A program made the translations under genes and the position numbers. From the NCBI GenBank assembly GCA_965231105.1, contig OZ246417.1, forward strand, positions 512,908 to 576,907: 64,000 nt of DNA, read 5' to 3'. Below the pieces are notes generated by a model, which did not search any database, was not told the origin of the DNA, and worked only from the letters and a program-made list of their open reading frames with translations. Positions 1-64,000 of the stretch are shown one piece after another; the first letter of the stretch is position 1, and every line of letters starts with the position of its first letter. Source of the DNA: an uncultured Candidatus Saccharibacteria bacterium. GTDB taxonomy: Bacteria > Patescibacteriota > Saccharimonadia > Saccharimonadales > JACDBH01.

Positions 1-32
1 TTAAGTCGTCGGAAAATTTCTGCAATACTCAT
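1..32 (-). CDS. N-terminal fragment of an unidentified gene that continues beyond the window edge
   Basis: ATG (rev-comp of 30-32) follows GGAGAAG (rev-comp of 36-42). It reads MSIAEIFRRL and is too short to name. Confidence 0.3.
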   Translation of the reverse strand, partial: MSIAEIFRRL

Positions 33-43
33 TTTCTTCTCCT

Positions 44-1402
44 TTATTCAATCACTATTGAGCCATTAGGTTGCGATGTACTCGATGCACCGGGTAGAGT
101 TGCTGTGGTCTGTGTTGCGCTACTGCCCGTGGTAGAGGCAGTGGTATTGCGCACCTGCGTGTTGTTTGACGCATCATCGTCATCATCTGCTTCACCACCT
201 GCGCCTGGACCTTGAATTGGTTCTGATGCAGGAACGCTTACTTCTGGACGTGTAGTTGTTGGTGCAACGGTCGTTGTGGTAGTCGTGGTGGTTGAAGTAG
301 AGGTAGCTGGAGGAGTTGTGTTACCTGTCGTTGTGGTAGGAGCAGGAGTCGTATTGCCAGTAGTAGTCGTTGGAGCTCCGGTTGTCTCGGTGCTTGCAGT
401 AGTGGTTGTGGTCGTTGGAGCAGGCACCATTTCGCAATCCTGACCTTCAGCGATACGCTGATCGTCGACATTGATCAGTAATTCCTTAATACATTCACCA
501 GTCTTAAGGGTAAGCTTAAAGACAAGGAACCTGCCCGTATACTGATTTGGATTTAGCTCAAATTCTGGAAGATCACCGACCTGTAAGGTTTGGTCTGGAA
601 TAAGACGGTAGTTAAGGATGGTGGTGATATTATCTTGTACGCCCTGATTATCAAAACGGCTCATAAGCTCAGCTAGCTTTTCTGCAAGCTCACGATGAGC
701 TTCATTGGCCTCACCAGCCTTTTCAGCTTCTGGTATAGTCACATGCGCATCGCCTAATGTTGGCACGAACTCTTTAGCCTTGTCATTGATGATATCTGCA
801 CCACCAACATAAGGCTGGAGCCATGGATTGAGATCAACAATTTTCGTTTCACCCATTTGCATGTTTGCGAAGTAGTGCGCAGCCATTGCTGTAACTTCTG
901 GCGACTCACACATAGTTGCATTAAATTCAGCGCCCAGAGCGTTCTTATCCTCCTGAGAAGAAGTCATTGGATTAGCGACTGCTTCAGAAGAAATACGATG
1001 GTCTTGATCGCGTACTGAACTGTCTGGCTGTAACAAAGTGACGGCTCTTGGAATAACAAGTTTATCGCCATTGCTTAAAGTACCGATTTCAATCGTATCA
1101 GTTGCGCCACCATCTTCAACACAGTCAAAAGATGTAGTGTCGATAGTAAGTAACTCTCTTAACTCATCAGCTGTATTAATGGTTGTAGTTGTAACTTGTT
1201 CACGGGTAGTGCTCGGACCTTCATCCATGGCTGGAGCTTCGTTCGCGGCAGCTTTGTTGGCAGGACTACTGTCACCATCCCATGCACTAGCAACTACCGC
1301 ACCCGTAAGTACGACACCTGCGATAGAACCCGCTACTATCTTGTTACGTGTCCAAAACTCACCTGCACCAAGAGGTCGGAGAGTTGGGTTTTCATTTGGC
1401 AT
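44..1402 (-). CDS. membrane-anchored extracellular protein with a Thr/Pro-rich C-terminal tail (function unknown)
   Basis: Track ORF is 44..1465; the likely start is Met22 (ATG at 1402, with GGGAG upstream). It has one N-terminal TM helix (IVAGSIAGVVLTGAVVASAW). The C-terminal ~125 aa are T/P/S-rich. Confidence 0.75.
   Translation of the reverse strand: MPNENPTLRPLGAGEFWTRNKIVAGSIAGVVLTGAVVASAWDGDSSPANKAAANEAPAMDEGPSTTREQVTTTTINTADELRELLTIDTTSFDCVEDGGATDTIEIGTLSNGDKLVIPRAVTLLQPDSSVRDQDHRISSEAVANPMTSSQEDKNALGAEFNATMCESPEVTAMAAHYFANMQMGETKIVDLNPWLQPYVGGADIINDKAKEFVPTLGDAHVTIPEAEKAGEANEAHRELAEKLAELMSRFDNQGVQDNITTILNYRLIPDQTLQVGDLPEFELNPNQYTGRFLVFKLTLKTGECIKELLINVDDQRIAEGQDCEMVPAPTTTTTTASTETTGAPTTTTGNTTPAPTTTTGNTTPPATSTSTTTTTTTTVAPTTTRPEVSVPASEPIQGPGAGGEADDDDDASNNTQVRNTTASTTGSSATQTTATLPGASSTSQPNGSIVIE
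47..424 (-). repeat. low-complexity Thr/Pro/Ser-rich coding region with a tandem 11-aa duplication (APTTTTGNTTP x2) and a poly-Asp run
   Basis: Read directly from the translation of the 3' end of the 44..1402 gene. Confidence 0.8.
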
Positions 1403-1576
1403 AAGCTTCTTTTCTCCCTTTACATTTGATAAGAACGTCCACCTATGTTCTACACCTCTGCCCACCCTTATAGAACATGGACAGTTTATGGGCCAATAGT
1501 ATCACACAATTAACAAATTGTCAATGTTTGTGCTTATGTTATACTGCCAGAGTATATACTTGGCTTATGCACAGTT

Positions 1577-3727
1577 TTATGATGTTTTTTTCACTTCTAA
1601 AGCTGCCAGAGGTAGGCTAAAGCCAAAAGTACTGCCCTTACCTTCTTCACTCTTAAAGATAATCACTCCGCCTTGCGCCACAATAACCTTTTTAGCCATA
1701 AAGAGACCGAGACCCGTTCCATCGGGGCGAGCTTTCTTTGCGTTACCGGCGCGATAGAACTTCGTAAAGAGGTGATGTTGTTCAGCTTTTGGTACCCCTA
1801 GACCATCGTCTACTACTTTAAACTCGACTGTTTTGTCTGTCTTAGAAAGTTCTACTTTGATATGCCCACCTGAAGGGGTGTAGTAAATAGCATTATCCAT
1901 AAAGTTCATCATCACTTGTCGAGTCTTTGTTTCGTCTAGATTTAAAGTTGGGAATTCGGCCGGCTTATCAAAAGTTAGCTGAAGATTGTGCGCTTTTGCA
2001 GACTCAAGCAGCTGTTGCATTTCAGTTTCCACTACTTCAGGAAGATATGTCGGTGTAGCCTCAATCACAAACTTGCCTGTCTGAAGCCTGGAAACATTCA
2101 GCAGATCGGCAATTAAATAGACCATGCGCTGTGAGCTTGTGAACGCCTGATTAAGTAACTCTTTTTGCTGGGCATTGATCTTCCCGGCATCACCTTCCAG
2201 CACCATACTGACATAGCCTTTTACAGAGGTAAGCGGCGTGCGAAGCTGGTGGGATGCCATGCTAATAAATTCGTCTTTAGCTTCATCGAGCGATTTCAAC
2301 TTTTCGTTGGTAGTTCTCAGCTCTTTGGTAGCTATATTGATTTTCTGTTCAAGCTCTTCGTTGAACTGCTGAATTCGATAGTACTGCAAGCTATTCTCTA
2401 GAGCCAGTGCAGCCTGAGCCGCAATTCGGGTTAATGCAGCCTTTTCGTCATCATATATAGGCCTGCCATCCGTCTTTTGGCCAACTAAAATGACACCCTT
2501 AAGAAGATCCCTATTCATAGCGAAACCAAACTGATATCCGTTTAGCGAAAACTTGGTGAGGTCAGCATTTTGCAAAATATCTTTATGAAAGTAACTTTTA
2601 AGAACATCTTTTACTTTCCGAGGATCCTCGACTTTATCCGGCAATGCAATGTACTTAATTTCCTGTGATTTACGATTGGTATTAATTGCAATTAATACAG
2701 AATCGAATAAGAATTCCTGCCTTAGGAACTTTGTTAAATTCTTTAAAACATCATCTGTATCAATTTTACGGAGAATTTCCTGCAAATTTTTATCAGCACG
2801 GCTTTCATCTTTCCTGGGGTTAGCGTCAAGCGCATTAAGCACCATGTCTGTAAGTAATCGCGATAAACGATACGCGATGAGGGCTACAACAAAGATAACC
2901 GCTATGAAGTAACTGCTGGAAGGTCGTAATACTGCAGCAATCGTAATACCCAATAAGACGGCAATGAGAGTATACGCAATTGAAAAAATTCCTCCGTAGA
3001 TAACGACTTTGAAGAAAAATTTTCTAAAGTTAAATAACTTCAAAGAGAATACTGCGTATCCAGTAGTAAGGGTAAATATGGCAGGCGCAAGCGCAACCGC
3101 AAGATTAGCAACAATAGTGCTGTCGAGTGCGACAATCGAGAAAAGATAGTTGCCGGAAAAAGCAAAAATAGATGTTAGTACCATTCCCCGAGATACATAC
3201 CGTGCCTGTTTGGATTCATCTTTATCACGGTTTCTCGCTTTGTGTGCATATCTCTCTAAGCTCACCACTCCCTGTATGATAAAAACAATGGGCACAAGGG
3301 TTAGAAAGGTATATATAAATGAGTCGAACTGATAATTTACAATCCCATCTGTAACGCTTATCTCTGCAAAACTAACTAGGAAGGCAAGAGCTGTCGCCCC
3401 AAGCGCCAATAAGGCCTCGGAAGAAGCTTGAAGAAAGCTAATCTTTTTATGTATAAGTTCTCTACTAAAAATAAGGAAGAAGTAGGCCACCCATATGGTG
3501 GCAAAAACGGCCGTTTTAAGCACTTTTTGCTGATGAGCTATTTCTAGCGAAGTGTCATAAGCGTACTGGCACAAACACCAAAAGGCTATGGTACCTCCCA
3601 GCAAATAAAACTTTTGTCTTAGGGAGCGTTTCGCTGAATTTAGGTCACCTTTTGAGGCATTGTAAATGATCGCACAGAAAGCTATCTGAGTTAAAGCAGA
3701 TACAGAAAACAGGATAAAGTTTTGCAT
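1577..3727 (-). CDS. sensor histidine kinase with a multi-pass membrane N-terminus
   Basis: HisKA H-box MASHQLRTPLTS. HATPase_c motifs NAIYYT, DDGLGVP, GTGLGL. About 8 predicted TM helices at the N-terminus. SD AGGAAAG lies upstream of the ATG. Confidence 0.9.
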   Translation of the reverse strand: MQNFILFSVSALTQIAFCAIIYNASKGDLNSAKRSLRQKFYLLGGTIAFWCLCQYAYDTSLEIAHQQKVLKTAVFATIWVAYFFLIFSRELIHKKISFLQASSEALLALGATALAFLVSFAEISVTDGIVNYQFDSFIYTFLTLVPIVFIIQGVVSLERYAHKARNRDKDESKQARYVSRGMVLTSIFAFSGNYLFSIVALDSTIVANLAVALAPAIFTLTTGYAVFSLKLFNFRKFFFKVVIYGGIFSIAYTLIAVLLGITIAAVLRPSSSYFIAVIFVVALIAYRLSRLLTDMVLNALDANPRKDESRADKNLQEILRKIDTDDVLKNLTKFLRQEFLFDSVLIAINTNRKSQEIKYIALPDKVEDPRKVKDVLKSYFHKDILQNADLTKFSLNGYQFGFAMNRDLLKGVILVGQKTDGRPIYDDEKAALTRIAAQAALALENSLQYYRIQQFNEELEQKINIATKELRTTNEKLKSLDEAKDEFISMASHQLRTPLTSVKGYVSMVLEGDAGKINAQQKELLNQAFTSSQRMVYLIADLLNVSRLQTGKFVIEATPTYLPEVVETEMQQLLESAKAHNLQLTFDKPAEFPTLNLDETKTRQVMMNFMDNAIYYTPSGGHIKVELSKTDKTVEFKVVDDGLGVPKAEQHHLFTKFYRAGNAKKARPDGTGLGLFMAKKVIVAQGGVIIFKSEEGKGSTFGFSLPLAALEVKKTS

Positions 3728-3820
3728 ACTTCTTTCCTATAAGACTACCATTCTCTGTAACAAAATGCTTGTACTTTTTGCCTAAATACAGCACAATACC
3801 ATCAGAATTAAAAAATAAAA

Positions 3821-4750
3821 ATGAATACAACTGTATTAAGTAAAATCTCTGTTAACACTTTGTCTAATCTGACAAGCGTAAGAGGAGTGCTTGATCCTTT
3901 TTGTTCTTTCCTTCATCCATCAATCGTTGCTCTTTGGTATAACGATAAAAACCAGGCCCTCTATCTCCCAACGGATAGGTATGTACTAGGCAAGCTTTTC
4001 CCTATAAAAGAAGAGCCTTTTTGGTCCCTTGCATCTAAAACGCCTCTTGGTAGCCCTGATCTGGAAGAGGCCATAAAAACGATTCAAGAAACCGACAGAT
4101 CAGCAACATCAATAGAAGTAATACCCAAAAACTCTCTTGCTAATGCCTCAGGAAAACTGAATTCCCTAGAAGTGCAAGATGTAGATGAAAAGTTTTCAGA
4201 CTATATTTATGATCTAAAAATAACCACTGCCTGCCTTGGAGGGCAGTACGAGGATATGCGACGTCATGTACGTCGCTTTTTTAATTTATACGGCAAATAC
4301 ACCAAGCTAGAAATCTATGAAGGATGGGAGTATGTACGAAAGTACAAAAAACATGCCTACCATCTTTTTGAAGATTGGACACATTATTCAACCGAAGGTT
4401 CCAGAGACTATACGCAAGAGGAGCATGCATTTGATACTTTCTTCCAGAAGGATCTAAAGAATATCTTTGGCGATATCTACATCGTCATACTCAGGTACAA
4501 AAATAAAGTGGTCGCATACTCCATCAATGAAAAGATAGATAATTCTACTGTCATGAACCATTTTCATAAAGCAAACCTTAACCTCAGCAGCATAAGTCAC
4601 TACATGTTTTATTCGTGCTCAATGTTGCTAGCCCAAAAAGGTTTCCATTATTTGAACTTCCAGGAAGATTGCGGAATTGTAGGACTGCGAGCATTCAAAA
4701 AGAAAATGCGTCCCGCAACTCTTACCGAGCTCCTTAGCGTATCATTCTAA
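3821..4750 (+). CDS. DUF2156-like protein (similar to the phosphatidylglycerol lysyltransferase C-terminal domain; GNAT-like fold)
   Basis: 309 aa. The SDYIYDL..L.G..Y...RRHVRRF segment and the C-terminal GLRAFKKKMRP resemble the DUF2156/LPG_synthase_C pattern. This assignment is from memory of the family, not from a search. Confidence 0.5.
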   Translation: MNTTVLSKISVNTLSNLTSVRGVLDPFCSFLHPSIVALWYNDKNQALYLPTDRYVLGKLFPIKEEPFWSLASKTPLGSPDLEEAIKTIQETDRSATSIEVIPKNSLANASGKLNSLEVQDVDEKFSDYIYDLKITTACLGGQYEDMRRHVRRFFNLYGKYTKLEIYEGWEYVRKYKKHAYHLFEDWTHYSTEGSRDYTQEEHAFDTFFQKDLKNIFGDIYIVILRYKNKVVAYSINEKIDNSTVMNHFHKANLNLSSISHYMFYSCSMLLAQKGFHYLNFQEDCGIVGLRAFKKKMRPATLTELLSVSF

Positions 4751-5868
4751 GACTGAGCTTGCTGTTGCGAAAGATACGTAGCTTCGATTATTGTTTCTCG
4801 ACGCTGAAAACCAATCTTTGATAATGCCCTATTTATAACTTTAGGAGTATAGATAATTGACGCAGCGCTTGATTCGCAAAATACATATACAGTGTCGGCT
4901 TGAGTTCTGTAGAGTGTTTCCTGCCCTGCTAAAGCTACCGTCTTAGCGAACATTCCATAACCCTTAGCCTTCGAGGTGATAACGAGGGGAACCGCAAGCG
5001 CTTTATTAGAGGCATCATCGTTGAGGATTTGAGAAAATGCAGAGGGGTTTGCCCATGGCAATGTAGAAGTGTCTGGAACATCAGGGGAAAAAACCGCAAA
5101 CATTATAGCTTCACCAGTCTGACCATCAAAGCCGGCTACAGAGATAAAGTTTTCGTTATTAATTACCTCCCTCAATCCCTCTTCATGGAGCCCACCATAA
5201 TATCCCATTTGTGCTGCCTGCTCTGTAAATACCGATTCATGGAGTTTGATTAACTCTGGCAGTTTCTCGCGTATCTTTTCCTGGGATGTAGTAATTATAT
5301 GACCACCTTCTAAGATTACATCTACGGCAGGTGATGCTTTTAAATCATGGCAGTCGGCGGTGTCATACTCACTCAAAACGGTATATTCTGGAATACCATT
5401 TCCAATCAGCTCCTCGCCCTCAGGTAATCCCTGTACTAGTTCTTGGGTAATTTTTGCCGCCGATCCAGGAAGAGGGCGCATAACCAGTTCTTCTGCGAGT
5501 TCACCAGAAAGTAAGGTCTGCTTCGTAACTATAATTCCTTCTTTCTGCACGCCCATTTCATCAAGCAAACCCTCTGGCAGTATGGCAATCTGCTGCTGTG
5601 CTGCCACAACTTCTTCGTTAAAAGGGAATCCAAGTGTTTCGTTGGTAGCACTTATTGGTAACCGAGAAGATTCCTCTCCTGCCTCTTTAACCACGCGATC
5701 AAAAATATAAGGATCATCTATCCCGACTCGCATGAAACCGCTATACATATCGCACATGTTTCTATATTGCTCGAAACTTTTTGATGTTCCCGCGTCCAGC
5801 TCTACCATGTCCTGCTCTAGTGGCAGCGCATCCTCTGACTGATTGGGTTGCATTTCAACTTGAGTCAT
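4747..5868 (-). CDS. hypothetical protein, possibly with a GNAT-like C-terminal half
   Basis: A long intact 373-aa ORF with no clear motif. Its 3' end overlaps the convergent DUF2156-like gene by 4 nt. Confidence 0.6.
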   Translation of the reverse strand: MTQVEMQPNQSEDALPLEQDMVELDAGTSKSFEQYRNMCDMYSGFMRVGIDDPYIFDRVVKEAGEESSRLPISATNETLGFPFNEEVVAAQQQIAILPEGLLDEMGVQKEGIIVTKQTLLSGELAEELVMRPLPGSAAKITQELVQGLPEGEELIGNGIPEYTVLSEYDTADCHDLKASPAVDVILEGGHIITTSQEKIREKLPELIKLHESVFTEQAAQMGYYGGLHEEGLREVINNENFISVAGFDGQTGEAIMFAVFSPDVPDTSTLPWANPSAFSQILNDDASNKALAVPLVITSKAKGYGMFAKTVALAGQETLYRTQADTVYVFCESSAASIIYTPKVINRALSKIGFQRRETIIEATYLSQQQAQS

Positions 5869-5924
5869 TTGACGCTATATTATATATATTTTTTAGTTAT
5901 TTGTCAAGCTTAAGCATAAACTTA

Positions 5925-5953
5925 TTTACTATATTGTTATTTCATGTTATAAT
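5925..5953 (+). promoter_or_regulatory. sigma70-type promoter; a leaderless transcript is predicted for the 5960 gene
   Basis: TTTACT(5925)-N17-TGtTATAAT(5948-5953), then exactly 6 nt to the ATG at 5960. No SD is present. Confidence 0.5.
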
Positions 5954-5959
5954 AACCAT

Positions 5960-6778
5960 ATGGCTCAAGAATTTGATCCTATATCTCCAGGGGTAGTACC
6001 TCTGGAATCTCAAGTTTCGGATGTGCTACCCGAAGCAAATTCCTCATTGCCCGAGCAGGAAAACGGCCTCCGATTTCGAATTGCTGAACTGTGGGGCTCT
6101 ATTAAAAATGATTATCATGAAGCAGACCGAAGCGAAAAAGTACTTATGCTTTCAGCTGCTGCATTCCAGGTATGGAACCAGTCACGATTACAACAGGCCG
6201 TAACTATTCCTGCAGCTCTTGGCATATATGAAGCAACGGGCTATAACGAATGGGTAGCGGGAACTTCATTTGCAGCCTTAAACTATGTACAGCAATTTGG
6301 CGCAGCAGCTACGCTTGGTGCAGCCGCACGTTCATTTCCAGAATCTTTAGAAACTTTTGAAAACAACTTCCCTGCAGTGCACGAGACTGCGCAGAAAATA
6401 GAAGAGAAAACCTCTGGATATATTCCTTCTTTGGTTAATCAAACTGTGACTGGCCAAGGCTTAGGTGCCGGTCCATATGTAATGACCGAAGTGTTATCAA
6501 ACCCGAAAGGCAGCACTCGTACTACTGTTAAACTTGCCGAAAAAGTCTCCCGGCGTATCGGCATCGGATCCGGACTTATTGGTGTAGGGGTGATGAGGCT
6601 TGTAGAAGAATACCCTAGCAACGACACCGTTCAGAGAGTAGCTGGTCATGCTCAGAATCCTTTAACCTGGATAGCCCTCGGTGCGGCAATGTACGTACCA
6701 AGTATGGTTGCAGGTGGCGCGAAAGCTTTGATGCGTCGAATGCGCAAGCATGATGAGTCTGTAGACTCGACAACATAA
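5960..6778 (+). CDS. hypothetical membrane protein
   Basis: 272-aa ORF with hydrophobic Gly/Ala-rich segments and no recognised domain. Confidence 0.6.
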   Translation: MAQEFDPISPGVVPLESQVSDVLPEANSSLPEQENGLRFRIAELWGSIKNDYHEADRSEKVLMLSAAAFQVWNQSRLQQAVTIPAALGIYEATGYNEWVAGTSFAALNYVQQFGAAATLGAAARSFPESLETFENNFPAVHETAQKIEEKTSGYIPSLVNQTVTGQGLGAGPYVMTEVLSNPKGSTRTTVKLAEKVSRRIGIGSGLIGVGVMRLVEEYPSNDTVQRVAGHAQNPLTWIALGAAMYVPSMVAGGAKALMRRMRKHDESVDSTT

Positions 6779-6793
6779 AATTCTTCCCGCCTA

Positions 6794-6802
6794 TGCTATG
6801 AT
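6794..6802 (+). promoter_or_regulatory. extended -10 element positioned for a leaderless start
   Basis: TGcTATGAT, then 6 nt to the ATG at 6809. Confidence 0.4.
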
Positions 6803-6808
6803 GAATTC

Positions 6809-7177
6809 ATGGCAACTAAAATCGCAATTGTAGAAGATGACCTCGCGATATCACAGATGTATCGCCTTAAGTTTGAAGCCGAAGGGTTTCAAGTTCAAAG
6901 CGCAGAAAACGGCAAACTCGGCCTCGAATTAATTCAGACTTTTCAGCCAGATATTGTACTGCTTGATCTTATGATGCCCGAGATGAACGGTGATCAAGTC
7001 CTTGCAACAATGCGAAAAACTGATTGGGGCAAAGACATTAAAGTCATTATTCTTACTAACATGGGCGAACAAGAAGCTCCAGAAATTTTGAAACAACTGA
7101 ATGTCAGCGCCTTCATTGTGAAGGCAGATATGACCCCTCGCCAAGTTGCTGAACTTGTAAAAAGTAAACTTAATTAA
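6809..7177 (+). CDS. stand-alone response regulator receiver (CheY-like) protein
   Basis: 122 aa. Acidic pocket EDD near the N-terminus, phospho-acceptor context VLLDLMMP, conserved T (ILTN) and K (VKAD). There is no output domain. Confidence 0.9.
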   Translation: MATKIAIVEDDLAISQMYRLKFEAEGFQVQSAENGKLGLELIQTFQPDIVLLDLMMPEMNGDQVLATMRKTDWGKDIKVIILTNMGEQEAPEILKQLNVSAFIVKADMTPRQVAELVKSKLN

Positions 7178-7198
7178 CAGTTAGGTTACAATATCCGT

Positions 7199-8551
7199 AT
7201 GAATCCTGAGGTTTTCACCTACCATGCCTTTCAAATCGGGGCAGATGGGCAAACCGTAGATTTTACGTATTCTGTTGATCATGCGGGAGAACATCATACA
7301 TTCACTGAACAACTTCGATTTCCTCTTGCCTTAACACCAACCTACGAAACTCAAGCCGTACTCCGGGCCCTTCATATTGCCCTTGGCATTAGTTATTACA
7401 AGCTCTTTTTGACTCCACAGATAAAACACCCTTATAGCCTTAGTAATGAAGCAGCACATTTCTGGAACAAAGTATGGGAAAACGGCTTAAGCGAGTTTTT
7501 ATACACCAATAAATTAAGTAGCGATAAGCTTGCTCAGTTTACCGCTCAAGAAGGAACCAGTCCCACCGGCGATAAAACCAATACATGGGCAGATAAAGCA
7601 CTCCTTGGTATAGGCGGAGGTAAAGATTCGATTGTGGGTGGAGAACTGCTCAAACAGTCCGTGGTAGCAATTGAAGGTTTCGTGATGGCTACAGGTGAGC
7701 AGTTAGGGCAGACTAAAGCAGTCGCTGATACAATGGGAATTCCTCTTCATGCGATCGAACGACGCATTGATCCAAAACTTATAGATCTTACGAAGCGATC
7801 CGATGCCTATAAGGGCCACATTCCTATCTCCCTCATTTTTGGGTTAGTGGGAGCACTACTTGCAGTAGCTCATAGTGCTCGGTTTGTCATCGTCGCCAAT
7901 GAGGCCAGTGCCAGCACGCCACGCATAGATTGGAATGGACAGGCAGTAAATCATCAGTGGAGCAAATCATTTGAAGCAGAAAAACTCATACAGACCTATC
8001 TCCATCAAAATGTCTCTTCAGATCTTACCTACTTTAGTGCCATACGACCTCTGAACTCAGTGGTGATTGCAAAGATTTTTGCACAGTATTCGCAATATTT
8101 CGAAAAGTTCACGAGCGATAACTTTGTGTTCCGCGTGGATCCAAGCAAGCGACCTGAGGGACGCTGGGGATTAGAAAGCCCCAAATCATTAAGTAGCTTT
8201 ATCCTTTTAGCTCCATGGCTCAGTGAGGACGATTTACTTAAGATCTTCGGCAGGAATTTCTTAGATGAAAAGCACCTTGAAGATCTTTTTTTGCGACTCG
8301 TTGGCAAAAAAGATCATCCACCTTTAGATTGTGTCGGCACGGTCGATGAGCTCAAAGCTTCTCTTAACTCAACGATACAGCAAGGAAAGTTTATTGATTC
8401 CCATTTAGTAAAGATGGTGCTGGAAGATGAATTTGTAAGTCCTGATAAGCCAACCGTCGAGAAGTTTCTTGATCTCGAGAGTGAAGAAGCATTTCCACCT
8501 TCCTTACGAGAAAAACTTATCAAAACCATGAGTAAAGGCATTACTTCATGA
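7199..8551 (+). CDS. PP-loop-like ATP-utilising protein; candidate MurL-type UDP-MurNAc-L-Ala-L-Glu epimerase
   Basis: 450 aa with LGIGGGKDS (an SGGxDS-like PP-loop). Its stop overlaps the murD start (ATGA), so the two are translationally coupled. The function is inferred from context. Confidence 0.4.
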   Translation: MNPEVFTYHAFQIGADGQTVDFTYSVDHAGEHHTFTEQLRFPLALTPTYETQAVLRALHIALGISYYKLFLTPQIKHPYSLSNEAAHFWNKVWENGLSEFLYTNKLSSDKLAQFTAQEGTSPTGDKTNTWADKALLGIGGGKDSIVGGELLKQSVVAIEGFVMATGEQLGQTKAVADTMGIPLHAIERRIDPKLIDLTKRSDAYKGHIPISLIFGLVGALLAVAHSARFVIVANEASASTPRIDWNGQAVNHQWSKSFEAEKLIQTYLHQNVSSDLTYFSAIRPLNSVVIAKIFAQYSQYFEKFTSDNFVFRVDPSKRPEGRWGLESPKSLSSFILLAPWLSEDDLLKIFGRNFLDEKHLEDLFLRLVGKKDHPPLDCVGTVDELKASLNSTIQQGKFIDSHLVKMVLEDEFVSPDKPTVEKFLDLESEEAFPPSLREKLIKTMSKGITS

Positions 8552-9819
8552 ACTGGCCATTAGAGCAATTTAAAGGCAAGTCTGTGGTGTTTGTAGGTGT
8601 TGGACAAGGTCGATCTATGACCGGGTTTAAATCGTTTATTACGCCACATGGTGATATCAAAGATTTTGAAGGTGTCGATAAGCACGAAGGGTCGGATCCT
8701 CTTGGCTTTCTGAAAGAGTACAACCAGGCCACCACTATATTTATTAAGAACGAGGCCATTCCACCAGATGAAATGCCCGTACCCTATGTAACTCCTATGA
8801 ACGTATTCTTTAGTTGTGTTAAAGCCCTCGGCGCACAAACGGTAGGCATTACCGGCACAAAAGGCAAAAGCACTACTGCCGCTCTCGCAGCTGCCATGCT
8901 TCAAATGGACGGACGTCATGTAGTCTTAGGCGGTAACATTGGCGAATTTGGGGAATCACTTTTTGAGCATCTAGATGATGCCACGAAAGAAACCATCTTC
9001 GTTATTGAACTTTCAAGCTACCAACTTGCGGACATAGAACATAGTCCGCATGTGTCTGCCTGTATCAACCTTTATAACGATCATTCCGATTGGCACGGGT
9101 CTAAACAAGATTACTGGCACGCAAAGAAAAATATTATTGCTTATGCCCAAGCCGATGATCTTTTTATCTATAATCCGACCTTTCCTGAGTTACAGCAATG
9201 GGCAGAAACCGCGCTATGTAGAACGCAAGCGATCGACATCAATGAAGATATTGATATGGAAAACACCGTACTATACGGAGAACATAACCGTCTCAATGCC
9301 CTAGTTGCCCGTGCAGTGGCCCGTGAATTTAACGTTACTGATAATGCTAGCCAGAAGGCACTCGACATGTTTAAGCCGCTCCCCCACCGCATGGAATTTA
9401 TCCTCGAGAAGAATGGGCATATATATATCGACGACGCAATTGGCATGACCCCCGAATCAACAACTGCAAGCTTACAAGCGGTAGCCGCACGATATGGTCA
9501 GGTAGGCTGCTTACTTTTAGGCGGGCAGGACCGAGACTATGACTTTACGGAACTGTTTAAAGTTATTGCTCAGCACGGCATTCCAACCCTTGTGCTTTTT
9601 CCCGACACGGTAGAGAAGATGAAAGCCGCTATTCCTTCAAACTACGAACCAGAGATTTTTGAAGCAAAGAATATGGAAGAGGGCGTTAAGTGGGCTAGCG
9701 AGCATGCGCCAGATAACAGCGTTATTCTTTTAAGCACCGCTGCACCGAGTTATTCGCTTTGGAAAAAGGGCTTTGTTGAAAAAGGTGAAAAGTTTGTAGA
9801 AGCCGCCGAGGCTCTGTAG
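8548..9819 (+). CDS. murD: UDP-N-acetylmuramoyl-L-alanine--glutamate ligase (MurD family; possibly the MurD2 type)
   Basis: Mur ligase P-loop GITGTKGKSTT, N-terminal Rossmann-like VVFVGVGQGRS, 423 aa. Confidence 0.85.
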   Translation: MNWPLEQFKGKSVVFVGVGQGRSMTGFKSFITPHGDIKDFEGVDKHEGSDPLGFLKEYNQATTIFIKNEAIPPDEMPVPYVTPMNVFFSCVKALGAQTVGITGTKGKSTTAALAAAMLQMDGRHVVLGGNIGEFGESLFEHLDDATKETIFVIELSSYQLADIEHSPHVSACINLYNDHSDWHGSKQDYWHAKKNIIAYAQADDLFIYNPTFPELQQWAETALCRTQAIDINEDIDMENTVLYGEHNRLNALVARAVAREFNVTDNASQKALDMFKPLPHRMEFILEKNGHIYIDDAIGMTPESTTASLQAVAARYGQVGCLLLGGQDRDYDFTELFKVIAQHGIPTLVLFPDTVEKMKAAIPSNYEPEIFEAKNMEEGVKWASEHAPDNSVILLSTAAPSYSLWKKGFVEKGEKFVEAAEAL

Positions 9820-10620
9820 CTATTTCCTTCGAGCTGCGTGAATAACATTATCGAAAAGAGCGCAGACAGTAAGCGGGCCGACTCCGCCTTTTTCTGGGGT
9901 GATAGTTATGTTTGGCAACTCCCGTACTTCTGGCGCGACGTCCCCAATAAGGCCATTTTTATCAGTTGCCACTCCCGCATCGACAATCACGACGTCTGGC
10001 TTAACCATATCTTTGGTTATAAGACCGGGTACACCGGTAGCACAAACAAGTACATCTGCTTCCCTCGTTAATGCAGAAAGGTTATCAACCGACTTATCCG
10101 CAACCGTAACATCAAGCTCAGAGGCCTGCCATATACGAGCAAGCGGGCGGCCAACTAACCGCCCATGACCAACAATAACGATCTTTTTGCCTTGTAAGTT
10201 AACGTTATATCCGGCAAGCAGCCAATTAATAGCCATCGGCGTCGCTGGATCAAACGTCGTATGTTCTGCAAGTCCATCGACATCTTTATCCGGGCTTACC
10301 GCATTCAGAATTTCTGTTGTTTGGGCAGGATCAGGTAATGGTATCTGGACAATAATTCCAAACACCGAAGGGTCACTGTTTAATTCAGTAATGCGCTCCA
10401 AAGCTTCGGACTGCTCAATCGTATGAACATCGACCTCAATACCTATGTCTGCACCGTAGTTCTGTTTAAGCTTCATGTAGCTGTCGACAACAGGATCGGG
10501 GTTGGTCCGGATAATTGCAAGTTTTGGTACGATTTTCGATGCTTGGCGCAACGACCGCGCCTCTCGAGCTTGGCGCTCTTTAATAAATCCAGCTATTTCT
10601 AAGCCATTTAAAAGTTTCAT
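9820..10620 (-). CDS. folD: bifunctional methylenetetrahydrofolate dehydrogenase/cyclohydrolase
   Basis: 266 aa. Motifs VIVGHGRLVGRPLA, GGVGPLTVCALFDN and DVDG. Confidence 0.9.
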   Translation of the reverse strand: MKLLNGLEIAGFIKERQAREARSLRQASKIVPKLAIIRTNPDPVVDSYMKLKQNYGADIGIEVDVHTIEQSEALERITELNSDPSVFGIIVQIPLPDPAQTTEILNAVSPDKDVDGLAEHTTFDPATPMAINWLLAGYNVNLQGKKIVIVGHGRLVGRPLARIWQASELDVTVADKSVDNLSALTREADVLVCATGVPGLITKDMVKPDVVIVDAGVATDKNGLIGDVAPEVRELPNITITPEKGGVGPLTVCALFDNVIHAARRK

Positions 10621-10715
10621 TATGTAAAGAGTATATAAGGGTCATCTGTTATTTACCACTACAACCCTTTGCATTAAACCTGTACAATAACAGTAACCAT
10701 AAGCCCTATTAATGC

Positions 10716-12623
10716 ATGATTAGAAACCCTGAAGAACTGACCAAACCGATCCGCATGGCTGTTGACCGACGTGCAGTGGTGTTTTCGCATGTCTCCTTAG
10801 CCCTTGTTCAAATTGTTCACACCATTCTTGATCCTGCATCGAATATCTACCACATCATAGCTTCAGGTATTTTTACTGTTATTCTTATTGGTCTGATTTT
10901 TTTGCGAACCTTCGATATGTTGCGTATTAATACCAGGCCCTTGATGTATCTCATCATCTTTAATATTGTTGCGTTTGCGGGTATTGGCTTCGTATCTGAT
11001 CCAGCTACTCCTTATGCAGTGGTAATGTTCTTTATCGTCTTCTTCAGTAACCTCTACTACGGTGCCCCCGGTGTATGGATAACCGTTGCGCTCTTTGGTA
11101 TTACTACAGTATTTAAGGCTCTCTACTATGGCTTTGTAGAAGGTGGAACACTTGTTGATCAGATGAATATCATCGCTACATTCCTCGTCTTTGCGGCCAC
11201 GTGTAGCGTGTTTGTAAACATTCAGAAAGTGTTTGATTGGGACCGTGCGCGCTTACACGACACTATTAAAGAGGCCCTTGTTGAGCAGCGACGCTTACGT
11301 GCGCTCATCAACAACATGACAGAAAGTGTGTTGGTTCTTGATAAAGAGGGGATCATCCGTCTTTATAACGCCGCTGCACTTGCACTTTTTGATACCAATA
11401 ACAGTTTGAGCGATAAGCCCTTAGATGGCTTTGCCAAATTAGAGGATGAAAAAGGTAAGATCATTACCGCTTTTGATCTTATGCCTAAAGATACACGGCC
11501 TATTATCCGAAGCGATATTATGCTGCGCTACGGCAGTGATGACACTGCCGCTTTAAGCGTAGTGGTAACGCCTATTCGTTCTACTTTTGGGCAAGAAAAA
11601 GACGAAGCAGGTTTCGTTATGACGCTGAGAGATATCACCAAAGAAAAATCCCTCGAAGAGGAACGAGACGAATTTATCTCTGTTATTTCTCACGAGCTAC
11701 GTACCCCTGTAACCGTTGCCGAAGCCGGCGTGTCTAATGCTCTTCTTTTGGTTGAAAAGATAGAAGGTAATGAAAAAATTAAGGATTCGCTCAAAACAGC
11801 CCACGATCAGTCGGTCTACCTGGCCAACATGCTGAACGACCTTACTACCTTTGCACGAGCCGAAAAGGGCACGCTTGAACTTAATCTTGAAGAGTTTGAT
11901 CCACGCGAAATGCTTGAGCAATTAATGAATGATTACCATAAAGCGGTTGAGGCCAAAAAGATGGCTATTCGCTTTGTGGCTGATCCTTCAACACCCTTGC
12001 GAATGGCTTCGAACCGTCTTTATATTCGGGAGATTTTGCAGAACTTTATTACAAATGCCATCAAATACAGCGATAAGGGCACTATTACCTTGTCTGCCCG
12101 GGCAAAAGATAACGGCATTTTATTTAGCGTTGCGGATGAGGGTATTGGTATTTCCACCAGCGATCAGAAGAAAATCTTTGAGAAATTCTTTAGAGCTGAA
12201 GATTATCGCACCCGTTCAACCAATGGTACTGGACTTGGACTCTATATTACTAAGAAGCTGGCAAAGATATTGGATGCCCGTTTTGAAGTACAAAGTGAAG
12301 TCGGTAAGGGTTCTACCTTCTCTATTTATGTCCCAGATAAAAGTGATGTATTGGCTGCCAAGAAGCAGGCCGAAACTCAGGAAAAGGCTCCTGCAACACC
12401 TCCCCAAACACCACCCGCTCCTTCAACCCCTGCGCCAACACTTACTCCTCCGCCAACTCAACCAGCTCCTCCTGCTGCCTCTCCCGCCCCTGTTTCAGGC
12501 TCAACGCTTTCTCCTTTATCACCATCGGTAACAGGTCTCGCCTCCTCGCCCTCGACTACGCCACAACCAGCACCTGCTGCACCAGTCGCTGCGGCAAGCT
12601 CAAATACTATCCCTTCAATCTGA
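10716..12623 (+). CDS. membrane sensor histidine kinase (PAS-HisKA-HATPase) with a Pro-rich C-terminal tail
   Basis: H-box ISHELRTPVT, N-box NAIKYS, DEGIGIS, GTGLGLY. A PAS-like segment (MTESVLVLDKEGIIRLYN) and 5-6 N-terminal TM helices are present. Confidence 0.9.
   Translation: MIRNPEELTKPIRMAVDRRAVVFSHVSLALVQIVHTILDPASNIYHIIASGIFTVILIGLIFLRTFDMLRINTRPLMYLIIFNIVAFAGIGFVSDPATPYAVVMFFIVFFSNLYYGAPGVWITVALFGITTVFKALYYGFVEGGTLVDQMNIIATFLVFAATCSVFVNIQKVFDWDRARLHDTIKEALVEQRRLRALINNMTESVLVLDKEGIIRLYNAAALALFDTNNSLSDKPLDGFAKLEDEKGKIITAFDLMPKDTRPIIRSDIMLRYGSDDTAALSVVVTPIRSTFGQEKDEAGFVMTLRDITKEKSLEEERDEFISVISHELRTPVTVAEAGVSNALLLVEKIEGNEKIKDSLKTAHDQSVYLANMLNDLTTFARAEKGTLELNLEEFDPREMLEQLMNDYHKAVEAKKMAIRFVADPSTPLRMASNRLYIREILQNFITNAIKYSDKGTITLSARAKDNGILFSVADEGIGISTSDQKKIFEKFFRAEDYRTRSTNGTGLGLYITKKLAKILDARFEVQSEVGKGSTFSIYVPDKSDVLAAKKQAETQEKAPATPPQTPPAPSTPAPTLTPPPTQPAPPAASPAPVSGSTLSPLSPSVTGLASSPSTTPQPAPAAPVAAASSNTIPSI
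12357..12620 (+). repeat. low-complexity Pro/Ala/Thr/Ser-rich tail (~88 aa) appended after the kinase ATPase domain
   Basis: Translation reads PATPPQTPPAPSTPAPTLTPPPTQPAPPAASPAP... Confidence 0.8.
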
Positions 12624-12666
12624 AAAATTAGATATTAAGCATAAGAATTAATACTATGCATAAGTA

Positions 12667-12695
12667 TTGACTATTTTGCAATAAATTGGTATACT
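12667..12695 (+). promoter_or_regulatory. sigma70-type promoter of the cslA-like/glxA-like operon
   Basis: TTGACT(12667)-N17-TGgTATACT(12690-12695). This predicts an ~75-nt leader before the ATG at 12776. Confidence 0.6.
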
Positions 12696-12775
12696 CGTGC
12701 TTAAGTTGCTTGGCTCAAAGGTGGGTCCCGCCTAGCTGGGAACGAGGAGGGCAATATTAAACTTAATTTTTTGGT

Positions 12776-14530
12776 ATGCCCTACACACGTACCCCTAAAT
12801 ATGACTACCGGAAATTCAGTCAGCTGGTTGGACCGCTGAGCCGAAAATTTGGTAAAAATTATCGCGTCAAATATCGACGCCTTACCCGAAAAAGCGACAC
12901 CATAAAGGCGCTTTTGCTCGCTATTGTGAACCTCGGTATGGGTATTACCTTTCTTGTATGGCTATTCCTATCCCTGTTATTTGACCCACGTATTACTGAA
13001 AACGGTTTTACCACCGGCTTCATCATCGTACTTATCGGTATTTTTATCATTGAGAGCTTCCGTATTATCAACACCGCCATTCTCTGTTTTTCGGCGCTCA
13101 CCGCAAAAGATCCAATTCCGGTAAGTCCTGAGCGCGGTACGCGTATTGCCTTTACTACAACTATTGTTCCGAGCAAGGAGCCATTTGAAATTGTCGAGAA
13201 GACTTTACGAGGCATGCTCAAGGTCAAGCACAGTGGCACCCTTGATATTTGGCTGCTTGATGAAGGTAACGACCCAAGCATTAAAAAAGCCTGTGAAGCG
13301 ATGGGCGTACATCACTTTAGCCGTAAGGGTAAGAAAAAGTGGAACACTGAATCAGGTCGTTTTAAAGCAAAGACGAAGCACGGTAACCACAATGCATGGC
13401 TCGCTGCTCATGGCAAGAACTATGATTATGTTCTATCCGTAGACCCAGACCATGTGCCGTTACCTAACTTTGCAAAGCGTTTACTTGGTTACTTCCGCGA
13501 TCCAAATGTGGCATTCGTGGTTGGACCGCAGGTGTATGGTAACTACGATAATCCGGTAACCAAGGGCGCAGAATCACAAGCCTATATTTTCCAGGCAGCT
13601 ATTCAGCGCGCCGGCAACACCTATCATTCCGCCATGTTCGTCGGCACCAATCATGCCTACCGAGTAAAAACTTGGGACGCAATTGGTGGATTCCAGGACT
13701 CCATTACTGAAGATATGTACACTAGTCTCGTTGTACATAGCACGCGCAACAAGGAAACCGGTGAGTTTTGGCGCTCTGTATATACGCCTGACGTGGTGGC
13801 CGTTGGTGAAGGCCCCTCTTCATGGACGGACTTTTTCTCACAACAGCTTCGTTGGTCTCGTGGTTCAAACGAAGTCTTACTCATGAAGTATCTCAAGCTC
13901 TTCTTTAAGCTTCCACTCCGCTCGAAGCTTCACTACAGCATGATCATTTCATATTACCCAACTGTTGCAATTAGCTGGGCGCTCGGCATTTTTGTCAGCA
14001 TGCTCTATCTCGTACTCGGTGAGGCCGGTGTGCAAATTGCTGGTGAAATTTGGCTTGCTCTCTATGTTGATATTTTTGTCGTTCAAATTATGCTTTACGG
14101 CTGGCTCCGTAAATACAATGTGAGTCCACATGAAGAGGCAGGCAGCGTTGGTTTTGCGGGCATGGTCTTCTCTATGCTTTCAGCTCCAATTTATACCACT
14201 TCACTGATCTCAACAGTACTCCGTCGCAAGGTAGGATTCGTGGTCACGCCAAAGGGTGATTCAACCTCACCAGACAACTGGGCAACCTTCAAAAAACACC
14301 TTATGTGGGCGGGTATTGTTGTGATGTTCTTTATCTACAGCATCATCTCTCACAATGTGTATCCAGCCGTTAAGGCATGGTGTCTACTCGTGCTAGCTAT
14401 CTGTCTGGGTCCTGTTATTCAGTGGCAAATAAGCATCTGGCACGAAACAAAGAAGCGTATTCAAGCGTCTTTCAAAGACTCTTTCCGCTTACGTCGTATT
14501 GATCATCAACATATCGAGGAGGCTTCATGA
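12776..14530 (+). CDS. processive family-2 glycosyltransferase, cellulose-synthase-like (CslA/BcsA-like)
   Basis: Motifs DIWLLDEGND, SVDPDH, TEDMYTS and QQLRWSRG (QxxRW). TM helices flank the catalytic domain. Confidence 0.85.
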   Translation: MPYTRTPKYDYRKFSQLVGPLSRKFGKNYRVKYRRLTRKSDTIKALLLAIVNLGMGITFLVWLFLSLLFDPRITENGFTTGFIIVLIGIFIIESFRIINTAILCFSALTAKDPIPVSPERGTRIAFTTTIVPSKEPFEIVEKTLRGMLKVKHSGTLDIWLLDEGNDPSIKKACEAMGVHHFSRKGKKKWNTESGRFKAKTKHGNHNAWLAAHGKNYDYVLSVDPDHVPLPNFAKRLLGYFRDPNVAFVVGPQVYGNYDNPVTKGAESQAYIFQAAIQRAGNTYHSAMFVGTNHAYRVKTWDAIGGFQDSITEDMYTSLVVHSTRNKETGEFWRSVYTPDVVAVGEGPSSWTDFFSQQLRWSRGSNEVLLMKYLKLFFKLPLRSKLHYSMIISYYPTVAISWALGIFVSMLYLVLGEAGVQIAGEIWLALYVDIFVVQIMLYGWLRKYNVSPHEEAGSVGFAGMVFSMLSAPIYTTSLISTVLRRKVGFVVTPKGDSTSPDNWATFKKHLMWAGIVVMFFIYSIISHNVYPAVKAWCLLVLAICLGPVIQWQISIWHETKKRIQASFKDSFRLRRIDHQHIEEAS

Positions 14531-16095
14531 AAAAGCGTCGTATCTTCACTACCCGTCGAATAAGCTATTTTATTGCGACGCTGCTTGTATTAGCAGTTAA
14601 TGCCAACGCCTGGGTTGAACCGGTTGTTGCGCAAGTAGACTATATTTTGTCTAACCGTTATTCCGTAATCATCAAGGATGGTAAGTGGGAAACTGCAAAA
14701 CATAACTCCCCAGTAAACTCAATTCATGCTGCTCTTCTTAATACCGGCAAGGTCCTCCTTATTGCAGGTTCTGGCAACAATGAAAAGCGTTTTGAACAGC
14801 AAAGCTTCCGCTCTGTCATTTGGGACCCTGCGACTGGTGAATTTAAGGATATTCCAACACCATGGGACGCGTTCTGTGCTGGCCACATTTTCCTTCCAGA
14901 CGGCAAGCTCCTGGTTGCTGGCGGTACCAAGGGCTACGAAGACCTTGAGCAAACTCCAAAGCTTGAATTCCAGGGCTTAAAAGATTCCTACATCTTTGAC
15001 CCTGGTACTGAACGCTATGAAAAAGTTGATGACATGAACTTTGCCCGCTGGTACCCAACGCTCGTTGGTTTAGCCGATGGTTCTGTCCTTGCATCTTCAG
15101 GTCTCGATGAGCATGGCAACATCTTATGGGGTCAGACCGAAATTTATGACCCAACAACCAAGGACTGGGTTGACCGTCCTGACTTAAACCGTCCATTCCC
15201 AACATATCCTGCACTTCTCCTTACCAATGATGGCCGTCTTTTCTATAGCGGTTCAAATGCTGGATATGGTTCAACCGAAGTTGGCCGTACACCTGGTTTC
15301 TGGGATTTAAGCAATAACACCTTCCAGGATGTTCCTGGCCTAGAAGAAGCCGACCTCATGGAGACCAGCGCAACGGTTATGCTGCCACCGGCACAAGATC
15401 AGCGTGTGATGGTACTCGGTGGTGGTGGCGTCGGTGACTCACCAGTTGCCAGCGACCGTACTGCTATCGTTGATCTCGATGAAGCCAATCCAAGCTTTGT
15501 GAGCGGTCCAGACCTTAAAGAGGCTACTCGTTATCCAAATGTTGTTATCCTGCCAGACGACACCGTTTTGCAAACCGGTGGCTCACGCGGATACCGCAAA
15601 GACGATGTTCTTGTAACTCAAATCTTTAATCCAAAGACCAATGAATTTAGAGAAGTTGCATCACCACGCGTTGGTCGCAACTATCACTCAGAAGCGTTAC
15701 TGCTTCCTGATGGTCGTGTTGCTACCTTTGGTTCCGACACCCTCGGTGGCCGTTTCGAAATGCGTATTGAAGTCTATTCACCTGCATATATGTTCCGAGA
15801 CTCACGCCCAACGGTGAAGATCGAAAACAAGGAAATTACCCAAGGCGGCAGTTTCCATTTCGATACATCTACCCCGGCCAATATAGCAACCGCTAAGCTT
15901 ATTCGCCCAAGTTCAGTTACGCATGTAACCGATGTTGAGCAGCGTTCAATTACCCTGGACTTCGTTCCAAACGAGACCGGTATTACTGCTACCATCCCAG
16001 AAAATCCAAATCTCGTTCCAGCCGGCTGGTACATGATGTTCGTTACTGACCAGCAAGGCACCCCATCGGTTGCTGAGTGGGTGCACGTTCAGTAG
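14527..16095 (+). CDS. GlxA-like radical copper oxidase (glyoxal/galactose oxidase family with a DUF1929 C-terminal domain)
   Basis: N-terminal anchor. AFCAGH (Cys of the Tyr-Cys cofactor), ARWYPT (Tyr), NYHSEA (Tyr-His ligands), VTHVTDVEQR (His ligand). Kelch-like repeats. A 4-nt overlap with the upstream GT2. Confidence 0.85.
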   Translation: MKKRRIFTTRRISYFIATLLVLAVNANAWVEPVVAQVDYILSNRYSVIIKDGKWETAKHNSPVNSIHAALLNTGKVLLIAGSGNNEKRFEQQSFRSVIWDPATGEFKDIPTPWDAFCAGHIFLPDGKLLVAGGTKGYEDLEQTPKLEFQGLKDSYIFDPGTERYEKVDDMNFARWYPTLVGLADGSVLASSGLDEHGNILWGQTEIYDPTTKDWVDRPDLNRPFPTYPALLLTNDGRLFYSGSNAGYGSTEVGRTPGFWDLSNNTFQDVPGLEEADLMETSATVMLPPAQDQRVMVLGGGGVGDSPVASDRTAIVDLDEANPSFVSGPDLKEATRYPNVVILPDDTVLQTGGSRGYRKDDVLVTQIFNPKTNEFREVASPRVGRNYHSEALLLPDGRVATFGSDTLGGRFEMRIEVYSPAYMFRDSRPTVKIENKEITQGGSFHFDTSTPANIATAKLIRPSSVTHVTDVEQRSITLDFVPNETGITATIPENPNLVPAGWYMMFVTDQQGTPSVAEWVHVQ

Positions 16096-16545
16096 CTAAC
16101 GAGCTCTGATCGAAAACTCAATCGAAGCTTTGTCTCGCAAGTGATCATGCAGGCGATAGTCGCCGGCTTGCAAGGCATCAATAGCGATGAATTCGTTTGG
16201 CCTAATCTGCGTCTCTATATAACCAGGATAGTTTATGTGGCTTTCATACACACCAAATGCAAGCTCGTATATTTGTGTATCTAGATTAACTACCTTAATG
16301 ACGTCACACTGATTAAGGACGAGAGAGCTTTGAGAAAAGGCATCGTCCTTTAGAGTTAGAACGTGTTCAGCACCCGGTAATGCGCACAGTGGTTTCTTCA
16401 AAAAACGGTTGTATGCACCAAATCCCACAAGCACGAGGGTAACCACGATAACCGCTATATCCATTTTGCGCAAACCTAAGAAAGCCCCCTTAGTGGACTC
16501 GGCTTTTTGTTTTGGTTTTACCGACTTTGTAGTTCTGGTGGCCAT
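16096..16545 (-). CDS. small membrane-anchored cupredoxin-like protein lacking the canonical Cys ligand
   Basis: Its pattern (VLTLKDDAFSQSSLVLNQCDVIKVVNLD ... AGDYRLHDHLRDKASIEFSI) parallels plastocyanin-fold domains. The start is ambiguous (16545 or 16464). Confidence 0.5.
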   Translation of the reverse strand: MATRTTKSVKPKQKAESTKGAFLGLRKMDIAVIVVTLVLVGFGAYNRFLKKPLCALPGAEHVLTLKDDAFSQSSLVLNQCDVIKVVNLDTQIYELAFGVYESHINYPGYIETQIRPNEFIAIDALQAGDYRLHDHLRDKASIEFSIRAR

Positions 16546-17669
16546 CGTTCTATTAAACCTATAGCATATTCTGGCCACCAATTGCCAGCTTTTGGTCCAT
16601 TAAAGCACTTATTTGGGTTGGGATCGGAGCCATCAGACTCACCTGGACGTTTAATGTATAAGAAGGCATCAACAAGTGGATGACCAGTCTTCGTGGTAGG
16701 ATGACGACCTAAAGCACGTCCTGGTGGGTTACACCAGTCATGGCTTGGATAAGCCTGATTGTCATAGGGTCCAAGGCCATTTCGTGATGTATCGATCACA
16801 AAATGCTTGCCGTCCAGTAGCCCCGCAATAACTTCACCGAAACGGATCGTATCAACTGTGGTTTGAAAGTTAGAGACATTAAGACTAAAGCCATCTGCCT
16901 TAGCGACACCAGCTTTTTTGAGCGTATCGGCTACACCAGACTGATTCTTGATCCAGTCACTGTTACCAGCATCAACATATACCGTTGTATTCGGTTGGGC
17001 CTTTAGCTTTTCAATGGCGTATTGCATCAGACGCATATAGGCATCTTGTTCTGCCGTACTTAAACAAGGCTGTCCACCATTTTCCGCAAACTGGACATAC
17101 GATAATGCATCTGGCTCAAGAATAATAATTGCCTTTGCATCTCCAATGGCAGCAGCAAATGTATCTATATATGACCGATAATCCGCTTCATCCTTTGCGC
17201 CACCAGCTGAGTATCCCCCGCAATCTCGATGTGGGAAATAATAACTTACCAATACCACAGTTTTGTCGTCCTGTGCTGCGGCAGCCACATATTCGCCCAA
17301 CTGTGCAGCTTCATCTTGGGTATTCACCCAGCGAGCTTGCGGTACGGCGGCCAATACATCCATAAGCTTAGCTCTCTCCGGCTGAGTTTCTCGCCATGCT
17401 GCTGCCTGGGTAGCTGCATTGGAGTCGGGAGAAACGTAGAGTTCAGCGCCTTGCAAGGGGTTTGGAGAGGGATTCAAAATGTGCGCAGCTTCAACCTGCG
17501 GTCCGGTTTGAATCGTTTCCGCTTTTTCGGGCTGTGGAGCAGCGGCTTTGTTGTTAAGAACTACAAAACCCGCAATAAACACCACGACCGCTATAGCTGG
17601 TGCGAGTACAAACGCTTTGCGAGTCGCGATACGCTTTACATACTGGCGCCAATTCTTTACTACCTTCAT
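16518..17669 (-). CDS. glycoside hydrolase family 6 (endoglucanase/cellobiohydrolase-like), membrane anchored
   Basis: GH6 signatures YFPHRDCGGYSAGG, IILEPDALS, IDTSRNG, WCNPPGRALG and IKRPGESDG. The ATG at 17669 has GAGG 4 nt upstream; the track start at 17678 is a TTG. Confidence 0.9.
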   Translation of the reverse strand: MKVVKNWRQYVKRIATRKAFVLAPAIAVVVFIAGFVVLNNKAAAPQPEKAETIQTGPQVEAAHILNPSPNPLQGAELYVSPDSNAATQAAAWRETQPERAKLMDVLAAVPQARWVNTQDEAAQLGEYVAAAAQDDKTVVLVSYYFPHRDCGGYSAGGAKDEADYRSYIDTFAAAIGDAKAIIILEPDALSYVQFAENGGQPCLSTAEQDAYMRLMQYAIEKLKAQPNTTVYVDAGNSDWIKNQSGVADTLKKAGVAKADGFSLNVSNFQTTVDTIRFGEVIAGLLDGKHFVIDTSRNGLGPYDNQAYPSHDWCNPPGRALGRHPTTKTGHPLVDAFLYIKRPGESDGSDPNPNKCFNGPKAGNWWPEYAIGLIERWPPELQSR

Positions 17670-17744
17670 ATACCTCAATCAAAAACACCCTGTTCAGAAT
17701 GCTATATTATTACAGATATAGATTCTAAAAGCAACCCGTAAGTC

Positions 17745-17773
17745 TTGCAAAAACAGGGGTAATTTGCTAAAAT
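17745..17773 (+). promoter_or_regulatory. candidate promoter for tRNA-Lys
   Basis: TTGCAA-N17-TAAAAT, about 45 nt upstream of the tRNA. Confidence 0.4.
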
Positions 17774-17817
17774 TTTGCCTTGTAGTATTACGTTTCTAAA
17801 AAACTAATATCACATCC

Positions 17818-17894
17818 GGGCCAGTAGCTCAGCTGGTTAGAGCGTCTGCCTCTTAAGCAGAATGTCGAGGGTTCGAGTCCCTCCTGGCCCTCCA
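17818..17894 (+). tRNA. tRNA-Lys (anticodon CTT), CCA encoded
   Basis: Manual cloverleaf: acceptor GGGCCAG/CTGGCCC, anticodon stem TCTGC/GCAGA with loop CTCTTAA, T-arm GAGGG-TTCGAGT-CCCTC. Confidence 0.9.
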
Positions 17895-17945
17895 AGAAAA
17901 TTGTAGAATTTATTTGTATAAAAGACTTCTAAACAGAGGTCTTTT

Positions 17946-19262
17946 TTATTTGTGGAATACGAGCTTCTTAGCAGTTTCCATGCCACTTTCTAATGCCCCG
18001 TTCATATAGCCCACATCAGCCGCGATATGTTCACCTGCAAAATATAAGTTGCCTGCGTTTTGTTTTAATACCGGCCTTAACTCAAACCACTGTTCGGGCT
18101 GCCATATAGAATATGCACCTCCCGCAAATTTGTCCCTATCCCAACGTTTCTGCAATACCTTTTCTAAATAGACTGTATTTTTCTTCTTAAGCTTTAGTGA
18201 GCGCAGAGTTTCTGCTAACTGCTCTTTTTCATTGAGCTTGTGGAATTTCTTTTGATAATCTCCGAATGTATAACTGTTTAGAGCTCCCCATTTGCTTGCA
18301 CGCTGCCTATCCGTGCTGTGATACACCTGGCATGCCGCAGTGTCGCTGTATACACCTGTCCGTTCTTTTTTCCAGAAGCGCTTGCTGAATATATAAGCAG
18401 TCTTAGTGATGTGGGCATAATCTAATTTCTCAAGCGCAAGCAGTGTTTCCGTTGGGATGCCCGCCTTACTCAAATCAAGGTCCAGAAGCGGCTTTGTGGG
18501 CAAGGTGCAGATAACTTTTTCAGCGGAAAAACTTTTTCCCGTTTCGTCGGTAATAGTTATTTTATCCTTCTTTTGAACAATAGAAGTCGCAACAAAACCA
18601 AGCTTAATTTTATCTTCGCCAATACGTTCAGCAAGTTTATGAACTATCTGGCTGTTGCCGCCGATTACTCGCAAATCATCACCATCCGGTTTATCTTTGT
18701 CTAAAGAAATGTTTCTATATAGCACGCTGTATGCCGACATATCTTTGAGCATGCAACCCATTATTGATCCCATGCGCGCTTGCAAAACTGCTTGAGTAAA
18801 GTCTGAGGTTTTCGTCTGTTTTAAATAATCTTCGAAACTTATTTTGTCGAGCTCGATGAGGCTTTCGGGTGTATACGAATTATTAATTTGACCCAGTAGC
18901 CTACTAAATTGTCTCTGCCATTTTGTTTGGAAGAGGCGACCACCCTCTTTCACATATCGGTCATCCACAAAAAGATCTCTGCCCGCCCTATGGGGAGCTA
19001 ATTCAAGACCCAAGACCCTACACAGATGCTTTATGCGCTTGTGGCCATAGCCAATCCATTCGCCACCAAGCTCAATGGTTAGAGCACCATCGTCAGTAGG
19101 TACAAGCTGGGTAAAGACCCGTCCACCAATACGCTTCCGTGCTTCAAGAATAAGAAAGTTATCTACACCCAGGTTTTTAAGTACATATGCTGCACCAAGA
19201 CCAGCGAGTCCAGCCCCCATAACAATGACATCATAATGTTCTGCTTTTGTAGATTGTTTCAT
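17946..19262 (-). CDS. FAD-dependent amine oxidase family protein
   Basis: N-terminal dinucleotide fold YDVIVMGAGLAGLGAA and C-terminal FAGEH motif. 438 aa. Confidence 0.8.
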   Translation of the reverse strand: MKQSTKAEHYDVIVMGAGLAGLGAAYVLKNLGVDNFLILEARKRIGGRVFTQLVPTDDGALTIELGGEWIGYGHKRIKHLCRVLGLELAPHRAGRDLFVDDRYVKEGGRLFQTKWQRQFSRLLGQINNSYTPESLIELDKISFEDYLKQTKTSDFTQAVLQARMGSIMGCMLKDMSAYSVLYRNISLDKDKPDGDDLRVIGGNSQIVHKLAERIGEDKIKLGFVATSIVQKKDKITITDETGKSFSAEKVICTLPTKPLLDLDLSKAGIPTETLLALEKLDYAHITKTAYIFSKRFWKKERTGVYSDTAACQVYHSTDRQRASKWGALNSYTFGDYQKKFHKLNEKEQLAETLRSLKLKKKNTVYLEKVLQKRWDRDKFAGGAYSIWQPEQWFELRPVLKQNAGNLYFAGEHIAADVGYMNGALESGMETAKKLVFHK

Positions 19263-19401
19263 TTTTTATGCTTTTTATACCATAAGCATACACCGAATTC
19301 GTAATATCAGCTCGCTTACTATATTTAACGGCTATTTCCCATGCACTTCATTTTACTGTTATACTGCACGTTGAAGATAGCTTTATTAAGGAAACAGTCT
19401 C

Positions 19402-20685
19402 GTGAAGTTCCGGAAAATAAAGATTCCTAAAAATATCCCCGTTGTTAACCCGCTCATGCTTGGGGATATCTTGTTTCATAAAGACAAGCGTGTCGAACTA
19501 TTCTTAGAGCTACAGCCCGAAACCCGCATTGAGATGCTTGGGTCATTAACTCGTCCTGTTAAGCGCGAGATCTTAATGAAGATCCCTGAGGATGATCTTC
19601 TCGCCATTCTTCAAAGCGTTGATCCTGACGATGCAACTGACCTTCTGCAGATTCTTTCGCGCAAAAAACGCGAACGAATTATGCAGCTGCTTAGCCAGGA
19701 TCTTAAGGATTCTATCTCAACGCTGCTCGAATTCGATGCTGAAACCGCTGCTGGTCTTATGAACCTCGACTACATACAGGTCGATGTTGAAGATAATATT
19801 GCAGATGTAGCGAAAAAGTTCCGCGAACATGAACGACGCACGGGTCGCCCTCCCGTTATCCTTACTACTAAAGAAGGTAAGCAAAGCGGTTTTTTGCCTG
19901 GACATGAGCTGGGCTTTGCACGTAAGACTGAGCGCATTGGCAAGTATGTAAAGCGAATGCCCACTATTTCATATGCTGCATCGCTTGATGAAGTGTCCGA
20001 TTTATTCCAGGCACATCCACACGGAAAAGTTGCAGTACTTAATGATGCCGAAGATGTGATCGGTATCATTTATTCGGATGATATTCTAAAACTTATCCAG
20101 AACCGTGAAGCTTCCAGCCTGTACGACTTCGCCGGTATCCGCCAGGAAGAAAGTGTTTCCGACTCCACAAGACGCAAAGTTAAAAACCGTTATCGTTGGC
20201 TTATCATCAACCTAGGTACCGCCTTTTTGGCTGCCTTTACCGTAAGTCAATTTGAGGACACATTATCTAAATATGTCCTTCTGGCCGTGTACATGCCAAT
20301 CGTAGCTGGTATGGGCGGTAACGCTGCAACGCAAACACTAGCCGTATTGGTACGCGGTATTGCATTAAAACAGATTGAGCTACGAACTGCTTTTAGAACG
20401 CTTTGGAACGAACTGGGCGCAAGTCTCATTAATGGCCTCATTAATGCCGTGTTAGTAGCAGCGGTTGTTATTGTGCTGAACCGCGATCTTAAGATTGCAA
20501 TCATCCTTGCACTTGCCATGATTATCAACATGCTGGTAGCAGCCTTCTTTGGTACATTAGTACCCCTTGTTATGTCCAAGCTCGGCAAAGATCCCGCTGC
20601 ATCAGCTACGATATTTATTACTACCGCAACTGATGTATTAGGCTTTATGGTCTTCTTAGGGCTTGCAACCGCAATTTTAAATTAG
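19402..20685 (+). CDS. mgtE: magnesium transporter MgtE
   Basis: MgtE-N region, a CBS pair, and a C-terminal TM domain with GMGGNAATQT. GTG start with AAGGAAAC upstream. Confidence 0.9.
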   Translation: MKFRKIKIPKNIPVVNPLMLGDILFHKDKRVELFLELQPETRIEMLGSLTRPVKREILMKIPEDDLLAILQSVDPDDATDLLQILSRKKRERIMQLLSQDLKDSISTLLEFDAETAAGLMNLDYIQVDVEDNIADVAKKFREHERRTGRPPVILTTKEGKQSGFLPGHELGFARKTERIGKYVKRMPTISYAASLDEVSDLFQAHPHGKVAVLNDAEDVIGIIYSDDILKLIQNREASSLYDFAGIRQEESVSDSTRRKVKNRYRWLIINLGTAFLAAFTVSQFEDTLSKYVLLAVYMPIVAGMGGNAATQTLAVLVRGIALKQIELRTAFRTLWNELGASLINGLINAVLVAAVVIVLNRDLKIAIILALAMIINMLVAAFFGTLVPLVMSKLGKDPAASATIFITTATDVLGFMVFLGLATAILN

Positions 20686-21158
20686 TGTTTCCGTTCCCAA
20701 ATTTGATAGCGAAACGTAGTGCCATTTTCAGTTAACGGCGGCTCTTCCTGTGTTAATACGAATTCATTTTCAAATTCCGGAAAGAATGTATCGCATGCAA
20801 AGTCACCCTCTACGCGCGTGAGGTAGAGGTGGGTTGCGTATGGTAGGGCCTGGGCAAATACCTGCCCGCCGCCACCCACCCATGTGTCTTCCTGAACATT
20901 TTCAAAAAAAGATTGAAGATCGTGCCTAATTTCTACATTGTCTGCTTCTCGTTGATCTTTTGTTAATACCGTATTTTTATGTGGCCCGTATGGTTTACGT
21001 CCATTTGCTACATATGTCTTCCAGCCCATTACCACAGGGCCCTGAGCTAATAAATTTTTAAAGTATTTTTTATCACTGGGTAAATCCCACGGAATTTTAT
21101 TTTTCTTCGCAATTCCCCGCTTGTCATCGATTGCTGCTACAAAATTAACTCTAAGCAT
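20682..21158 (-). CDS. folA: dihydrofolate reductase
   Basis: 158 aa. VAAIDDKRGIAKKNKIPWDLPSDKKYFKNL matches the DHFR N-terminal signature. Confidence 0.9.
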   Translation of the reverse strand: MLRVNFVAAIDDKRGIAKKNKIPWDLPSDKKYFKNLLAQGPVVMGWKTYVANGRKPYGPHKNTVLTKDQREADNVEIRHDLQSFFENVQEDTWVGGGGQVFAQALPYATHLYLTRVEGDFACDTFFPEFENEFVLTQEEPPLTENGTTFRYQIWERKH

Positions 21159-22426
21159 TACATAAGTTCCTTGTGTGTATGGCGTAACTCACCGATTAAA
21201 TAAAAAGAGCCAGTAATCAAACCTATGCTGCCGGTACTTTCTAATAATAGCCGATACGCTTTATTTACGTTTCGCTCAACTCGCACGTGTTCAATACCAA
21301 TTTCTTTTGCTTTTTCTGCAAGTACAGCCGAGTCGGTTGAAACAATCGGCGTATCCTGCATGCCGGTGAATTCAGATATGATCAGTTCTGCAGCGATAGA
21401 CTTCAAAAGTGACAGCACATCTGCATGTTCCTTGCCCTCTTTCATGCCTAAAAGTACCGTTGCTTTCTGGCCTGGAAACAGTTTCTGAAAGCTTGAAACG
21501 AGTGCACGCATCTTCTGCTCATTATGCGCCCCATCCATAATGATGACTTTATTATTAATCTCGTGCCGATCCATGCGGCCTGGCACTTTTGTATGCAATG
21601 TCTCTTCTAGTTCTGATTCAGTTAGTTGCCTAAGCCCGTCACGTTTTTGTATAAACGTATATACTTCATGCGCTAGCAGCCAGTTACGTTGCTGAAATGC
21701 GGGGAGTATTGCGGAAAACTTTCCATCAAGCTTGTTTTGCTCAAATGTATGTAAGCGGGCATTATTTTGCATACAACGTAATTCAAACGGCTTCATAACT
21801 TCATCCGCCTGCTTATACATAAGAACCTCGTTGCCCTCGTGAATGATCCCTGCTTTCTGGGCAGCTATTTTTGGCAAGGTTTTACCGAGAACATGCATAT
21901 GGTCATAGCCAATATCGGTAATAACACATACCTTATCAGCCTGCTGAGCCACATTCGTTGCATCATGCAAACCACCTAATCCCGTTTCGATTACCGCATA
22001 ATCGACTGCAATTTTCTTGAAGTACCAATATGCAAAAGCAATGATTAGCTCAAAATATGTCGGCTCAATTTTTGCATCCGTAACAATATCAACCAGCTCT
22101 CCGAGGGCATTACAAAATTCTTTCTCCTCTAATACATGAGAATTGATCTGCAAACGCTCAGCAACTGAATCGACATGTGGCGATACAGTGAGACCAGTTT
22201 TTTTACCAGCCTTTGCGAGAAGTGCTGCAATATAATATGCAGTCGAGGTTTTGCCTGAAGTACCGGCGATATGAACTATCTTAAGCTCAGCCTGAGGATT
22301 ACCGAGCGCGTTCATGAGTAACTTCATTCGCTCCACCTGAATATCACGCCCTGTTATTTCCCGAGTCAATGGAATATATCTTGCAAGAACTGCTTCAGCT
22401 TCTTCAAAGTTCCGAATTTGTGTCAT
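21158..22426 (-). CDS. folC: folylpolyglutamate synthase/dihydrofolate synthase (Mur ligase family)
   Basis: P-loop HIAGTSGKTST, 422 aa. It overlaps folA by 1 nt. Confidence 0.8.
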   Translation of the reverse strand: MTQIRNFEEAEAVLARYIPLTREITGRDIQVERMKLLMNALGNPQAELKIVHIAGTSGKTSTAYYIAALLAKAGKKTGLTVSPHVDSVAERLQINSHVLEEKEFCNALGELVDIVTDAKIEPTYFELIIAFAYWYFKKIAVDYAVIETGLGGLHDATNVAQQADKVCVITDIGYDHMHVLGKTLPKIAAQKAGIIHEGNEVLMYKQADEVMKPFELRCMQNNARLHTFEQNKLDGKFSAILPAFQQRNWLLAHEVYTFIQKRDGLRQLTESELEETLHTKVPGRMDRHEINNKVIIMDGAHNEQKMRALVSSFQKLFPGQKATVLLGMKEGKEHADVLSLLKSIAAELIISEFTGMQDTPIVSTDSAVLAEKAKEIGIEHVRVERNVNKAYRLLLESTGSIGLITGSFYLIGELRHTHKELM

Positions 22427-22475
22427 AACTACTTATTGTACAGAGAAAATGGTAAAATATCACAGTTCTAGGTAT

Positions 22476-22551
22476 GCGCCCGTAGCTCAGTGGATAGAGC
22501 GTCTGGCTTCGGACCAGAAAGTCGGGAGTTCGAATCTCTCCGGGCGTACCA
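22476..22551 (+). tRNA. tRNA-Arg (anticodon TCG), CCA encoded
   Basis: Acceptor GCGCCCG/CGGGCGT, anticodon stem TCTGG/CCAGA with loop CTTCGGA, T-arm GGGAG-TTCGAAT-CTCTC. Confidence 0.9.
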
Positions 22552-22564
22552 CATCTGTACCCTA

Positions 22565-22595
22565 AATAGACGTCAGAACCGGCGTCTATTTTGTT
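22565..22595 (+). terminator. rho-independent terminator after tRNA-Arg
   Basis: Stem AATAGACG/CGTCTATT followed by TTTTGTT. Confidence 0.6.
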
Positions 22596-22606
22596 ATTAT
22601 CAGAGC

Positions 22607-23110
22607 ATGCAACCGTATACTTCAAAACTGATAGTGCTTCGTGGCAATTCAGGCTCAGGTAAAAGCACAGTAGCTAAAAAACTCCGTGAAGCTAGCCATA
22701 GAAAAGTAGCTATAGTTGAGCAAGACTACTTACGCCGATTCATACTAAAAGAAAAAGAAACTGAAGGCACAAACAATATTGCGCTCATCGAACAAACTGT
22801 AGAATTTGCACTTGCTCATGAGTATGATGTCATTCTAGAAGGTATTCTTTATTTCCCACGCTACGGTGAGATGTTAAAAAGATTAGCCAACAAATGTCCC
22901 GATAATTACTTCTTCTATTTTGATGTTAGCTTCGAAGAAACCTTAAAACGGCACGCTACAAAACCTAATGCACATGAGTTTGGCGAGAAAGAAATGCGTG
23001 ACTGGTACAAGCCGAACCAACTAACCAATTTTGAGAACGAGTACATTATCTCCGAAACATCACCCATTGAAAACTCAGTTAGCACGATACTAAAGCAGGC
23101 TGGATTATAA
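22607..23110 (+). CDS. P-loop kinase/NTPase (AAA_33-like)
   Basis: Walker A GNSGSGKST. The track ORF 22490..23110 runs through the tRNA, so the ATG at 22607 (MQPYTSKLIVLRG) is taken as the start. Confidence 0.7.
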   Translation: MQPYTSKLIVLRGNSGSGKSTVAKKLREASHRKVAIVEQDYLRRFILKEKETEGTNNIALIEQTVEFALAHEYDVILEGILYFPRYGEMLKRLANKCPDNYFFYFDVSFEETLKRHATKPNAHEFGEKEMRDWYKPNQLTNFENEYIISETSPIENSVSTILKQAGL

Positions 23111-23207
23111 GCGTTCTAACTTCAGCTACTAAGCTGTACCGGAACGCTTATGCTTAAATTCAAAAATAGACATGTCTATTGCTACATGTTTATTTTGTAT
23201 AACCCCT

Positions 23208-23639
23208 TTACTTCTTAGACATCTTGCTGGCAATAGCAATTCTTTTAGGCTCTGGTAGCGGTGTTAGGGGAATACTGACCCTCAATACGCCGTCATCCAG
23301 TTGGGCTTCAATTTTATCAATATCTGCCCGTTCAGGTAATGCAATCCGCCTGTAGAAGCTGCTGGAGCTTTCACGAACAACATATTTTTTATCTTTGTCT
23401 TCCTCTTTTTCATGCCGCTCAGCACTGATTACTAAAGCGTTGTTCTCAACTTGGATACTCACGTCATCCTGCTCAAAGTTAGGTAAGTGCGCCTCAACCT
23501 TTAGTTGGTTATCTTTGGTGTAAACATCAGTCGTAGGTATATTGATGCCTTTGAGAGGCGATATGAAGTCATCGCCAAAAAATTGTTTTTGCAATGCGCT
23601 CAGCTCTGCAAAAGGATCCCATCTTACGAGACTGCTCAT
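23208..23639 (-). CDS. Hsp20/alpha-crystallin small heat-shock protein
   Basis: Alpha-crystallin domain (DVYTKDNQLKVEAHLPNF...LPERADIDKIEAQLDDGVLRVSIP). ATG at 23639 with AAAGGAGAA upstream. Confidence 0.9.
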   Translation of the reverse strand: MSSLVRWDPFAELSALQKQFFGDDFISPLKGINIPTTDVYTKDNQLKVEAHLPNFEQDDVSIQVENNALVISAERHEKEEDKDKKYVVRESSSSFYRRIALPERADIDKIEAQLDDGVLRVSIPLTPLPEPKRIAIASKMSKK

Positions 23640-23701
23640 TATAGTTCTCCTTTCATTATTGTTAAATAAATCTGTGAGAAGCATAACTAGCTTCTATTAA
23701 G

Positions 23702-23730
23702 ATTTTAGGAAATTAGCACTCGCATGTCAA
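23702..23730 (-). promoter_or_regulatory. hsp20 promoter
   Basis: On the minus strand: TTGACA (23730-23725)-N17-TAAAAT (23707-23702). The -35 element lies inside the CIRCE spacer. Confidence 0.65.
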
Positions 23731-23739
23731 GAGTGCTAA
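23713..23739. promoter_or_regulatory. CIRCE operator (HrcA-binding inverted repeat)
   Basis: TTAGCACTC-N9-GAGTGCTAA, a perfect match to the CIRCE consensus, 74 nt upstream of the hsp20 ATG. Confidence 0.85.
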
Positions 23740-23799
23740 TTCTGGATTTAAGAGAATAGTTCTAACCTGTGCAAGAATGTTGCACCAGAACACTTATGC

Positions 23800-23828
23800 T
23801 TTCAATCAAGACAGATATTATTAATAAT
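23800..23828 (+). promoter_or_regulatory. promoter positioned for a leaderless start
   Basis: TTTCAA-N17-AATAAT, then 6 nt to the ATG at 23835. It is preceded by CTTATGCTT. Confidence 0.4.
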
Positions 23829-23834
23829 TAGTTT

Positions 23835-24563
23835 ATGGCCTCCCTTGAGCAATTTGGCATCATTCCTTCCAGCACAACGTCTCCAGCGCTTTTAGAAGAA
23901 AGATACCGCTTTGGGCATGACGTGTATACTGAACAGGCTTTTGAAGTTTTGCACCGTGTGAGCGACTTTACAGCAACCGAGGTGCCTTATACTTTAGATA
24001 CTTTTATAAGTCGATGGCATCCGTCAGGATTTATGATTTATCAGCTTGGAACAGTACCGGGGTTAGGGATGCTCCGTTTGCATGTGTGGCCCGATACTGA
24101 ACGGAAGCAGGAACAGAAGGGCGATACTATACATGATCATGCTTGGCATGTGGTCTCGCTTGTCTTAAAAGGAGTCTATACTGATGCCCTTTTTGAGGTA
24201 GATAAAGAAGACTCTATTTCTGAAGAGGATCGTAAAATAAAGGGCCTGCTCAGATTATTTGAAGCTAGCTATAAACCAGATACGTCCCAGGAACTTTCAA
24301 CAGGTGGTACATGTGTACGAGCTATCCCAAGTGCTGAAAGAATCGTTCATGAAGGTGAGGTTCACGCGATAGAGCCAAGCGTTTTTCACCAACCAACTAT
24401 TGCTACCGCTGAGGCTACGGTAACACTCGTGCTCAATTCTTTTCGAACCCACGATTACGGCCCATATGTACTCATTGATGGTCCTGCGGTCCCCATCCCC
24501 GAGATCAGACAATCATTAACTGAAGATGACCTAGCAGTCACGAAGCAAATACTTATAAGATGA
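23835..24563 (+). CDS. hypothetical protein, possibly a cupin-like metalloprotein
   Basis: 242 aa. The His cluster LHVWP...IHDHAWHVVSLVLKG...EVHAIEPSVFH suggests a cupin-type metal site. No firm family could be assigned. Confidence 0.55.
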   Translation: MASLEQFGIIPSSTTSPALLEERYRFGHDVYTEQAFEVLHRVSDFTATEVPYTLDTFISRWHPSGFMIYQLGTVPGLGMLRLHVWPDTERKQEQKGDTIHDHAWHVVSLVLKGVYTDALFEVDKEDSISEEDRKIKGLLRLFEASYKPDTSQELSTGGTCVRAIPSAERIVHEGEVHAIEPSVFHQPTIATAEATVTLVLNSFRTHDYGPYVLIDGPAVPIPEIRQSLTEDDLAVTKQILIR

Positions 24564-24598
24564 GCTAGCTCTAACTTGGTATACGCTACCCTTATGCT

Positions 24599-24626
24599 TT
24601 GAATACATGATTGATTAACATAGAAT
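24599..24626 (+). promoter_or_regulatory. promoter positioned for a leaderless start
   Basis: TTGAAT-N16-TAGAAT, then 6 nt to the ATG at 24633. It is preceded by and overlaps CTTATGCTT. Confidence 0.5.
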
Positions 24627-24632
24627 TTGTGT

Positions 24633-25202
24633 ATGTATTTTGGAACAGAACCTTACGGGCTAGAAGATTATATTAAGTACAAAGGTGACGGCAGTAACAT
24701 GTATCGCGGAGAAGGCTTTGGACAACCACGCGCGCTTCGTATTGGTGATGTATTGGCCAACGGATTAGAAGTAGCTAAAATTCCTTATGAGGCGGGCAAT
24801 GGTGGGGTTGGCTTAACTTTCACGGATCGTTCAAGCCGTCGCGTCCCAGGAAGAATCCCTTTATTATTAGAGAACGGGGAACGCGGTAAATTACCGATTG
24901 ACCTTTCTGTTGGGGACATCTTCGAGACAGGCTGTGTAGTTCTCGCAAATCCTGGCAAACTAGATATTAATGACCCGCGTTACGAGCAAGGTGGCTCCGA
25001 GGTAGGAATAACTATTACAGGCGGTCTCGGTGGGCACTCAATTGAGGTTCCCCATGATTTAGTAATAGCACTGAATAGAGAGACCTACCCTCCCTTTTCG
25101 GATACGGTTTTTGGCGCTTTTGTGCTTGAGAATACATTGAGAATGCATGGAGCAGCTCGACAGAACTTGCCAAAACTTGGTCAGCTGGCGTTAGAAATTT
25201 AA
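24633..25202 (+). CDS. hypothetical protein
   Basis: The track ORF starts at a TTG at 24627. The ATG at 24633 fits the -10/N6 geometry. No recognised domain. Confidence 0.55.
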   Translation: MYFGTEPYGLEDYIKYKGDGSNMYRGEGFGQPRALRIGDVLANGLEVAKIPYEAGNGGVGLTFTDRSSRRVPGRIPLLLENGERGKLPIDLSVGDIFETGCVVLANPGKLDINDPRYEQGGSEVGITITGGLGGHSIEVPHDLVIALNRETYPPFSDTVFGAFVLENTLRMHGAARQNLPKLGQLALEI

Positions 25203-25222
25203 GGCATGGGACCTTATTAAAT

Positions 25223-25690
25223 ATGACTACTCGATCGGTGCCTTCGGAAGTGATCGCATCACAGTTCAATAAGCTAGTCTTACAGACTCCTATTTTGCAC
25301 GAAGCTAATATTGCTAGAGCGCACATATTATTAACGCCACATTTTATAGACCGAATTATGGACCATACTTTAACTGAAGAGATAGATCGCTATGAACCAA
25401 GCGACACGAAGGCAGACGCAGCTGAGGCATGGCTTGGCCGTTTTGCAACAGACGAATTATGGGATGCAGGCTATGGAGCTCCGGGATGGGCAGCATTATT
25501 TAATAGAAAAGTTACCAGCCTAGATTCCGTCGGTCCAGATCGGACTTTGCCTTTTCTCGTTCCCGTGGATAGACAGTCTGGTTTTATAGTAAGCACTCTG
25601 GAAACTAATCCGGATATTGTAGAGATGGAAAGAGAATTTACTCCTCGAGCACTTACCTTTCTTATTGAGAAAGGTCTATGGCATCAATGA
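25223..25690 (+). CDS. hypothetical protein
   Basis: 155-aa ORF, 20 nt after the previous stop. No recognised domain. Confidence 0.5.
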   Translation: MTTRSVPSEVIASQFNKLVLQTPILHEANIARAHILLTPHFIDRIMDHTLTEEIDRYEPSDTKADAAEAWLGRFATDELWDAGYGAPGWAALFNRKVTSLDSVGPDRTLPFLVPVDRQSGFIVSTLETNPDIVEMEREFTPRALTFLIEKGLWHQ

Positions 25691-25715
25691 CTCTTCCTGC
25701 CTATTTTTCTTGTAC

Positions 25716-25744
25716 TTGCAATGAAGTAATTAAACAGAAATAAT
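25716..25744 (+). promoter_or_regulatory. promoter positioned for a leaderless start
   Basis: TTGCAA-N17-AATAAT, then 6 nt to the ATG at 25751. Confidence 0.5.
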
Positions 25745-25750
25745 TACCGC

Positions 25751-26038
25751 ATGACTGGAAATGTTTTATTGAGCGATCACGATTACCTAAAGCTTCGTGT
25801 GGAATCTCGCCAAGCGCTCTATGAATTAGGCGTATCTTCTAACCCCGGTTTTACTGATCGAAATATTATAAACGGCCTCTCGCGTGCTTTAGGCATACCG
25901 AGTAACTTTCCGGAAACGGCAGATTGGTCTGAATACTCAGGCGAGTTATTCAGAGATTCATTGGGCGAGATTCTTGGTCTAGAAGTACCCCCTCGAATAG
26001 ACGATGTCGTTACAGGACTTCGTAATATTTATTCTTAA
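25751..26038 (+). CDS. hypothetical small protein
   Basis: 95-aa ORF with no recognised domain. Confidence 0.5.
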   Translation: MTGNVLLSDHDYLKLRVESRQALYELGVSSNPGFTDRNIINGLSRALGIPSNFPETADWSEYSGELFRDSLGEILGLEVPPRIDDVVTGLRNIYS

Positions 26039-26065
26039 GTACTCCTCACCGTACACAAGTGCGTA

Positions 26066-26074
26066 TGCTACCAT
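26066..26074 (+). promoter_or_regulatory. extended -10 element positioned for a leaderless start
   Basis: TGcTACCAT, then 6 nt to the ATG at 26081. Confidence 0.35.
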
Positions 26075-26080
26075 AAAACC

Positions 26081-26764
26081 ATGAATAAGAAGTCTCAGCC
26101 CTCCCCCCTTATTCAGTTCATAGTTAGTTTTGCTATCCCCCTTATTATCCTTACGCGTTTTAGTTCAGACTCTCACTTAGGACCTTCAAAAGCACTGCTT
26201 TTAGCTTTAGCCTTTCCTATTTTGTATGAAATATATAGCATCCGGATACGGCGAAAGGTCAGCATGTTTTCGGTACTAGCCGTGGGCGGCATTATAGTAA
26301 CTGGTGCCATAAGCTTGCTGGGATTAAGCGAAGGGTGGTTAGCGATTCGACGCAGCGTCCCATACTTCGCCGTAACCGCGGCTCTACTTATTTCAGTTCG
26401 TATTAAGCATCCGATCGTGAATGCAGTTTTACCGCAGGTACTTGATATGGAGAAAATTATGGCAGTCGCCAAAAAGAATCGCTCCTTACCTAAAATCGAA
26501 CACGCAATACAAGTAACAAGCCATGTAGCGAGCGGCATATTTTTTGTTATTGGAATTGTGAGCTACGTTCTAACCAGAATTATAATAATGAGCCCAACGA
26601 ATACTGCAGGTTTTAACGAAGAATATGCACGGCTCAGAGTCTTAAGTATTCCTATCATTACCGTTCCTTTAATTATTGGCATCGTTATAGCGATTACGTA
26701 TCTTACGGGTCGCATAGAAAAATTAACCGATCTTAAGACTGAAGAATTGCTGAAGAAAAAATAG
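26081..26764 (+). CDS. hypothetical multi-pass membrane protein
   Basis: 227 aa with about 6 hydrophobic helices. No named family was recognised. Confidence 0.65.
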   Translation: MNKKSQPSPLIQFIVSFAIPLIILTRFSSDSHLGPSKALLLALAFPILYEIYSIRIRRKVSMFSVLAVGGIIVTGAISLLGLSEGWLAIRRSVPYFAVTAALLISVRIKHPIVNAVLPQVLDMEKIMAVAKKNRSLPKIEHAIQVTSHVASGIFFVIGIVSYVLTRIIIMSPTNTAGFNEEYARLRVLSIPIITVPLIIGIVIAITYLTGRIEKLTDLKTEELLKKK

Positions 26765-26778
26765 TTACGCTTATCGTT

Positions 26779-26784
26779 TATACT
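26779..26784 (+). promoter_or_regulatory. -10 element positioned for a leaderless start
   Basis: TATACT, then 7 nt to the ATG at 26792. The track's GTG at 26786 is only 1 nt from the -10. Confidence 0.4.
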
Positions 26785-26791
26785 GGTGGTT

Positions 26792-27403
26792 ATGCTAATC
26801 GACATCCTTGAGAGTGTAGCGCTCGGTTTTATAGTCGCCGCCGCACCTGGTGCCGTTCTTATAGAGTCCATCCGAAGAGCGATCTTTGACAAGACAACAA
26901 TCCGAGATTTTACAGCCGGTAACTTGGTAGGGATGGCACTCTTAATCGGAGGTTCTTTCGTTGGGATCACCACACTTGCGGATAATCTTTCCGTTGAAAA
27001 AGCTCTTGGCATTACGGGTGGCAGTGTCTTAATAATACTTGGGTTAAAGTCGGTTTTAAGTAAGCCTAAATACCGCTCCCCTCACAAAAGAGTTTCAAAG
27101 CTAAAAAGCAGATACAGCTCCTTTGCGACCGGTCTCATCCTGGCTGTAGTTAACCCAATACGAATTGCGCTATGGGTTTCTTTGACGAGCGTAATCTTAC
27201 ATGAAGATCCAACCCTTCACTCAGCAGTCGCTAAAGCGCTCAGCTTATTTGCGGGTTTTACGTTATTTTATATAGTCCTTATCACTATTCTTCTAAAAGT
27301 AGGTCCGCGTATAGACCACAAGTACTTACTATGGCTGTCAAGACTACTGGGTTTAGTCATAGTTGCGTACGGTATTAGTATGTTAGTCCAAATAGTAAGA
27401 TAG
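26792..27403 (+). CDS. LysE/RhtB family amino-acid exporter
   Basis: About 200 aa and 6 TM helices. The N-terminal pattern ALGFIVAAAPGAVLIESIRRA is typical of the LysE family. Confidence 0.75.
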   Translation: MLIDILESVALGFIVAAAPGAVLIESIRRAIFDKTTIRDFTAGNLVGMALLIGGSFVGITTLADNLSVEKALGITGGSVLIILGLKSVLSKPKYRSPHKRVSKLKSRYSSFATGLILAVVNPIRIALWVSLTSVILHEDPTLHSAVAKALSLFAGFTLFYIVLITILLKVGPRIDHKYLLWLSRLLGLVIVAYGISMLVQIVR

Positions 27404-27438
27404 TGCTTATGTTCTATCCATTTCTCGAAAATTAGATA

Positions 27439-27444
27439 TATACT
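27439..27444 (+). promoter_or_regulatory. -10 element positioned for a leaderless start
   Basis: TATACT, then 6 nt to the ATG at 27451. Confidence 0.4.
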
Positions 27445-27450
27445 TTCATC

Positions 27451-28305
27451 ATGAATTCAGCCATGATCGCTATTCTTTATGGACTTGGTGGCGCTATTGG
27501 CTGGGGTGCTTCTAATTTCTTTGCCGCAAAATCTACCCGAGAGAAAAACGTAGTGCTAACAGTATTCAACTCCCAGTTATTACTTTTTCTCGCAATGGGA
27601 GTTATTGCGTTGGTATTAAAACCTGAGGTACATATATCACCCGAGATGCTCGCATTCATTGCGTTCAACTACCTCATTTTTACCGTAGGACTTGTAATAT
27701 CTTATAAAGCCTACGCCATGGGCCCCGTAAGTGTAACTGCTCCAATTGTGGGGGCTAATTCTTTGGTTGTAGTTGTTGTTTCTGTTCTATTTTTGAATGA
27801 AGTATTGCAGCGTAATCAGTGGCTGGGCATAGCCTTGCTGTTTTTAGGCCTTATAGTAGCGTCTCAAGAGAGAAGAAGGCGAGAAAGAAAAATACACCTT
27901 AAAACTTCTGGAATTTTTCTGGCTTTTATCGCGCTGTTACTCATTGGTCTCGGAATTGCAGGTTTTGTGTACGCAATTGGCGAGATTGGCTGGGAAATGG
28001 CCGTGCTGCTTGGGTACTTTTTCCCTGCATTGTGGTCTGGTTTATATCTCCTCGCTAAAAAGCAATTAAAGACACCGCGTATTTCAAAAAGCATCGCAGG
28101 ACTTACCGCTTTCCAGCTACTTGGTACGGTATCGGTTAGTGTAGGGGTAGAGAAATCCCTTGCAGCCCTTGTAGTTCCTGTGTCGTCTGTATCGCCGTTG
28201 ATTACATCGATTCTGGGTCTTATTTTGTTTCAAGAGAAAACCGCTAAATATAAGCTCGTCGGGGCTGCTCTTATTATTTTAGGCCTGGTATTAATTTCTA
28301 TATAA
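27451..28305 (+). CDS. EamA/DMT superfamily transporter
   Basis: 284 aa with 10 TM helices arranged as two EamA-like halves. Confidence 0.75.
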   Translation: MNSAMIAILYGLGGAIGWGASNFFAAKSTREKNVVLTVFNSQLLLFLAMGVIALVLKPEVHISPEMLAFIAFNYLIFTVGLVISYKAYAMGPVSVTAPIVGANSLVVVVVSVLFLNEVLQRNQWLGIALLFLGLIVASQERRRRERKIHLKTSGIFLAFIALLLIGLGIAGFVYAIGEIGWEMAVLLGYFFPALWSGLYLLAKKQLKTPRISKSIAGLTAFQLLGTVSVSVGVEKSLAALVVPVSSVSPLITSILGLILFQEKTAKYKLVGAALIILGLVLISI

Positions 28306-28393
28306 ACCGGACTTACAAGAACAGCCCTGCTTTCTGTAAAGATGTTGCCCAAGCGCTTATTCTGTTACTATATTCGTAAGGCCTAAAAACAAA

Positions 28394-28693
28394 ATGCCAA
28401 ATAGAAGTTACCATTTTCATATAACAAAGAAACAAGAGAAAAAACTTATTAATAGAGTTTGTGGTGTTTTCTCTATATTAATGCCGCTTACCGCTATTCC
28501 GCAGATAACTCTTTTATATAGCACGAAAGATGCGGGTAGCCTTTCGCTGATTATGTGGGTACTCTATTGTGTGGGCTCTGTACCATTTCTGATGTTTGGC
28601 ATTATCTATAAGCACTGGCAGCTCATTGTACTGAACATACTGTGGCTCATTGTTCAGGCCATCATGATCGTCGGTATACTGATGTATCGATAG
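28394..28693 (+). CDS. PQ-loop / SemiSWEET-type small transporter
   Basis: 99 aa with 3 TM helices and a PQ motif (LTAIPQITLLY). Confidence 0.65.
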   Translation: MPNRSYHFHITKKQEKKLINRVCGVFSILMPLTAIPQITLLYSTKDAGSLSLIMWVLYCVGSVPFLMFGIIYKHWQLIVLNILWLIVQAIMIVGILMYR

Positions 28694-28698
28694 GCCCC

Positions 28699-28707
28699 TG
28701 GTATACT
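28699..28707 (+). promoter_or_regulatory. extended -10 element positioned for a leaderless start
   Basis: TGgTATACT, then 6 nt to the ATG at 28714. Confidence 0.5.
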
Positions 28708-28713
28708 TGAGGC

Positions 28714-29268
28714 ATGCCAAATATCAAGCAAGCTACAACGATCGATTTTAAAACTAAGCTGTTCAACATCGACTCATGGACTATTCTCAAATTGCCTCAA
28801 GAAGCGAGTGCAAAACTTCCGTCACGCGGCCAGGTAATGGTTAAGGGCACAATTAACGACTTCCCTTTTCAAACGCCGCTTGAGCCAGACGGGAATGGAA
28901 GCCACTGGTTTAGGGTAGATAAAAACTTACAAAAATCTATAGGAGCCAGCGAGGGAGATGTCGTCACATTAGCAATTGAATCCACAAAAGAATGGCCCGA
29001 ACCGGAAGTGCCGGCAGACATAAAAAAGGCCTTAGTAGAGAACCCTAAGACAAAAGAGTTGTGGGCGCGTATTACTCCAATGGCACGGTGGGAGTGGCTT
29101 CGCTGGATAGGCTCAACTAAGCAAGCTGAGACGCGCAAGCATCGGATTGAAGCAGCGGAATCAAAACTTCTCCGCGGAGAGCGAAGACCCTGCTGCTTTA
29201 ACCGAAGCATGTGCTGCATACCAGACGTGTCAAAAAACGGCGTTCTTCTTGAGCCGGTAGCAAAATAA
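28714..29268 (+). CDS. DUF1905 / YdeI-like protein
   Basis: N-terminal DUF1905-like beta domain (LPSRGQVMVKGTINDFPFQTPLEPDGNGSHWF) plus a C-terminal YdeI-like W/R-rich helical region. Confidence 0.65.
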   Translation: MPNIKQATTIDFKTKLFNIDSWTILKLPQEASAKLPSRGQVMVKGTINDFPFQTPLEPDGNGSHWFRVDKNLQKSIGASEGDVVTLAIESTKEWPEPEVPADIKKALVENPKTKELWARITPMARWEWLRWIGSTKQAETRKHRIEAAESKLLRGERRPCCFNRSMCCIPDVSKNGVLLEPVAK

Positions 29269-29274
29269 GCTTTC

Positions 29275-29715
29275 CTAAAGTTTAATGGGCTCTTTTGGAA
29301 AACCTTTTTTCATTGCATGTTCAATAGCCACCTGTAACTGCGGTGTACGAAACGAAAGTTTTGAAAAAGCAGCCTTGTTTGCCCACATTGGCTGATGTGT
29401 ATTGACACTTATTCTATTTAAGAATGCTTCTTCAGAAGTATCCTGGATAGCAATATTATCGTACGGAGCTACTTCACATATGTAGGTATACTGCTGATTG
29501 TATGGCTCGGGGTGCTCTTCAAAAAATACAAGTCGCGAAGAAGTAACGTCAAGGCCAGTCTCCTCTTTCACTTCTCGCTTTAGTGCCTCTTCAACTGTTT
29601 CGCCGTCATTAACTCGTCCGCCAACCAAGGTAAAGTATTCACTTCCCTGTTTGTTGCGGTGCATAACCAGGATCTTATCGCCTTGAATAATTATAGCTCG
29701 TGCTGCTTTTCCCAT
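29275..29715 (-). CDS. NUDIX hydrolase
   Basis: Nudix box GGRVNDGETVEEALKREVKEETGL. Confidence 0.9.
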   Translation of the reverse strand: MGKAARAIIIQGDKILVMHRNKQGSEYFTLVGGRVNDGETVEEALKREVKEETGLDVTSSRLVFFEEHPEPYNQQYTYICEVAPYDNIAIQDTSEEAFLNRISVNTHQPMWANKAAFSKLSFRTPQLQVAIEHAMKKGFPKEPIKL

Positions 29716-29834
29716 ACCGTACCAGTGTACACTGTGAACCCAAAATTTTTAGCATACGCGTCAAGAAAAATATACTACTCATCCGATGCATTAAATTTCA
29801 TAGAGAGCTCTAGCTTTTTACGAGATGATAGAGA

Positions 29835-30032
29835 GTGCCAACTAATACGAAGGGAGAGCGTATGGCAAATAACACTTCAAACCGAGGTTTTGCGTCTATG
29901 GACGAAAACAAGCGGCGGGAGATTGCGCGCAAGGGTGGCGAAGCAAGTCCTGGAAACTTTAAAAATGATCCACAGAAAGCACGCGAAGCTGGTCGCAAGG
30001 GTGGCGAAAATAGCCGTCGTACAGAGAGCTAA
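29835..30032 (+). CDS. KGG-repeat general stress protein
   Basis: 65 aa with repeated RKGGE motifs (IARKGGEAS, AGRKGGENS). SD GGGAGAG lies upstream. Confidence 0.8.
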   Translation: MPTNTKGERMANNTSNRGFASMDENKRREIARKGGEASPGNFKNDPQKAREAGRKGGENSRRTES

Positions 30033-30050
30033 TTACACCCTGTAATACGA

Positions 30051-30079
30051 AAGGAGCCCTTGAAATAGGGCTCCTTTTT
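30051..30079. terminator. rho-independent (bidirectional) terminator between convergent genes
   Basis: 9-bp stem AAGGAGCCC/GGGCTCCTT followed by TTTTT. Confidence 0.75.
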
Positions 30080-30644
30080 AATTCTGATCATCTTTTGGTC
30101 GTTTTGTAGATTTTGGCGCGGGCAGTGATCGAAGAATCTTCGGCTGCGAAGCTTGTTCTATTGTTTTTTGTAGAACTTCAATGACACTTTTTGCATGCTC
30201 AATACTCATGCCAACTCTAGCTGCAGGCAATGTTTGGCCATTCTGGCCAGTACTCTGCATGAAGTTCATGATAACTCCGAAGTCATTAACCACCACATTT
30301 ACCATATCCGTATAAATAATTCGGGCATCAACGGGCAAAATCACTACAGGTTGAGACCGAAGCGATGACTCGTCAAAGCCACCCTGTACGGGCGGAAGCT
30401 TACCATCTTCGTATCCGGCGAGTTCCCATAATTTCGTTGTCTGCTCTTCCTGCATATCAAAGTGTGTTGAAAGCAGTAAAAGGATATCTTCACTTGGACG
30501 CAGCTCACCACGCTCAATCTTTTCGAGCGAATCAATATCAATTTCCACTGCTCCTGCCACCTCCGCAACTGTTTCATTAGATATTTTGCGCAGGCGAGCA
30601 ATTTCATCACCTAAAGTTTTATATGGGGTATCACCTCTTTGCAT
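30078..30644 (-). CDS. XRE-family HTH protein with a DUF3467-like C-terminal domain
   Basis: N-terminal HTH (LGDEIARLRKISNETVAEVAGAVEIDIDSLEKIERGE). The C-terminal VNDFGVIMNFMQ...ARVGMSIEHAKSVIEVL resembles DUF3467. A TACGAT -10 (30652-30657) lies 7 nt upstream of the ATG. Confidence 0.7.
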   Translation of the reverse strand: MQRGDTPYKTLGDEIARLRKISNETVAEVAGAVEIDIDSLEKIERGELRPSEDILLLLSTHFDMQEEQTTKLWELAGYEDGKLPPVQGGFDESSLRSQPVVILPVDARIIYTDMVNVVVNDFGVIMNFMQSTGQNGQTLPAARVGMSIEHAKSVIEVLQKTIEQASQPKILRSLPAPKSTKRPKDDQN

Positions 30645-30706
30645 ATCAAATATCGTACGCGCGACTGGTTAAACTTGCAAATAAAAGAGGTATACTATGT
30701 AAGACC

Positions 30707-31732
30707 ATGAAAATACTTGAGGGAGTGTCGCTTAAACTCTATTCCACTATGCGGCTTGGCGGCAAAGCCGACTACATGACCGAGGTTCATACCGCAGAAG
30801 ATATGAAAGAGGCGGCGGATTGGGCGGCAGAAAAGGGCGTACCACTCATTGTTGTGGGTGAAGGCAGCAATATTGTCTGGAAAGATGAAGGCTTTAAAGG
30901 TCTTGTTGCAATCAACAAAATCAAAGGCTTTAAGAAAGTATCAGAAGATATGGTCTCTGCTACATATCATATTGGAGCCGGCGAAGAATGGGATGCTGTT
31001 GTTGAGCGACTTACCAAGCAAGGACTTAGTGGCGTAGAGTGTCTTTCGCTTATTCCTGGTACAGCCGGTGCGACACCCGTACAAAATGTGGGCGCGTACG
31101 GGCAAGAAATTAGCCAAACACTTGAGAGCGTGGATGCCTATGATACCAAAACTAAAAAGCTCGTTACTATCGACAATAAAGATTGTGAATTTGGCTATCG
31201 AGACAGTCGGTTTAAATCAGCGGATAAAGGACGTTTCTGGATTACCGGTATTACATTAAGACTTTCTAAATCAGTTCCTGAACCGCCTTTTTATGACAGC
31301 CTGCAAAATTATTTAACACAGCATGATATAACAGAATATGATGCCCCTACCTTGCGTCAGGCTGTCATTGCTATCCGTTCTTCAAAACTACCCGATTGGC
31401 ATAAGGTAGCAAACAACGGTTCTTTCTTTGCAAATCCAATCGTAGACAAGAAAACATTCGCAACCATCAAGGCTCAACACCCAGATGTTGTTGCATGGGA
31501 ATATGAAGGCAAACACAAGATTGCAGCGGGTTGGCTTGTTGAAGCCGCTGGCCTAAGAGGCTTCGTCGACAAAGAGACCGGCATGGCAACTTCAGAAAAG
31601 CAGGCACTTGTCATTATTAACCAGCATGCCCACTCGACTGCGGATCTTCTTAAATTCAAGCAAAAAATTGTTGATGCAGTTAAAGAAAAATTTGGCATCA
31701 CCCTCGAACAAGAACCGGAACTTATTCCTTAG
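30707..31732 (+). CDS. murB: UDP-N-acetylenolpyruvoylglucosamine reductase
   Basis: FAD-binding N-terminus (YSTMRLGGKADYM, VVGEGSNIV) and MurB C-terminal domain. The ATG at 30707 is preferred over the track start at 30623. Confidence 0.9.
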   Translation: MKILEGVSLKLYSTMRLGGKADYMTEVHTAEDMKEAADWAAEKGVPLIVVGEGSNIVWKDEGFKGLVAINKIKGFKKVSEDMVSATYHIGAGEEWDAVVERLTKQGLSGVECLSLIPGTAGATPVQNVGAYGQEISQTLESVDAYDTKTKKLVTIDNKDCEFGYRDSRFKSADKGRFWITGITLRLSKSVPEPPFYDSLQNYLTQHDITEYDAPTLRQAVIAIRSSKLPDWHKVANNGSFFANPIVDKKTFATIKAQHPDVVAWEYEGKHKIAAGWLVEAAGLRGFVDKETGMATSEKQALVIINQHAHSTADLLKFKQKIVDAVKEKFGITLEQEPELIP

Positions 31733-33009
31733 GTATCACTCGGCAAAGGAAATGCACTCGTAAATGCCGCTACCTCTGCTTTTATCTTGTCTAGAGCTGT
31801 TTCGTCATCACGCGCCTTAATAGCGGCAAGCATTTTTTGAGCCACAAATTCCATATCGTCTTCTTTTAACCCGCGGGTGGTAATGGCTGGCGTACCCAGC
31901 CTAAAGCCACTTGGTCTAAATGGTGGCAGCGTATCGTTTGGGATAGCGTTACAGTTACCGGTTAGACCAACACGGTCTAAAACATCTTGTGTTACACGAC
32001 CATCAATATCAAAGCTGCGTGGCATATCGAGCATAATCAGGTGATTATCTGTTCCATTCGTTACCAGCTTAAAACCCGCTTTCATGAGTTCATCTGCGAG
32101 CCTTTGGGCATTCTTCAGGACTTGTTTTGCGTACACCTGGAATTCTGGTTCGAGAGCCTCTCCAAACGCTACTGCTTTTGCAAGCGTGTTATTCATGTGT
32201 GGACCACCCTGAAAACCAGGAAATACTTCACGGTCTATAAGGGTGGGAAGATTTTCGACAGTTTTTTCCGGTGCTTTCAGCGGGTTGCTTACTGTTCCTC
32301 TGCTTAGAATTAATCCACCGCGAGGACCACGCAACGTCTTATGCGTCGTGCTGGTAATAATATGAAAACCAAAATCAAACGGATTAGGCAAGGCCTTGCC
32401 AGCAATGAGTCCTGCAATGTGCGCCATATCGGCCATGAGCACCGCATCGACTTCCTTCGCAATAGCCGCAAATTTTGCATAATCAAGACTTCTTGGATAC
32501 CCACTAAACCCAGCAAGTAAAATCTTTGGCTTCTCTTTTAATGCAACATCACGCATTTCATCGTAATCAATCTCACCGGTTTCTGGATCCTTTACCCCAT
32601 AGCGGACAAAGTTATACAGCTTAGCACTTGCCGTGACAGGCGCACCATGAGTTAAGTGCCCACCATGATCCAGGCGCATGGCCATAATAGTGTCGCCCGG
32701 GTTAAGCCACGCTTGATACACCGCGATATTAGCGGGCGCACCGCTATGCGGCTGCACATTGGCATGATCTGCACCAAAAAGTTGTTTTGCACGATCAATA
32801 GCAAGCTGCTCTACCTGATCGGTGTTTTCTTGACCGCCATAGTAACGCTTGCCGGGATAGCCTTCAGAGTACTTATTGGTAAAAATGCTACCTAAGGCCT
32901 CTAAGACATCTTTTGAAACATAGTTCTCGGACGGAATTAATTCCAGTCCTTCACGTTGTCTCTTTTGTTCTGCTTCTAGTAGTGCTTGGAGTTTTTTATC
33001 GTGCAACAT
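31729..33009 (-). CDS. glyA: serine hydroxymethyltransferase
   Basis: PLP site TSTTHKTLRGPRGG. The ATG at 33009 has GAGG upstream. It overlaps the murB stop by 4 nt (convergent). Confidence 0.95.
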   Translation of the reverse strand: MLHDKKLQALLEAEQKRQREGLELIPSENYVSKDVLEALGSIFTNKYSEGYPGKRYYGGQENTDQVEQLAIDRAKQLFGADHANVQPHSGAPANIAVYQAWLNPGDTIMAMRLDHGGHLTHGAPVTASAKLYNFVRYGVKDPETGEIDYDEMRDVALKEKPKILLAGFSGYPRSLDYAKFAAIAKEVDAVLMADMAHIAGLIAGKALPNPFDFGFHIITSTTHKTLRGPRGGLILSRGTVSNPLKAPEKTVENLPTLIDREVFPGFQGGPHMNNTLAKAVAFGEALEPEFQVYAKQVLKNAQRLADELMKAGFKLVTNGTDNHLIMLDMPRSFDIDGRVTQDVLDRVGLTGNCNAIPNDTLPPFRPSGFRLGTPAITTRGLKEDDMEFVAQKMLAAIKARDDETALDKIKAEVAAFTSAFPLPSDT

Positions 33010-33163
33010 ACATGCCTCGTTTTCTTGTATTAACGTTCTTTTAAATGGTATTTGCAAGGCACTAGATCATGGGTGTATTGTAAAGGGTGACACGCAAAAA
33101 TAAAAACCAGCAAAAAACAAGGATAGACATAATTATATCAGCCGTGATATAGTTCATACGCTT

Positions 33164-34684
33164 ATGACTACCACAAGCGAAAAAATAGGCAAGTTAATTT
33201 ATCAAGTACGACAAGAAAAAGGCCTAACACAGGCCGAATTTGCGAAACGTTTACAAACCTCACAGTCAGCCGTAAACCGCATCGAACATGGCAAACAGAA
33301 CTTAAGCATGGATATGCTTGGCCGTATTAGTGATGTTTTAAATAAGCAAATTATCAGTCTTAATACTGATGCTATTAATCTTCGTATTGAAGGCGGCCAT
33401 GAATTAAAGGGCGAAATCACACTGAAGCGCAGCAAGAATGCTGCCGTCGCATTATTATGTGCTTCACTTCTTAACTACGGTGTTACCCGCTTTAAAGCTT
33501 TCCCACGTATTGAAGAGGTTAACCGTATTATTGAGGTCCTGGAGAGCATTGGCGTAAAGGTACGTTGGTTACCGGGCAATGATCTTGAAATTCGTCGGCC
33601 TGCTGAGCTTAAACTCGATAGTATCAACGCGCATTCCGCTCGATTGACCCGAAGTGTACTTATGCTTCTTGGTCCACTGATGCACGACTACTCAAACTTC
33701 AAAATTCCCTATGCCGGCGGCTGTAAGTTAGGCACACGAACTGTAGCGCCTCACCTATTCGCACTGGAGCAATTCGGCATGGATGTCGTTGCCAAAACGG
33801 GTCACTATAACGTAACAGTTAATAAAAAGGCTGCAAATCATCTCATCCTTTATGAAGCCGGTAATACCGTTACCAATAATGTACTTATGGCAGCTGCACG
33901 AACTACTTCAGAAACAATCATTCAAGGTGCAAGCGCTGATTATATGGTGCAAGATTTATGTACGTTTCTTAAGCGTCTTGGCGTAAAGATAGAGGGAGTC
34001 GGCTCACCCGTACTGAAAGTAACGGGTGTACCAAAAATAAAAAAGAATATTACCTTTGCCCCTACTGAGGATCCGATTGAAGCGATGTTCTTTATTTCTG
34101 CGGCAGTCGCCACCAATTCACAGCTTACCATCCGCCGTGTGCCTATTTATTGGATTGGCCTAGAGCTCTTAAAACTTAAGAAGATGGGTCTTAACTATAA
34201 GACAAGTAAGTCTTATCCTGCCGATAACGGTATTACTGAACTCGCAGATATCACCATCTATAAGCATGATGGCAGCTTAAAAGCACTCAGTGAAAAACTC
34301 CATCCAAATCTATGGCCGGGTATTAACCCAGATAATATTCCCTATTTTGTACCAATTGCTGCTGTCGCTGCCGGACGCACACTGATTCACGACTGGATGT
34401 TTGAAAACCGTGCCATCTACTACACCGAAATGACTAAGATAGGCATGAATATTGAGCTTGCCGATCCACACCGTATTTATATTAATGGTCCAACTAAATT
34501 TAGCCGGGGAGATGTTGTTTGCCCCCCTGCCCTTCGCCCTGCAAGTTTGCTCCTTATTGGTATGCTTGGTGCCGAAGGTTCCTCTACCTTACGCAATGTC
34601 TATACCATTAATCGTGGTTATGAAGATCTTGCCGATCGCTTAAATAGCCTCGGCGCTCATATTACTGTCGTACACGAAGTTTAA
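33164..34684 (+). CDS. murA: UDP-N-acetylglucosamine 1-carboxyvinyltransferase fused to an N-terminal XRE-type HTH domain
   Basis: Residues 1-65 are an HTH (GLTQAEFAKRLQTSQSAVNRIEHGKQN). The remainder is the MurA/EPSP-synthase fold with the catalytic-Cys loop YAGGCKLGTRTV. Confidence 0.85.
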   Translation: MTTTSEKIGKLIYQVRQEKGLTQAEFAKRLQTSQSAVNRIEHGKQNLSMDMLGRISDVLNKQIISLNTDAINLRIEGGHELKGEITLKRSKNAAVALLCASLLNYGVTRFKAFPRIEEVNRIIEVLESIGVKVRWLPGNDLEIRRPAELKLDSINAHSARLTRSVLMLLGPLMHDYSNFKIPYAGGCKLGTRTVAPHLFALEQFGMDVVAKTGHYNVTVNKKAANHLILYEAGNTVTNNVLMAAARTTSETIIQGASADYMVQDLCTFLKRLGVKIEGVGSPVLKVTGVPKIKKNITFAPTEDPIEAMFFISAAVATNSQLTIRRVPIYWIGLELLKLKKMGLNYKTSKSYPADNGITELADITIYKHDGSLKALSEKLHPNLWPGINPDNIPYFVPIAAVAAGRTLIHDWMFENRAIYYTEMTKIGMNIELADPHRIYINGPTKFSRGDVVCPPALRPASLLLIGMLGAEGSSTLRNVYTINRGYEDLADRLNSLGAHITVVHEV

Positions 34685-35880
34685 GACTTAGAAACGTCTT
34701 GAAGTACGGCGTCAGTCAGCTGGTAGCGACGACCTTCAGTCGTCCAGCCCTTAACTTCTTGCTGGAATTTCTTCAGCAGCATGACCTCAAAGAAAGCCAT
34801 AACATAGATACCAATCTCAAGCCATCGAAGGAAATAGAAGTATGGCAAAGCACCTAAAAGATTCCAACGCTTAATCTTTGCTGAAGCTATGATAGCAATA
34901 AAGCCATTCAATATAACATCGGCGGCAATTGCTACTGGCAAAATCATCCAGTTACCGGTATATGCAATGACGAGTGGTATAAGAATAAATAACTGCAAGA
35001 AGAATACGATTGTTTGCGCCATTTGAAAGCCAAGACTGATATCAATTCGGTTTAGACCGCGACCGATCTTATACTTCTTTACGCCTTGGAAGAATCCACG
35101 TTGCCATCGCAAGTTTTGCTTGCAGAAATCTTTTAGCGTCTGTGGATCTTGCGTATAGTTAATTGCTCCAGGAATAAAGACAATTTTACCTAAGTTCTTA
35201 CGGTGCACCTGCAAGGTAATATCAAAGTCTTCAGTTAAACTGTTACCGGTAAATTCAAGCTGAGATAGAATATCTGTTCTAAAAGATGTAATAGGGCCAG
35301 GAAAAACAGAGATCATGTTTAGCCAAGACTGGACACGACGGGCAACATGCTGACTGTAGGTATAGGTTAATGCACGGTATGTACTAATCCAGTTACCACG
35401 CATGCTTTGCACAAAACCAACGGCAACTGCATATTTTTTAGAATTAAGCTTGCGCTTGTATACACGGAAATAATCCGGCGAAAAGATACTGTCTGCATCT
35501 GCAACATGGAGCCACTCGTACTGCTTCTCGATATCAAAATACTTAATGGCTTTTAAAACCGCTCCCGCTTTACCACTCCGCTCGACGGTCAGCACATTAT
35601 GTGCCCCCAATGATTCAATAGCGAGCTTTCGCGTATTATCGCTTGAGTTATCATCAACAACATAAATATCACGCTTAGGCTGACCTGCAGCGATAGCTGT
35701 CTGGATAGTAGTGGCAATGATGAGTTCTTCGTTATGACCAGGCAATAGTAAGGCCATCTTACGACGACGACCACGCTTTAAGGGACGCGCAGGAGGAACG
35801 TTACTTGCCAGCGCGGCACCGCCCAGTACGAGTTTTGTAAACTCAGAAGGCTGCTTCTTTTTTGATCGATTCTTCTTCAT
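34681..35880 (-). CDS. processive family-2 glycosyltransferase (PgaC/IcaA/NodC-like) with C-terminal TM helices
   Basis: Motifs VVDDNSSDNT, ADADS, LTEDFD and QNLRWQRG (QxxRW). Confidence 0.85.
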   Translation of the reverse strand: MKKNRSKKKQPSEFTKLVLGGAALASNVPPARPLKRGRRRKMALLLPGHNEELIIATTIQTAIAAGQPKRDIYVVDDNSSDNTRKLAIESLGAHNVLTVERSGKAGAVLKAIKYFDIEKQYEWLHVADADSIFSPDYFRVYKRKLNSKKYAVAVGFVQSMRGNWISTYRALTYTYSQHVARRVQSWLNMISVFPGPITSFRTDILSQLEFTGNSLTEDFDITLQVHRKNLGKIVFIPGAINYTQDPQTLKDFCKQNLRWQRGFFQGVKKYKIGRGLNRIDISLGFQMAQTIVFFLQLFILIPLVIAYTGNWMILPVAIAADVILNGFIAIIASAKIKRWNLLGALPYFYFLRWLEIGIYVMAFFEVMLLKKFQQEVKGWTTEGRRYQLTDAVLQDVSKS

Positions 35881-35992
35881 ATCAGGTTTAACGCGTCTTT
35901 AAGACACTGCTGCCTTTTGCCAGCAAAACCACTCACTTTACAGGCAGTATTTTATCATATTTTTTATAAATTTGCAAGATTAATGCTTACGT

Positions 35993-36574
35993 TTATTCGA
36001 CGCGAGCAAAATCAAAGAAATAGAGCTGGCGATTCTGCATCCAAGCCCCTGAGCAGGTCTGAATAGTAAGCTGTGGAACCCCTTGATATGCCAATATATC
36101 GACATTACTTGGATCAACTGTTTGTGTCTCGCGGTATATATAGGTAAATCGGTGCCCGTTATCAGTGGTTATAGTTACTTCTGATCCTACGGTTATTTTC
36201 TTTAAGCGCGCAAAAACTTCAGGACGGTAGTGACCATAGATAAAGGTATTGCCTTGCTTATTGTTCGGCTGCACTGTTGCAAGCGCATAGTGAGCTTTAT
36301 CCTTGGACAGTGACCACGTTTTTGAGGATTCGTTATAAATGCCATCTGCAATGGCAAGCTCGAGGTCTAGGCTTGGAACACTGAGATGAGTCGGCTTGCC
36401 GGTGATCAAGTCAGGTGCAGGCGGTAGTTCTGCCTGAATAGGAATCTCAATAACACTCGCCGCAGCTATTCTGTTTTGGTTCCAAAAATAGGCATACGGC
36501 AAGAGTGCGGCTAACCCTCCGAGGATGGCCACCGCTGAAATGATAAATAAAATCTTGTGTAAATGCTTCTTCAT
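35993..36574 (-). CDS. sortase family transpeptidase
   Basis: N-terminal anchor, His motif FIYGHY, catalytic TLxTC-like motif LTIQTCSG and a C-terminal Arg. Confidence 0.85.
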   Translation of the reverse strand: MKKHLHKILFIISAVAILGGLAALLPYAYFWNQNRIAAASVIEIPIQAELPPAPDLITGKPTHLSVPSLDLELAIADGIYNESSKTWSLSKDKAHYALATVQPNNKQGNTFIYGHYRPEVFARLKKITVGSEVTITTDNGHRFTYIYRETQTVDPSNVDILAYQGVPQLTIQTCSGAWMQNRQLYFFDFARVE

Positions 36575-36592
36575 AAATGGTCTTGGTGAAAC

Positions 36593-36622
36593 AAAAAAGC
36601 GACCCTTGCGAGCCGCCTTTTT
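36593..36622 (-). terminator. weak hairpin with U-run between the mini-LPXTG ORF and the sortase (possible partial terminator)
   Basis: 5-bp GC stem flanked by A6 and T5-6 runs, 20 nt upstream of the sortase ATG. Confidence 0.35.
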
Positions 36623-36658
36623 GTTTCGAGCGTAAGTGCTAAATAAGCCTAAAAAAGC

Positions 36659-36820
36659 TTATTTTGCTTCGCTGCGGCTCTTGCGAGCCAATACGGCGGT
36701 GATAACCATGATCACAACACCGCTGGCAATTAAGCTGACAGCTGCGATAAACAGCGGACGGCTATTGCCAGTTGCAGGAAGCACAGAAACGCCAGCTACT
36801 GTAGGAAGTTTTCCGTACAT
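36659..36820 (-). CDS. 53-aa micro-protein consisting essentially of an LPXTG sorting signal (LPATG + TM helix + basic tail)
   Basis: Not in the ORF track (<60 aa). My translation is MYGKLPTVAGVSVLPATGNSRPLFIAAVSLIASGVVIMVITAVLARKSRSEAK*. SD AAGGGAGG lies 7 nt upstream, and a consensus promoter lies further upstream. Confidence 0.7.
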   Translation of the reverse strand: MYGKLPTVAGVSVLPATGNSRPLFIAAVSLIASGVVIMVITAVLARKSRSEAK

Positions 36821-36890
36821 GCCTTTGGCCTCCCTTAACTTTACTGCTTAGAATCCCACGGGGTTACGCCCAGGTAACTCTTGGACGGTG

Positions 36891-36919
36891 ATTATATGTG
36901 TTTTATGACATTTTGTCAA
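36891..36919 (-). promoter_or_regulatory. perfect-consensus sigma70 promoter driving the mini-LPXTG ORF
   Basis: Minus strand: TTGACA (36919-36914)-N17-TATAAT (36896-36891). Confidence 0.7.
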
Positions 36920-36965
36920 TATACTTTTATTAAAGCTTATGCATATTGGGGTATGTAAAATATCT

Positions 36966-36994
36966 TTGACATTTTTGTTAAATAGTTGTATCAT
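36966..36994 (+). promoter_or_regulatory. promoter of the carbohydrate-binding-repeat/CE4 gene
   Basis: TTGACA-N17-TATCAT, followed by SD AGGAG before the ATG at 37020. Confidence 0.6.
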
Positions 36995-37019
36995 TACGTA
37001 CAAATTTAGGAGTTGCCAA

Positions 37020-39635
37020 ATGTTAAAGCGTTTGCGATTTTTGTTAGCAACCTTATTAGTATTCTTTAGTACTGTTATTGCTGCATTGCCTGCGGTTGCT
37101 GCACCAACTAATTTGATTGCAAACCCTTCTGTTGAAACAGTCGCAGCTGGCAATCCAAGCAACTGGACCGCTGATAAATGGGGCACCAATACCGCTGTTC
37201 TTACTCATGAAGTAACGGGCTATACCGGTACTCGCAGCTTACGCACAGAAGTAACAGCTTATACGAGCGGTGATGCAAAGTGGATTGCCGATGACATTAC
37301 CGTAACTCCTAGCACATCTTATACATACACAAGTTATTACAAATCAAATGTTGATACCGAAATTGACCTTCGTTATCAAGATGCTGCCGGTAACATTACC
37401 TATGCATACGCACAGTGGGTTCCTGCGAGTGTAGATTGGGCACCATTAACTGTTACGTTCACCACACCCGCAACAGCTACCAAGGTTGCCCCTTTGCACA
37501 TCATAGCTAAGACTGGTTGGCTTCAAACTGACGAATTTTCACTAAGTACAGCGGAAGCAGAACCAATTCCTACAGGCGATAATCTTATTGCCAATGCTTC
37601 ATTTGAAACCGCTGCCGGCCTAAAACCTGCTAAGTGGCTTACCAATAACTGGGGCGCTAATACCGCAAACTTTGTTTATGAAAATACTGGCCGTACTGGA
37701 AGCCATAGCGTAACGACTAATGTATCTGCTTTTACAACTGGTGATGCAAAATGGTATGCAGAGCCTGTAGCAGTAACTGCGGGCAATAACTACACTTATA
37801 CGGATTACTACAAGTCTACTATTGCTTCACGAGCAGTTGTTGCTTATATCAATGCAGCCGGTGTGTATAGCTTTGCCGAAATCGGTACCGCTCCTGCAAG
37901 TGCAGACTGGGCGCCATTCTCAACTGCATTTACTGCCCCTGCGGGCACCGTTCAGGTTTCCGTCTTTCATATTATTGAGCAAATTGGTAGCCTGAGCCTT
38001 GATGATGTGTCGCTTACAGAAACCGTCGTTACTCCTCCTACGGATGACGAAAACATCGTACCAAACCCATCACTCGAAAACCTAAATGGTGCACAGCCAG
38101 CAAACTGGGTTAATAACAACTGGGGTGTTAATACTTCAAGCTTTACATATGCTGCGACTGGTCGCACAGGAAATCGAAGCGTTACTACTACAACAACCGC
38201 CTATACAAATGGCGATGCAAAGTGGTACTTTCAGCCAGCAGATGTTGTCGCCAACAAGTTGTACGTATATAGGGACTACTACAAATCTACTATTGCTTCA
38301 CGTGTTGTTGCAGCTTTCAGCGACGCAGCCGGTGTTACGACCTATAAAGAAATTGGTGCAGTTGCCGCTAGCGCCGACTGGAAATTATTTGAAGCTTCCG
38401 TAACAATGCCCGCTACTGCAGTGAAGGCTACGGTATTTCATATTATTGAAGGCGTAGGTAGCCTGACCATTGATGATGTGCTTCTACAAGTTGCCGTGCC
38501 AGCCGGTGCTGACATTAGCGTACCGAATGGTTCACTCGAAAATGGCGTAACTACCCCTACTGGATGGAATGCCAGCAGCTGGGGTACAAACACTCCAACT
38601 TTCACATATATGAATGAAGGTCGCACCGGCACAAAGAGTATCCGTGTTTCGGTAAACAATTACACTGATGGTGATGCAAAATGGTTCTTTGACCCAATCA
38701 CTACCCTGACCCCTGGCCAGCAATACCGCTTTACTACCTGGTATAAAGGCACTGCCTTACCGCATGTTGTTGCGCTCTATATCATGGAAGACAACACCGA
38801 ACGCTACGTTGGCTTACCAAGCCCCCTTACTATAAATGCAACAGAGTGGCAAAAATATAGCGATACTTTCACCGTTCCTGAAGGAGCAAAGCAAGTTTCA
38901 CTATTCATGTATGTTGCAGGTAATGGCTGGCTACAAACCGACGACTACACCATAACCAGTTACCACCCAAGTGCTTTTAACCGTCCTCTTCTTACTCTTA
39001 CGTTTGATGATGGTCACGAGGATAATGCAACAACTGCGCTGCCACTACTCAATCAGTACGGCTTTAAGAGCACCCAATGTTATGCAACGAGCTTCATAGA
39101 AGGCCAGTCACAAGCAGTACGAGATGGTGTGCTTGCGTTCTTTAACTCTGGGCATGAAATCTGTTCTCACACCGTAACTCACCCATTCCTTACTACTCTT
39201 ACTAATCCAAATCTTACCTACGAACTCTCTCACTCTAAGACTTATCTTGAAAGCCTCATTGGCCAACCAGTACGTAATTTTGCTTCACCTTATGGTGACT
39301 ACAATGCTGCTGTTAACGACGTGATTGATAACTACTACCAGTCGCACCGTACCGTTGATGAAGGTTTTAACAGTAAGGATAATTTCAATATCTATCGTCT
39401 TCGTGTTCAGAACATTCTCGATACCACCACCGCTTCACAGGTTGCAGCATGGATCGAGCAAGCTCAAGCAGATAAAACATGGCTTATTTTGGTATACCAT
39501 CGCGTTGCCAATAACCCAGGTCCATACGATTCATATACGAACATCTTCGCAGAACATCTTCAGGCCATTGCCAATAGTGGCATTGTGGTGAAGACATACC
39601 AGGACGCCCTTACTGAAGTCCTGCCGCAGCTTTAA
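37020..39635 (+). CDS. secreted protein with four carbohydrate-binding-module-like repeats and a C-terminal CE4 polysaccharide deacetylase domain
   Basis: Signal peptide MLKRLRFLLATLLVFFSTVIAALPAVAA. NodB motifs TFDDGHEDN, HEICSHTVTHP and RNFASPYG. The ATG at 37020 is preferred over the track start at 36939. Confidence 0.85.
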   Translation: MLKRLRFLLATLLVFFSTVIAALPAVAAPTNLIANPSVETVAAGNPSNWTADKWGTNTAVLTHEVTGYTGTRSLRTEVTAYTSGDAKWIADDITVTPSTSYTYTSYYKSNVDTEIDLRYQDAAGNITYAYAQWVPASVDWAPLTVTFTTPATATKVAPLHIIAKTGWLQTDEFSLSTAEAEPIPTGDNLIANASFETAAGLKPAKWLTNNWGANTANFVYENTGRTGSHSVTTNVSAFTTGDAKWYAEPVAVTAGNNYTYTDYYKSTIASRAVVAYINAAGVYSFAEIGTAPASADWAPFSTAFTAPAGTVQVSVFHIIEQIGSLSLDDVSLTETVVTPPTDDENIVPNPSLENLNGAQPANWVNNNWGVNTSSFTYAATGRTGNRSVTTTTTAYTNGDAKWYFQPADVVANKLYVYRDYYKSTIASRVVAAFSDAAGVTTYKEIGAVAASADWKLFEASVTMPATAVKATVFHIIEGVGSLTIDDVLLQVAVPAGADISVPNGSLENGVTTPTGWNASSWGTNTPTFTYMNEGRTGTKSIRVSVNNYTDGDAKWFFDPITTLTPGQQYRFTTWYKGTALPHVVALYIMEDNTERYVGLPSPLTINATEWQKYSDTFTVPEGAKQVSLFMYVAGNGWLQTDDYTITSYHPSAFNRPLLTLTFDDGHEDNATTALPLLNQYGFKSTQCYATSFIEGQSQAVRDGVLAFFNSGHEICSHTVTHPFLTTLTNPNLTYELSHSKTYLESLIGQPVRNFASPYGDYNAAVNDVIDNYYQSHRTVDEGFNSKDNFNIYRLRVQNILDTTTASQVAAWIEQAQADKTWLILVYHRVANNPGPYDSYTNIFAEHLQAIANSGIVVKTYQDALTEVLPQL
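37110..38962 (+). repeat. four tandem ~155-aa domain repeats (CBM_4_9/galactose-binding-like) within the CE4 protein
   Basis: Repeat starts at 37110, 37581, 38052 and 38514 (periods of 471, 471 and 462 nt). Shared pattern: N-x-SxE...W....WG.NT..F.Y...GRTG..S....V.....GDAKW... Confidence 0.8.
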
Positions 39636-40949
39636 TTAGTCTGCACTATCGTAAAGCCATAGTGCGATATTGGCGGAGCGCAAGTCATTGACGAATGTCT
39701 TAAAGATACCCATGTTGGCTGAATTCTCTGCTTGGCCGGATGGCCAATACGACCAATCGATACCTTCGGCCGTATGAGCTTTGTCTTCTGCAAAAAGATG
39801 AACGGAAGTTGTAAAGCCTTGGCCCGATAAAGTACGGGCCTGAGCCACAACGCCATTTAAGATGTTCTGTCGCTGTTCGGGTGATAGAGTGTAGGGATTT
39901 GTGCGGCTCACTATTAACGACCGAGCAAAAGTACCAGTGTTCATCCAAACCTCCTGCACTCCTAATGCACGTGCAGCTTCAGCAGCAAGATCAACCCTAA
40001 GGAAACTTTTTGGGTCAAGCTGCGCAACATCAGCAGGAGAGGTAGGCGGCCATGCAAAGCCCTGGAGACCAAAACTATCGATAAGCCCTTTAGGGATAGG
40101 CTGAACATATGGCACGAAACTCTTATACGAACCGCCCGCCCAAGATGTACCTGAAGGGTACGTCATGCTTTGCAGTAATACAGCCGCCTTGCTCGTTGGA
40201 AAGTATTGTTTTTGTATTTGGACCACTTTGGTTATGCTACCGGCAAAATCATTTGGATCAGTATTGCCCCACACTGGAATATTTCCCTCAGGAATCGGCA
40301 CCCATACACCCATCTGTATATCGGTTATCCCTTGAGTTTTCAGAGTGGAAAAGTAAGTGCTTAAGGCAACGTCATAAGCTCCGGCCCCTAAATCTTTGAT
40401 AGGAACACCTGCTGGCTCAAAGAAAACCAAAGGAGCTACACCGGTTCGGGCAAACTCTTTTAAGACCGTTGCAACCCACTGTGCCTGAGAGGTAGCTTCG
40501 GCGGCACTACGGGGCATGGCAGCAAAGAATGAGACGCGAGAGGCAAGCCCTCCCTCACATACAGCCTCGTATTCTGCGAGCTTTTTTAGTTGCGCAATCG
40601 ATGAAGTATTCAGCCCTCCATGTCGCGGTGCGGTCACGCCACAGCCCAGGAGCCTCGTTTCAGTTGCAGTATTCGTTGAGGCAGCGGCCAAAACTTTTGG
40701 ATCGGGTTGCTTATTACCATCTGATGTTTCTCCTGACGGGGTTGGCAGGCGCGGCACGTCAGCTGCTTCTATATTCATTTCTTCCTGCACTGGAGCCTTA
40801 GGACCAGTAAGGCCATAGGCTTTATTAATGCGTAGCAAAATAATTGCACTCACAATTGCGCCTAACGAAAAGGTCGTTAAAAAAGCAATCGTCCATAAGA
40901 GACGGAGCTTTAGACTCATTTTGACCGGTTCTCGAAATTTGTACCCCAT
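39636..40949 (-). CDS. membrane-anchored extracellular protein, possibly a TIM-barrel glycoside hydrolase
   Basis: 437-440 aa with an N-terminal TM helix. The start is ambiguous (40958, 40949 or 40919). The hydrolase guess rests only on general sequence character and on gene context. Confidence 0.6.
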   Translation of the reverse strand: MGYKFREPVKMSLKLRLLWTIAFLTTFSLGAIVSAIILLRINKAYGLTGPKAPVQEEMNIEAADVPRLPTPSGETSDGNKQPDPKVLAAASTNTATETRLLGCGVTAPRHGGLNTSSIAQLKKLAEYEAVCEGGLASRVSFFAAMPRSAAEATSQAQWVATVLKEFARTGVAPLVFFEPAGVPIKDLGAGAYDVALSTYFSTLKTQGITDIQMGVWVPIPEGNIPVWGNTDPNDFAGSITKVVQIQKQYFPTSKAAVLLQSMTYPSGTSWAGGSYKSFVPYVQPIPKGLIDSFGLQGFAWPPTSPADVAQLDPKSFLRVDLAAEAARALGVQEVWMNTGTFARSLIVSRTNPYTLSPEQRQNILNGVVAQARTLSGQGFTTSVHLFAEDKAHTAEGIDWSYWPSGQAENSANMGIFKTFVNDLRSANIALWLYDSAD

Positions 40950-41070
40950 CCTGCTCATAATTATAGCGATTAAGACAGTCTATTGCATTCCTCGCAATCA
41001 CATTATACAACGATGTTGATTTTATAGTTTCTGCCGTTCTTATCTGTTATAATCTCATATGTCTTTCCGT

Positions 41071-41145
41071 GCGGGATTCGTATAACGGCTAATATATAAG
41101 TTTTCCAAACTTAGGACGGGGGTTCGATTCCCCCATCCCGCACCA
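41071..41145 (+). tRNA. tRNA-Gly (anticodon TCC), CCA encoded
   Basis: Acceptor GCGGGAT/ATCCCGC, anticodon stem TAAGT/ACTTA with loop TTTCCAA, T-arm GGGGG-TTCGATT-CCCCC. Confidence 0.85.
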
Positions 41146-41154
41146 TAGGTACCT

Positions 41155-41231
41155 GCCCCGGTAGCTCAGCGGATTAGAGCAATGGGCTTCTATCCCACAG
41201 GTCGGGGGTTCGATTCCCTCCCGGGGTACCA
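41155..41231 (+). tRNA. tRNA-Arg (anticodon TCT), CCA encoded
   Basis: Acceptor GCCCCGG/CCGGGGT, anticodon loop CTTCTAT, T-arm GGGGG-TTCGATT-CCCTC. Confidence 0.85.
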
Positions 41232-41325
41232 TTAAGCTTAATTTACGTGATAACTCCAAAATAGCCGTTCTTAATAGCTAAAGAAATTCTAGATTAGGTA
41301 CCCGTAGGCTAGGCTGCAGGGTTTA

Positions 41326-41886
41326 TTATTTACGCTTTTTACCTTGAACTTGGACAGTGCCGGCGTGACGAAAACCTAAAAGGGCAAGTATGGATAGGAG
41401 AATGCCTCCTGCCAGCGCAGCGATTGCAGCATACTTTGCGACGATTGCCATCGTATCAAATGCGTAAGCGTTTAATAAAAGACCACGTAAAGTTTCTCCA
41501 CGGAACAATGTTTGTACTTGCCCGGCTAGCTTAGTGTCGTCAGGATTTGCAAGTGCTGCCGAACTGACTTCAGCATATGTTTTACCTTCGCCTGATTTTT
41601 TCAGGTGTACAGCTATGTAATTGTCGGCGAAAACCTTGGCTTGTGCGCCAGTCGTTAACTGCTGACCGGCGTACTTAGCTACCATCTTCTTATCGTGGTC
41701 TGGCAAAGCGTTTAAGGACTTACTGTCAGCTTCAGGAAAAACTATTTTTTGCTGAAGCAACTGGTCATAAACCTGGGAGTGCACAAAGCTATATGTATAA
41801 AATAGCCCTCCAGAAGCAGCCAGCAAGACAATAGCAATAATTAACGCCGTTGATGATACGAGCTTATCCAATGTACTTCGATTCAT
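41326..41886 (-). CDS. hypothetical bitopic membrane protein (N- and C-terminal TM helices)
   Basis: ATG at 41886 with AAAGGA SD and an upstream TGcTTAAAAT element. No recognised domain. Confidence 0.65.
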   Translation of the reverse strand: MNRSTLDKLVSSTALIIAIVLLAASGGLFYTYSFVHSQVYDQLLQQKIVFPEADSKSLNALPDHDKKMVAKYAGQQLTTGAQAKVFADNYIAVHLKKSGEGKTYAEVSSAALANPDDTKLAGQVQTLFRGETLRGLLLNAYAFDTMAIVAKYAAIAALAGGILLSILALLGFRHAGTVQVQGKKRK

Positions 41887-42020
41887 AACAAGTCCTTTTA
41901 AGCGGATTATTTTAAGCACATTCTAGCATGAGCATTATGCTAATAATAAATCTTTTGCATTTTTAGAATTACAGGCGTATTACGGATATAGAGGTAAAAA
42001 TAAAGTAGCTGGACAATGCT

Positions 42021-42257
42021 ATGCAGTTTAGTGATTTAGTTGAAAGTCATATTAATTATTTAGATCTCGGAAAATATATCGATCCTGCCGATGCCGTGAG
42101 TCGTCGCTCATTCGAGCTCGGTAAACAGGTCTGCACCGTCTGTGGCTCAGCAGAGTTCGAACACACGCCTGGCTTTGCTTGTGAGTCAGGTGTGAGATAC
42201 TTCGGGAGAAATATCCTGAGCCACATAACGGTTACTGGACTTCCATCGGCCTCATAG
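42021..42257 (+). CDS. doubtful small ORF (78 aa) with a CxxC motif
   Basis: ORF only. It has no SD and no homology that I can recognise. Confidence 0.25.
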   Translation: MQFSDLVESHINYLDLGKYIDPADAVSRRSFELGKQVCTVCGSAEFEHTPGFACESGVRYFGRNILSHITVTGLPSAS

Positions 42258-42312
42258 GATTGTAAAAAACAGATAGAAACGGTATAATCTCATCTGTTCT
42301 TTTAAGATTCAT

Positions 42313-42390
42313 GGCGGGCTTAGCTCAGTTGGTTAGAGCGTCGGGTTGTGGTCCCGAAGGTCGTGGGTTCGAACCCCATAGCTCGCCCCA
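42313..42390 (+). tRNA. tRNA-His (anticodon GTG) with encoded G-1 and CCA
   Basis: G-1 at 42313 lies opposite discriminator C. Acceptor GCGGGCT/AGCTCGC, anticodon stem TCGGG/CCCGA with loop TTGTGGT. Confidence 0.85.
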
Positions 42391-42405
42391 AAATGAAGAA
42401 TACAC

Positions 42406-42436
42406 ATAAGAGACCTTGCTGAGGTCTCTTATTATT
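42406..42436 (+). terminator. rho-independent terminator after tRNA-His
   Basis: 10-bp stem ATAAGAGACC/GGTCTCTTAT followed by a T-rich tail. Confidence 0.65.
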
Positions 42437-42480
42437 ATGGTCCTGACCTAATCAAGGTGTAAAATAGGGTCTTAACGGTA

Positions 42481-42486
42481 TACAAT
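42481..42486 (+). promoter_or_regulatory. -10 element positioned for a leaderless start
   Basis: TACAAT, then 6 nt to the ATG at 42493. Confidence 0.4.
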
Positions 42487-42492
42487 AAGCAT

Positions 42493-42855
42493 ATGTCTAT
42501 TTTCTACCTCCTGGAATGGTGGTATGGTCGCGGCTTTATGCGCCAGTGGCAACTGGTTGGTCTTCGCACAGCTAAAATTGGTCAGGCCTTTAGTGGCGGA
42601 ACGCTCATTCGTACCCTCTTCTCCCCGTGGAAGCAGCTCGTCTCCCCTATAACTAAACCCGGGCCAAGTCTTCAGAAATTAGCTGATAACCTCGTTTCTC
42701 GTTTCGTTGGCTTCTTTATCCGATTCTTTACACTTCTTGCCGCTATTGTGAGTCTGGTGGTTGTCGGGATGCTAAGCATCCTATGGGCAGTCCTGTGGCC
42801 ATTAGTACCATTTATGAGCATTGCAGCCATCCTGAAAGGCATAGGTATTATCTAA
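42493..42855 (+). CDS. small hypothetical membrane protein coupled to the Clp-like ATPase
   Basis: 120 aa with 2-3 TM helices. Its stop overlaps the next ATG (TAATG). Confidence 0.6.
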   Translation: MSIFYLLEWWYGRGFMRQWQLVGLRTAKIGQAFSGGTLIRTLFSPWKQLVSPITKPGPSLQKLADNLVSRFVGFFIRFFTLLAAIVSLVVVGMLSILWAVLWPLVPFMSIAAILKGIGII

Positions 42856-45239
42856 TGCTTAATACAAAATCTGCCCGTGCCCAAAAAGCCCGCATTGCAA
42901 AAAGACTCTCCTTGATGCCAGTGATGTTTGGTATATATGCAGTCTTGGTAGGTTCAAGTACGATTGCTGCGCTGCTTATTTTCTCTGGCCAACAGATAGG
43001 CTACCTTTTGTTTATACCTGCAGTCATCTCTTTAATGTACCTCCTGTGGTTTAAGCAGGAGCTGGATGAGCTTCCGCTTAACCAAAAGGATGAAATTGTT
43101 GGGATTCTAGAGCGGCGTGTTTTGGCTGAACTTAATTCTTCGGAGCCAAATGCCAAAGAAGTGTGGCAGGCGATACGATCCCATGATCAGGTTCGCTTCT
43201 TTGCCAATAGGTACGGAATACTACTCGACTATGTTGATGCCGTCATTGAGCATGGCCAGGTGGATATGTGGGCCGTCTGGAAGCAGGCACTTACCTATAA
43301 GGATGCATACGGATTTAATGTCTTAAATGCTGGCTGTATTGAAATAGCACTTCTTAAATACGCGGCAGGTTCTCAAGAATTACTGACCCACCTCAAGCTC
43401 GATTTTGAAGAATTAGAGAACGGCCTCGGCTGGTTAGCGCATATAAAGGGCGTGATTCGTAAAGGACGAGAACATGAATCAGCGGGCGGTATCGCGAGAG
43501 ACTGGGCAGCCGGCTATACACCTCTTCTTAATAAACTGGGCATAAATATCTCTAATGAAATTGAGCATGGCGGTATATTGCATCGTCCAATCGAAAGCCA
43601 TAAAGCCGTTATCGATCAGATCATTCGAGTCATCAGCCAAACTGGACGTTCCAATATAGCACTCGTTGGCGAGGTAGGCGTAGGCAAAACAACGACTGTG
43701 TATGCGCTTGCAGAACAGCTTATTTTTGGCAGGCAAAAAGAACTTCGTTATCATCAGATTTTTGAGCTCGATGCTTCACGTTTATTATCATATGTACGCG
43801 AACGCGGTGAATTAGAAAGCTTACTATACCAAATTGTAGGCGAAGCACATCGGGCTAAGAATGTGATCCTGTTCTTTGACGAAGCGCAGTTATTCTTGCA
43901 AGATGGTCCGGGTTCGGTCGATCTTACTAATATTCTTACTTCCTTACTCCAAAAAACGGATGTACGGTTTATCTTTGCCATGACCCCACCTCATTGGCAA
44001 CGCTTAAGCGCCACAAATGCCTCCTTAACAGGTATGCTTAATTACCAGCTCGTTGCACCAACGAATAAAAAAGACACCTTCCAGGTCATGGAAGATCAAG
44101 CACTTCTTATTGAAGCAAAACATCACGCTACAATTACCTACCATGGCTTGCGCGAAGCATACCGTCTCGCAGAACACTACGTTTCGGATGAAGCTTTTCC
44201 AGGTAAGGCACTCAAACTTATTGAACAGACTGCCGTGAATGCCGGCAAGAATAGCCTTATCACCCAAGCTGAGGTACAAAAGACGCTTGAGTCTGCACGA
44301 GGCATTAAACTGCAGGCCGCAACCACGGAAGAGTCAACGAAGCTTCTCAGTCTTGAAGACGAGCTACATAAGCAGATGATTGGTCAGTCCGGTGCAGTAG
44401 GCGCGGTTGCAAATGCACTGAGACGCGCACGAGCTGGCGTCCGCAACCCCAATAGGCCAATCGGCGCGTTTCTTTTCCTTGGGCCTACCGGTGTTGGTAA
44501 GACACAGCTGGCAAAGGCGCTTGCCAATGTATACTTTGGCGGCTCAGACCAATTGGTTCGCATCGACATGAACGAATACGTTACAAGTAATGATCTCTCA
44601 AGACTCTTGAGTGTTCAAACCTCGGAGTCAACAAGCCCAACTTTCTTGAGTAAAATTCGGCAACAACCTTTCAGCGTAGTGCTTTTAGATGAAATCGAGA
44701 AAGCTCACCCTGATGTTATTAATGCTTTGCTCCAGCTGCTTGATGAAGGACGCATGACAGACGTAAGCGGTCGTGAGGCGAGCTTTAAAGATGCCATTAT
44801 TATCGCCACAAGTAATGCTGGTGCTGAAGAGATTCGAAACCGCATTAAGAATGGTGAGCAGCCAGGTGACTTTAGAGAAGAACTCATCGACACCATTATT
44901 GAAAGTGGCAAGTTTAAGCCGGAGTTCCTTAACCGTTTTGATGAGATGGTGATATTCGGACCGCTCAACGAGAGTGAGCTTGTTCAAGTAGTCACACTCA
45001 TGCTCAACGATATTAATAAGACACTCGCAAATCAGAGAATCAGCGTGTCGCTTGATGAGCAAGCAAAATTGTGGCTTGTCCAAAAAGGTAATGATCCTCG
45101 GTTAGGTGCTCGCCCGATGCGCCGAGTTATTCAGCGCTACATAGAAGATACGGTTGCAAAACGCGTACTCCAAGGAACTGCGCAACCAGGTACGGTTATT
45201 GCCCTCACTGTCGCCGATTTTGAAGCAGCAGGACAATAG
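42855..45239 (+). CDS. membrane-anchored two-ring Clp/Hsp100-family AAA+ ATPase
   Basis: D1 Walker A GEVGVGKTT and Walker B ILFFDEAQ. D2 Walker A GPTGVGKTQLAKALA and Walker B VVLLDEIEKAHPDV, plus sensor GARPMRRVIQ. Two N-terminal TM helices replace the Clp_N domain. Confidence 0.85.
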   Translation: MLNTKSARAQKARIAKRLSLMPVMFGIYAVLVGSSTIAALLIFSGQQIGYLLFIPAVISLMYLLWFKQELDELPLNQKDEIVGILERRVLAELNSSEPNAKEVWQAIRSHDQVRFFANRYGILLDYVDAVIEHGQVDMWAVWKQALTYKDAYGFNVLNAGCIEIALLKYAAGSQELLTHLKLDFEELENGLGWLAHIKGVIRKGREHESAGGIARDWAAGYTPLLNKLGINISNEIEHGGILHRPIESHKAVIDQIIRVISQTGRSNIALVGEVGVGKTTTVYALAEQLIFGRQKELRYHQIFELDASRLLSYVRERGELESLLYQIVGEAHRAKNVILFFDEAQLFLQDGPGSVDLTNILTSLLQKTDVRFIFAMTPPHWQRLSATNASLTGMLNYQLVAPTNKKDTFQVMEDQALLIEAKHHATITYHGLREAYRLAEHYVSDEAFPGKALKLIEQTAVNAGKNSLITQAEVQKTLESARGIKLQAATTEESTKLLSLEDELHKQMIGQSGAVGAVANALRRARAGVRNPNRPIGAFLFLGPTGVGKTQLAKALANVYFGGSDQLVRIDMNEYVTSNDLSRLLSVQTSESTSPTFLSKIRQQPFSVVLLDEIEKAHPDVINALLQLLDEGRMTDVSGREASFKDAIIIATSNAGAEEIRNRIKNGEQPGDFREELIDTIIESGKFKPEFLNRFDEMVIFGPLNESELVQVVTLMLNDINKTLANQRISVSLDEQAKLWLVQKGNDPRLGARPMRRVIQRYIEDTVAKRVLQGTAQPGTVIALTVADFEAAGQ

Positions 45240-45265
45240 TGTTCATGCTATGCTAGTAGTCAAGA

Positions 45266-45685
45266 ATGAATACTCTCTCACATTTTGGGTCCTGTCTTAA
45301 TTTTGACCTTATTCAGGACTCAACATACAAATGGTGGTTTTTCGGCGCCTGCCTTGGCCTCATAGCCCTTATTGGTTTGTCTGTCTTTTATAAGGTAAGA
45401 AAAAATGAGAAGAATAAAGGCCTTAAACTTATTTTGTTTATCTTACAGTTCGTAGCAATTAGCGGTGCCATCTTCATGGGTTGGCTTGCCTACAACTCTT
45501 CGCTGGATGAATCGGCGAGCCAGGAATGCGGCGTGACCGTACTGCAAGACAATTCGGCCGAGGCCGCACATGATATGTCTGTGAATTTCTTAAAGGTCTA
45601 TGCGGGCCTAAGCGTACTCCATATTCCACTCAATATTTGGGTTCGTCGTCCCAAACATACGTCAACACCCGATCTAACGAATTAG
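45266..45685 (+). CDS. hypothetical membrane protein
   Basis: 139 aa with 3 TM helices. Confidence 0.5.
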   Translation: MNTLSHFGSCLNFDLIQDSTYKWWFFGACLGLIALIGLSVFYKVRKNEKNKGLKLILFILQFVAISGAIFMGWLAYNSSLDESASQECGVTVLQDNSAEAAHDMSVNFLKVYAGLSVLHIPLNIWVRRPKHTSTPDLTN

Positions 45686-46207
45686 CTTCTCGATACCGTT
45701 ACCAACAGCGTATGAAATAATAGCCGCAGCTAAACCAAGACCCAGTGATTCAAGTACTGTACGCGCTTTATCTACCTTGCTTACAAGCCCCCGTAAATAC
45801 CCAATGATAGCAAACGCAGCCAGGGTTAGGAGAATAGACCAGACCAATGCGTCATTCCCGAGATTCCATTTAAATATATAGTCGAGGGTATATACAGACA
45901 GTGGGATAAACCCAACGAGGATAAAGGATATAAAAGTGGCGATTGATGCCGACATAGGTGATTCATGATCTTCCTGCTTGCTCTCACCTTTGCTCACCGA
46001 AAGTTGCTGTTCACTTTTTTCACTAAGGAATGAACCAACTGCCATAGAAAAGCCATCCGCTAGGACGTTTGCAAAGCCTAAGATTAAAATAACCCGAGAA
46101 CTTAAGTTGGCACCGGCAGCACCCGTTACTACGGCAAAAGTCGTAACCGCACCGTCCATTCCACCATACACAAACTCACGTAAATTGTTTTCTATTCGCT
46201 TAATCAT
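45674..46207 (-). CDS. VIT1/CCC1 family iron/manganese transporter
   Basis: N-terminal FVYGGMDGAVTTFAVVTGAAGA is the VIT-family signature. A TATAAT (46220-46215) lies 7 nt upstream of the ATG. Confidence 0.85.
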   Translation of the reverse strand: MIKRIENNLREFVYGGMDGAVTTFAVVTGAAGANLSSRVILILGFANVLADGFSMAVGSFLSEKSEQQLSVSKGESKQEDHESPMSASIATFISFILVGFIPLSVYTLDYIFKWNLGNDALVWSILLTLAAFAIIGYLRGLVSKVDKARTVLESLGLGLAAAIISYAVGNGIEKLIR

Positions 46208-46245
46208 ACCTGTTATTATACCGCTCTTTAGGAAGCTCGAACAGT

Positions 46246-46887
46246 CTAGAGCCTAAACGCACTAAACAGCGCTAGCACAGCCAACGGGACGGTTACATTA
46301 TCAGCCCCGTACCCACTCACGTTTTCTAGCAAAGTTGTAGTGATGGGCAAAAACAGGAGGAGCGCCCACAGGCTATAATGACTGCTCAGATCTGCGGCAT
46401 AGAACACACCCAAAATGATCGCAAATGATGTAACTAAAAACGCAAAGCTCCCAATCGGAGTTTTGACATGATCAAAGATTTTATAATGGTATTTACCAAA
46501 CCGAGAACCCACGACAGCAGCAAAACCATCGGCCAAGCCAACATGAAGAATTGCAGCGGTGAATACCCATGGCTCAGGGCGTAACAACGCAGCCACAAAG
46601 ATTCCTACACCAAATAATACATCCCCCCACGTCTTGCGCTTAATGGCATGAATCGAATAGAAAACTCCGCTATAACGGTTTATGAGATTAACGATCACGA
46701 AGCTAACGGACAATACCATTATCCAGCCGTAACTCACCCAGAACGGTAAAAATGCCAAAAAACTACCAGTAACAATATGCACGAACTTACGTGCAAACTC
46801 CCCTTTTAAATGTGTTCTATGCCACAAGTATTCGGAAGTTAATAGAATAAGACCAACGATAGCCGCTGCCAGCATGGCTTGAATCAT
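46246..46887 (-). CDS. CTP-dependent polyprenol/diacylglycerol kinase or cytidylyltransferase-family membrane protein
   Basis: 213 aa, multi-pass. GLADGFAAVVGSRFGKYHY...KTPIGSFAF resembles the CTP_transf_1/dolichol-kinase family. A TATAAT (46900-46895) lies 7 nt upstream of the ATG. Confidence 0.55.
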   Translation of the reverse strand: MIQAMLAAAIVGLILLTSEYLWHRTHLKGEFARKFVHIVTGSFLAFLPFWVSYGWIMVLSVSFVIVNLINRYSGVFYSIHAIKRKTWGDVLFGVGIFVAALLRPEPWVFTAAILHVGLADGFAAVVGSRFGKYHYKIFDHVKTPIGSFAFLVTSFAIILGVFYAADLSSHYSLWALLLFLPITTTLLENVSGYGADNVTVPLAVLALFSAFRL

Positions 46888-47015
46888 GCAGTTTATTATA
46901 CGTTTATGACGCGTAGAACGCGTAATAAATGTAAGAATTAGTTTATATCTATAACATTTTATTTACAGATGTAGCGTCTATGGTCTATTATCTTTTGAAA
47001 TAAGAGGCAACGTCC

Positions 47016-48180
47016 ATGATAAGATCCGCCGAAACAAAGGTCAGAAACCTGCTTGAAGATGCGGGAGTCACCCTCAATGGCAATAATCCTGAAGATCCTC
47101 AAGTATACGATCCAACGACATATGAACGCATCATTTCAGGCGGTAGTTTAGCTATTGGCGAAACATATATGGACGGTGTGGGACTGTGAGGCATTGGATG
47201 TCCTTACTGCAAAGGTAGGTGCGCTCGAATCACCCATCAAGCGGCTCGGTAAACTAACCATTGCGCGGGCCGTTGTGACAACCGCACTTGGCAATTTGCA
47301 GCGAGGCGAACGAGCGAGCAGAAATGCCGCTCATCACTACAATATCGGCAACGAGCTCTACGAACCAATGCTCGGTGAGACCATGGCCTATACCTGTGCA
47401 TACTGGGAAAGACCAGATCAGCCGCTCGCCGCAGGCGCAACAGATTTAGATTCTGCCCAAAAGGCAAAATATGAATTAATATGCCAGAAATTAGGATTGA
47501 AGCCCGGCATGCGCTTACTGGATATTGGCTGTGGCTGGGGTGGATTATTAAAACATGCCGTTGAATTCTATGACATTGAGGCGGTGGGCATTACCCCGGC
47601 AGAAGAGCAGGTTGCTTATATTAAAAATATGGGCCTGCCAATTGATGCGAGACAGTTAAAATACACCGAATTAGAGGACGAGTCGTTCGACCGTATTGTT
47701 TCGGTAGGCATGTTTGAACATGTAGGGCCTAAAAACTATCGAGGTTATTTTGAAAAAGCCCGTACCCTGCTGAAGCCCGACGGCCTCAATATGGTGCACA
47801 CAATTGGGGCTCCAAAGAGACGCTATTTCATGGATCCATGGACAAACAAATATATCTTCCCGGGCGGACATATTCCATCGGGCGGACAAATTGTACAGGC
47901 ATCTTCCAAAGAAGGTTTCGTCATCGGAGATATACATGAAATGGGAACTAACTATGACCCTACCCTGATGGCGTGGAATGCGAGATTCCAAGCTGCTTGG
48001 CCTGAACTTAAAGAATTTAAGAATGAGGATGGCACACCAAAATATAACGAGCAATTCAGGCGCATGTGGGAATATTACTTAAAAACTTGTGCAGGTTCAT
48101 TCCGTAATGGCACAAACCTGCTTCTTCAAGTTGTTATGGGTAGCCAGGAAGCTATTACAGGCTACGAGCCTGTACGATAG
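47016..48180 (+). pseudogene. cfa: cyclopropane-fatty-acyl-phospholipid synthase, reading frame broken near codon 55
   Basis: Frame A (47016-47189, SD AAGAGG) encodes MIRSAETKVRNLLEDAGVTLNG...GSLAIGETYMDG, then a stop. Frame B (from 47179) continues WDCEALD...LDIGCGWGG...VSVGMFEHVGPKNY. E. coli Cfa reads GSLGLGESYMDGWWECDRLD across this junction. Confidence 0.7.
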
Positions 48181-48181
48181 G

Positions 48182-48499
48182 TCACTCTACTGTTACAGCC
48201 GTGCCGCTCACACTCACCATAAGCATTGCGCCGCTACCGACAGTTTCATAATCAATATCAACACCTACCACTGCATTCGCACCGAGTTGCGCTGCTGCTT
48301 CAGATAATTCTTTGAGTGCAATTTCTCGTGCGCTTGCTAATTCTTTTTCATATGCAGCGGAGCGTCCGCCCACAATATCACGTACACTCGCAAATATGTC
48401 GCGCACAATGTTTGCGCCCAAAATTGCTTCACCGGTTATTAAACCGTGATAAGTTGTAATGTTTTTGCCTTGAATGGTTGGGGTTGTAGTTATAGTCAT
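48182..48499 (-). CDS. YbjQ/UPF0145 family protein
   Basis: 105 aa. [27 protein letters not shown] is the family signature. A TACAAT (48512-48507) lies 7 nt upstream of the ATG. Confidence 0.85.
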
Positions 48500-48514
48500 A
48501 CTACCTATTGTACT

Positions 48515-49450
48515 TTAAAGGTAGGTTGGATCAACAAGTTGTGAGCCTGAGGGTGGCCCACTGTAAAATACGCCGGCCCGACCAGGATAAAAGCGTGGAC
48601 GAATAAAAGTTGCGCCTGATTGATAAATCATAAAGTACGCCGGTTGTGGTTCGGAGGGATCTCCGAATACCGTGTCGGTAAAGACGTAATCCGTACCAGT
48701 AATATTAGTAATGCCGGTATTTACAGTCGCGTCACCGCTCCAGCGGGACTGAACAATGAAACGAGAACGATTAACATGCACGTTTGAAGAAAGGCCACCG
48801 GAATTCGTAAAGGATGCCATCGCTTCACAATGCGCATCAGGACTCGTGCTTCCTGAGACATACACAACCGTATCATTAACTGTCATGACACGACCATTTG
48901 TGGCGCCTTGCGGACGAAGCCCAACACAGGTGTCTGTGACATATGAACGATTGATCGTCCAGCCACCATGTCCTCCGCTCTCGTAATAAATTCCGCAGGT
49001 TATGTTGGCATAATTAACTTCAACTACTCGAGTTGCGGAGCCAAAGCCGCCACCCACGCACATTTCGACATCGTTAAAAATGTACGTACAGTGATTAACG
49101 AATTCTACTTTACTGGTAAACCGCACGGCATTATATGTTCCGCATGGGATATTGCCACCAGCACGATCAGACAGCGCAACACGGGGACCTACTGTCGCGC
49201 GAGTTGCAGCAATATCACCACTCGGTGAAGGTGTAGAAGCCGAATCAAAACGCACTGCACTACCCCCACTTGCAGCATTATCCGTTACCAGATTTGCGGT
49301 AGCACTTCTGGTGCCACTTTCTGCCTCAAACTTTATATGTGGACGTGTTGCCGCAAAAACTAACACAGAAATAGATGTCAAACCTACTAAAATTAAAACG
49401 CTTAAGACTTTTGGCAATTTATGCGGTGAGATCTTAAGCAATTTACCCAT
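48515..49450 (-). CDS. secreted/anchored hypothetical protein, possibly a parallel beta-helix
   Basis: N-terminal signal-anchor, and a Gly/Asn/Thr/Val-rich repetitive beta character. A TAGACT (49462-49457) lies 6 nt upstream of the ATG. Confidence 0.6.
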   Translation of the reverse strand: MGKLLKISPHKLPKVLSVLILVGLTSISVLVFAATRPHIKFEAESGTRSATANLVTDNAASGGSAVRFDSASTPSPSGDIAATRATVGPRVALSDRAGGNIPCGTYNAVRFTSKVEFVNHCTYIFNDVEMCVGGGFGSATRVVEVNYANITCGIYYESGGHGGWTINRSYVTDTCVGLRPQGATNGRVMTVNDTVVYVSGSTSPDAHCEAMASFTNSGGLSSNVHVNRSRFIVQSRWSGDATVNTGITNITGTDYVFTDTVFGDPSEPQPAYFMIYQSGATFIRPRFYPGRAGVFYSGPPSGSQLVDPTYL

Positions 49451-49650
49451 AGAGTAAGTCTACCTTGGATAGACTCTTGTGAACAAATTCAATTTGGTCG
49501 ACGAAGTAATACGTTAAGCGAACCTATCCTTGCTTCGCTACACACCCTGTTATTGAGCTACCAAATGATTAGATCGAGATTAGTAGATTTAAATAAATTA
49601 CTAATCAGTCTAAAAGAGCACAGTAGACTGATTGATAAGAAGTTCTTATT

Positions 49651-50130
49651 TTAATAATCGGCTAGAAAGCCAGAACCGTTAGGTAAACCGTAAACTAATC
49701 CTGCTTGTTTTTGTTCTCTAAGTCTTTGTACCGCAAGGCTAAGATCTTCAGCGCTAAACCCACCGCTTGGCTGACCATCTTTAGCAAGACCGCCTACTAA
49801 TCCAACTCGTACAGCAGAATGTTGTATTTCAGCGCCCGTGCTTGGGTCTACTTTAATCGCATTAATGCTTGCAGCCATATTGCTGGGCTCTAGACTAAAT
49901 GCTATAGGAACTTCTGCCGATACAGAACCTTGCATTTGTGCAACTTTTTGCTTTAATGCATTTGCAGCAAGGTCGTTCGAAATCGAAGCGAGTCGTTCCC
50001 ACCTGTCTGCATTACTCCTTAACGCCCCATGATAACGAATGGCTAAGCCTGACATTAAAGATAATGTCGTGTTTTCATCAACTACAGCTCGTTTTCGTTC
50101 ATTAAAATCGAACGCTTCACTCATATGCAT
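49651..50130 (-). CDS. hypothetical protein
   Basis: 159-aa ORF with no recognised domain. Confidence 0.5.
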   Translation of the reverse strand: MHMSEAFDFNERKRAVVDENTTLSLMSGLAIRYHGALRSNADRWERLASISNDLAANALKQKVAQMQGSVSAEVPIAFSLEPSNMAASINAIKVDPSTGAEIQHSAVRVGLVGGLAKDGQPSGGFSAEDLSLAVQRLREQKQAGLVYGLPNGSGFLADY

Positions 50131-50245
50131 ATTTTACTATATTTATGCTAAATTGTAAATAGTTGCAGCTCTGAGGTGATGGTTCATGCAAACTATTTAA
50201 AAACAAAAAAATAAGAGGCAAAATGCCCCTTATTCATAATGCTTA

Positions 50246-50322
50246 TGGTCGGGGATAGAGGACTCGAACCTCCGACCTCGCGGTCCCAAACCGCGCGCGC
50301 TAGCCAACTGCGCCAATCCCCG
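50246..50322 (-). tRNA. tRNA-Pro (anticodon TGG), CCA encoded
   Basis: The reverse complement folds with acceptor CGGGGAT/ATCCCCG, anticodon stem CGCGG/CCGCG with loop TTTGGGA, and T-arm GGAGG-TTCGAGT-CCTCT. Confidence 0.9.
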
Positions 50323-50374
50323 GATCCCGGATATTATAACCGCTTTTTAACAGATTATCTAGCCTGAAACACGG

Positions 50375-51178
50375 CTACGCTAAGATCTGCTGTATCTGCT
50401 TTATACTCTCAGCACGTCCCGTATTTTCGTCGTTTGTGATCAAAACCGCATTGAACTGCATTGGTCCTTCAGACTCTAGCTCATTTGATGTTCGAATATT
50501 ATCTCGCCAACGCGGAATAATGCTATCCAGCTTAACACCCAAACTACTATGCAAACTGCCGCTCATACCTACGTCAGTTATGTGTGCCGTGCCTTTTGGC
50601 AAGATCATGGCATCAGCGGTCGGTACATGCCAGTGATCACCAACCACAGCCGTTACTCTTCCGTCCAGGTAATATCCAATCACACGCTTTTCGCTGCTGT
50701 AGTCGCCATGGAAATTAACAACCGTAGCTACTCGTTCAACATCAACCTGGCTGGCCAATATTTCATCGGCAACTTTGAGCGGATTGTCCATTGGTGCATC
50801 TGCATCTTTACCAACAATATGGCCGAGTAAACTTATGACAAGCACTTTGCCTTTCGGTGTATTAACATACTTGAATTGCTGGCCTTCTGTACCATTTGGA
50901 TAGTTCGCAGGACGAGTTACGGGAGCTTCAGCATCATTTAGCAGTTCAATTGTTTCATCTCGATGCATAGTCCAGTTCCCTCCCGTAAATGCATGGACAC
51001 CCGCTTTTTTTAGTCTTTCGTAATCAGCCCTAGATAAACCCTTGCCTTCACTTACATTTTCAGCTTGAGCAATAACAAGATCTAGATCATGCTCTTTCTT
51101 TAGTTCTGGCAAAATCTTCTCTACGGTCTGGATACCCATTTCGCCCATCAAGTCACCAATATAAAGAATGTTCATCAT
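50375..51178 (-). CDS. ymdB: YmdB-type metallophosphoesterase (2',3'-cyclic-nucleotide 2'-phosphodiesterase family)
   Basis: NILYIGDLMGEMG and AQAENVSEGKGL motifs. The ATG at 51178 overlaps the upstream stop (ATGA). Confidence 0.85.
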   Translation of the reverse strand: MMNILYIGDLMGEMGIQTVEKILPELKKEHDLDLVIAQAENVSEGKGLSRADYERLKKAGVHAFTGGNWTMHRDETIELLNDAEAPVTRPANYPNGTEGQQFKYVNTPKGKVLVISLLGHIVGKDADAPMDNPLKVADEILASQVDVERVATVVNFHGDYSSEKRVIGYYLDGRVTAVVGDHWHVPTADAMILPKGTAHITDVGMSGSLHSSLGVKLDSIIPRWRDNIRTSNELESEGPMQFNAVLITNDENTGRAESIKQIQQILA

Positions 51179-51780
51179 TTTGCTTTCTCTTTTATAAACC
51201 AATCCGGCTGCGGAAGGTTAAATTTTATCTCTGGAATCATTGATATATGCTCATTTCGAGTAATATCGGGATACTGTTTGCGATAGGCAGTTGTGACACT
51301 GCCAAAAACTGCAATATTCCAATCAAAGCCTAATTTTTTCGCAATTCTTTGTACTGCTTCCTCACTAGTGCTTTCAATTTCGATATAAGGATTAAGCCAT
51401 GGCCATTCATCGAGCACAATTTCGGCACCATTAAGTGTCCACGTTTCGCGTCTAGTTTCTTGGTCGGTATGGATTATTAGCCCTAATGATTGAAATATTT
51501 GTATAGTTTTCTCGTAGTCACTCACAATAACTTCGATTTCTTTTGCGCCACCAAATTTATTTTCTTCAGTTTGTTTATATGTAAGCGTTACTCTATCACC
51601 TTCATCCCGTATACGAACCCAACCGTCATACTTTGCCTGCATTCGTCGGTCTGGGTAATCAATAACCACCCGTCGCATAAGACGCATTGGCTGCGCTAGT
51701 TTTGCCCCGAGTACCTTCAGCTTTTCGCGAATTTCCTCGTGATCAACATTTAAAAACTTGGCTTCAATTTCTGTCTGCAT
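51175..51780 (-). CDS. CYTH-domain protein (class IV adenylate cyclase/triphosphatase family)
   Basis: N-terminal EIEAKF (ExExK signature). 201 aa. Confidence 0.75.
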   Translation of the reverse strand: MQTEIEAKFLNVDHEEIREKLKVLGAKLAQPMRLMRRVVIDYPDRRMQAKYDGWVRIRDEGDRVTLTYKQTEENKFGGAKEIEVIVSDYEKTIQIFQSLGLIIHTDQETRRETWTLNGAEIVLDEWPWLNPYIEIESTSEEAVQRIAKKLGFDWNIAVFGSVTTAYRKQYPDITRNEHISMIPEIKFNLPQPDWFIKEKAK

Positions 51781-51783
51781 AAT

Positions 51784-52383
51784 TTAAAGTTTATACGTTT
51801 TTTTCATTCTACTTCTATAATCACCAAAATCAGTGTAGATTTCTGTATATATGCCCATGTCTTCAGCCGCCGCAATGTTGGTGGCGTCATCATCCCAGAA
51901 CAACACTTCATCCGGGCTGTGTTCTATGGCCGCCAAGACTTTTTCAAAGAACTCCCGACTTGGCTTCTTCTCGCCTAAATGTGCAGAGGCAAAAAGTCCG
52001 TCGAAACTATTCTTAAAACCCATGTGCTCTAACATGTAAGCGGCTCGATAGGCATCTTGATTAGTCGCAACAAAACACTTTATGCCGTTTTGTCTCAGTT
52101 GCGTAACATGCTCTAGTAGCTCTTCATTTAGCTTATGTTCAAATTCAAACCAAAATTTCTGATAGTCTTCTACACTGCCTGGCCAGCCCCATTTTTTTAG
52201 ATACGGAGCAATTTTCTCCCTTGTATCCGCTTTGCCTACCAAGATTTCTGCCCATTCTTTTTCGAAAAATTCACGACTTACAGAGCGCTGTATTCCATAG
52301 CGTCGTTCAAGTTCAATAGAAGCCACCTCGCTCTGAATCAATACTCCATCAGCATCGTAAAGAATAGCTTGTATTTTGCTCAT
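51784..52383 (-). CDS. HAD-superfamily hydrolase
   Basis: Motif I YDADGVL and motif IV WDDD. The ATG at 52383 is preferred; the track start at 52404 is a TTG that overlaps rny. Confidence 0.8.
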   Translation of the reverse strand: MSKIQAILYDADGVLIQSEVASIELERRYGIQRSVSREFFEKEWAEILVGKADTREKIAPYLKKWGWPGSVEDYQKFWFEFEHKLNEELLEHVTQLRQNGIKCFVATNQDAYRAAYMLEHMGFKNSFDGLFASAHLGEKKPSREFFEKVLAAIEHSPDEVLFWDDDATNIAAAEDMGIYTEIYTDFGDYRSRMKKTYKL

Positions 52384-52393
52384 ATCGCTTTGA

Positions 52394-53908
52394 TTACTTA
52401 GCAAATTCTATCGCACGAGTTTCACGAATGACATTAACCTTGATGGTACCTGGGTACTGCATGGTGCTTTCAATTTTATTGGCTATATCACGAGCCAGCT
52501 TAATAGCGCTTAAATCATCTATATCCTGAGGACGCACAAATACACGCACTTCACGACCGGCTGAAATTGCATAGGCTTTATCAATACCGTTAAAGCCAAG
52601 CGCAATGTTTTCAAGTTCACGCATACGTTCGCCGAAGTTCTCAGCGCTAATATTACGTGCACCTGGTCGTGATGCGCTAATGGCATCTACGGTACGAACA
52701 ATAAGTGCTTCGACACTCGTTGCCTCAACATCATCATGATGCTGTTCTGCTGCAAGAGCGACTTCTTCAGGAGCACCATACTTCCGAAGCATTTCGCCAC
52801 TAATATGGTGGTGCTTGCCTTCCATTTTATGAGTAAGGGCTTTACCAAGATCATGCACGAGTGCAGCGTATTTTGCTGTCTTTACATTAGCGCCAAGTTG
52901 CTCGGCAATAATGCCGGCAATGTGCGCCATTTCAGTTGAGTGCTTCAAAACGTTTTGGCCATAGCTGGTGCGATACTTAAGCTCGCCCAGCAGCTGCAAA
53001 ATTTCTTTAGGAATGCCAACAATACCAACTTCGCGCGCTGCGTCTTCAGCAGCATGCATAACGTCTTTTTGTACTTGCTTCTGTGCCTTTTCGACAACCT
53101 CTTCAATACGACCAGGATGTACACGGCCGTCCTTCAAAAGCATTTCAAGTGCAATGCGCGCAGTCTCACGACGCACAGGATCAAAGCTCGAAAGAATGAT
53201 CATACCAGGAGTATCATCAACTAAAATGTCGACACCAGTCGCACGCTGCAATGACTGAATGTTTCGACCTTCCTTACCAATAATGCGACCCTTCATTTCT
53301 TCGTCTTCAAGCTTAACAGCTGTGACGGTTCGCTCGGCAGTAACCTCACTCGCCATACGTTCCATAGCCTGGGTAATCACAAGAGCTGCCGATTCCTCGG
53401 CTTGGTCTTTAGCTTCGTTCTGTAGTTTACTAACAAGTCCCAAAAGATCACCGCGAATATCGCGCTCCGTCATCTTCATTAACTTTTCAGCTGCTTCTTC
53501 TTTTGTAAGTTTGGCAACTTTCTCAAGCTTCTCTTGCTGCTTGCCACGAATCTCACGAATCTCGTCTTTGAGCTGCTCGATTTCATCTTCACTTTTACGA
53601 AGGCCATCTGCTCTTTTATCAAGCGTGTCGAGTTTTTTATCCAACGCTTCTTCACGAGCAAGCAAACGAGCTTCAATTTCTTTCGTTTCCTTGCGGCGGG
53701 ACTGCTCTTCTTTACGTGCAGTCTCGGCAATATCGGCAGCCTCTTCACGTGCTTTGCGCAGCTGCTCATCAGCCTCTTTTTTCGCTTTCTTTAGTTCCTT
53801 TTCAGCCGCCTCTTCAACAGATCCGAGCTTCTTTTTTGTCAGCACAGTGCTACCGCCATAACCTGCGGCAAGCCCAACCAAAGCTAAGACAATGGTTATT
53901 GGCTCCAT
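52394..53908 (-). CDS. rny: ribonuclease Y
   Basis: N-terminal TM helix, a K/E-rich coiled coil, a KH domain (GRIIGKEGRNI) and an HD domain (HDLGKA). ATG at 53908 with AAAGGA SD. Confidence 0.95.
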   Translation of the reverse strand: MEPITIVLALVGLAAGYGGSTVLTKKKLGSVEEAAEKELKKAKKEADEQLRKAREEAADIAETARKEEQSRRKETKEIEARLLAREEALDKKLDTLDKRADGLRKSEDEIEQLKDEIREIRGKQQEKLEKVAKLTKEEAAEKLMKMTERDIRGDLLGLVSKLQNEAKDQAEESAALVITQAMERMASEVTAERTVTAVKLEDEEMKGRIIGKEGRNIQSLQRATGVDILVDDTPGMIILSSFDPVRRETARIALEMLLKDGRVHPGRIEEVVEKAQKQVQKDVMHAAEDAAREVGIVGIPKEILQLLGELKYRTSYGQNVLKHSTEMAHIAGIIAEQLGANVKTAKYAALVHDLGKALTHKMEGKHHHISGEMLRKYGAPEEVALAAEQHHDDVEATSVEALIVRTVDAISASRPGARNISAENFGERMRELENIALGFNGIDKAYAISAGREVRVFVRPQDIDDLSAIKLARDIANKIESTMQYPGTIKVNVIRETRAIEFAK

Positions 53909-54078
53909 ATCCTCGTCCTTTCTACTGCTACGGCTCAAGCAGCCGCTTCTCTTTGGCAATCACTTTCACTTCATTAGCCGAAAGAAATCAGTGCGAACCT
54001 ATAGCAAAAAATACATTTAAGTTTAAAATCAGGATTTATCCCAAAACTCTTAAAATCCTAGCTGTATTGTAGCACGAT

Positions 54079-54471
54079 TTACTTTTTTGGTGCGGTAATA
54101 TTTGCTTCCGCGCCATAGTGCGGCATAACGATATTGTCGCTCATACCGGACATGAGCTTTTTGATACCCTCTTGCTGCCAGTTTTCACCCTCAGCGCCCA
54201 CAATGGGAAGCTTGTTACTGTACGCCAGCGCGTTAGCCACACTAATGCCAATACGTAGGCCTGTAAAAGACCCTGGTCCTTGAAAAACCACAACGCCTTC
54301 AATAGTATTCCATTCGATTTTCTGTGAGGTTATAAGTGCTTCAATTCTTTTATGAAGCGTTTCGGCCAACTGTCTATGGGCTTGCCATGCCTCATAGGCC
54401 AGTTCTTTTTCGTTATCAAATAAACCAATTTCGCTCTCTGGCTTGTCTGTTCGTATTGTGAGAATAATCAT
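54079..54471 (-). CDS. tsaB: tRNA t6A biosynthesis protein TsaB (short form)
   Basis: GPGSFTGLRIGISVANALA motif. 130 aa. Confidence 0.8.
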   Translation of the reverse strand: MIILTIRTDKPESEIGLFDNEKELAYEAWQAHRQLAETLHKRIEALITSQKIEWNTIEGVVVFQGPGSFTGLRIGISVANALAYSNKLPIVGAEGENWQQEGIKKLMSGMSDNIVMPHYGAEANITAPKK

Positions 54472-54944
54472 TTGATATTCTCCATAATGTAGGAGCTTTC
54501 CGGTGGGCAGCTGACGCTAATACGCCGATGCTCCTCGTTATCACTCAGGCGATCAATCTTAATAACAACCGCACGATCAGGGAGTACATCACTCACGATA
54601 TCGCCCCATTCAATCGCTACGATCGATTTGGGATCTTCTATGACTTCAGAAAGCTCATGAGCAACAATTCCCGGATCATCCAAGCGGTAAAAATCGAAAT
54701 GGTGCAGATATAAATCATCCCGACATTTATACACTCTGCTAATCGTGTACGTAGGGCTGCCTACCTGATCATCACTTCCAAGACCTTTTGCAAATCCTTT
54801 AATAAAAGTCGTTTTGCCACCGCCAAGATCGCTTGCGAGTAAAAAGACTTCACCGCCCCTACAGACGTTGCCGAACTTCTCGCCTAAAGCGGAGGTACTT
54901 TCGGAATTGAAAGAGTCGGTTTGCCAGGTCGCGTCGATATTCAT
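54468..54944 (-). CDS. tsaE: tRNA t6A biosynthesis ATPase TsaE
   Basis: Walker A SDLGGGKTTF and a YjeE-like layout. Confidence 0.85.
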   Translation of the reverse strand: MNIDATWQTDSFNSESTSALGEKFGNVCRGGEVFLLASDLGGGKTTFIKGFAKGLGSDDQVGSPTYTISRVYKCRDDLYLHHFDFYRLDDPGIVAHELSEVIEDPKSIVAIEWGDIVSDVLPDRAVVIKIDRLSDNEEHRRISVSCPPESSYIMENIK

Positions 54945-56214
54945 ACAAAGCATATCCTACAGCCCCCGTACCTACCCCCGCAAGCACAAGTGGGTGAAGA
55001 GGCGCAGCATCTTCTAAATTATTCGGCTGAGATTTTGTTGTGGAGGCACCCGCAACTTTGTTCGAAGAAGATTTTTTGTTTGCTCCCGCAGCTCTCTCGT
55101 CGCCTGCACTCATAGACATCGTGTTTATAGCACCAGATGTTACATTCTCAGACCACTGCCAGCTATCGCCCACGAGACTCCAGGTAGACCCCGGCGGCGC
55201 ATCTTCATATGCAGCCGTTTGGCTAATAGTAGTGCCGTTCGGGTCAAGCAATCGAACTTGTCCTTCGCCATTCGAAAGTTGTAGTTTAGTTTCCGTAATA
55301 GGAAAGGCTGTATAGCTTTTAGGAGCAATCGTCCCGGATGAAAATGTATAACCACGCCCAAATGTCATCCCTGCTTCCAGTCGGTAGCCAGTAAGATTAA
55401 AGGTTGTCTCGTTGGGGTTGTAGAGCTCGATAAATTCATCTTCGTCATCAGTTTGAGGTTCTGCTGGGTTAGGAAATACTTCAGTTAATTCAGGAGCAAC
55501 TAAACCAACGTTTTGATTCGGAGTTGGTTCGGCAATATGAGCTGGCACAACTCGAACAGCTGGCACGGAAGTTGGCGCTTCTGGATTGGTACTTGCGGCC
55601 AACTGTGTTTCTAAATCACAGCCTCCGTCGCTACTCGGATGCACACTGAGCCACGTGCCCCCACCTGCAGTCTTTGTCACGACTTCATTCCATGAACGTT
55701 GCAGAAAGTCAGTTGGAGCACTCGGCAAAGTTTGTACGCCACTTACCGGATTCTTAGACCAAGAAACCGTATCAATAACGGTGGAGACAACAGGTCCACC
55801 AACAGTTGTTTGCCCGGATTTAATGATCTGCACCATTCCTGCAGTCGTACTAAAACCAAGCGACTGCGCATGCACTATCATTTTGTAACAAATAAATAAT
55901 GCCCCATCGCTCACAAGATAATAATTCCCAGGCGCTAAAGTACCGCTCAGGCTAATGGTCTTATTACTCGTAGCTTTCGAGAGATCGTAATTATTGTAAT
56001 AGGCCAACTGCACCGTGCTCATATCAACGCTTTGGGTCGAGTTGTTATAAAGCGTAATAAACTGACCATTCGAGCTTGTTATTTTTATCTGGCCAATAAG
56101 CAGCATGGGTTCGTTGCTTATTGATTGTGCGGAACTGTGGGCAAGAGACACAAAAATCGGGACGCAGAGAATTAGGCCCACCAAGCCCGTCATTACTCTG
56201 TTCAACGACCGCAT
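54859..56214 (-). CDS. surface protein with two lamin-tail-domain (LTD)-like modules and a C-terminal TM anchor
   Basis: Signal peptide. LTD-like segments (IKITSSNGQFITLYNNS; LTEVFPNPAEPQTDDEDEFIELYNPNETTFNLTGYRL). C-terminal TM helix plus an Arg-rich tail. A TATAGT (56227-56222) lies 7 nt upstream of the ATG. Confidence 0.75.
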   Translation of the reverse strand: MRSLNRVMTGLVGLILCVPIFVSLAHSSAQSISNEPMLLIGQIKITSSNGQFITLYNNSTQSVDMSTVQLAYYNNYDLSKATSNKTISLSGTLAPGNYYLVSDGALFICYKMIVHAQSLGFSTTAGMVQIIKSGQTTVGGPVVSTVIDTVSWSKNPVSGVQTLPSAPTDFLQRSWNEVVTKTAGGGTWLSVHPSSDGGCDLETQLAASTNPEAPTSVPAVRVVPAHIAEPTPNQNVGLVAPELTEVFPNPAEPQTDDEDEFIELYNPNETTFNLTGYRLEAGMTFGRGYTFSSGTIAPKSYTAFPITETKLQLSNGEGQVRLLDPNGTTISQTAAYEDAPPGSTWSLVGDSWQWSENVTSGAINTMSMSAGDERAAGANKKSSSNKVAGASTTKSQPNNLEDAAPLHPLVLAGVGTGAVGYALYEYRRDLANRLFQFRKYLRFRREVRQRL

Positions 56215-56305
56215 GGGCGCTACTATATTTTGGTTTAAACTTCAGATGCAAGCATGAGCGCGGATTTTCTATCTGTTTTAAGAAAAAGTTAAGAATCTGT
56301 TGGCG

Positions 56306-56311
56306 TATAAT
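56306..56311 (+). promoter_or_regulatory. -10 element positioned for a leaderless start
   Basis: TATAAT, then 6 nt to the ATG at 56318. Confidence 0.45.
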
Positions 56312-56317
56312 GTAAGT

Positions 56318-56842
56318 ATGCTGCAACTTTCGGCATCCCTCACGAACATACCCGTCATGAGTCTCCGCACCGGAGGTGCAGTTGCAATGGCATCAGAACC
56401 AATCATTAATCCGAACAATCTGAAGATTGAAGGTTGGTATTGCCAAGATAGCTACAGCAAACGAAAAGTAATCTTGCTCACGAAGGACGTGCGCGATATT
56501 GTGCCACAAGGCATCGCCGTTGATGATCACGATGCCCTTTCCGATCCAGGAGAGCTTATTCGCCTAAAAGAGATCCTTTCGATTAACTTTAAGTTACTTG
56601 ATAAACCTGTTGTCACAGATCAGCAGCGCAAGGTTGGAAAGGTTAAAGACTATGCATGCGAAATGCATTCTTTATCTATCCAGAAGCTGTACGTATCACA
56701 GCCAGTACTCCGTAATATTTCGGGTGGTCAACTCACCATAGATCGAACGCAAATTATTGAAATCACTGATAAGCAAATCACCGTACGCGATGTAGATATC
56801 AAAGTGGGCTCACCCATTACCGCAGCGCTTGGCATTCGTTAA
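56318..56842 (+). CDS. PRC-barrel domain protein
   Basis: Two PRC-barrel-like halves (IPVMSLRTGGAVAMASEPIINPNNLKIEGW; KVGKVKDYACEMHSLSIQKL). The ATG at 56318 is preferred over the TTG at 56300. Confidence 0.6.
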   Translation: MLQLSASLTNIPVMSLRTGGAVAMASEPIINPNNLKIEGWYCQDSYSKRKVILLTKDVRDIVPQGIAVDDHDALSDPGELIRLKEILSINFKLLDKPVVTDQQRKVGKVKDYACEMHSLSIQKLYVSQPVLRNISGGQLTIDRTQIIEITDKQITVRDVDIKVGSPITAALGIR

Positions 56843-57432
56843 TCGAGTAAAGACCTAATGTCGTCGTAGTTAAAGCCTTGTCGTAATAAGTATTGTTTGA
56901 ATTTTAATGGGTCATTTTTATATCGCGGTAGCTTTTGTTTTTTAGCAATAAGATCCTTTAACCGTTCGACTTCTGATTCGTTATCTCTGGGCATATGTTC
57001 AGCAATGATTTCGCGAGACACTCCCTTTTTCATAAGTTCGCTTTGGACTGCCCGGTCACTTTTCCCTGCACGTCTACGCATATCAACCAACCATTCAGTA
57101 AAGGTTATGTCGCTCAAATATCCGCGCACTTCAAATTCGCCTGAGAGCGCTTCAATCTGTTCAGGTTCAGCTTTTTTTCTATACAAATAGTCTCGGAATT
57201 CTCGTAGTGATCGGGGTCGGTTCAATACCCATTCCATAGCACGAGCTTTTAATTTACCATCTTCCGATAGCTTTTTAAGTCGCTTTACCTCTTCCTGATC
57301 CAACTCTTGATTAAGCTTCAGCTTCTCAATAACAAGTTCGTTAAGGCTTAATGAAAAAGTGTATTTGCCATCAACAAAAACACTGGCCCGGTCGGGGTTT
57401 TTAACTTGCGGTTTAATGCTCGTGATTTTCAT
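56839..57432 (-). CDS. recX: RecA regulator RecX
   Basis: 197 aa with a helical-repeat pattern (RAMEWVLNRPRSLREFRDYLYRK). It lies in the recA operon. Confidence 0.8.
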   Translation of the reverse strand: MKITSIKPQVKNPDRASVFVDGKYTFSLSLNELVIEKLKLNQELDQEEVKRLKKLSEDGKLKARAMEWVLNRPRSLREFRDYLYRKKAEPEQIEALSGEFEVRGYLSDITFTEWLVDMRRRAGKSDRAVQSELMKKGVSREIIAEHMPRDNESEVERLKDLIAKKQKLPRYKNDPLKFKQYLLRQGFNYDDIRSLLD

Positions 57433-57433
57433 A

Positions 57434-57883
57434 CTAACGCTGGCTGAGAATGATCAGTCCCATTACTAAGAACCATCCACCCTCCATAAGAAGACCTTTT
57501 GGAGTTTGAGACCATTGGATAAAAGAATGGAAATGAGCTAACGGATCAAGCTTTGGTGTAAGGCCCTTAATCTTTTCGAGATAAAGGTTGTAGTAGGCCC
57601 ACATAAGATCAGGACTTGCAGCTGCAATCATAGACGCCCAAATGACCCACCTTTGAGCCGGGAACAATGCACCCAAAATACCCATTAAAATGACTGCGAC
57701 AATAAAGTCCGTTACTAAAATAATGTTGAACTTGCGATTAAACAGCTCGTTTTTCTTTAGGCCGAAGTGCGGCATAGCATCGCATGCAAAATGACTTGCG
57801 TAGCTTAAAGGTACCGCTGCAACTGGTTCCTTTACAGCCAATGCTATGACCGCACCGGTTATGCCGTGATTTGTTCCTGTCAT
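57434..57883 (-). CDS. DUF457/YdjM-like membrane-bound metal-dependent hydrolase
   Basis: N-terminal TNHGITGAVIALAV and HFACDAMPH motifs. 149 aa with 4 TM helices. Confidence 0.6.
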   Translation of the reverse strand: MTGTNHGITGAVIALAVKEPVAAVPLSYASHFACDAMPHFGLKKNELFNRKFNIILVTDFIVAVILMGILGALFPAQRWVIWASMIAAASPDLMWAYYNLYLEKIKGLTPKLDPLAHFHSFIQWSQTPKGLLMEGGWFLVMGLIILSQR

Positions 57884-57922
57884 TATCTTTGTATGATAGC
57901 AGCTACGGCTAGCCGTGACATG

Positions 57923-58957
57923 CTAGGCCTTATTAGCCTCTTTCACTTGCTGCGCAATTTTCTCTAAGACTTTGGGATTTTCCTTTAAGTAGCCTTTTGC
58001 TGCTTCACGACCTTGGCCAATCTTTTCGCCCTCATAGGCAAACCAAGCGCCAGACTTTTCGACAATCTCCTTGGCGGTCGCAAGATCAAGTACATCACCT
58101 TCTTTTGAAATGCCTTCGTTGTACATGATGTCAAACTCAGCTTCACGGAATGGTGGGGCAATCTTATTTTTCACTACCTTTACGCGTGTACGGTTACCGA
58201 TAACACTCTCGCCTTGTTTAATTTGCGAGATGCGGCGAATATCCATACGCAAAGAAGCATAGAATTTGAGCGCGTTACCGCCGGTTGTAGTTTCTGGATT
58301 ACCAAACATCACACCAATTTTCATACGAAGCTGGTTAATGAAGACTACCGTGCTCTTACTCTTGCTAATGATTGCTGTTAATTTACGCAATGCCTGGCTC
58401 ATAAGACGAGCTTGAAGACCCATGTGTGAATCACCCATGTCACCTTCAATTTCAGCCTGTGGTACGAGTGCGGCTACAGAGTCCACTACAATAAGATCGA
58501 CTGCATTGCTGCGTACCAATGTTTCGACGATCTCGAGTGCTTGTTCACCGTTATCGGGCTGGGAAACGAGCAGGTTTTCCAGATTTACGCCAATTCGTTG
58601 CGCATACTGCGGATCAAGTGCATGCTCGGCATCGATGAATGCCGCAACACCGCCCTTTTTCTGAACTTCTGCAATCGCATGAAGGGTGAGCGTTGTCTTA
58701 CCAGAACTTTCAGGACCGTATACTTCAATAATGCGACCCTTTGGGATACCGCCACCCAGTGCAAGATCAAGACTTACACTTCCCGTTGGGAAGGTCTCAA
58801 CATTTGCATGAGATGTTTCACCCATGCGCATGATAGTGCCCTTACCAAACTGCTTTTCGATAGTATCGACAGCAAGACCGAGTGCTTTGGTCTTACCGTC
58901 TCCCTTACTCTCTGTTACATTTGATGTTGTGTCAGACTGTGCTTTTGCCATCGTCAT
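57923..58957 (-). CDS. recA: recombinase RecA
   Basis: Walker [10 protein letters not shown] and the canonical RecA core. SD AAGAGGAG lies upstream. Confidence 0.97.
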
Positions 58958-59128
58958 ACTCCTCTTTTAACGTTGTACGTGTAGTTATAGTATATCGCCT
59001 TATTTAAACGCAAGCCTACTGTACCGACTTTACGTTGTGCTTTTTATAATAATATGTTCGAACATGAGCTTTATTAAATGGAGCTTACGCTTTTTTCATA
59101 ATTCCTTATATAATGTGTGCTAAAGCAT

Positions 59129-60949
59129 ATGCGTATTTCCGACACGTTGGTTAAGGAATTATTGCTCAAGGGTAAAAAAATCACCGCCGAGCAGATTAAA
59201 GGCGCTAAAGAACAAGCCGGTAACGATAAGTTGTCCTTGCAAGACGTGGTTGTTAAAGCCAACCTTATTAGTGAAAAAGATTTAACCAAACTCTACGCCG
59301 ATGAAATTGATGTTCCTTATATAGAACTAAACTCCAAGGAAATTAAGCGCGAAATCTTAAAACTTATTCCAGAACGTGTCGCGAAACAATACAATGTCGT
59401 GCTTTTTGGCGTTGAAGAAGACGGCACCAAGCTTCTCGCCATGGATGATCCTGATGATATTCAGGCCGTGAACTTCCTCAAGAAACAACTTGGCCACAAT
59501 ATTAAAGTGTATCTCGCTCCCAAACCCAGTATTCTCGCGGCCCTTGATCAGTATAAGGGCAACATCTCGAGTGAACTTACGAAGGTTATTTCGTCTGAGG
59601 ATCAAGTAGCCGAAGAGGAAGAAGAAAACGAAGAAGTCAGCGAAGAAGATGTAGCCGAAGATTCCCCAATTGCTCAAACCGTTAACCTGCTTATCGAATA
59701 TGCCGTTAAAGCCGGTGCCAGCGATGTACATATCGAGCCCCGTGAAGATTATGTGCTTGTCCGCTATCGTGTCGACGGTATCTTAAAAGAGGCCAACAAG
59801 CTCCCCAAGAAGGTTATGAATGCCCTTGTATCCCGCATCAAGATTTTAAGTAATCTTAAGATCGATGAGCGTCGGGCACCTCAAGACGGCCGATTTAAGA
59901 TTTCTGCGAATGGCCAGATCTTTGCCTTACGTGTATCAACACTTCCGATTGTAGACGGCGAAAAAGTGGTCATGCGTATCTTAAATGAATCTAGTAAGGC
60001 CCTTACCCTTGAAGAACTAGGTTATTGGGGTCATTCCCTCGATACTATCAATAAAGCCATCGTCCAACCGCACGGTATGATTCTTGTTACCGGTCCAACG
60101 GGGTCAGGTAAATCAACGAGCTTATTTAGTGTGCTTTCAATCCTTAATAGCCCCAGCGTTAACATCTCTACCGTTGAGGATCCAGTGGAATATCGTATTC
60201 CCGGTACAAACCAAACCCAGGTTAACCCCGTTGCAGGTATGACCTTCGTTAATGGCTTACGAGCTCTGCTTCGCCAAGATCCGAACATTATCATGGTGGG
60301 AGAGGTTCGCGATGGCGAAACTGCCGGACTTGCCGTGCAGGCTGCCCTTACAGGCCACTTAGTCTTTAGTACTTTGCATACCAATAATGCCGCAACATGT
60401 CTACCACGTCTTCTTGATATGGGTATTGAGGCATTCTTAATCGCCAGCACCGTTCGTGCTATTGTTGGCCAACGCTTGGTCCGTCGCTTATGTGTTGACT
60501 GTCGTGAAAGTGTCGAACCCGATGCAACTACCCTAAAACGCATAACTGAATCCTTCCATCTTGATGCGGCCAGCATGAAGCATATTCACGAGCTGGAAGC
60601 TCAAGCTCTTGAAGGCGGTGTGGGCAAAACCAATACTTCGAGTACCAATAAAGTTAGTACCGCACAGCTCAGCACTACAGAAAGTAAGATTACTCGTATC
60701 TGGAAAGCGCATGAAAATGGCTGTGAGGCCTGCAATCACACCGGTTATAAAGGACGCATGGGTATTTACGAAGTACTCGGCAACAGCGCAAACATTCAGA
60801 AGCTAATTGTCGGCAATGCCACTTCAGAAGTTATCCAGGAAGAATCTATTAAAGAAGGTATGGTCACCATGCAGGTAGACGGCTTCATTAAGGCACTGCG
60901 TGGTCAGACTTCAATTGAAGAAATTTTGCGTGTAACGAGCGAGAAGTAA
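59129..60949 (+). CDS. pilB: type IV pilus assembly ATPase PilB (GspE family)
   Basis: T2SSE_N domain, Walker A GPTGSGKST and a tetra-Cys motif (CVDC...CEAC). The start is either the ATG at 59129 or the GTG at 59117. Confidence 0.92.
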   Translation: MRISDTLVKELLLKGKKITAEQIKGAKEQAGNDKLSLQDVVVKANLISEKDLTKLYADEIDVPYIELNSKEIKREILKLIPERVAKQYNVVLFGVEEDGTKLLAMDDPDDIQAVNFLKKQLGHNIKVYLAPKPSILAALDQYKGNISSELTKVISSEDQVAEEEEENEEVSEEDVAEDSPIAQTVNLLIEYAVKAGASDVHIEPREDYVLVRYRVDGILKEANKLPKKVMNALVSRIKILSNLKIDERRAPQDGRFKISANGQIFALRVSTLPIVDGEKVVMRILNESSKALTLEELGYWGHSLDTINKAIVQPHGMILVTGPTGSGKSTSLFSVLSILNSPSVNISTVEDPVEYRIPGTNQTQVNPVAGMTFVNGLRALLRQDPNIIMVGEVRDGETAGLAVQAALTGHLVFSTLHTNNAATCLPRLLDMGIEAFLIASTVRAIVGQRLVRRLCVDCRESVEPDATTLKRITESFHLDAASMKHIHELEAQALEGGVGKTNTSSTNKVSTAQLSTTESKITRIWKAHENGCEACNHTGYKGRMGIYEVLGNSANIQKLIVGNATSEVIQEESIKEGMVTMQVDGFIKALRGQTSIEEILRVTSEK

Positions 60950-60950
60950 A

Positions 60951-62177
60951 ATGCCAGCATTTTCTTATACGGCTGTTAACAAACAAGGTAAGACCGTCAG
61001 CGGCACTGCTGATTCTGCCAGCCGTCAAACCCTGACCGAAACACTTATTAAGCAAGGCATGCGGCCAGTTTCTATTAAACTTGCCGGAACCAAGCAAGGC
61101 TTCGCGGCAAAGTTTAAGAACTTTGGTAAAAAGGTAAAGCTCAAAGATCTTGTTATATTCAGCCGACAAATGTCGACCATGATTTCTGCTGGCGTTCCCT
61201 TAACTCGTGCGCTTGCAACTATGCAGACACAGACCTCTAACAAATACTTCCAGCAAGTTATTGCTGGTATTTCACGGGATGTAGAGGGTGGTATCGCCTT
61301 AGGTGACGCGTTTGCCAAATACCCAAACGTCTTTTCCGAAATCTACGTCAACATGATTCGTGCTGGTGAGGCTGGTGGTATCTTGGATGACATCATGAAA
61401 CGGCTTGCCGCTCAAGTAGAGCAAGACGCAAGTATGCGCAAGAAGATCAAAGGCGCCATGACATATCCGATTGTTATTCTGTCCGTCACGGTTGTAGCCT
61501 TCTTCGGTATCACCATGTTTGTATTGCCTAAAATCGGCAAAATCTTAACCGACCTTGGTGGAGAAGATGCCAAGTTACCAATTTATACCGAAGCAATGCT
61601 CAACGTCAGCGCTTTTATGCAAAAACGTGGCGTATTCGTAATTATCGGCTTTATTATCGTGATGTTCTTACTCTTCCGTTATATCAAGACACCGAAAGGA
61701 AAATACCAGTTCCACGCTTTTCTGTTACGTGTTCCGGTTCTTAACGGTATCATTATTAAAATTGCCATTGCTCGTTTTGCCCGTACCTTTGCCTCGCTCA
61801 TGACCTCTGGCGTTACTGTATTGGAAGCCCTACAGGTAACAGGCGGTGCTATTGGCAATAAAGTGATCCAAAAAGAACTAGAAGAGGCTGCGAAAGAGGT
61901 AAAGAACGGTAAGCAGCTGAGTGAACCCTTAAGCAAAAGTAAGCACTTTCCCGCTATCGTGTCGCAGATGCTTGCTATCGGTGAAGAAACCGGTGAGACC
62001 GATACCATTCTTGTACGTGTGGCTGATTTCTATGAAGAAGAGGTCGCAACGGTCATTGATAGCCTCGCGTCTATTATTGAGCCTGTTATGATTCTAGTGC
62101 TTGGTGCTGGCGTAGGCCTTATTGCTGCAAGTGTTATGGGGCCTATCGCAAGTCTATCGAAGGATATTGGTGGATAA
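60951..62177 (+). CDS. pilC: type IV pilus platform protein PilC (GspF family)
   Basis: Two T2SSF repeats and 3 TM helices. 408 aa. Confidence 0.92.
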   Translation: MPAFSYTAVNKQGKTVSGTADSASRQTLTETLIKQGMRPVSIKLAGTKQGFAAKFKNFGKKVKLKDLVIFSRQMSTMISAGVPLTRALATMQTQTSNKYFQQVIAGISRDVEGGIALGDAFAKYPNVFSEIYVNMIRAGEAGGILDDIMKRLAAQVEQDASMRKKIKGAMTYPIVILSVTVVAFFGITMFVLPKIGKILTDLGGEDAKLPIYTEAMLNVSAFMQKRGVFVIIGFIIVMFLLFRYIKTPKGKYQFHAFLLRVPVLNGIIIKIAIARFARTFASLMTSGVTVLEALQVTGGAIGNKVIQKELEEAAKEVKNGKQLSEPLSKSKHFPAIVSQMLAIGEETGETDTILVRVADFYEEEVATVIDSLASIIEPVMILVLGAGVGLIAASVMGPIASLSKDIGG

Positions 62178-62192
62178 ACCCCTATAAAAGTG

Positions 62193-62220
62193 TTGACGTT
62201 TATCTGCTTATGCTTATAAT
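62193..62220 (+). promoter_or_regulatory. pilin gene promoter
   Basis: TTGACG-N16-TATAAT, followed by SD AAGGAGG before the ATG at 62306. Confidence 0.6.
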
Positions 62221-62305
62221 CATTGGCAGATACTTGTGCTCATTTGGTACAGGTTGTCAAAAAAATAAACTAAAAAATTATCAATTCAAGGAGGGTGGGC
62301 ACTAC

Positions 62306-62785
62306 ATGACCTCACTAAATCGCAAGCAATCAGGTTTCACGATTGTGGAACTTTTGATCGTGATCGTTGTTATCGGTATCTTGGCCGGTCTCGTTATCAC
62401 GACATTTAACGGCATTCAGCAAAAGGGTCGCGACACAGAGCGCGAAACTGATATCAAGGCCATTCATGGTCAGCTCGAAGCATATTGGGCACAAAAGGGT
62501 TACTACCCTTCACTAACCGAACTTAACGACCGTACTGCTACAACTGGCTTCGTCGCAGTTAACCTTAAGGGTCTTGATGCAGAAGCATTCCGTGATCCAA
62601 AGGGAGCAAACGGCACACTCGAAGATGCAGCAGCTGACAATGTGTATGCATATGTAGTTACGAATGATGACGATGACTCATGTGAAGCAGATAGTACGAC
62701 GTGTAGCAAGTACACACTTACTGCAAACCTTGAAGGTACCATCAACGGTTCAGATACATACGTTAAGACAAGCCTTAACAACTAA
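62306..62785 (+). CDS. type IV (pre)pilin, PilA-like
   Basis: Class III signal MTSLNRKQSG/FTIVELLIVIVVIGILAG. A C-terminal Cys pair (SCEADSTTCS). The ATG at 62306 is preferred over the track start at 62210. Confidence 0.9.
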   Translation: MTSLNRKQSGFTIVELLIVIVVIGILAGLVITTFNGIQQKGRDTERETDIKAIHGQLEAYWAQKGYYPSLTELNDRTATTGFVAVNLKGLDAEAFRDPKGANGTLEDAAADNVYAYVVTNDDDDSCEADSTTCSKYTLTANLEGTINGSDTYVKTSLNN

Positions 62786-62803
62786 TTAGGACTGTCGCTA
62801 CGG

Positions 62804-62834
62804 AAAACAGAGCTCGCTTCAGAGCTCTGTTTTT
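62804..62834 (+). terminator. rho-independent terminator after the pilin gene
   Basis: 12-bp stem AAAACAGAGCTC/GAGCTCTGTTTT with a T-run. Confidence 0.8.
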
Positions 62835-62913
62835 ATATCTAAAGCATAAGCAATTTGATATACTTATCAGGAATACTTATATCGAATAACGGGCACCACA
62901 CGATTCATTATCA

Positions 62914-63981
62914 ATGAACACGCAGAAACTGTTTTATAAAGATAAGCCATTGTTCGGTCTTGATATCGGATCGAACAGTATTAAGGCTATGCAGCTTACC
63001 CGTGAAGGTAAACATGTAGGCGTAAATGGCTATGGCGTTATTCGTTTTGATACGATTCCTTCTAAGGATGGGGTTATTACCGAGTACGAACCGCTTGCAA
63101 AAGCTATGATGGAGCTCTTTGATAAGCGCATCAACGGCAAGATTAGCACTCGGCGTGTTGCTGCTACTATCCCCGCTTCTAATGCCTACTCCCGAGTTAT
63201 GAGCCTGCCCCTTAACTTAGGCAAGAAAGAGCTCGATGAGGCCGTACGTTTTGAAGCCGAACAGTACATCCCTATCCCGATTGACGACCTCTACATTGAT
63301 TATTCGGTAAGTCGCGTAGTTGGCGAAAACAAGGAAGTGTTGGTGGTCGCGGTACCAAAGAAGATTATCGATTCATATATGCGCTTCTTTGAGTTAGTAG
63401 GCCTTGAAGTATGTTCGATCGAAACAACCATCTCGGCAGCAGCCCGTTTGACGAAAGCTATTGAGAACAGTAAAACACCAAGTATTCTTATTGATTTTGG
63501 TTCGTTATCAGTGGATCTCACCATCTATGACCAGTACCTGGTTGTAAACGGTACGGTTCCGGGAGGTGGTGATCACTTCACTCAACAGATCGCTGAACGA
63601 TTAGGGGTAAATAAAGCCGAAGCAGAGACCATTAAAATGAAATACGGCCTGGGTATCAGTAAGAAACAGGCAGAGATTCGCGAGGCGCTTGGCTCACAGC
63701 TTGATCAGCTGATGAAAGAAATTCGTCGAGTGATGCGTTATTACGAAGAAAGAACCGATGGCAAGAGCACCATCGGGCAGATCGTCACCATGGGTGGCGG
63801 CGCCAACATGCCGGGGCTTGCCGATTACCTTACCGATAACCTCCGTATTCCTGCTCGTATGGCAAACTTCTGGGGAACATTTGATCTTCATAAGCTTGAC
63901 CCCCCGAGTGAAGGCGAGCGTTCCGTGTATGTCACCGTAGCCGGAGCCGCACTCCTTGATCCAAAGGAGATATGGAAATGA
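62914..63981 (+). CDS. pilM: type IV pilus assembly protein PilM (actin-like ATPase fold)
   Basis: N-terminal FGLDIGSNSIKAMQL. 355 aa. Confidence 0.88.
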   Translation: MNTQKLFYKDKPLFGLDIGSNSIKAMQLTREGKHVGVNGYGVIRFDTIPSKDGVITEYEPLAKAMMELFDKRINGKISTRRVAATIPASNAYSRVMSLPLNLGKKELDEAVRFEAEQYIPIPIDDLYIDYSVSRVVGENKEVLVVAVPKKIIDSYMRFFELVGLEVCSIETTISAAARLTKAIENSKTPSILIDFGSLSVDLTIYDQYLVVNGTVPGGGDHFTQQIAERLGVNKAEAETIKMKYGLGISKKQAEIREALGSQLDQLMKEIRRVMRYYEERTDGKSTIGQIVTMGGGANMPGLADYLTDNLRIPARMANFWGTFDLHKLDPPSEGERSVYVTVAGAALLDPKEIWK

Positions 63982-64000
63982 TCAATCTTATGCCTCCTGA
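63978..64000 (+). CDS. pilN: start of the PilN-like gene (truncated by the window end)
   Basis: The ATG overlaps the pilM stop (ATGA). It reads MINLMPP, which is typical of a PilN N-terminus. Confidence 0.55.

Follow-up and report, generated by a model that had tools for sequence, protein, structure and literature searches.

As a complex, CslA and GlxA of Streptomyces lividans synthesise cellulose in vitro, and this CslA-GlxA cellulose machinery, described as 'conserved in streptomycetes', has been linked to hyphal tip growth (PMC11022532). Domain 2 of S. lividans GlxA comprises aa 143-260 (PMC11022532). GlxA maturation requires Sco, ECuC and DtpA. In Frankia, Sco is encoded within the corresponding locus (PMC4736821), and in Streptomyces cslZ has been reported to be convergent with glxA (PMC9040799). 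Attachment of Saccharibacteria to their hosts has so far been ascribed to type IV pili (PMC9894109; bioRxiv 10.1101/2024.11.25.624915), and literature searches on Saccharibacteria together with GlxA, cellulose synthase, galactose oxidase or GH6 brought up nothing relevant. The window, the 64,000-nucleotide stretch of DNA analysed here, contains an intact CslA-GlxA-CslZ-type cassette (12776-17669), together with a conserved extra gene encoding a cupredoxin-fold protein, in a low-GC, Saccharibacteria-like tiny genome.

The four genes of the cassette

The GT2 cslA-like gene (12776-14530, + strand; 584 aa) overlaps the glxA-like gene (14527-16095, +; 522 aa) by 4 nt, ATGA providing both the cslA stop and the glxA start. 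This overlap and a GAGGAGG Shine-Dalgarno sequence, both within 14516-14530, indicate that CslA and GlxA are co-translated. On the opposite strand, the cupredoxin-fold gene (16096-16545, -; 149 aa) has a stop that abuts the glxA stop and a start that overlaps by 28 nt the stop of the GH6 cslZ-type gene (16518-17669, -; 383 aa from the ATG, extended by the ORF lister to a TTG at 17678). Each of the four products has either an N-terminal TM segment or several. A candidate sigma-70-like promoter (12667..12695, +; TTGACT-17-TATACT with an extended TG, 10/12 consensus matches) is located ~80 nt 5′ of the GT2 start and a promoter-like site (17722..17751, -; 9/12 matches) 5′ of the GH6-cupredoxin operon. 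Both constitute weak evidence, and the consensus scan gave a count of such sites in the region not above that in shuffled sequences. No homologues of LpmP, StlP, SCO2835, Sco or DtpA are encoded within the 64-kb window. An upstream histidine kinase was considered as a dedicated regulator and rejected because the flanking genes differ in every relative. A tRNA-Lys gene flanks the cassette on the GH6 side; tRNA genes are common integration sites and, despite this neighbour, no att-like or direct repeats were found around the module.

The GT2 has the complete set of processive-synthase motifs, D, DxD(H), TED and QxxRW, plus the gating loop FxVTxK (LLDEG at 160, DPDH at 223, TED at 311, QQLRW at 356 and FVVTPK at 488). 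Residues D162, D223xD225-H226, T311-E312-D313, Q356-Q357-x-R359-W360 and F488-VVT-x-K493 show no variation when aligned with CslA of Streptomyces and Frankia, and they also align to BcsA. The protein matches PF13632 and PF13641 in Pfam and TIGR03030 CelA (92.6 bits), and residues 78-520 match the BcsA structures 4HG6/5EJ1 at 72 bits, with no profile match to PilZ or BcsB in Pfam and NCBIfam searches. By tblastn it is 48-53% identical to the in-locus CslA of Streptomyces and Frankia, and 48-50% by alignment, versus ~28% to BcsA, and a second GT2 encoded in the window has only 26-29% identity to these CslA sequences, over 79-109 aa. Judged by sequence, the GT2 is of CslA type, nearest to the glxA-linked actinobacterial CslA rather than to BcsA or other GT2 proteins. 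Hydropathy predicts two N-terminal and ~4 C-terminal TM segments around a cytoplasmic GT-A domain, the protein ending ~30 residues beyond the last TM segment without a low-complexity C-terminal tail. The cslA gene is directly 5′ of glxA in all relatives in which the contig permits this to be checked.

In the GlxA-like protein, the motifs FCAGH (116, Cys117), RWYPT (174, Trp175-Tyr176), NYHS (385, Tyr386-His387) and THV (465, His466) match S. lividans GlxA (PDB 4UNM) column for column, at Cys121, Trp288-Tyr289, Tyr501-His502 and His589, and these six residues are invariant across 31 relatives. The protein is 52-57% identical to Streptomyces and Frankia GlxA (tblastn, actinobacterial loci). It matches the NCBIfam GlxA model NF052501 in two stretches (705 bits, E = 8e-212), falling short of the equivalog cut-off of 800 bits because domain 2 is absent. 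The match to 4UNM (543 bits) leaves chain residues ~116-224 (GlxA ~146-254) unmatched, a gap of ~110 residues in the alignment at the domain-2 position; the profile for this beta-barrel, PF21110, has no match in any short-form GlxA, and the domain is also missing from Frankia-type GlxA. Short and long forms separate with 100% bootstrap support in an NJ tree. What remains is an N-terminal membrane helix, a seven-bladed kelch propeller and a C-terminal E-set domain. The AF2 model (pLDDT 86.7) places a helix at 7-42, around a hydrophobic segment at 12-30, and its best Foldseek match is 4UNM (TMq 0.89, E = 5e-57) versus 0.76 (E ~1e-32) for galactose oxidase so that, as modelled, the fold is nearer to GlxA than to the fungal enzyme.

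The GH6 protein has RDCGG (148), EPDAL (185), DTSRNG (293), WCNPPG (312) and PGESDG (342) motifs, within which R148-D149, E185-P186-D187, D293-G298, W312-P316 and G343-x-S345-D346-G347 are invariant in the GH6 alignment. PF01341 (233 bits) is its sole domain, there is no CBM, and a TM signal-anchor at ~20-38 appears to remain uncleaved; no lipobox is present in this protein or its relatives, in contrast to Streptomyces CslZ, which has LLLAGCS. It is 43-47% identical (tblastn) to the in-locus GH6 of Streptomyces and Frankia, and 44-47% to in-locus Streptomyces CslZ. The best PDB match is Mycobacterium tuberculosis Cel6/CelA1 (1UOZ, 220 bits), with comparable values for CslZ (234-247 bits), and in an NJ tree window-type GH6 sequences form a clade (85% bootstrap) that is sister to actinobacterial in-locus CslZ.

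A first-pass annotation of this DNA had described a GT2 overlapping a GlxA-type oxidase with all cofactor and ligand positions retained, a convergent operon encoding a GH6 and, in this combination, the actinobacterial cslA-glxA-cslZ system. The ORFs, motifs and overlap are all as described, and the three proteins are true homologues with the same neighbours. Profile searches suggested with that annotation recovered the GT2, PF09118 (84 bits on GlxA) and GH6 families, but PF07250 scored 28.7 bits, under its 37.5 cut-off. The annotation overlooked the loss of GlxA domain 2 and the second member of the convergent operon, and its statement that the gene order is unlike that of Streptomyces was mistaken: the Streptomyces loci examined all have their GH6 gene on the opposite strand just 3′ of glxA, and the window does too except for the intercalated 149-aa gene.

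The product of this fourth gene is predicted to have one TM helix (~27-49), followed outside the cytoplasm by a domain of cupredoxin fold (60-147). Its AF2 model (pLDDT 87.6) has eight strands, and the top Foldseek matches (E ~2e-6, probability 1.0) are the Cu-bound Bacillus anthracis Cupredoxin_1 structures 4HCI/4HCF, amicyanin and the EfeO Cup domain, with plastocyanin also matched. PF13473 scores 14.3 bits on this protein, below the threshold of 27, and 29.2 bits on an orthologue (P0134). Cys54, Cys80, His103, Tyr106 and His133-Asp134-His135 are conserved, giving the family signature C...C...H..Y.G...HDH. Of 10 distinct low-GC loci, 9 carry the gene; ~120 high-GC actinobacterial loci all lack it, also when HMM matches up to E <= 1 are counted. 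In eight of the nine loci that carry it, it adjoins the glxA 3′ end wherever the GH6 gene is placed; in the ninth (L004), it is ~700 bp downstream of glxA, past one uncharacterised ORF.

The cupredoxin-fold protein may have a copper role, with the nearly invariant His103, His133-Asp134-His135 and Cys pair resembling a metal site and a disulfide. Secondary-structure register would position His103 and HDH at the metal-carrying end of the cupredoxin fold, the EfeO Cup domain and Cu- and Zn-bound Cupredoxin_1 are among the closest structures, and the Frankia locus has a copper chaperone gene. The type-1 copper ligand set His/Cys/His/Met is, however, absent; HDH is in a C-terminal loop with no Cys or Met, the conserved Cys54 and Cys80 being elsewhere, and a search of PDB sequences with the family profile gave zero matches. 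Alternatively, the protein could be a beta-sandwich subunit with a structural or glycan-binding part, guiding the nascent chain in a BcsB-like manner and perhaps binding sugar through the conserved aromatics Tyr93, Phe97, Tyr106 and Tyr130, or its gene may be a neighbour with an unrelated function. The gene is missing from one low-GC relative (L142) that has the core genes, and the GlxA-linked set is far smaller than the wider family, 1485 clusters without a curated family that cannot all be GlxA-linked. We regard this alternative as a serious one, although not the favoured one; it leaves the reading of the three core genes as it is.

Proposed function of the cassette

With the genes identified, their motifs intact, and the fold, synteny, co-conservation and native composition shown here, the locus is probably a functional four-gene, membrane-associated cassette of the CslA-GlxA-CslZ type for synthesis of a beta-1,4-glucan (cellulose-like) polymer, kept in an environmental Saccharimonadales lineage. 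By analogy with the S. lividans proteins, CslA-GlxA presumably synthesises cellulose from UDP-glucose. CslA would polymerise UDP-glucose on the cytoplasmic face, passing the chain through a TM channel of its own. GlxA, coupled to CslA in translation and held in place by its N-terminal helix, would be the extracytoplasmic partner that the synthase requires, as in S. lividans, and the membrane-anchored GH6 might trim the chain or open a path through the wall. The cupredoxin-fold protein could handle copper or electrons as GlxA matures (loading of Cu and formation of the Tyr-Cys radical cofactor), the job that Sco, ECuC and DtpA do in Streptomyces and that the locus-encoded Sco does in Frankia. 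The product may function as a surface glycan, either in adhesion to a host or substrate, the first-pass annotation having raised a glycan-based attachment device, or in envelope protection, and the cassette suggests a glycan-based surface function in Saccharibacteria, a self-made sticky or protective sugar coat.

Alternatively, the module might be offensive or nutritional, with the GH6 and copper oxidase attacking a cellulose-like glycan or the wall of an actinobacterial host, at hyphal tips for example, and the GT2 having an unrelated role. Cultivated Saccharibacteria live on other bacteria, largely Actinobacteria (PMC9040727, PMC9894109), CslZ is promiscuous, cutting peptidoglycan, cellulose and chitin (PMC11022532), and genes for glycan degradation (GH5, GH8, polysaccharide lyase and SLT/amidase) are nearby in relatives. 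We nevertheless consider such a role improbable, as no synthase motif is lost from the GT2, whose gating loop is also kept and whose translation is coupled to that of GlxA, and the GH6, which lacks a CBM, is anchored in the membrane of its own producer. Among relatives, GT2 plus GlxA is the invariant core of the cassette, whereas the GH6 shifts in position and even in subfamily.

If the locus is a synthase cassette, as we favour, its intact and long-kept presence in ~1-Mb genomes of non-filamentous, ultrasmall bacteria argues that the system is not intrinsically tied to filamentous growth. It also offers a natural minimal version, lacking domain 2 and, in the neighbourhood sequenced, LpmP and StlP, and having just one small accessory protein, in which to dissect the part that GlxA plays in the synthase. 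The cupredoxin-fold family, with its HDH signature and over 1,000 clusters, is uncharacterised, and the locus provides a testable hypothesis for its function.

Conservation, composition and ancestry

The host genome, considered reduced in the first-pass annotation, is indeed small and low in GC, and the three-gene co-conservation proposed as a check holds in relatives. The cassette is present, with differing flanks, in a complete environmental Saccharibacteria genome (CP023991.1, 1.0 Mb), on a 693-kb scaffold, on 232-kb and 72-kb contigs and elsewhere, and one relative is on a contig named Ca. Saccharimonadales. A scan of GTDB genomes with exact GlxA peptide patterns returned nearly all Streptomyces and missed the genome of the window and most Saccharimonadales. 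The metagenome scan found mostly high-GC long forms, and added four low-GC loci as well as many actinobacterial loci that served as controls.

That the module is mis-assembled or mis-binned actinobacterial DNA, or a very recent transfer uninformative on the lineage, is essentially refuted: although the closest characterised homologues are all actinobacterial and a tRNA-Lys gene is beside the GH6 gene, the module GC is 0.44-0.48 (native 0.443 +/- 0.022; actinobacterial loci ~0.70), codon-usage distance is inside the spread of window genes with no GC or codon anomaly to mark a genomic island, no direct repeats flank the module, the identical locus with the same flanks is in three independently assembled runs and on a 903,164-bp contig, and ~48 divergent clusters of short-form GlxA relatives (52-70% identity) exist, several on low-GC contigs of 0.2-1.0 Mb.

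The native GC and codon usage, with varied flanks in ~1-Mb Saccharibacteria genomes, indicate that any transfer was ancient. In a BcsA-rooted NJ tree of CslA, the low-GC clade is nested in high-GC diversity, with high-GC sequences monophyletic in 4 of 100 replicates, and is beside Frankia-type sequences in 111 of 200 replicates; deep-node support is 38-56% for CslA and 11-61% for GlxA. These sequence trees weakly favour a Frankia-type actinobacterial origin of the cassette, and this direction of transfer between the phyla is the one that we infer. The cassette would then share ancestry with Frankia-type systems having a domain-2-less GlxA, swapped between phyla long ago. High-GC, short GlxA-like matches with 48% identity (L078, L080, L081, L092, L111 and L126) were rejected as donors because no CslA or GH6 is encoded nearby. 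The suggestion in the first-pass annotation of horizontal acquisition from an actinobacterial host is only weakly supported, deep tree nodes being poorly supported, and a recent transfer is contradicted by the native composition and the relatives at 57-70% identity. In a bolder reading, environmental Saccharibacteria took the cassette from the actinobacterial lineages on which they live, the secreted beta-glucan serves as a glue or sheath where epibiont and host meet, and the radical copper oxidase is matured by a novel factor dedicated to it, the cupredoxin-fold protein, acting as a copper insertase or one-electron oxidant that stands in for Sco, ECuC and DtpA within a minimal genome. We consider this conceivable but doubtful as a whole.

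Comparison with known systems

Cupredoxin_1 proteins (PF13473; B. anthracis 4HCF/4HCI) and the EfeO Cup domain have the same beta-sandwich as the fourth protein (Foldseek probability 1.0, TM to target 0.64-0.70; rmsd 2.2 A for EfeO), are likewise extracytoplasmic and, in the solved examples, bind metal. The protein of the window differs in having its own signature, a sub-threshold PF13473 score (14.3 versus 27 bits), no Cys or Met copper ligands and no sequence match in the PDB. The proteobacterial BcsA-BcsB-BcsZ system also has a processive GT2 with D, DxD, TED, QxxRW and FxVTxK motifs, a required extracytoplasmic partner on one TM helix and a dedicated endoglucanase, but identity to BcsA is ~28%, there is no PilZ or BcsC here, the partner is a copper radical oxidase rather than BcsB, and the glucanase is GH6 rather than GH8.

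The Frankia/Protofrankia locus (cslA-glxA-GH6-GH6-sco) also has a short, domain-2-less GlxA (~530 aa, 52-55% identical), and in the rooted NJ tree Frankia CslA is the nearest actinobacterial neighbour of the window CslA. It has an in-locus copper-handling gene, but this encodes Sco1/SenC instead of a cupredoxin-fold protein. Unlike in the window, the Frankia GH6 genes are duplicated and co-directional, CslA is a 766-aa protein with a long tail, and the GlxA linker has a 5-residue 'PDG' insertion.

Relative to the Streptomyces cslA-glxA-cslZ genes (SCO2836-2838 / SLI_3187-3189), the window GlxA has no domain 2 (S. lividans aa 143-260), CslA has no long low-complexity C-terminal tail, and GH6 is TM-anchored whereas Streptomyces CslZ has a lipobox. 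The window adds the cupredoxin-fold gene and has no lpmP, stlP or SCO2835 upstream, and its host has a ~0.9 Mb genome with 44% GC whereas Streptomyces is a filamentous actinomycete. The two systems nevertheless consist of the same three families in the same order and orientation, with cslZ convergent, and they have in common all catalytic and cofactor residues, the N-terminal TM anchor of GlxA and a membrane-associated GH6 without a CBM.

The cassette and its three enzymes

The first-pass annotation of this locus placed three ORFs here, and ORF listing bears out their positions: a cslA-like GT2 gene (window 12776-14530, + strand, 584-aa ORF), a gene for a GlxA-like kelch/E-set protein (14527-16095, + strand, 522-aa ORF) and a GH6 gene (16518-17669, - strand, 383 aa counted from the ATG). 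The claimed overlap of the glxA start with the GT2 stop is present as an ATGA junction, with GAGGAGG upstream, and all of the catalytic and cofactor motifs proposed are found, each at a defined position. GT2 Pfam families and the NCBIfam CelA model TIGR03030 (92.6 bits) match the first protein, the GO-like E-set family PF09118 the second (84 bits) and PF01341 the third (233 bits). A match of the second protein to Glyoxal_oxid_N was obtained at 28.7 bits but lies under the cut-off of that model. A fourth ORF, of 149 aa, is located between glxA and the GH6 gene (16096-16545, - strand) and overlaps the GH6 stop by 28 nt.

The window GT2 is 48-50% identical to the CslA proteins of Streptomyces and Protofrankia, with the whole catalytic and transmembrane (TM) core aligned and the D, DxD-H, TED, QQxRW and FVVTxK motifs invariant, and ~28% identical to BcsA structures. 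It has no PilZ domain and, in contrast to actinobacterial CslA, no low-complexity tail. The GH6 protein retains the RDC catalytic acid and the remaining active-site motifs, and a Pfam search detected no CBM. Streptomyces CslZ has a lipobox, whereas the window GH6 has an N-terminal TM helix as its anchor.

The GlxA equivalog model NF052501 matches the window oxidase with 705 bits (E = 8e-212), short of its cut-off of 800 bits, and among solved structures S. lividans GlxA is its best match (4UNM, 543 bits). Cys117, Trp175-Tyr176, Tyr386-His387 and His466 align to 4UNM Cys121, Trp288-Tyr289, Tyr501-His502 and His589, and are invariant across 31 relatives. The alignment to 4UNM is split in two because the window GlxA lacks ~110 residues that the Streptomyces protein has; these correspond to Pfam PF21110, domain 2, which spans aa 143-260 of GlxA (PMC11022532). 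Streptomyces GlxA proteins are 645-650 aa in length. The AlphaFold model of the window GlxA (pLDDT 86.7) has a TM-score of 0.89 to 4UNM versus ~0.76 to fungal galactose oxidases, and its long N-terminal helix matches the membrane anchor already known. Frankia and Protofrankia also have a short, PF21110-less GlxA, with 52-55% identity over the full length. Short GlxA-like oxidases with 45-49% identity are also encoded, without CslA or GH6 neighbours, at six high-GC loci (L078, L080, L081, L092, L111 and L126), and these appear to form a family of their own among bacterial copper radical oxidases.

A cupredoxin-fold protein encoded against glxA

The 149-aa protein is modelled as one TM helix followed by a beta-sandwich (pLDDT 87.6), and its best Foldseek matches are cupredoxins, among them amicyanin, plastocyanin, the EfeO Cup domain and Cu-bound Cupredoxin_1 of B. 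anthracis. There is no match in the PDB at the sequence level, and PF13473 is sub-threshold for the window protein and above threshold for one orthologue. Canonical cupredoxins have Cys/Met ligands that are absent here. Across the orthologues and 159 representatives of a much wider family, which comprises 1485 clusters at 50% identity (E <= 1e-3), there is almost no variation at Cys54, Cys80, His103, Tyr106 and His133-Asp134-His135. This large, uncurated family (P0124-P0283) consists of single-TM proteins of ~135 aa that almost invariably carry the signature C...C...H..Y.G...HDH, and most of its members must sit outside GlxA loci.

In Streptomyces, GlxA maturation depends on two copper chaperones, Sco and ECuC, and on the peroxidase DtpA; in Frankia Sco is encoded within the glxA locus (PMC4736821). 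With these precedents, and with its gene placed against glxA, the cupredoxin-fold protein is best viewed as a putative factor that handles copper or electrons for GlxA, the main alternative being a glycan-binding or structural role.

Gene order and origin of the cassette

The window proteins were compared by tblastn with ~50 Streptomyces loci and ~70 high-GC metagenome loci. In these, CslA is encoded upstream of GlxA and, in most, GH6 immediately downstream on the opposite strand, an arrangement likewise described in PMC9040799. The suggestion that the convergent GH6 gene distinguishes the window from Streptomyces is therefore wrong.

The cassette was found in ten distinct low- to mid-GC loci, with different flanking genes in every one. 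In the window, L056/L060, L057, L058 and L140 (type A), the cupredoxin and GH6 genes converge on the GT2-GlxA pair; at L061, the cupredoxin gene has the same orientation as glxA. At L004, L071/L072 and L141 (type B), GH6 is found upstream of GT2, and here too the cupredoxin gene converges on glxA. At L142, the contig encoding P0045, GT2, GlxA and GH6 all point the same way and a cupredoxin gene is absent; this locus is mid-GC (0.53) and its GlxA branches away from the other short forms. A cupredoxin HMM found no copies in the high-GC loci, even at E <= 1. The type-B GH6 falls in another GH6 clade than the window GH6, which implies that the cassette's glucanase was replaced by a non-orthologous enzyme. 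The type-B enzymes are nearer to M. tuberculosis CelA1 and to one of two Frankia GH6 genes in L059. Given these arrangements, the distribution of the cupredoxin gene and the clade of the type-B GH6, the constant core is GT2, GlxA and, almost always, cupredoxin, beside which some GH6 is recruited.

Description of the genome as reduced and CPR-like was reasonable: GC content in the window is 44%, many of its ORFs belong to no Pfam family, and peptidoglycan genes are present. An identical GlxA is encoded on a 903,164-bp NCBI contig, and three sequencing runs each yielded an assembly of this locus. Among the relatives, L056 is CP023991.1, a complete 1.0-Mb environmental Saccharibacteria genome (PMC8386444), and protein P0005 is annotated as Ca. 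Saccharimonadales.

Acquisition from an actinobacterial host, as had been suggested, is weakly supported. Cassette GC is 0.44-0.48 versus 0.443 +/- 0.022, codon usage is native, no repeats flank the module and the relatives have diverged to 57-70% identity; any transfer is therefore old. In a neighbour-joining (NJ) tree of GlxA, the long forms, with domain 2, and the Frankia-type short forms each have 100% support, and deep nodes are poorly supported. In a BcsA-rooted NJ tree of CslA, low-GC sequences nest inside the high-GC diversity, which is monophyletic in only 4 of 100 replicates, and they group with the Frankia-type pair in 111 of 200. These trees weakly favour an actinobacterial, Frankia-like source, which is consistent with domain 2 having been lost in common or having been absent from the start.

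Genomic surroundings and predicted function

Just upstream of the cassette is a histidine kinase gene (10716-12623, +), not kept beside it in relatives, whose product has a ~90-aa Pro/Thr/Ala/Ser-rich low-complexity C-terminal tail. A tRNA-Lys(CTT) gene (17818-17894, +), without att-like repeats, separates the GH6 gene from a flavin amine oxidase gene (17946-19262). A MurL epimerase (NF041275, 268 bits) is encoded directly upstream of a Mur ligase (7199-9819, +), a pair that would provide a MurD2/MurL-type route to peptidoglycan D-Glu in a Saccharibacteria-like genome. MurA (33164-34684, +; NF006873, 303 bits) begins with an XRE-type helix-turn-helix domain; it is unusual for a peptidoglycan enzyme to be fused to a DNA-binding domain in this way. 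Genes at 34681-39635 encode a 399-aa GT2 (weakly PgaC/IcaA-like), a sortase-like protein (35993-36574) and an 898-aa secreted protein with CBM_4_9 and polysaccharide deacetylase domains (HfsH-like), possibly a second surface-polysaccharide module. Elsewhere, the cassette is flanked by genes for a GH5 cellulase, a trehalase and a polysaccharide lyase (L056), or by a GH8 gene (BcsZ family) divergent from GH6 and genes for an Amidase_2+SLT protein and cytochrome oxidase subunits (L057).

The most likely product of the cassette is an exported beta-1,4-glucan, and the predicted polymer may serve in adhesion to a host or substrate, aggregation or envelope protection. In the Streptomyces system, CslZ and LpmP aid passage of the glycan through the wall (PMC9040799). 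Full-text searches on Saccharibacteria together with GlxA, galactose oxidase, cellulose synthase or GH6 yielded no account of this system, and a large survey of Saccharibacteria genomes mentions neither cellulose, GT2 nor copper. The cassette is a known system, cslA-glxA-cslZ, and a new variant of it because it occurs in a new phylum with a GlxA lacking domain 2, a TM-anchored GH6 and a lineage-specific cupredoxin-fold component.

Follow-up and report, generated by a model that had tools for sequence, protein, structure and literature searches.

A gene for a protein of only 53 residues, in which a complete sortase sorting signal is preceded by little more than a short head, stands directly upstream of a sortase gene at most loci of our sample of Saccharibacteria (TM7). 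Comparison shows this mini-gene to be a real gene, and we lean towards the view that its product is an abundant membrane mini-protein and a minimal substrate of the adjacent enzyme. Its strong conservation, its apparently high expression, and its place upstream of the sortase are the grounds on which such a role seems probable.

Saccharibacteria are ultrasmall epibionts whose surface decides their attachment to, and feeding on, host bacteria, and to our knowledge very little is known of the chemistry of that surface. In the literature on Saccharibacteria, TM7, or Patescibacteria, we found sortase or LPXTG in passing mentions only, and the literature found held no description of a small or signal-peptide-less LPXTG protein of such a kind. 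A mini-protein that consists of a sorting signal alone appears in none of these papers. If it is processed as proposed here, the wall would carry, or the cell would release, a short peptide of defined makeup in large quantity, with possible effects on wall cross-linking, surface hydrophobicity, or signaling. It would follow that a sortase substrate can do without signal peptide and passenger domain alike.

Architecture of the mini-protein

The mini-gene occupies positions 36659–36820 on the minus strand of the window, by which we mean the whole 64-kb stretch of DNA analyzed, and reads as the 53-aa protein MYGKLPTVAGVSVLPATGNSRPLFIAAVSLIASGVVIMVITAVLARKSRSEAK. The coordinates include the stop codon, and the reading frame is exactly the one that an earlier note on this DNA had proposed. 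Along the same strand, the protein is composed of a head, MYGKLPTVAGVSV (residues 1–13; 36782–36820), delimited by sequence and family comparison; an LPATG sortase motif (residues 14–18; 36767–36781), recognized by family comparison; a spacer and transmembrane segment, NSRPLFIAAVSLIASGVVIMVITAVLA, which includes the conserved Gly34 (residues 19–45; 36686–36766) and is defined by family comparison and a structure model; and a basic tail, RKSRSEAK (residues 46–53; 36662–36685), which its charge and the positive-inside rule would place in the cytoplasm.

Motif, hydrophobic span, and positive tail are all present, and signal peptide and passenger domain are absent, so that sequence and family both agree with the earlier description of a complete LPXTG signal almost devoid of passenger. 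[quoted passage not shown] Cleavage, predicted after Thr17, would free the head together with LPAT as a peptide of 17 residues, the length previously counted; the peptide spanning the predicted Thr-Gly site is GVSVLPATGNSR. In the structure model, the head is flexible (pLDDT 55–68) and residues 21–52 form one long helix (pLDDT 88–94).

Existing anchor models fall just short of the window mini-protein, which scores 19.2 bits against a cut-off of 20 with Pfam model PF00746 and 15.4 bits against 15.9 with TIGRFAM model TIGR01167. Within the mini-family, PF00746 matches 27 of 40 members and TIGR01167 matches 25 of 40 (E ≤ 0.1 in each case), and at least one member rises above an anchor-model cut-off, at 18.5 bits. 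Because these models remain just below threshold on the family, and because the three homologues checked in GenBank are each named "hypothetical protein," a wider search for such substrates would be called for should the proposal be true. The ORF had been described as unannotated, which is correct insofar as the ORF track behind that description omits it but incorrect for gene callers, which do predict it; the exact protein sequence is moreover present in public collections.

When the 64 kb of the window, from a genome of roughly 0.9 Mb, are scanned with a permissive pattern for C-terminal sorting signals, no second LPXTG-type protein turns up, as the earlier note had stated. An antisense ORF at 36636–36851 was rejected as not conserved, since any given antisense frame stays fully open over the length of the gene in at most 11 of 72 loci. 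At Rfam gathering thresholds, the known RNA families in the window are six tRNAs only, with none at the mini-gene region.

Spread, conservation, and selection

The sortase served to retrieve 80 species-level loci of Saccharibacteria, of which 71 carry a homologue of 51–70 aa directly upstream of the sortase and on the same strand. The other nine comprise two variants of the mini-gene, four long LPXTG proteins, two loci that were not assessable, and one with none. Gene order in this sample indicates that the mini-gene is genetically coupled to the sortase; in a single case (locus L087), it occurs without a downstream sortase and is followed by a GT4 glycosyltransferase, which counts against the substrate reading. 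The mini-family comprises 542 clusters when grouped at 90% identity. A profile search at the 50% level finds 247 cluster representatives, and the best 150 of these are all short (48–139 aa).

In 74 distinct members, the proline, threonine, and glycine of LPXTG are each invariant (74/74) and the leucine is kept in 71, with the variable position occupied by asparagine in 38, alanine in 14, and various other residues in the rest. Conservation continues after the predicted cleavage site as (G/N/S)(N/S)R(P/L)LF and reaches a mid-membrane glycine at +20 from the motif (72/74; Gly34 in the window protein), and every tail bears a net charge of +1 to +5 (74/74). The heads are 11–28 aa long (median 17), rich in G/A/V/T, and of net charge −1 to +1; they begin with Met-Tyr in 59 of the 74. 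Some members contain two tandem motifs, LLPATGAAVLMPKTG. The membrane segment and the residues right after the cleavage site are conserved beyond the needs of a generic anchor, which counts against the plain substrate reading and hints that the membrane-embedded part has a function of its own.

Ten of 11 independent close locus pairs have dN/dS values of 0.01–0.39. Between close relatives, the coding sequence is 82% identical and the non-coding flanks only 46% (the 5′ UTR) and 41%, and identity at codon positions 1, 2, and 3 is 87, 91, and 70%, the third position being relaxed as expected. In GTDB locus pairs, pN is 0–0.15 for the mini-protein versus 0.07–0.28 for the sortase, so that the mini-protein is the more conserved of the two. 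The check proposed in the earlier note, a search for a conserved micro-ORF beside the sortase with selection on LPATG, has turned out positive. By the comparative evidence, the mini-gene is a real gene whose protein is under purifying selection, not a chance ORF.

The same slot holds, in four divergent loci, an LPXTG protein of 174–196 aa with a signal peptide, whose C-terminus matches the mini-family profile at 12–20 bits. Long proteins at the same position in four lineages suggest that the mini-gene originated by loss of the passenger domain. They would also suit the notion that the mini-gene is merely a decaying remnant of a full-length LPXTG surface-protein gene. Decay of this kind, or an ORF arising by chance, is nevertheless hardly credible. 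The 71 species-level loci have retained the reading frame with its start codon, the Shine-Dalgarno site, the promoter, and the motif, dN/dS is well under 1, and the mini-protein has a lower pN than the sortase; both readings were rejected on these grounds.

Expression signals

Upstream of the mini-gene is a sigma-70-type promoter, TTGACA-N17-TATAAT (36891–36919, minus strand), which matches the consensus at 12 of 12 positions. The earlier note had ranked these expression signals as the best in the window, but the window contains two perfect promoter matches, the second at 5907–5879 on the minus strand. A promoter scoring at least 10/12 precedes the mini-gene in 60 of 76 related loci, usually in the form TTTACA-N16/17-(TG)TATAAT and mostly 60–110 nt before the ATG. 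With the transcription start placed from the −10 box, the 5′ UTR would be about 64 nt long (36821–36884, minus strand) and would contain a Shine-Dalgarno site, AAGGGAGG (36829–36836), 8 nt ahead of the ATG; a site of the GGAG/GAGG type is found before the ATG of every related mini-ORF.

Codon usage in the mini-gene, which avoids NNG, ATA, and AGR and prefers AAC, looks like the pattern expected of a highly expressed gene and points to translational selection. Synonymous divergence is 0.06–0.46 for the mini-gene versus 0.57–0.91 for the sortase in the same genome pairs. Horizontal transfer or gene conversion was rejected as the source of this low divergence, since the flanks are 41–46% identical as opposed to a coding sequence that retains its identity with codon periodicity. 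Judged by these signals, the mini-gene seems to rank with the most highly expressed genes of the region.

RNA folding of the 91-nt gap between mini-gene and sortase (36575–36665) yields two independent hairpins on the minus strand. The first, at 36641–36664, overlaps the stop codon of the mini-gene, and the second, at 36588–36627, resembles an intrinsic terminator with an 18-bp stem, a GCAA loop, and a U-run. What had been called a weak hairpin is anything but weak: the gap folds at −37.1 kcal/mol (z = −8.1), and 0 of 200 shuffles are as stable. In 59 of 76 loci the gap contains a hairpin of −8 kcal/mol or below followed by a T-run, a structure that recurs despite differences in sequence; the gap measures 56–124 nt in most loci. 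Such recurrence is consistent with the earlier suggestion that substrate would greatly outnumber enzyme.

An ORF that precedes the sortase across a gap which in most loci harbors a terminator-like hairpin might also be read as a translated leader whose sole role is to control transcription of the sortase via that terminator. We consider this very improbable. The amino acids are under purifying selection over the full length as a sorting signal, the codon usage is that of high expression, the minimum-free-energy fold of the gap contains no alternative anti-terminator pairing that would compete with the two hairpins, and the mini-gene persists in the one locus that lacks a downstream sortase.

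The adjacent sortase

The sortase (35993–36574, minus strand; 193 aa; PF04203, E 6e-19) has a membrane anchor at its N-terminus only, and its catalytic residues His115, Cys174 (within QTCSG), and Arg182 do not vary among 19 relatives. Compared with solved structures, its AlphaFold model (pLDDT 84) is best matched by class E SrtE1 and class A SrtA (E about 1e-9), with class C chains scoring nearly as well; a sequence comparison puts a class C chain first among solved structures, at no better than 2.5e-7. No NCBIfam sortase class model reaches its cut-off, the best being class D at 42 bits versus cut-offs of 140–165, and the class E model gives 32.5 bits versus 160. Assignment to a class thus failed by sequence, and structure gives nothing finer than housekeeping-like, which is how we would describe the modeled fold.

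A pilin-like assembly had been entertained in the earlier note, with Lys4 as nucleophile and KLPTVAG in the head as a second motif. Neither element survives comparison across the family, as a lysine at any position occurs in only 31 of 74 distinct heads without a fixed place, and KLPTVAG is limited to the close relatives of the window, most other members having VLG(A/T) there. A pilus-type sortase is not supported either, the model being closest to classes E and A and not clearly to class C, though class C chains come near, and the protein being only 193 aa long; class C pilus sortases have a lid and a membrane anchor at the C-terminus. The passenger domain of sortase-assembled pilins (Ig-like CnaB/CnaA) is absent from the mini-protein.

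The sortase product could be something other than a wall-linked monomeric head, namely, a C-terminal fragment retained in the membrane as a subunit or signal, or heads joined into a polymer or cycle. Conservation after the cleavage site and within the membrane is indeed strong, the N-terminal Met-Tyr-Gly/Gln is conserved, a G/A/V/T-rich head would suit a sheet-forming polymer, and the synthase-like family 2 glycosyltransferase (GT2) next door could need a small membrane partner. A membrane two-component system of Streptococcus gordonii reportedly senses cleaved LPXTG C-terminal peptides, and sortases can cyclize or oligomerize peptides in vitro. We nonetheless judge such products unlikely, given that the heads lack a conserved lysine nucleophile, that the N-terminus is mixed (MS-, MT-, MA-, and MG- would lose their methionine and MY- would keep it), that the sortase is nearest to housekeeping enzymes and not to polymerizing class C, and that the type and orientation of the GT2 gene vary between clades while the mini-protein persists. 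Still more doubtful, to the point of being quite improbable, is the use of the mini-protein as a building block, whereby the sortase would string heads together into a repeat polymer anchored in the wall, or circularize a head into a cyclic peptide. We know of no natural linear homopolymer or cyclic peptide made by a sortase. Were this the case, a 160-bp gene would furnish an economical surface coat or signal for a 0.9 Mb genome.

A proposed route to the wall

Under the favored explanation, that of an abundant minimal substrate, the near-consensus promoter would, together with the strong ribosome-binding site, give rise to a short transcript that mostly stops at the hairpin before the sortase, and occasional read-through would supply the enzyme, leaving substrate far above it. 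Lacking a signal peptide, the mini-protein would enter the membrane by passing its short and almost uncharged head across so that the N-terminus faces out, with the single helix spanning the membrane and the basic tail remaining inside. The resulting N-out/C-in topology would be that of the Pf3 phage coat protein, which we take to be a suitable model for the insertion step. The Pf3 coat protein is small and single-span, has no signal peptide, and has its short N-terminal tail translocated and its basic C-terminus inside. It differs from the mini-protein in being a virion protein without a sortase motif, and dependence of the mini-protein on YidC would be an assumption.

With LPXTG positioned at the outer face of the membrane, the membrane-anchored sortase would cut between Thr and Gly, form a thioester with the head, and most likely transfer it to an amine of a peptidoglycan precursor, and the wall would thus come to bear many short, hydrophobic, G/A/V/T-rich peptides. 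The catalytic His-Cys-Arg residues, the housekeeping-like fold, and the modeled flexible head and long helix argue for a fit between this sortase and this substrate. A cultured Saccharibacterium has FemAB-type cross-bridge enzymes, which are essential there (PMC10633639 Table S1), and this renders the usual amine acceptor for sortase plausible.

Comparison with known systems

The mini-protein shares with canonical LPXTG proteins of the class A or class E pathway the tripartite signal and an adjacent His-Cys-Arg sortase of housekeeping-like fold. Unlike the canonical substrates, it is made with no signal peptide and no passenger domain, which speaks against the favored reading. Its whole is the signal plus a head of 11–28 aa, and it further differs from the canonical proteins in its specifically conserved membrane span and its signs of very high expression.

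Dedicated pairs of sorting enzyme and target, such as JDVT-CTERM and similar systems, consist of one enzyme and one adjacent target (bioRxiv 10.1101/2023.06.07.544157). Mini-gene and sortase resemble these pairs in that enzyme and target are regularly encoded by consecutive genes, but the targets of dedicated pairs are normally full-size proteins, and at least one Saccharibacterium, Southlakia epibionticum, has two sortases, along with other LPXTG-like proteins. Counting against the favored reading, a 199-aa sortase of that organism, annotated as class E and compared here by annotation, leaves no room upstream for a mini-gene, and transposon insertions in it rise over passages (PMC10633639). 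The Tn-seq table of Southlakia epibionticum lists the sortases and no mini-gene beside them (PMC10633639).

A small membrane protein tied to the actinobacterial housekeeping sortase is already known in SafA, a signal-peptidase antagonist that shields the sortase and is not its substrate (PMC9282373). The mini-protein is like SafA in its size (about 52 aa), single transmembrane helix, coupling to a housekeeping-type sortase, and conservation over a large clade, whereas SafA is encoded downstream of the sortase, is oriented N-in/C-out, and has an FPW motif and no LPXTG. No mini-family member has an FPW motif and no sequence relationship to SafA was seen; homology was rejected on motif, gene order, and predicted topology.

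A decoy or regulatory role of the mini-protein toward the sortase is possible on other terms, as an analogue of SafA. The mini-protein would then be a partner or pseudo-substrate, its helix binding the sortase and its LPXTG filling the active site, and would stabilize, localize, or throttle the enzyme. The unusual conservation of its membrane segment, with glycine in 72 of 74 members, would be in keeping with such a partnership, as would the sortase anchor with its near-invariant Gly20 and Pro26 and the A-x-A-like stretch (ALAQA, VAVAQN) just past the anchor in many aligned sortases, which resembles a signal-peptidase site. Yet we find this arrangement rather unlikely. In addition to the missing FPW motif, the upstream position of the gene, and a predicted topology opposite to that of SafA, the expression signals, codon bias, and terminator imply a large molar excess that a one-to-one partner would not need, and an invariant, cleavable LPXTG would mean that the partner is destroyed at each binding.

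For the abundant substrate that we favor, Braun lipoprotein (Lpp) and the sortase-anchored hydrophobic proteins of actinomycetes, namely, the chaplins and SrtE-dependent proteins (PMC13251363), may serve as analogies, by way of functional speculation only, in being small, apparently abundant, hydrophobic, covalently joined to peptidoglycan, and able to alter the envelope. They diverge in that Lpp is attached by a different chemistry and chaplins have far larger folded domains with signal peptides. Curated precedents for tiny or tandem-motif proteins are NCBIfam NF058583 ("LAXTG motif-containing small protein") and NF033073 ("doubled motif LPXTG anchor"). NF058583 does not match the window mini-protein at E ≤ 0.1 and weakly matches 2 of 40 members, and NF033073 scores 16.6 bits on the window mini-protein against a cut-off of 48.

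Conserved neighbors

Two further genes recur beside the pair and may, on the strength of gene order, be candidate members of the mini-protein/sortase system at most. One encodes the family 2 glycosyltransferase (34681–35880, minus strand), which is PgaC/IcaA/NodC-like by Pfam and NCBIfam matches; a GT2 gene adjoins the sortase in 64 loci, counting L001, the contig from which the window comes. Its type and orientation differ between clades, the gene lying on the same strand as the sortase only in the clade of the window and being convergent in most others. The second gene is divergent (37020–39635, plus strand) and encodes a secreted protein with carbohydrate-binding repeats (PF02018) and a CE4 deacetylase domain (PF01522), relatives of which are found upstream in 60 loci, L001 among them. 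We place its start at 37020 from a signal-peptide-like beginning, MLKRLRFLL..., and from a promoter at 36966–36994.

A Sorting-Signal Gene Without a Signal Peptide

The minus strand at 36659–36820 encodes a mini-protein, MYGKLPTVAGVSVLPATGNSRPLFIAAVSLIASGVVIMVITAVLARKSRSEAK, that carries an LPATG motif and lacks a signal peptide, an observation of the earlier note that is here confirmed and much strengthened. No in-frame start codon lies further 5′ in the window sequence, so that a signal peptide is impossible. The mini-protein scores 19.2 bits with the Pfam LPXTG-anchor model (cut-off 20) and 15.4 bits with TIGR01167 (cut-off 15.9), and its AlphaFold model consists of a flexible head (the residues before the motif), an unstructured LPATG, and a single helix spanning residues 21–52. 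A loose pattern search for C-terminal sorting signals covered all 64 kb and retrieved no further candidate, in keeping with the claim that no other LPXTG protein is encoded there. We favor, with modest confidence, the reading that this is a minimal, abundant sortase substrate.

A Conserved Family of Small Proteins

A first search recovered nine proteins of 52–76 aa with 71–87% identity to the mini-protein. With the alignment of sortase relatives, assigned by annotation to Candidatus Saccharibacteria or Saccharimonadales, as the query, 80 loci from species-representative genomes were collected. Whether a conserved micro-ORF accompanies the sortase, as the earlier note had wondered, is answered by 71/80 loci, which hold an ORF of 51–70 aa (median 58) immediately 5′ of the sortase on the same strand. 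Variants occupy two further loci (LPNTH in L024, an apparent GTG start in L074), two loci are truncated by a contig edge, and one is devoid of any mini-gene 5′ of the sortase. The family is conserved in most Saccharibacteria loci examined.

In four divergent loci (L051, L075, L077, and L079; about 2390–2990 and upstream), the same slot is filled by an ordinary LPXTG protein of 174–196 aa with a signal peptide, whose C-terminus scores 12–20 bits against the mini-family profile. Given this shared slot and matching C-terminus, the mini-gene occupies the place of a conventional sortase-substrate gene, from which it probably descends. The long protein has an NTGPGS-type motif, also present in repeated blocks of the very large ORF (about 675–730 codons) next upstream in L075 and L079.

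Searched with the family profile, a set of 5.8 billion clustered proteins yielded 542 clusters; among the 120 listed, nearly all are 53–60 aa, the longest is 91 aa, and Pfam domains are absent throughout. HMMER, run exhaustively against 1.84 billion representatives, gave 247 matches, the best 150 of which are all 48–139 aa and nearly all cover almost the entire profile. Such short lengths and near-full coverage point to a separate small-protein family rather than the C-termini of large surface proteins. Three homologues checked in GenBank are named "hypothetical protein," and JGI labels some "LPXTG-motif cell wall-anchored protein." We found no literature description of the family; an early TM7 genome paper mentions only that predicted sorted proteins occur along with sortases. 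We regard the family as a new form of the sortase/LPXTG system that is sorting-signal-only, signal-peptide-less, apparently highly expressed, and substrate-like.

Across 74 distinct mini-proteins, the sorting motif never varies at P, T, or G and has its L in 71; a Gly at +20 from the motif, within the membrane span, is kept in 72, and Met-Tyr forms the N-terminus of 59. The consensus after the cleavage site is (G/N/S)(N/S)R(P/L)LF. The head comprises 11–28 residues, mainly Gly, Ala, Val, and Thr, with a net charge of −1 to +1; that of the tail is +1 to +5. The earlier interpretation held in part: a substrate-like sorting-signal gene stands, and lysine-based pilin polymerization is contradicted by this residue survey. 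Joining of heads through the N-terminal amine, or their cyclization, we consider quite unlikely. In three loci (L020, L029, and L037; about 2750–2950), the mini-protein carries its sortase motif twice in tandem, as in MYNSTKGLLPATGAAVLMPKTGAF. The head bears an LP(T/S)xxG pseudo-motif in the window's clade and runs VLGAxxxATG in most other members, and may be a decayed duplicate of the sortase motif.

Selection on the Peptide

A GGAG-type site precedes the ATG in every mini-gene copy. The purifying selection that the earlier note had left to be sought is evident in 10 of 11 independent close locus pairs (dN/dS 0.01–0.39); the eleventh gives 0.69, from 11 differences only. Identity among close relatives of the window is 82% in the coding sequence, compared with 46% in the 5′ UTR and 41% in the 3′ gap, and at codon positions 1, 2, and 3 it is 87, 91, and 70%. 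The mini-protein is better conserved than the sortase (pN 0–0.15 vs. 0.07–0.28 in GTDB locus pairs), and any given antisense frame is open across the whole mini-gene in at most 11/72 loci. These patterns indicate that the mini-gene is translated and under selection as a protein. That it merely encodes a leader peptide is very improbable, being contradicted both by the selection seen on its amino acids and by L087 (GCA_043755515.1), where an 87% identical homologue (324–482) is followed by a GT4 glycosyltransferase gene (558–1835) in place of the sortase.

Signs of High Expression

The promoter claimed for the mini-gene, TTGACA-N17-TATAAT (36919–36891, minus strand), matches the consensus at 12/12 positions, though it is one of two such perfect matches in the window, and a Shine-Dalgarno site, AAGGGAGG, lies 8 nt 5′ of the ATG. 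The other match (5879–5907, minus strand) lies 5′ of a 373-aa ORF (4747–5868, minus strand) with no Pfam match, possibly a second highly expressed protein of unassigned function. Promoters of the type TTTACA-N16/17-(TG)TATAAT scoring at least 10/12 occur in 60/76 loci, mostly 60–110 nt 5′ of the ATG. The hairpin before the sortase, previously called weak, is strong: the 91-nt gap region folds at −37.1 kcal/mol (z = −8.1) and has a stem of 18 bp and a U-run. A stable hairpin and T-run recur in this short gap in 59/76 loci, with different sequences. On the minus strand, the stretch from mini-gene to sortase yielded no promoter-like site, so the sortase is probably expressed by read-through from the mini-gene.

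Synonymous divergence per site is 0.06–0.46 in the mini-gene vs. 0.57–0.91 in the sortase of the same genome pairs, and 0.77–0.86 in the glycosyltransferase of the window's close relatives. Pooled codon usage of the mini-gene departs from that of the sortase in the direction expected for translational selection (GCG 0.09 vs. 0.19; ACG 0.09 vs. 0.21; ATA 0.06 vs. 0.24; AAC 0.83 vs. 0.49), and this bias accounts for part of the low synonymous divergence. The mini-gene is apparently very highly expressed. Between L036 and L038, pS amounts to 0.06 for the mini-gene vs. 0.81 for the sortase, and five relatives share invariant runs of up to 21 nt within a 23-nt mini-gene stretch having one substitution. 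An extra RNA-level constraint may act on these synonymous sites.

The Sortase and a Proposed Mechanism

The sortase gene (35993–36574, minus strand) begins 84 nt 3′ of the mini-gene. Its product matches PF04203 (E 6e-19), with no NCBIfam class-specific sortase model near its cut-off; His115, Cys174, and Arg182 are invariant in the alignment. A membrane helix lies at its N-terminus, its model is confident (pLDDT 84), and its sequence is distant from all solved sortases (best E-value 2.5e-7). The nearest structures are class E SrtE1 (Streptomyces coelicolor) and class A SrtA (Streptococcus pyogenes), and class C follows closely, so that by its model it looks like a housekeeping enzyme. Many aligned sortases have an A-x-A-like stretch right after the anchor (ALAQA, VAVAQN, AHAQP), RIAAAS in the window sortase (residues about 33–40; 36455–36478, minus strand), which resembles the signal-peptidase site guarded by SafA in Actinomyces SrtA (PMC9282373).

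SafA offers a genuine precedent for a small membrane protein tied to a sortase (PMC9282373), and conserved glycines in the membrane helices of both mini-protein and sortase keep an interaction between these two plausible. Motif, gene order, and topology all differ, however, and the implied stoichiometric excess speaks against one-to-one pairing, which makes a SafA-like role unlikely.

As a substrate, the mini-protein, with its basic tail and short, near-uncharged head, is predicted to insert N-out/C-in independently of a signal peptide. The Pf3 coat protein, which inserts in this manner, is a model for the predicted topology. Sortase cleavage would leave a 17-residue acyl-enzyme, and the head would pass to the usual acceptor, a peptidoglycan precursor. 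We speculate that the attached peptide confers surface hydrophobicity, caps cross-link acceptors, or serves as a signal after hydrolysis. In one cultured Saccharibacterium, bridge enzymes of the FemAB type are essential (PMC10633639 Table S1).

The Southlakia epibionticum Tn-seq table lists two sortases (PMC10633639). One, of 448 aa and near a PKD/LPXTG-like protein, is called growth-deficient then essential; in the other, of 199 aa and annotated class E, insertions rise over passages (PMC10633639). The latter, a possible counterpart of the window sortase, has only 56 nt 5′ of it and no mini-gene there.

Neighboring Genes

Many loci share a gene order of CE4 deacetylase with carbohydrate-binding repeats (divergent), mini-gene, sortase, GT2 glycosyltransferase, and HTH-fused MurA. 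Only in the window's clade (window, L082, L084, and L085) is GT2 (34681–35880, minus strand) encoded on the strand of the sortase; elsewhere its orthologue (57–77% identity) is mostly convergent (L002–L021 and others), which implies an inversion in the window's clade. Another clade has a different GT2 type, 21–27% identical, 3′ of the sortase. As GT2 strand and type vary by clade, the CE4, GT2, and MurA genes are treated as conserved envelope neighbors of the pair and no more than candidate partners.

The listed start of the CE4 protein (36939–39635, plus strand) is 5′ of its own 11/12 promoter (36966–36994); the true start is likely the Met codon at 37020, with which a signal-peptide-like MLKRLRFLLATLLVFFSTVIAALPAVAAP begins. 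MurA (UDP-GlcNAc 1-carboxyvinyltransferase; 33164–34684, plus strand) has an N-terminal XRE-type helix-turn-helix (PF01381, residues 12–62), a fusion kept at 60–77% identity in 36 related loci. A 440-aa protein (39636–40958, minus strand) that has a membrane segment at its N-terminus and matches nothing in Pfam or NCBIfam recurs on the far side of the CE4 gene in at least eight related loci.
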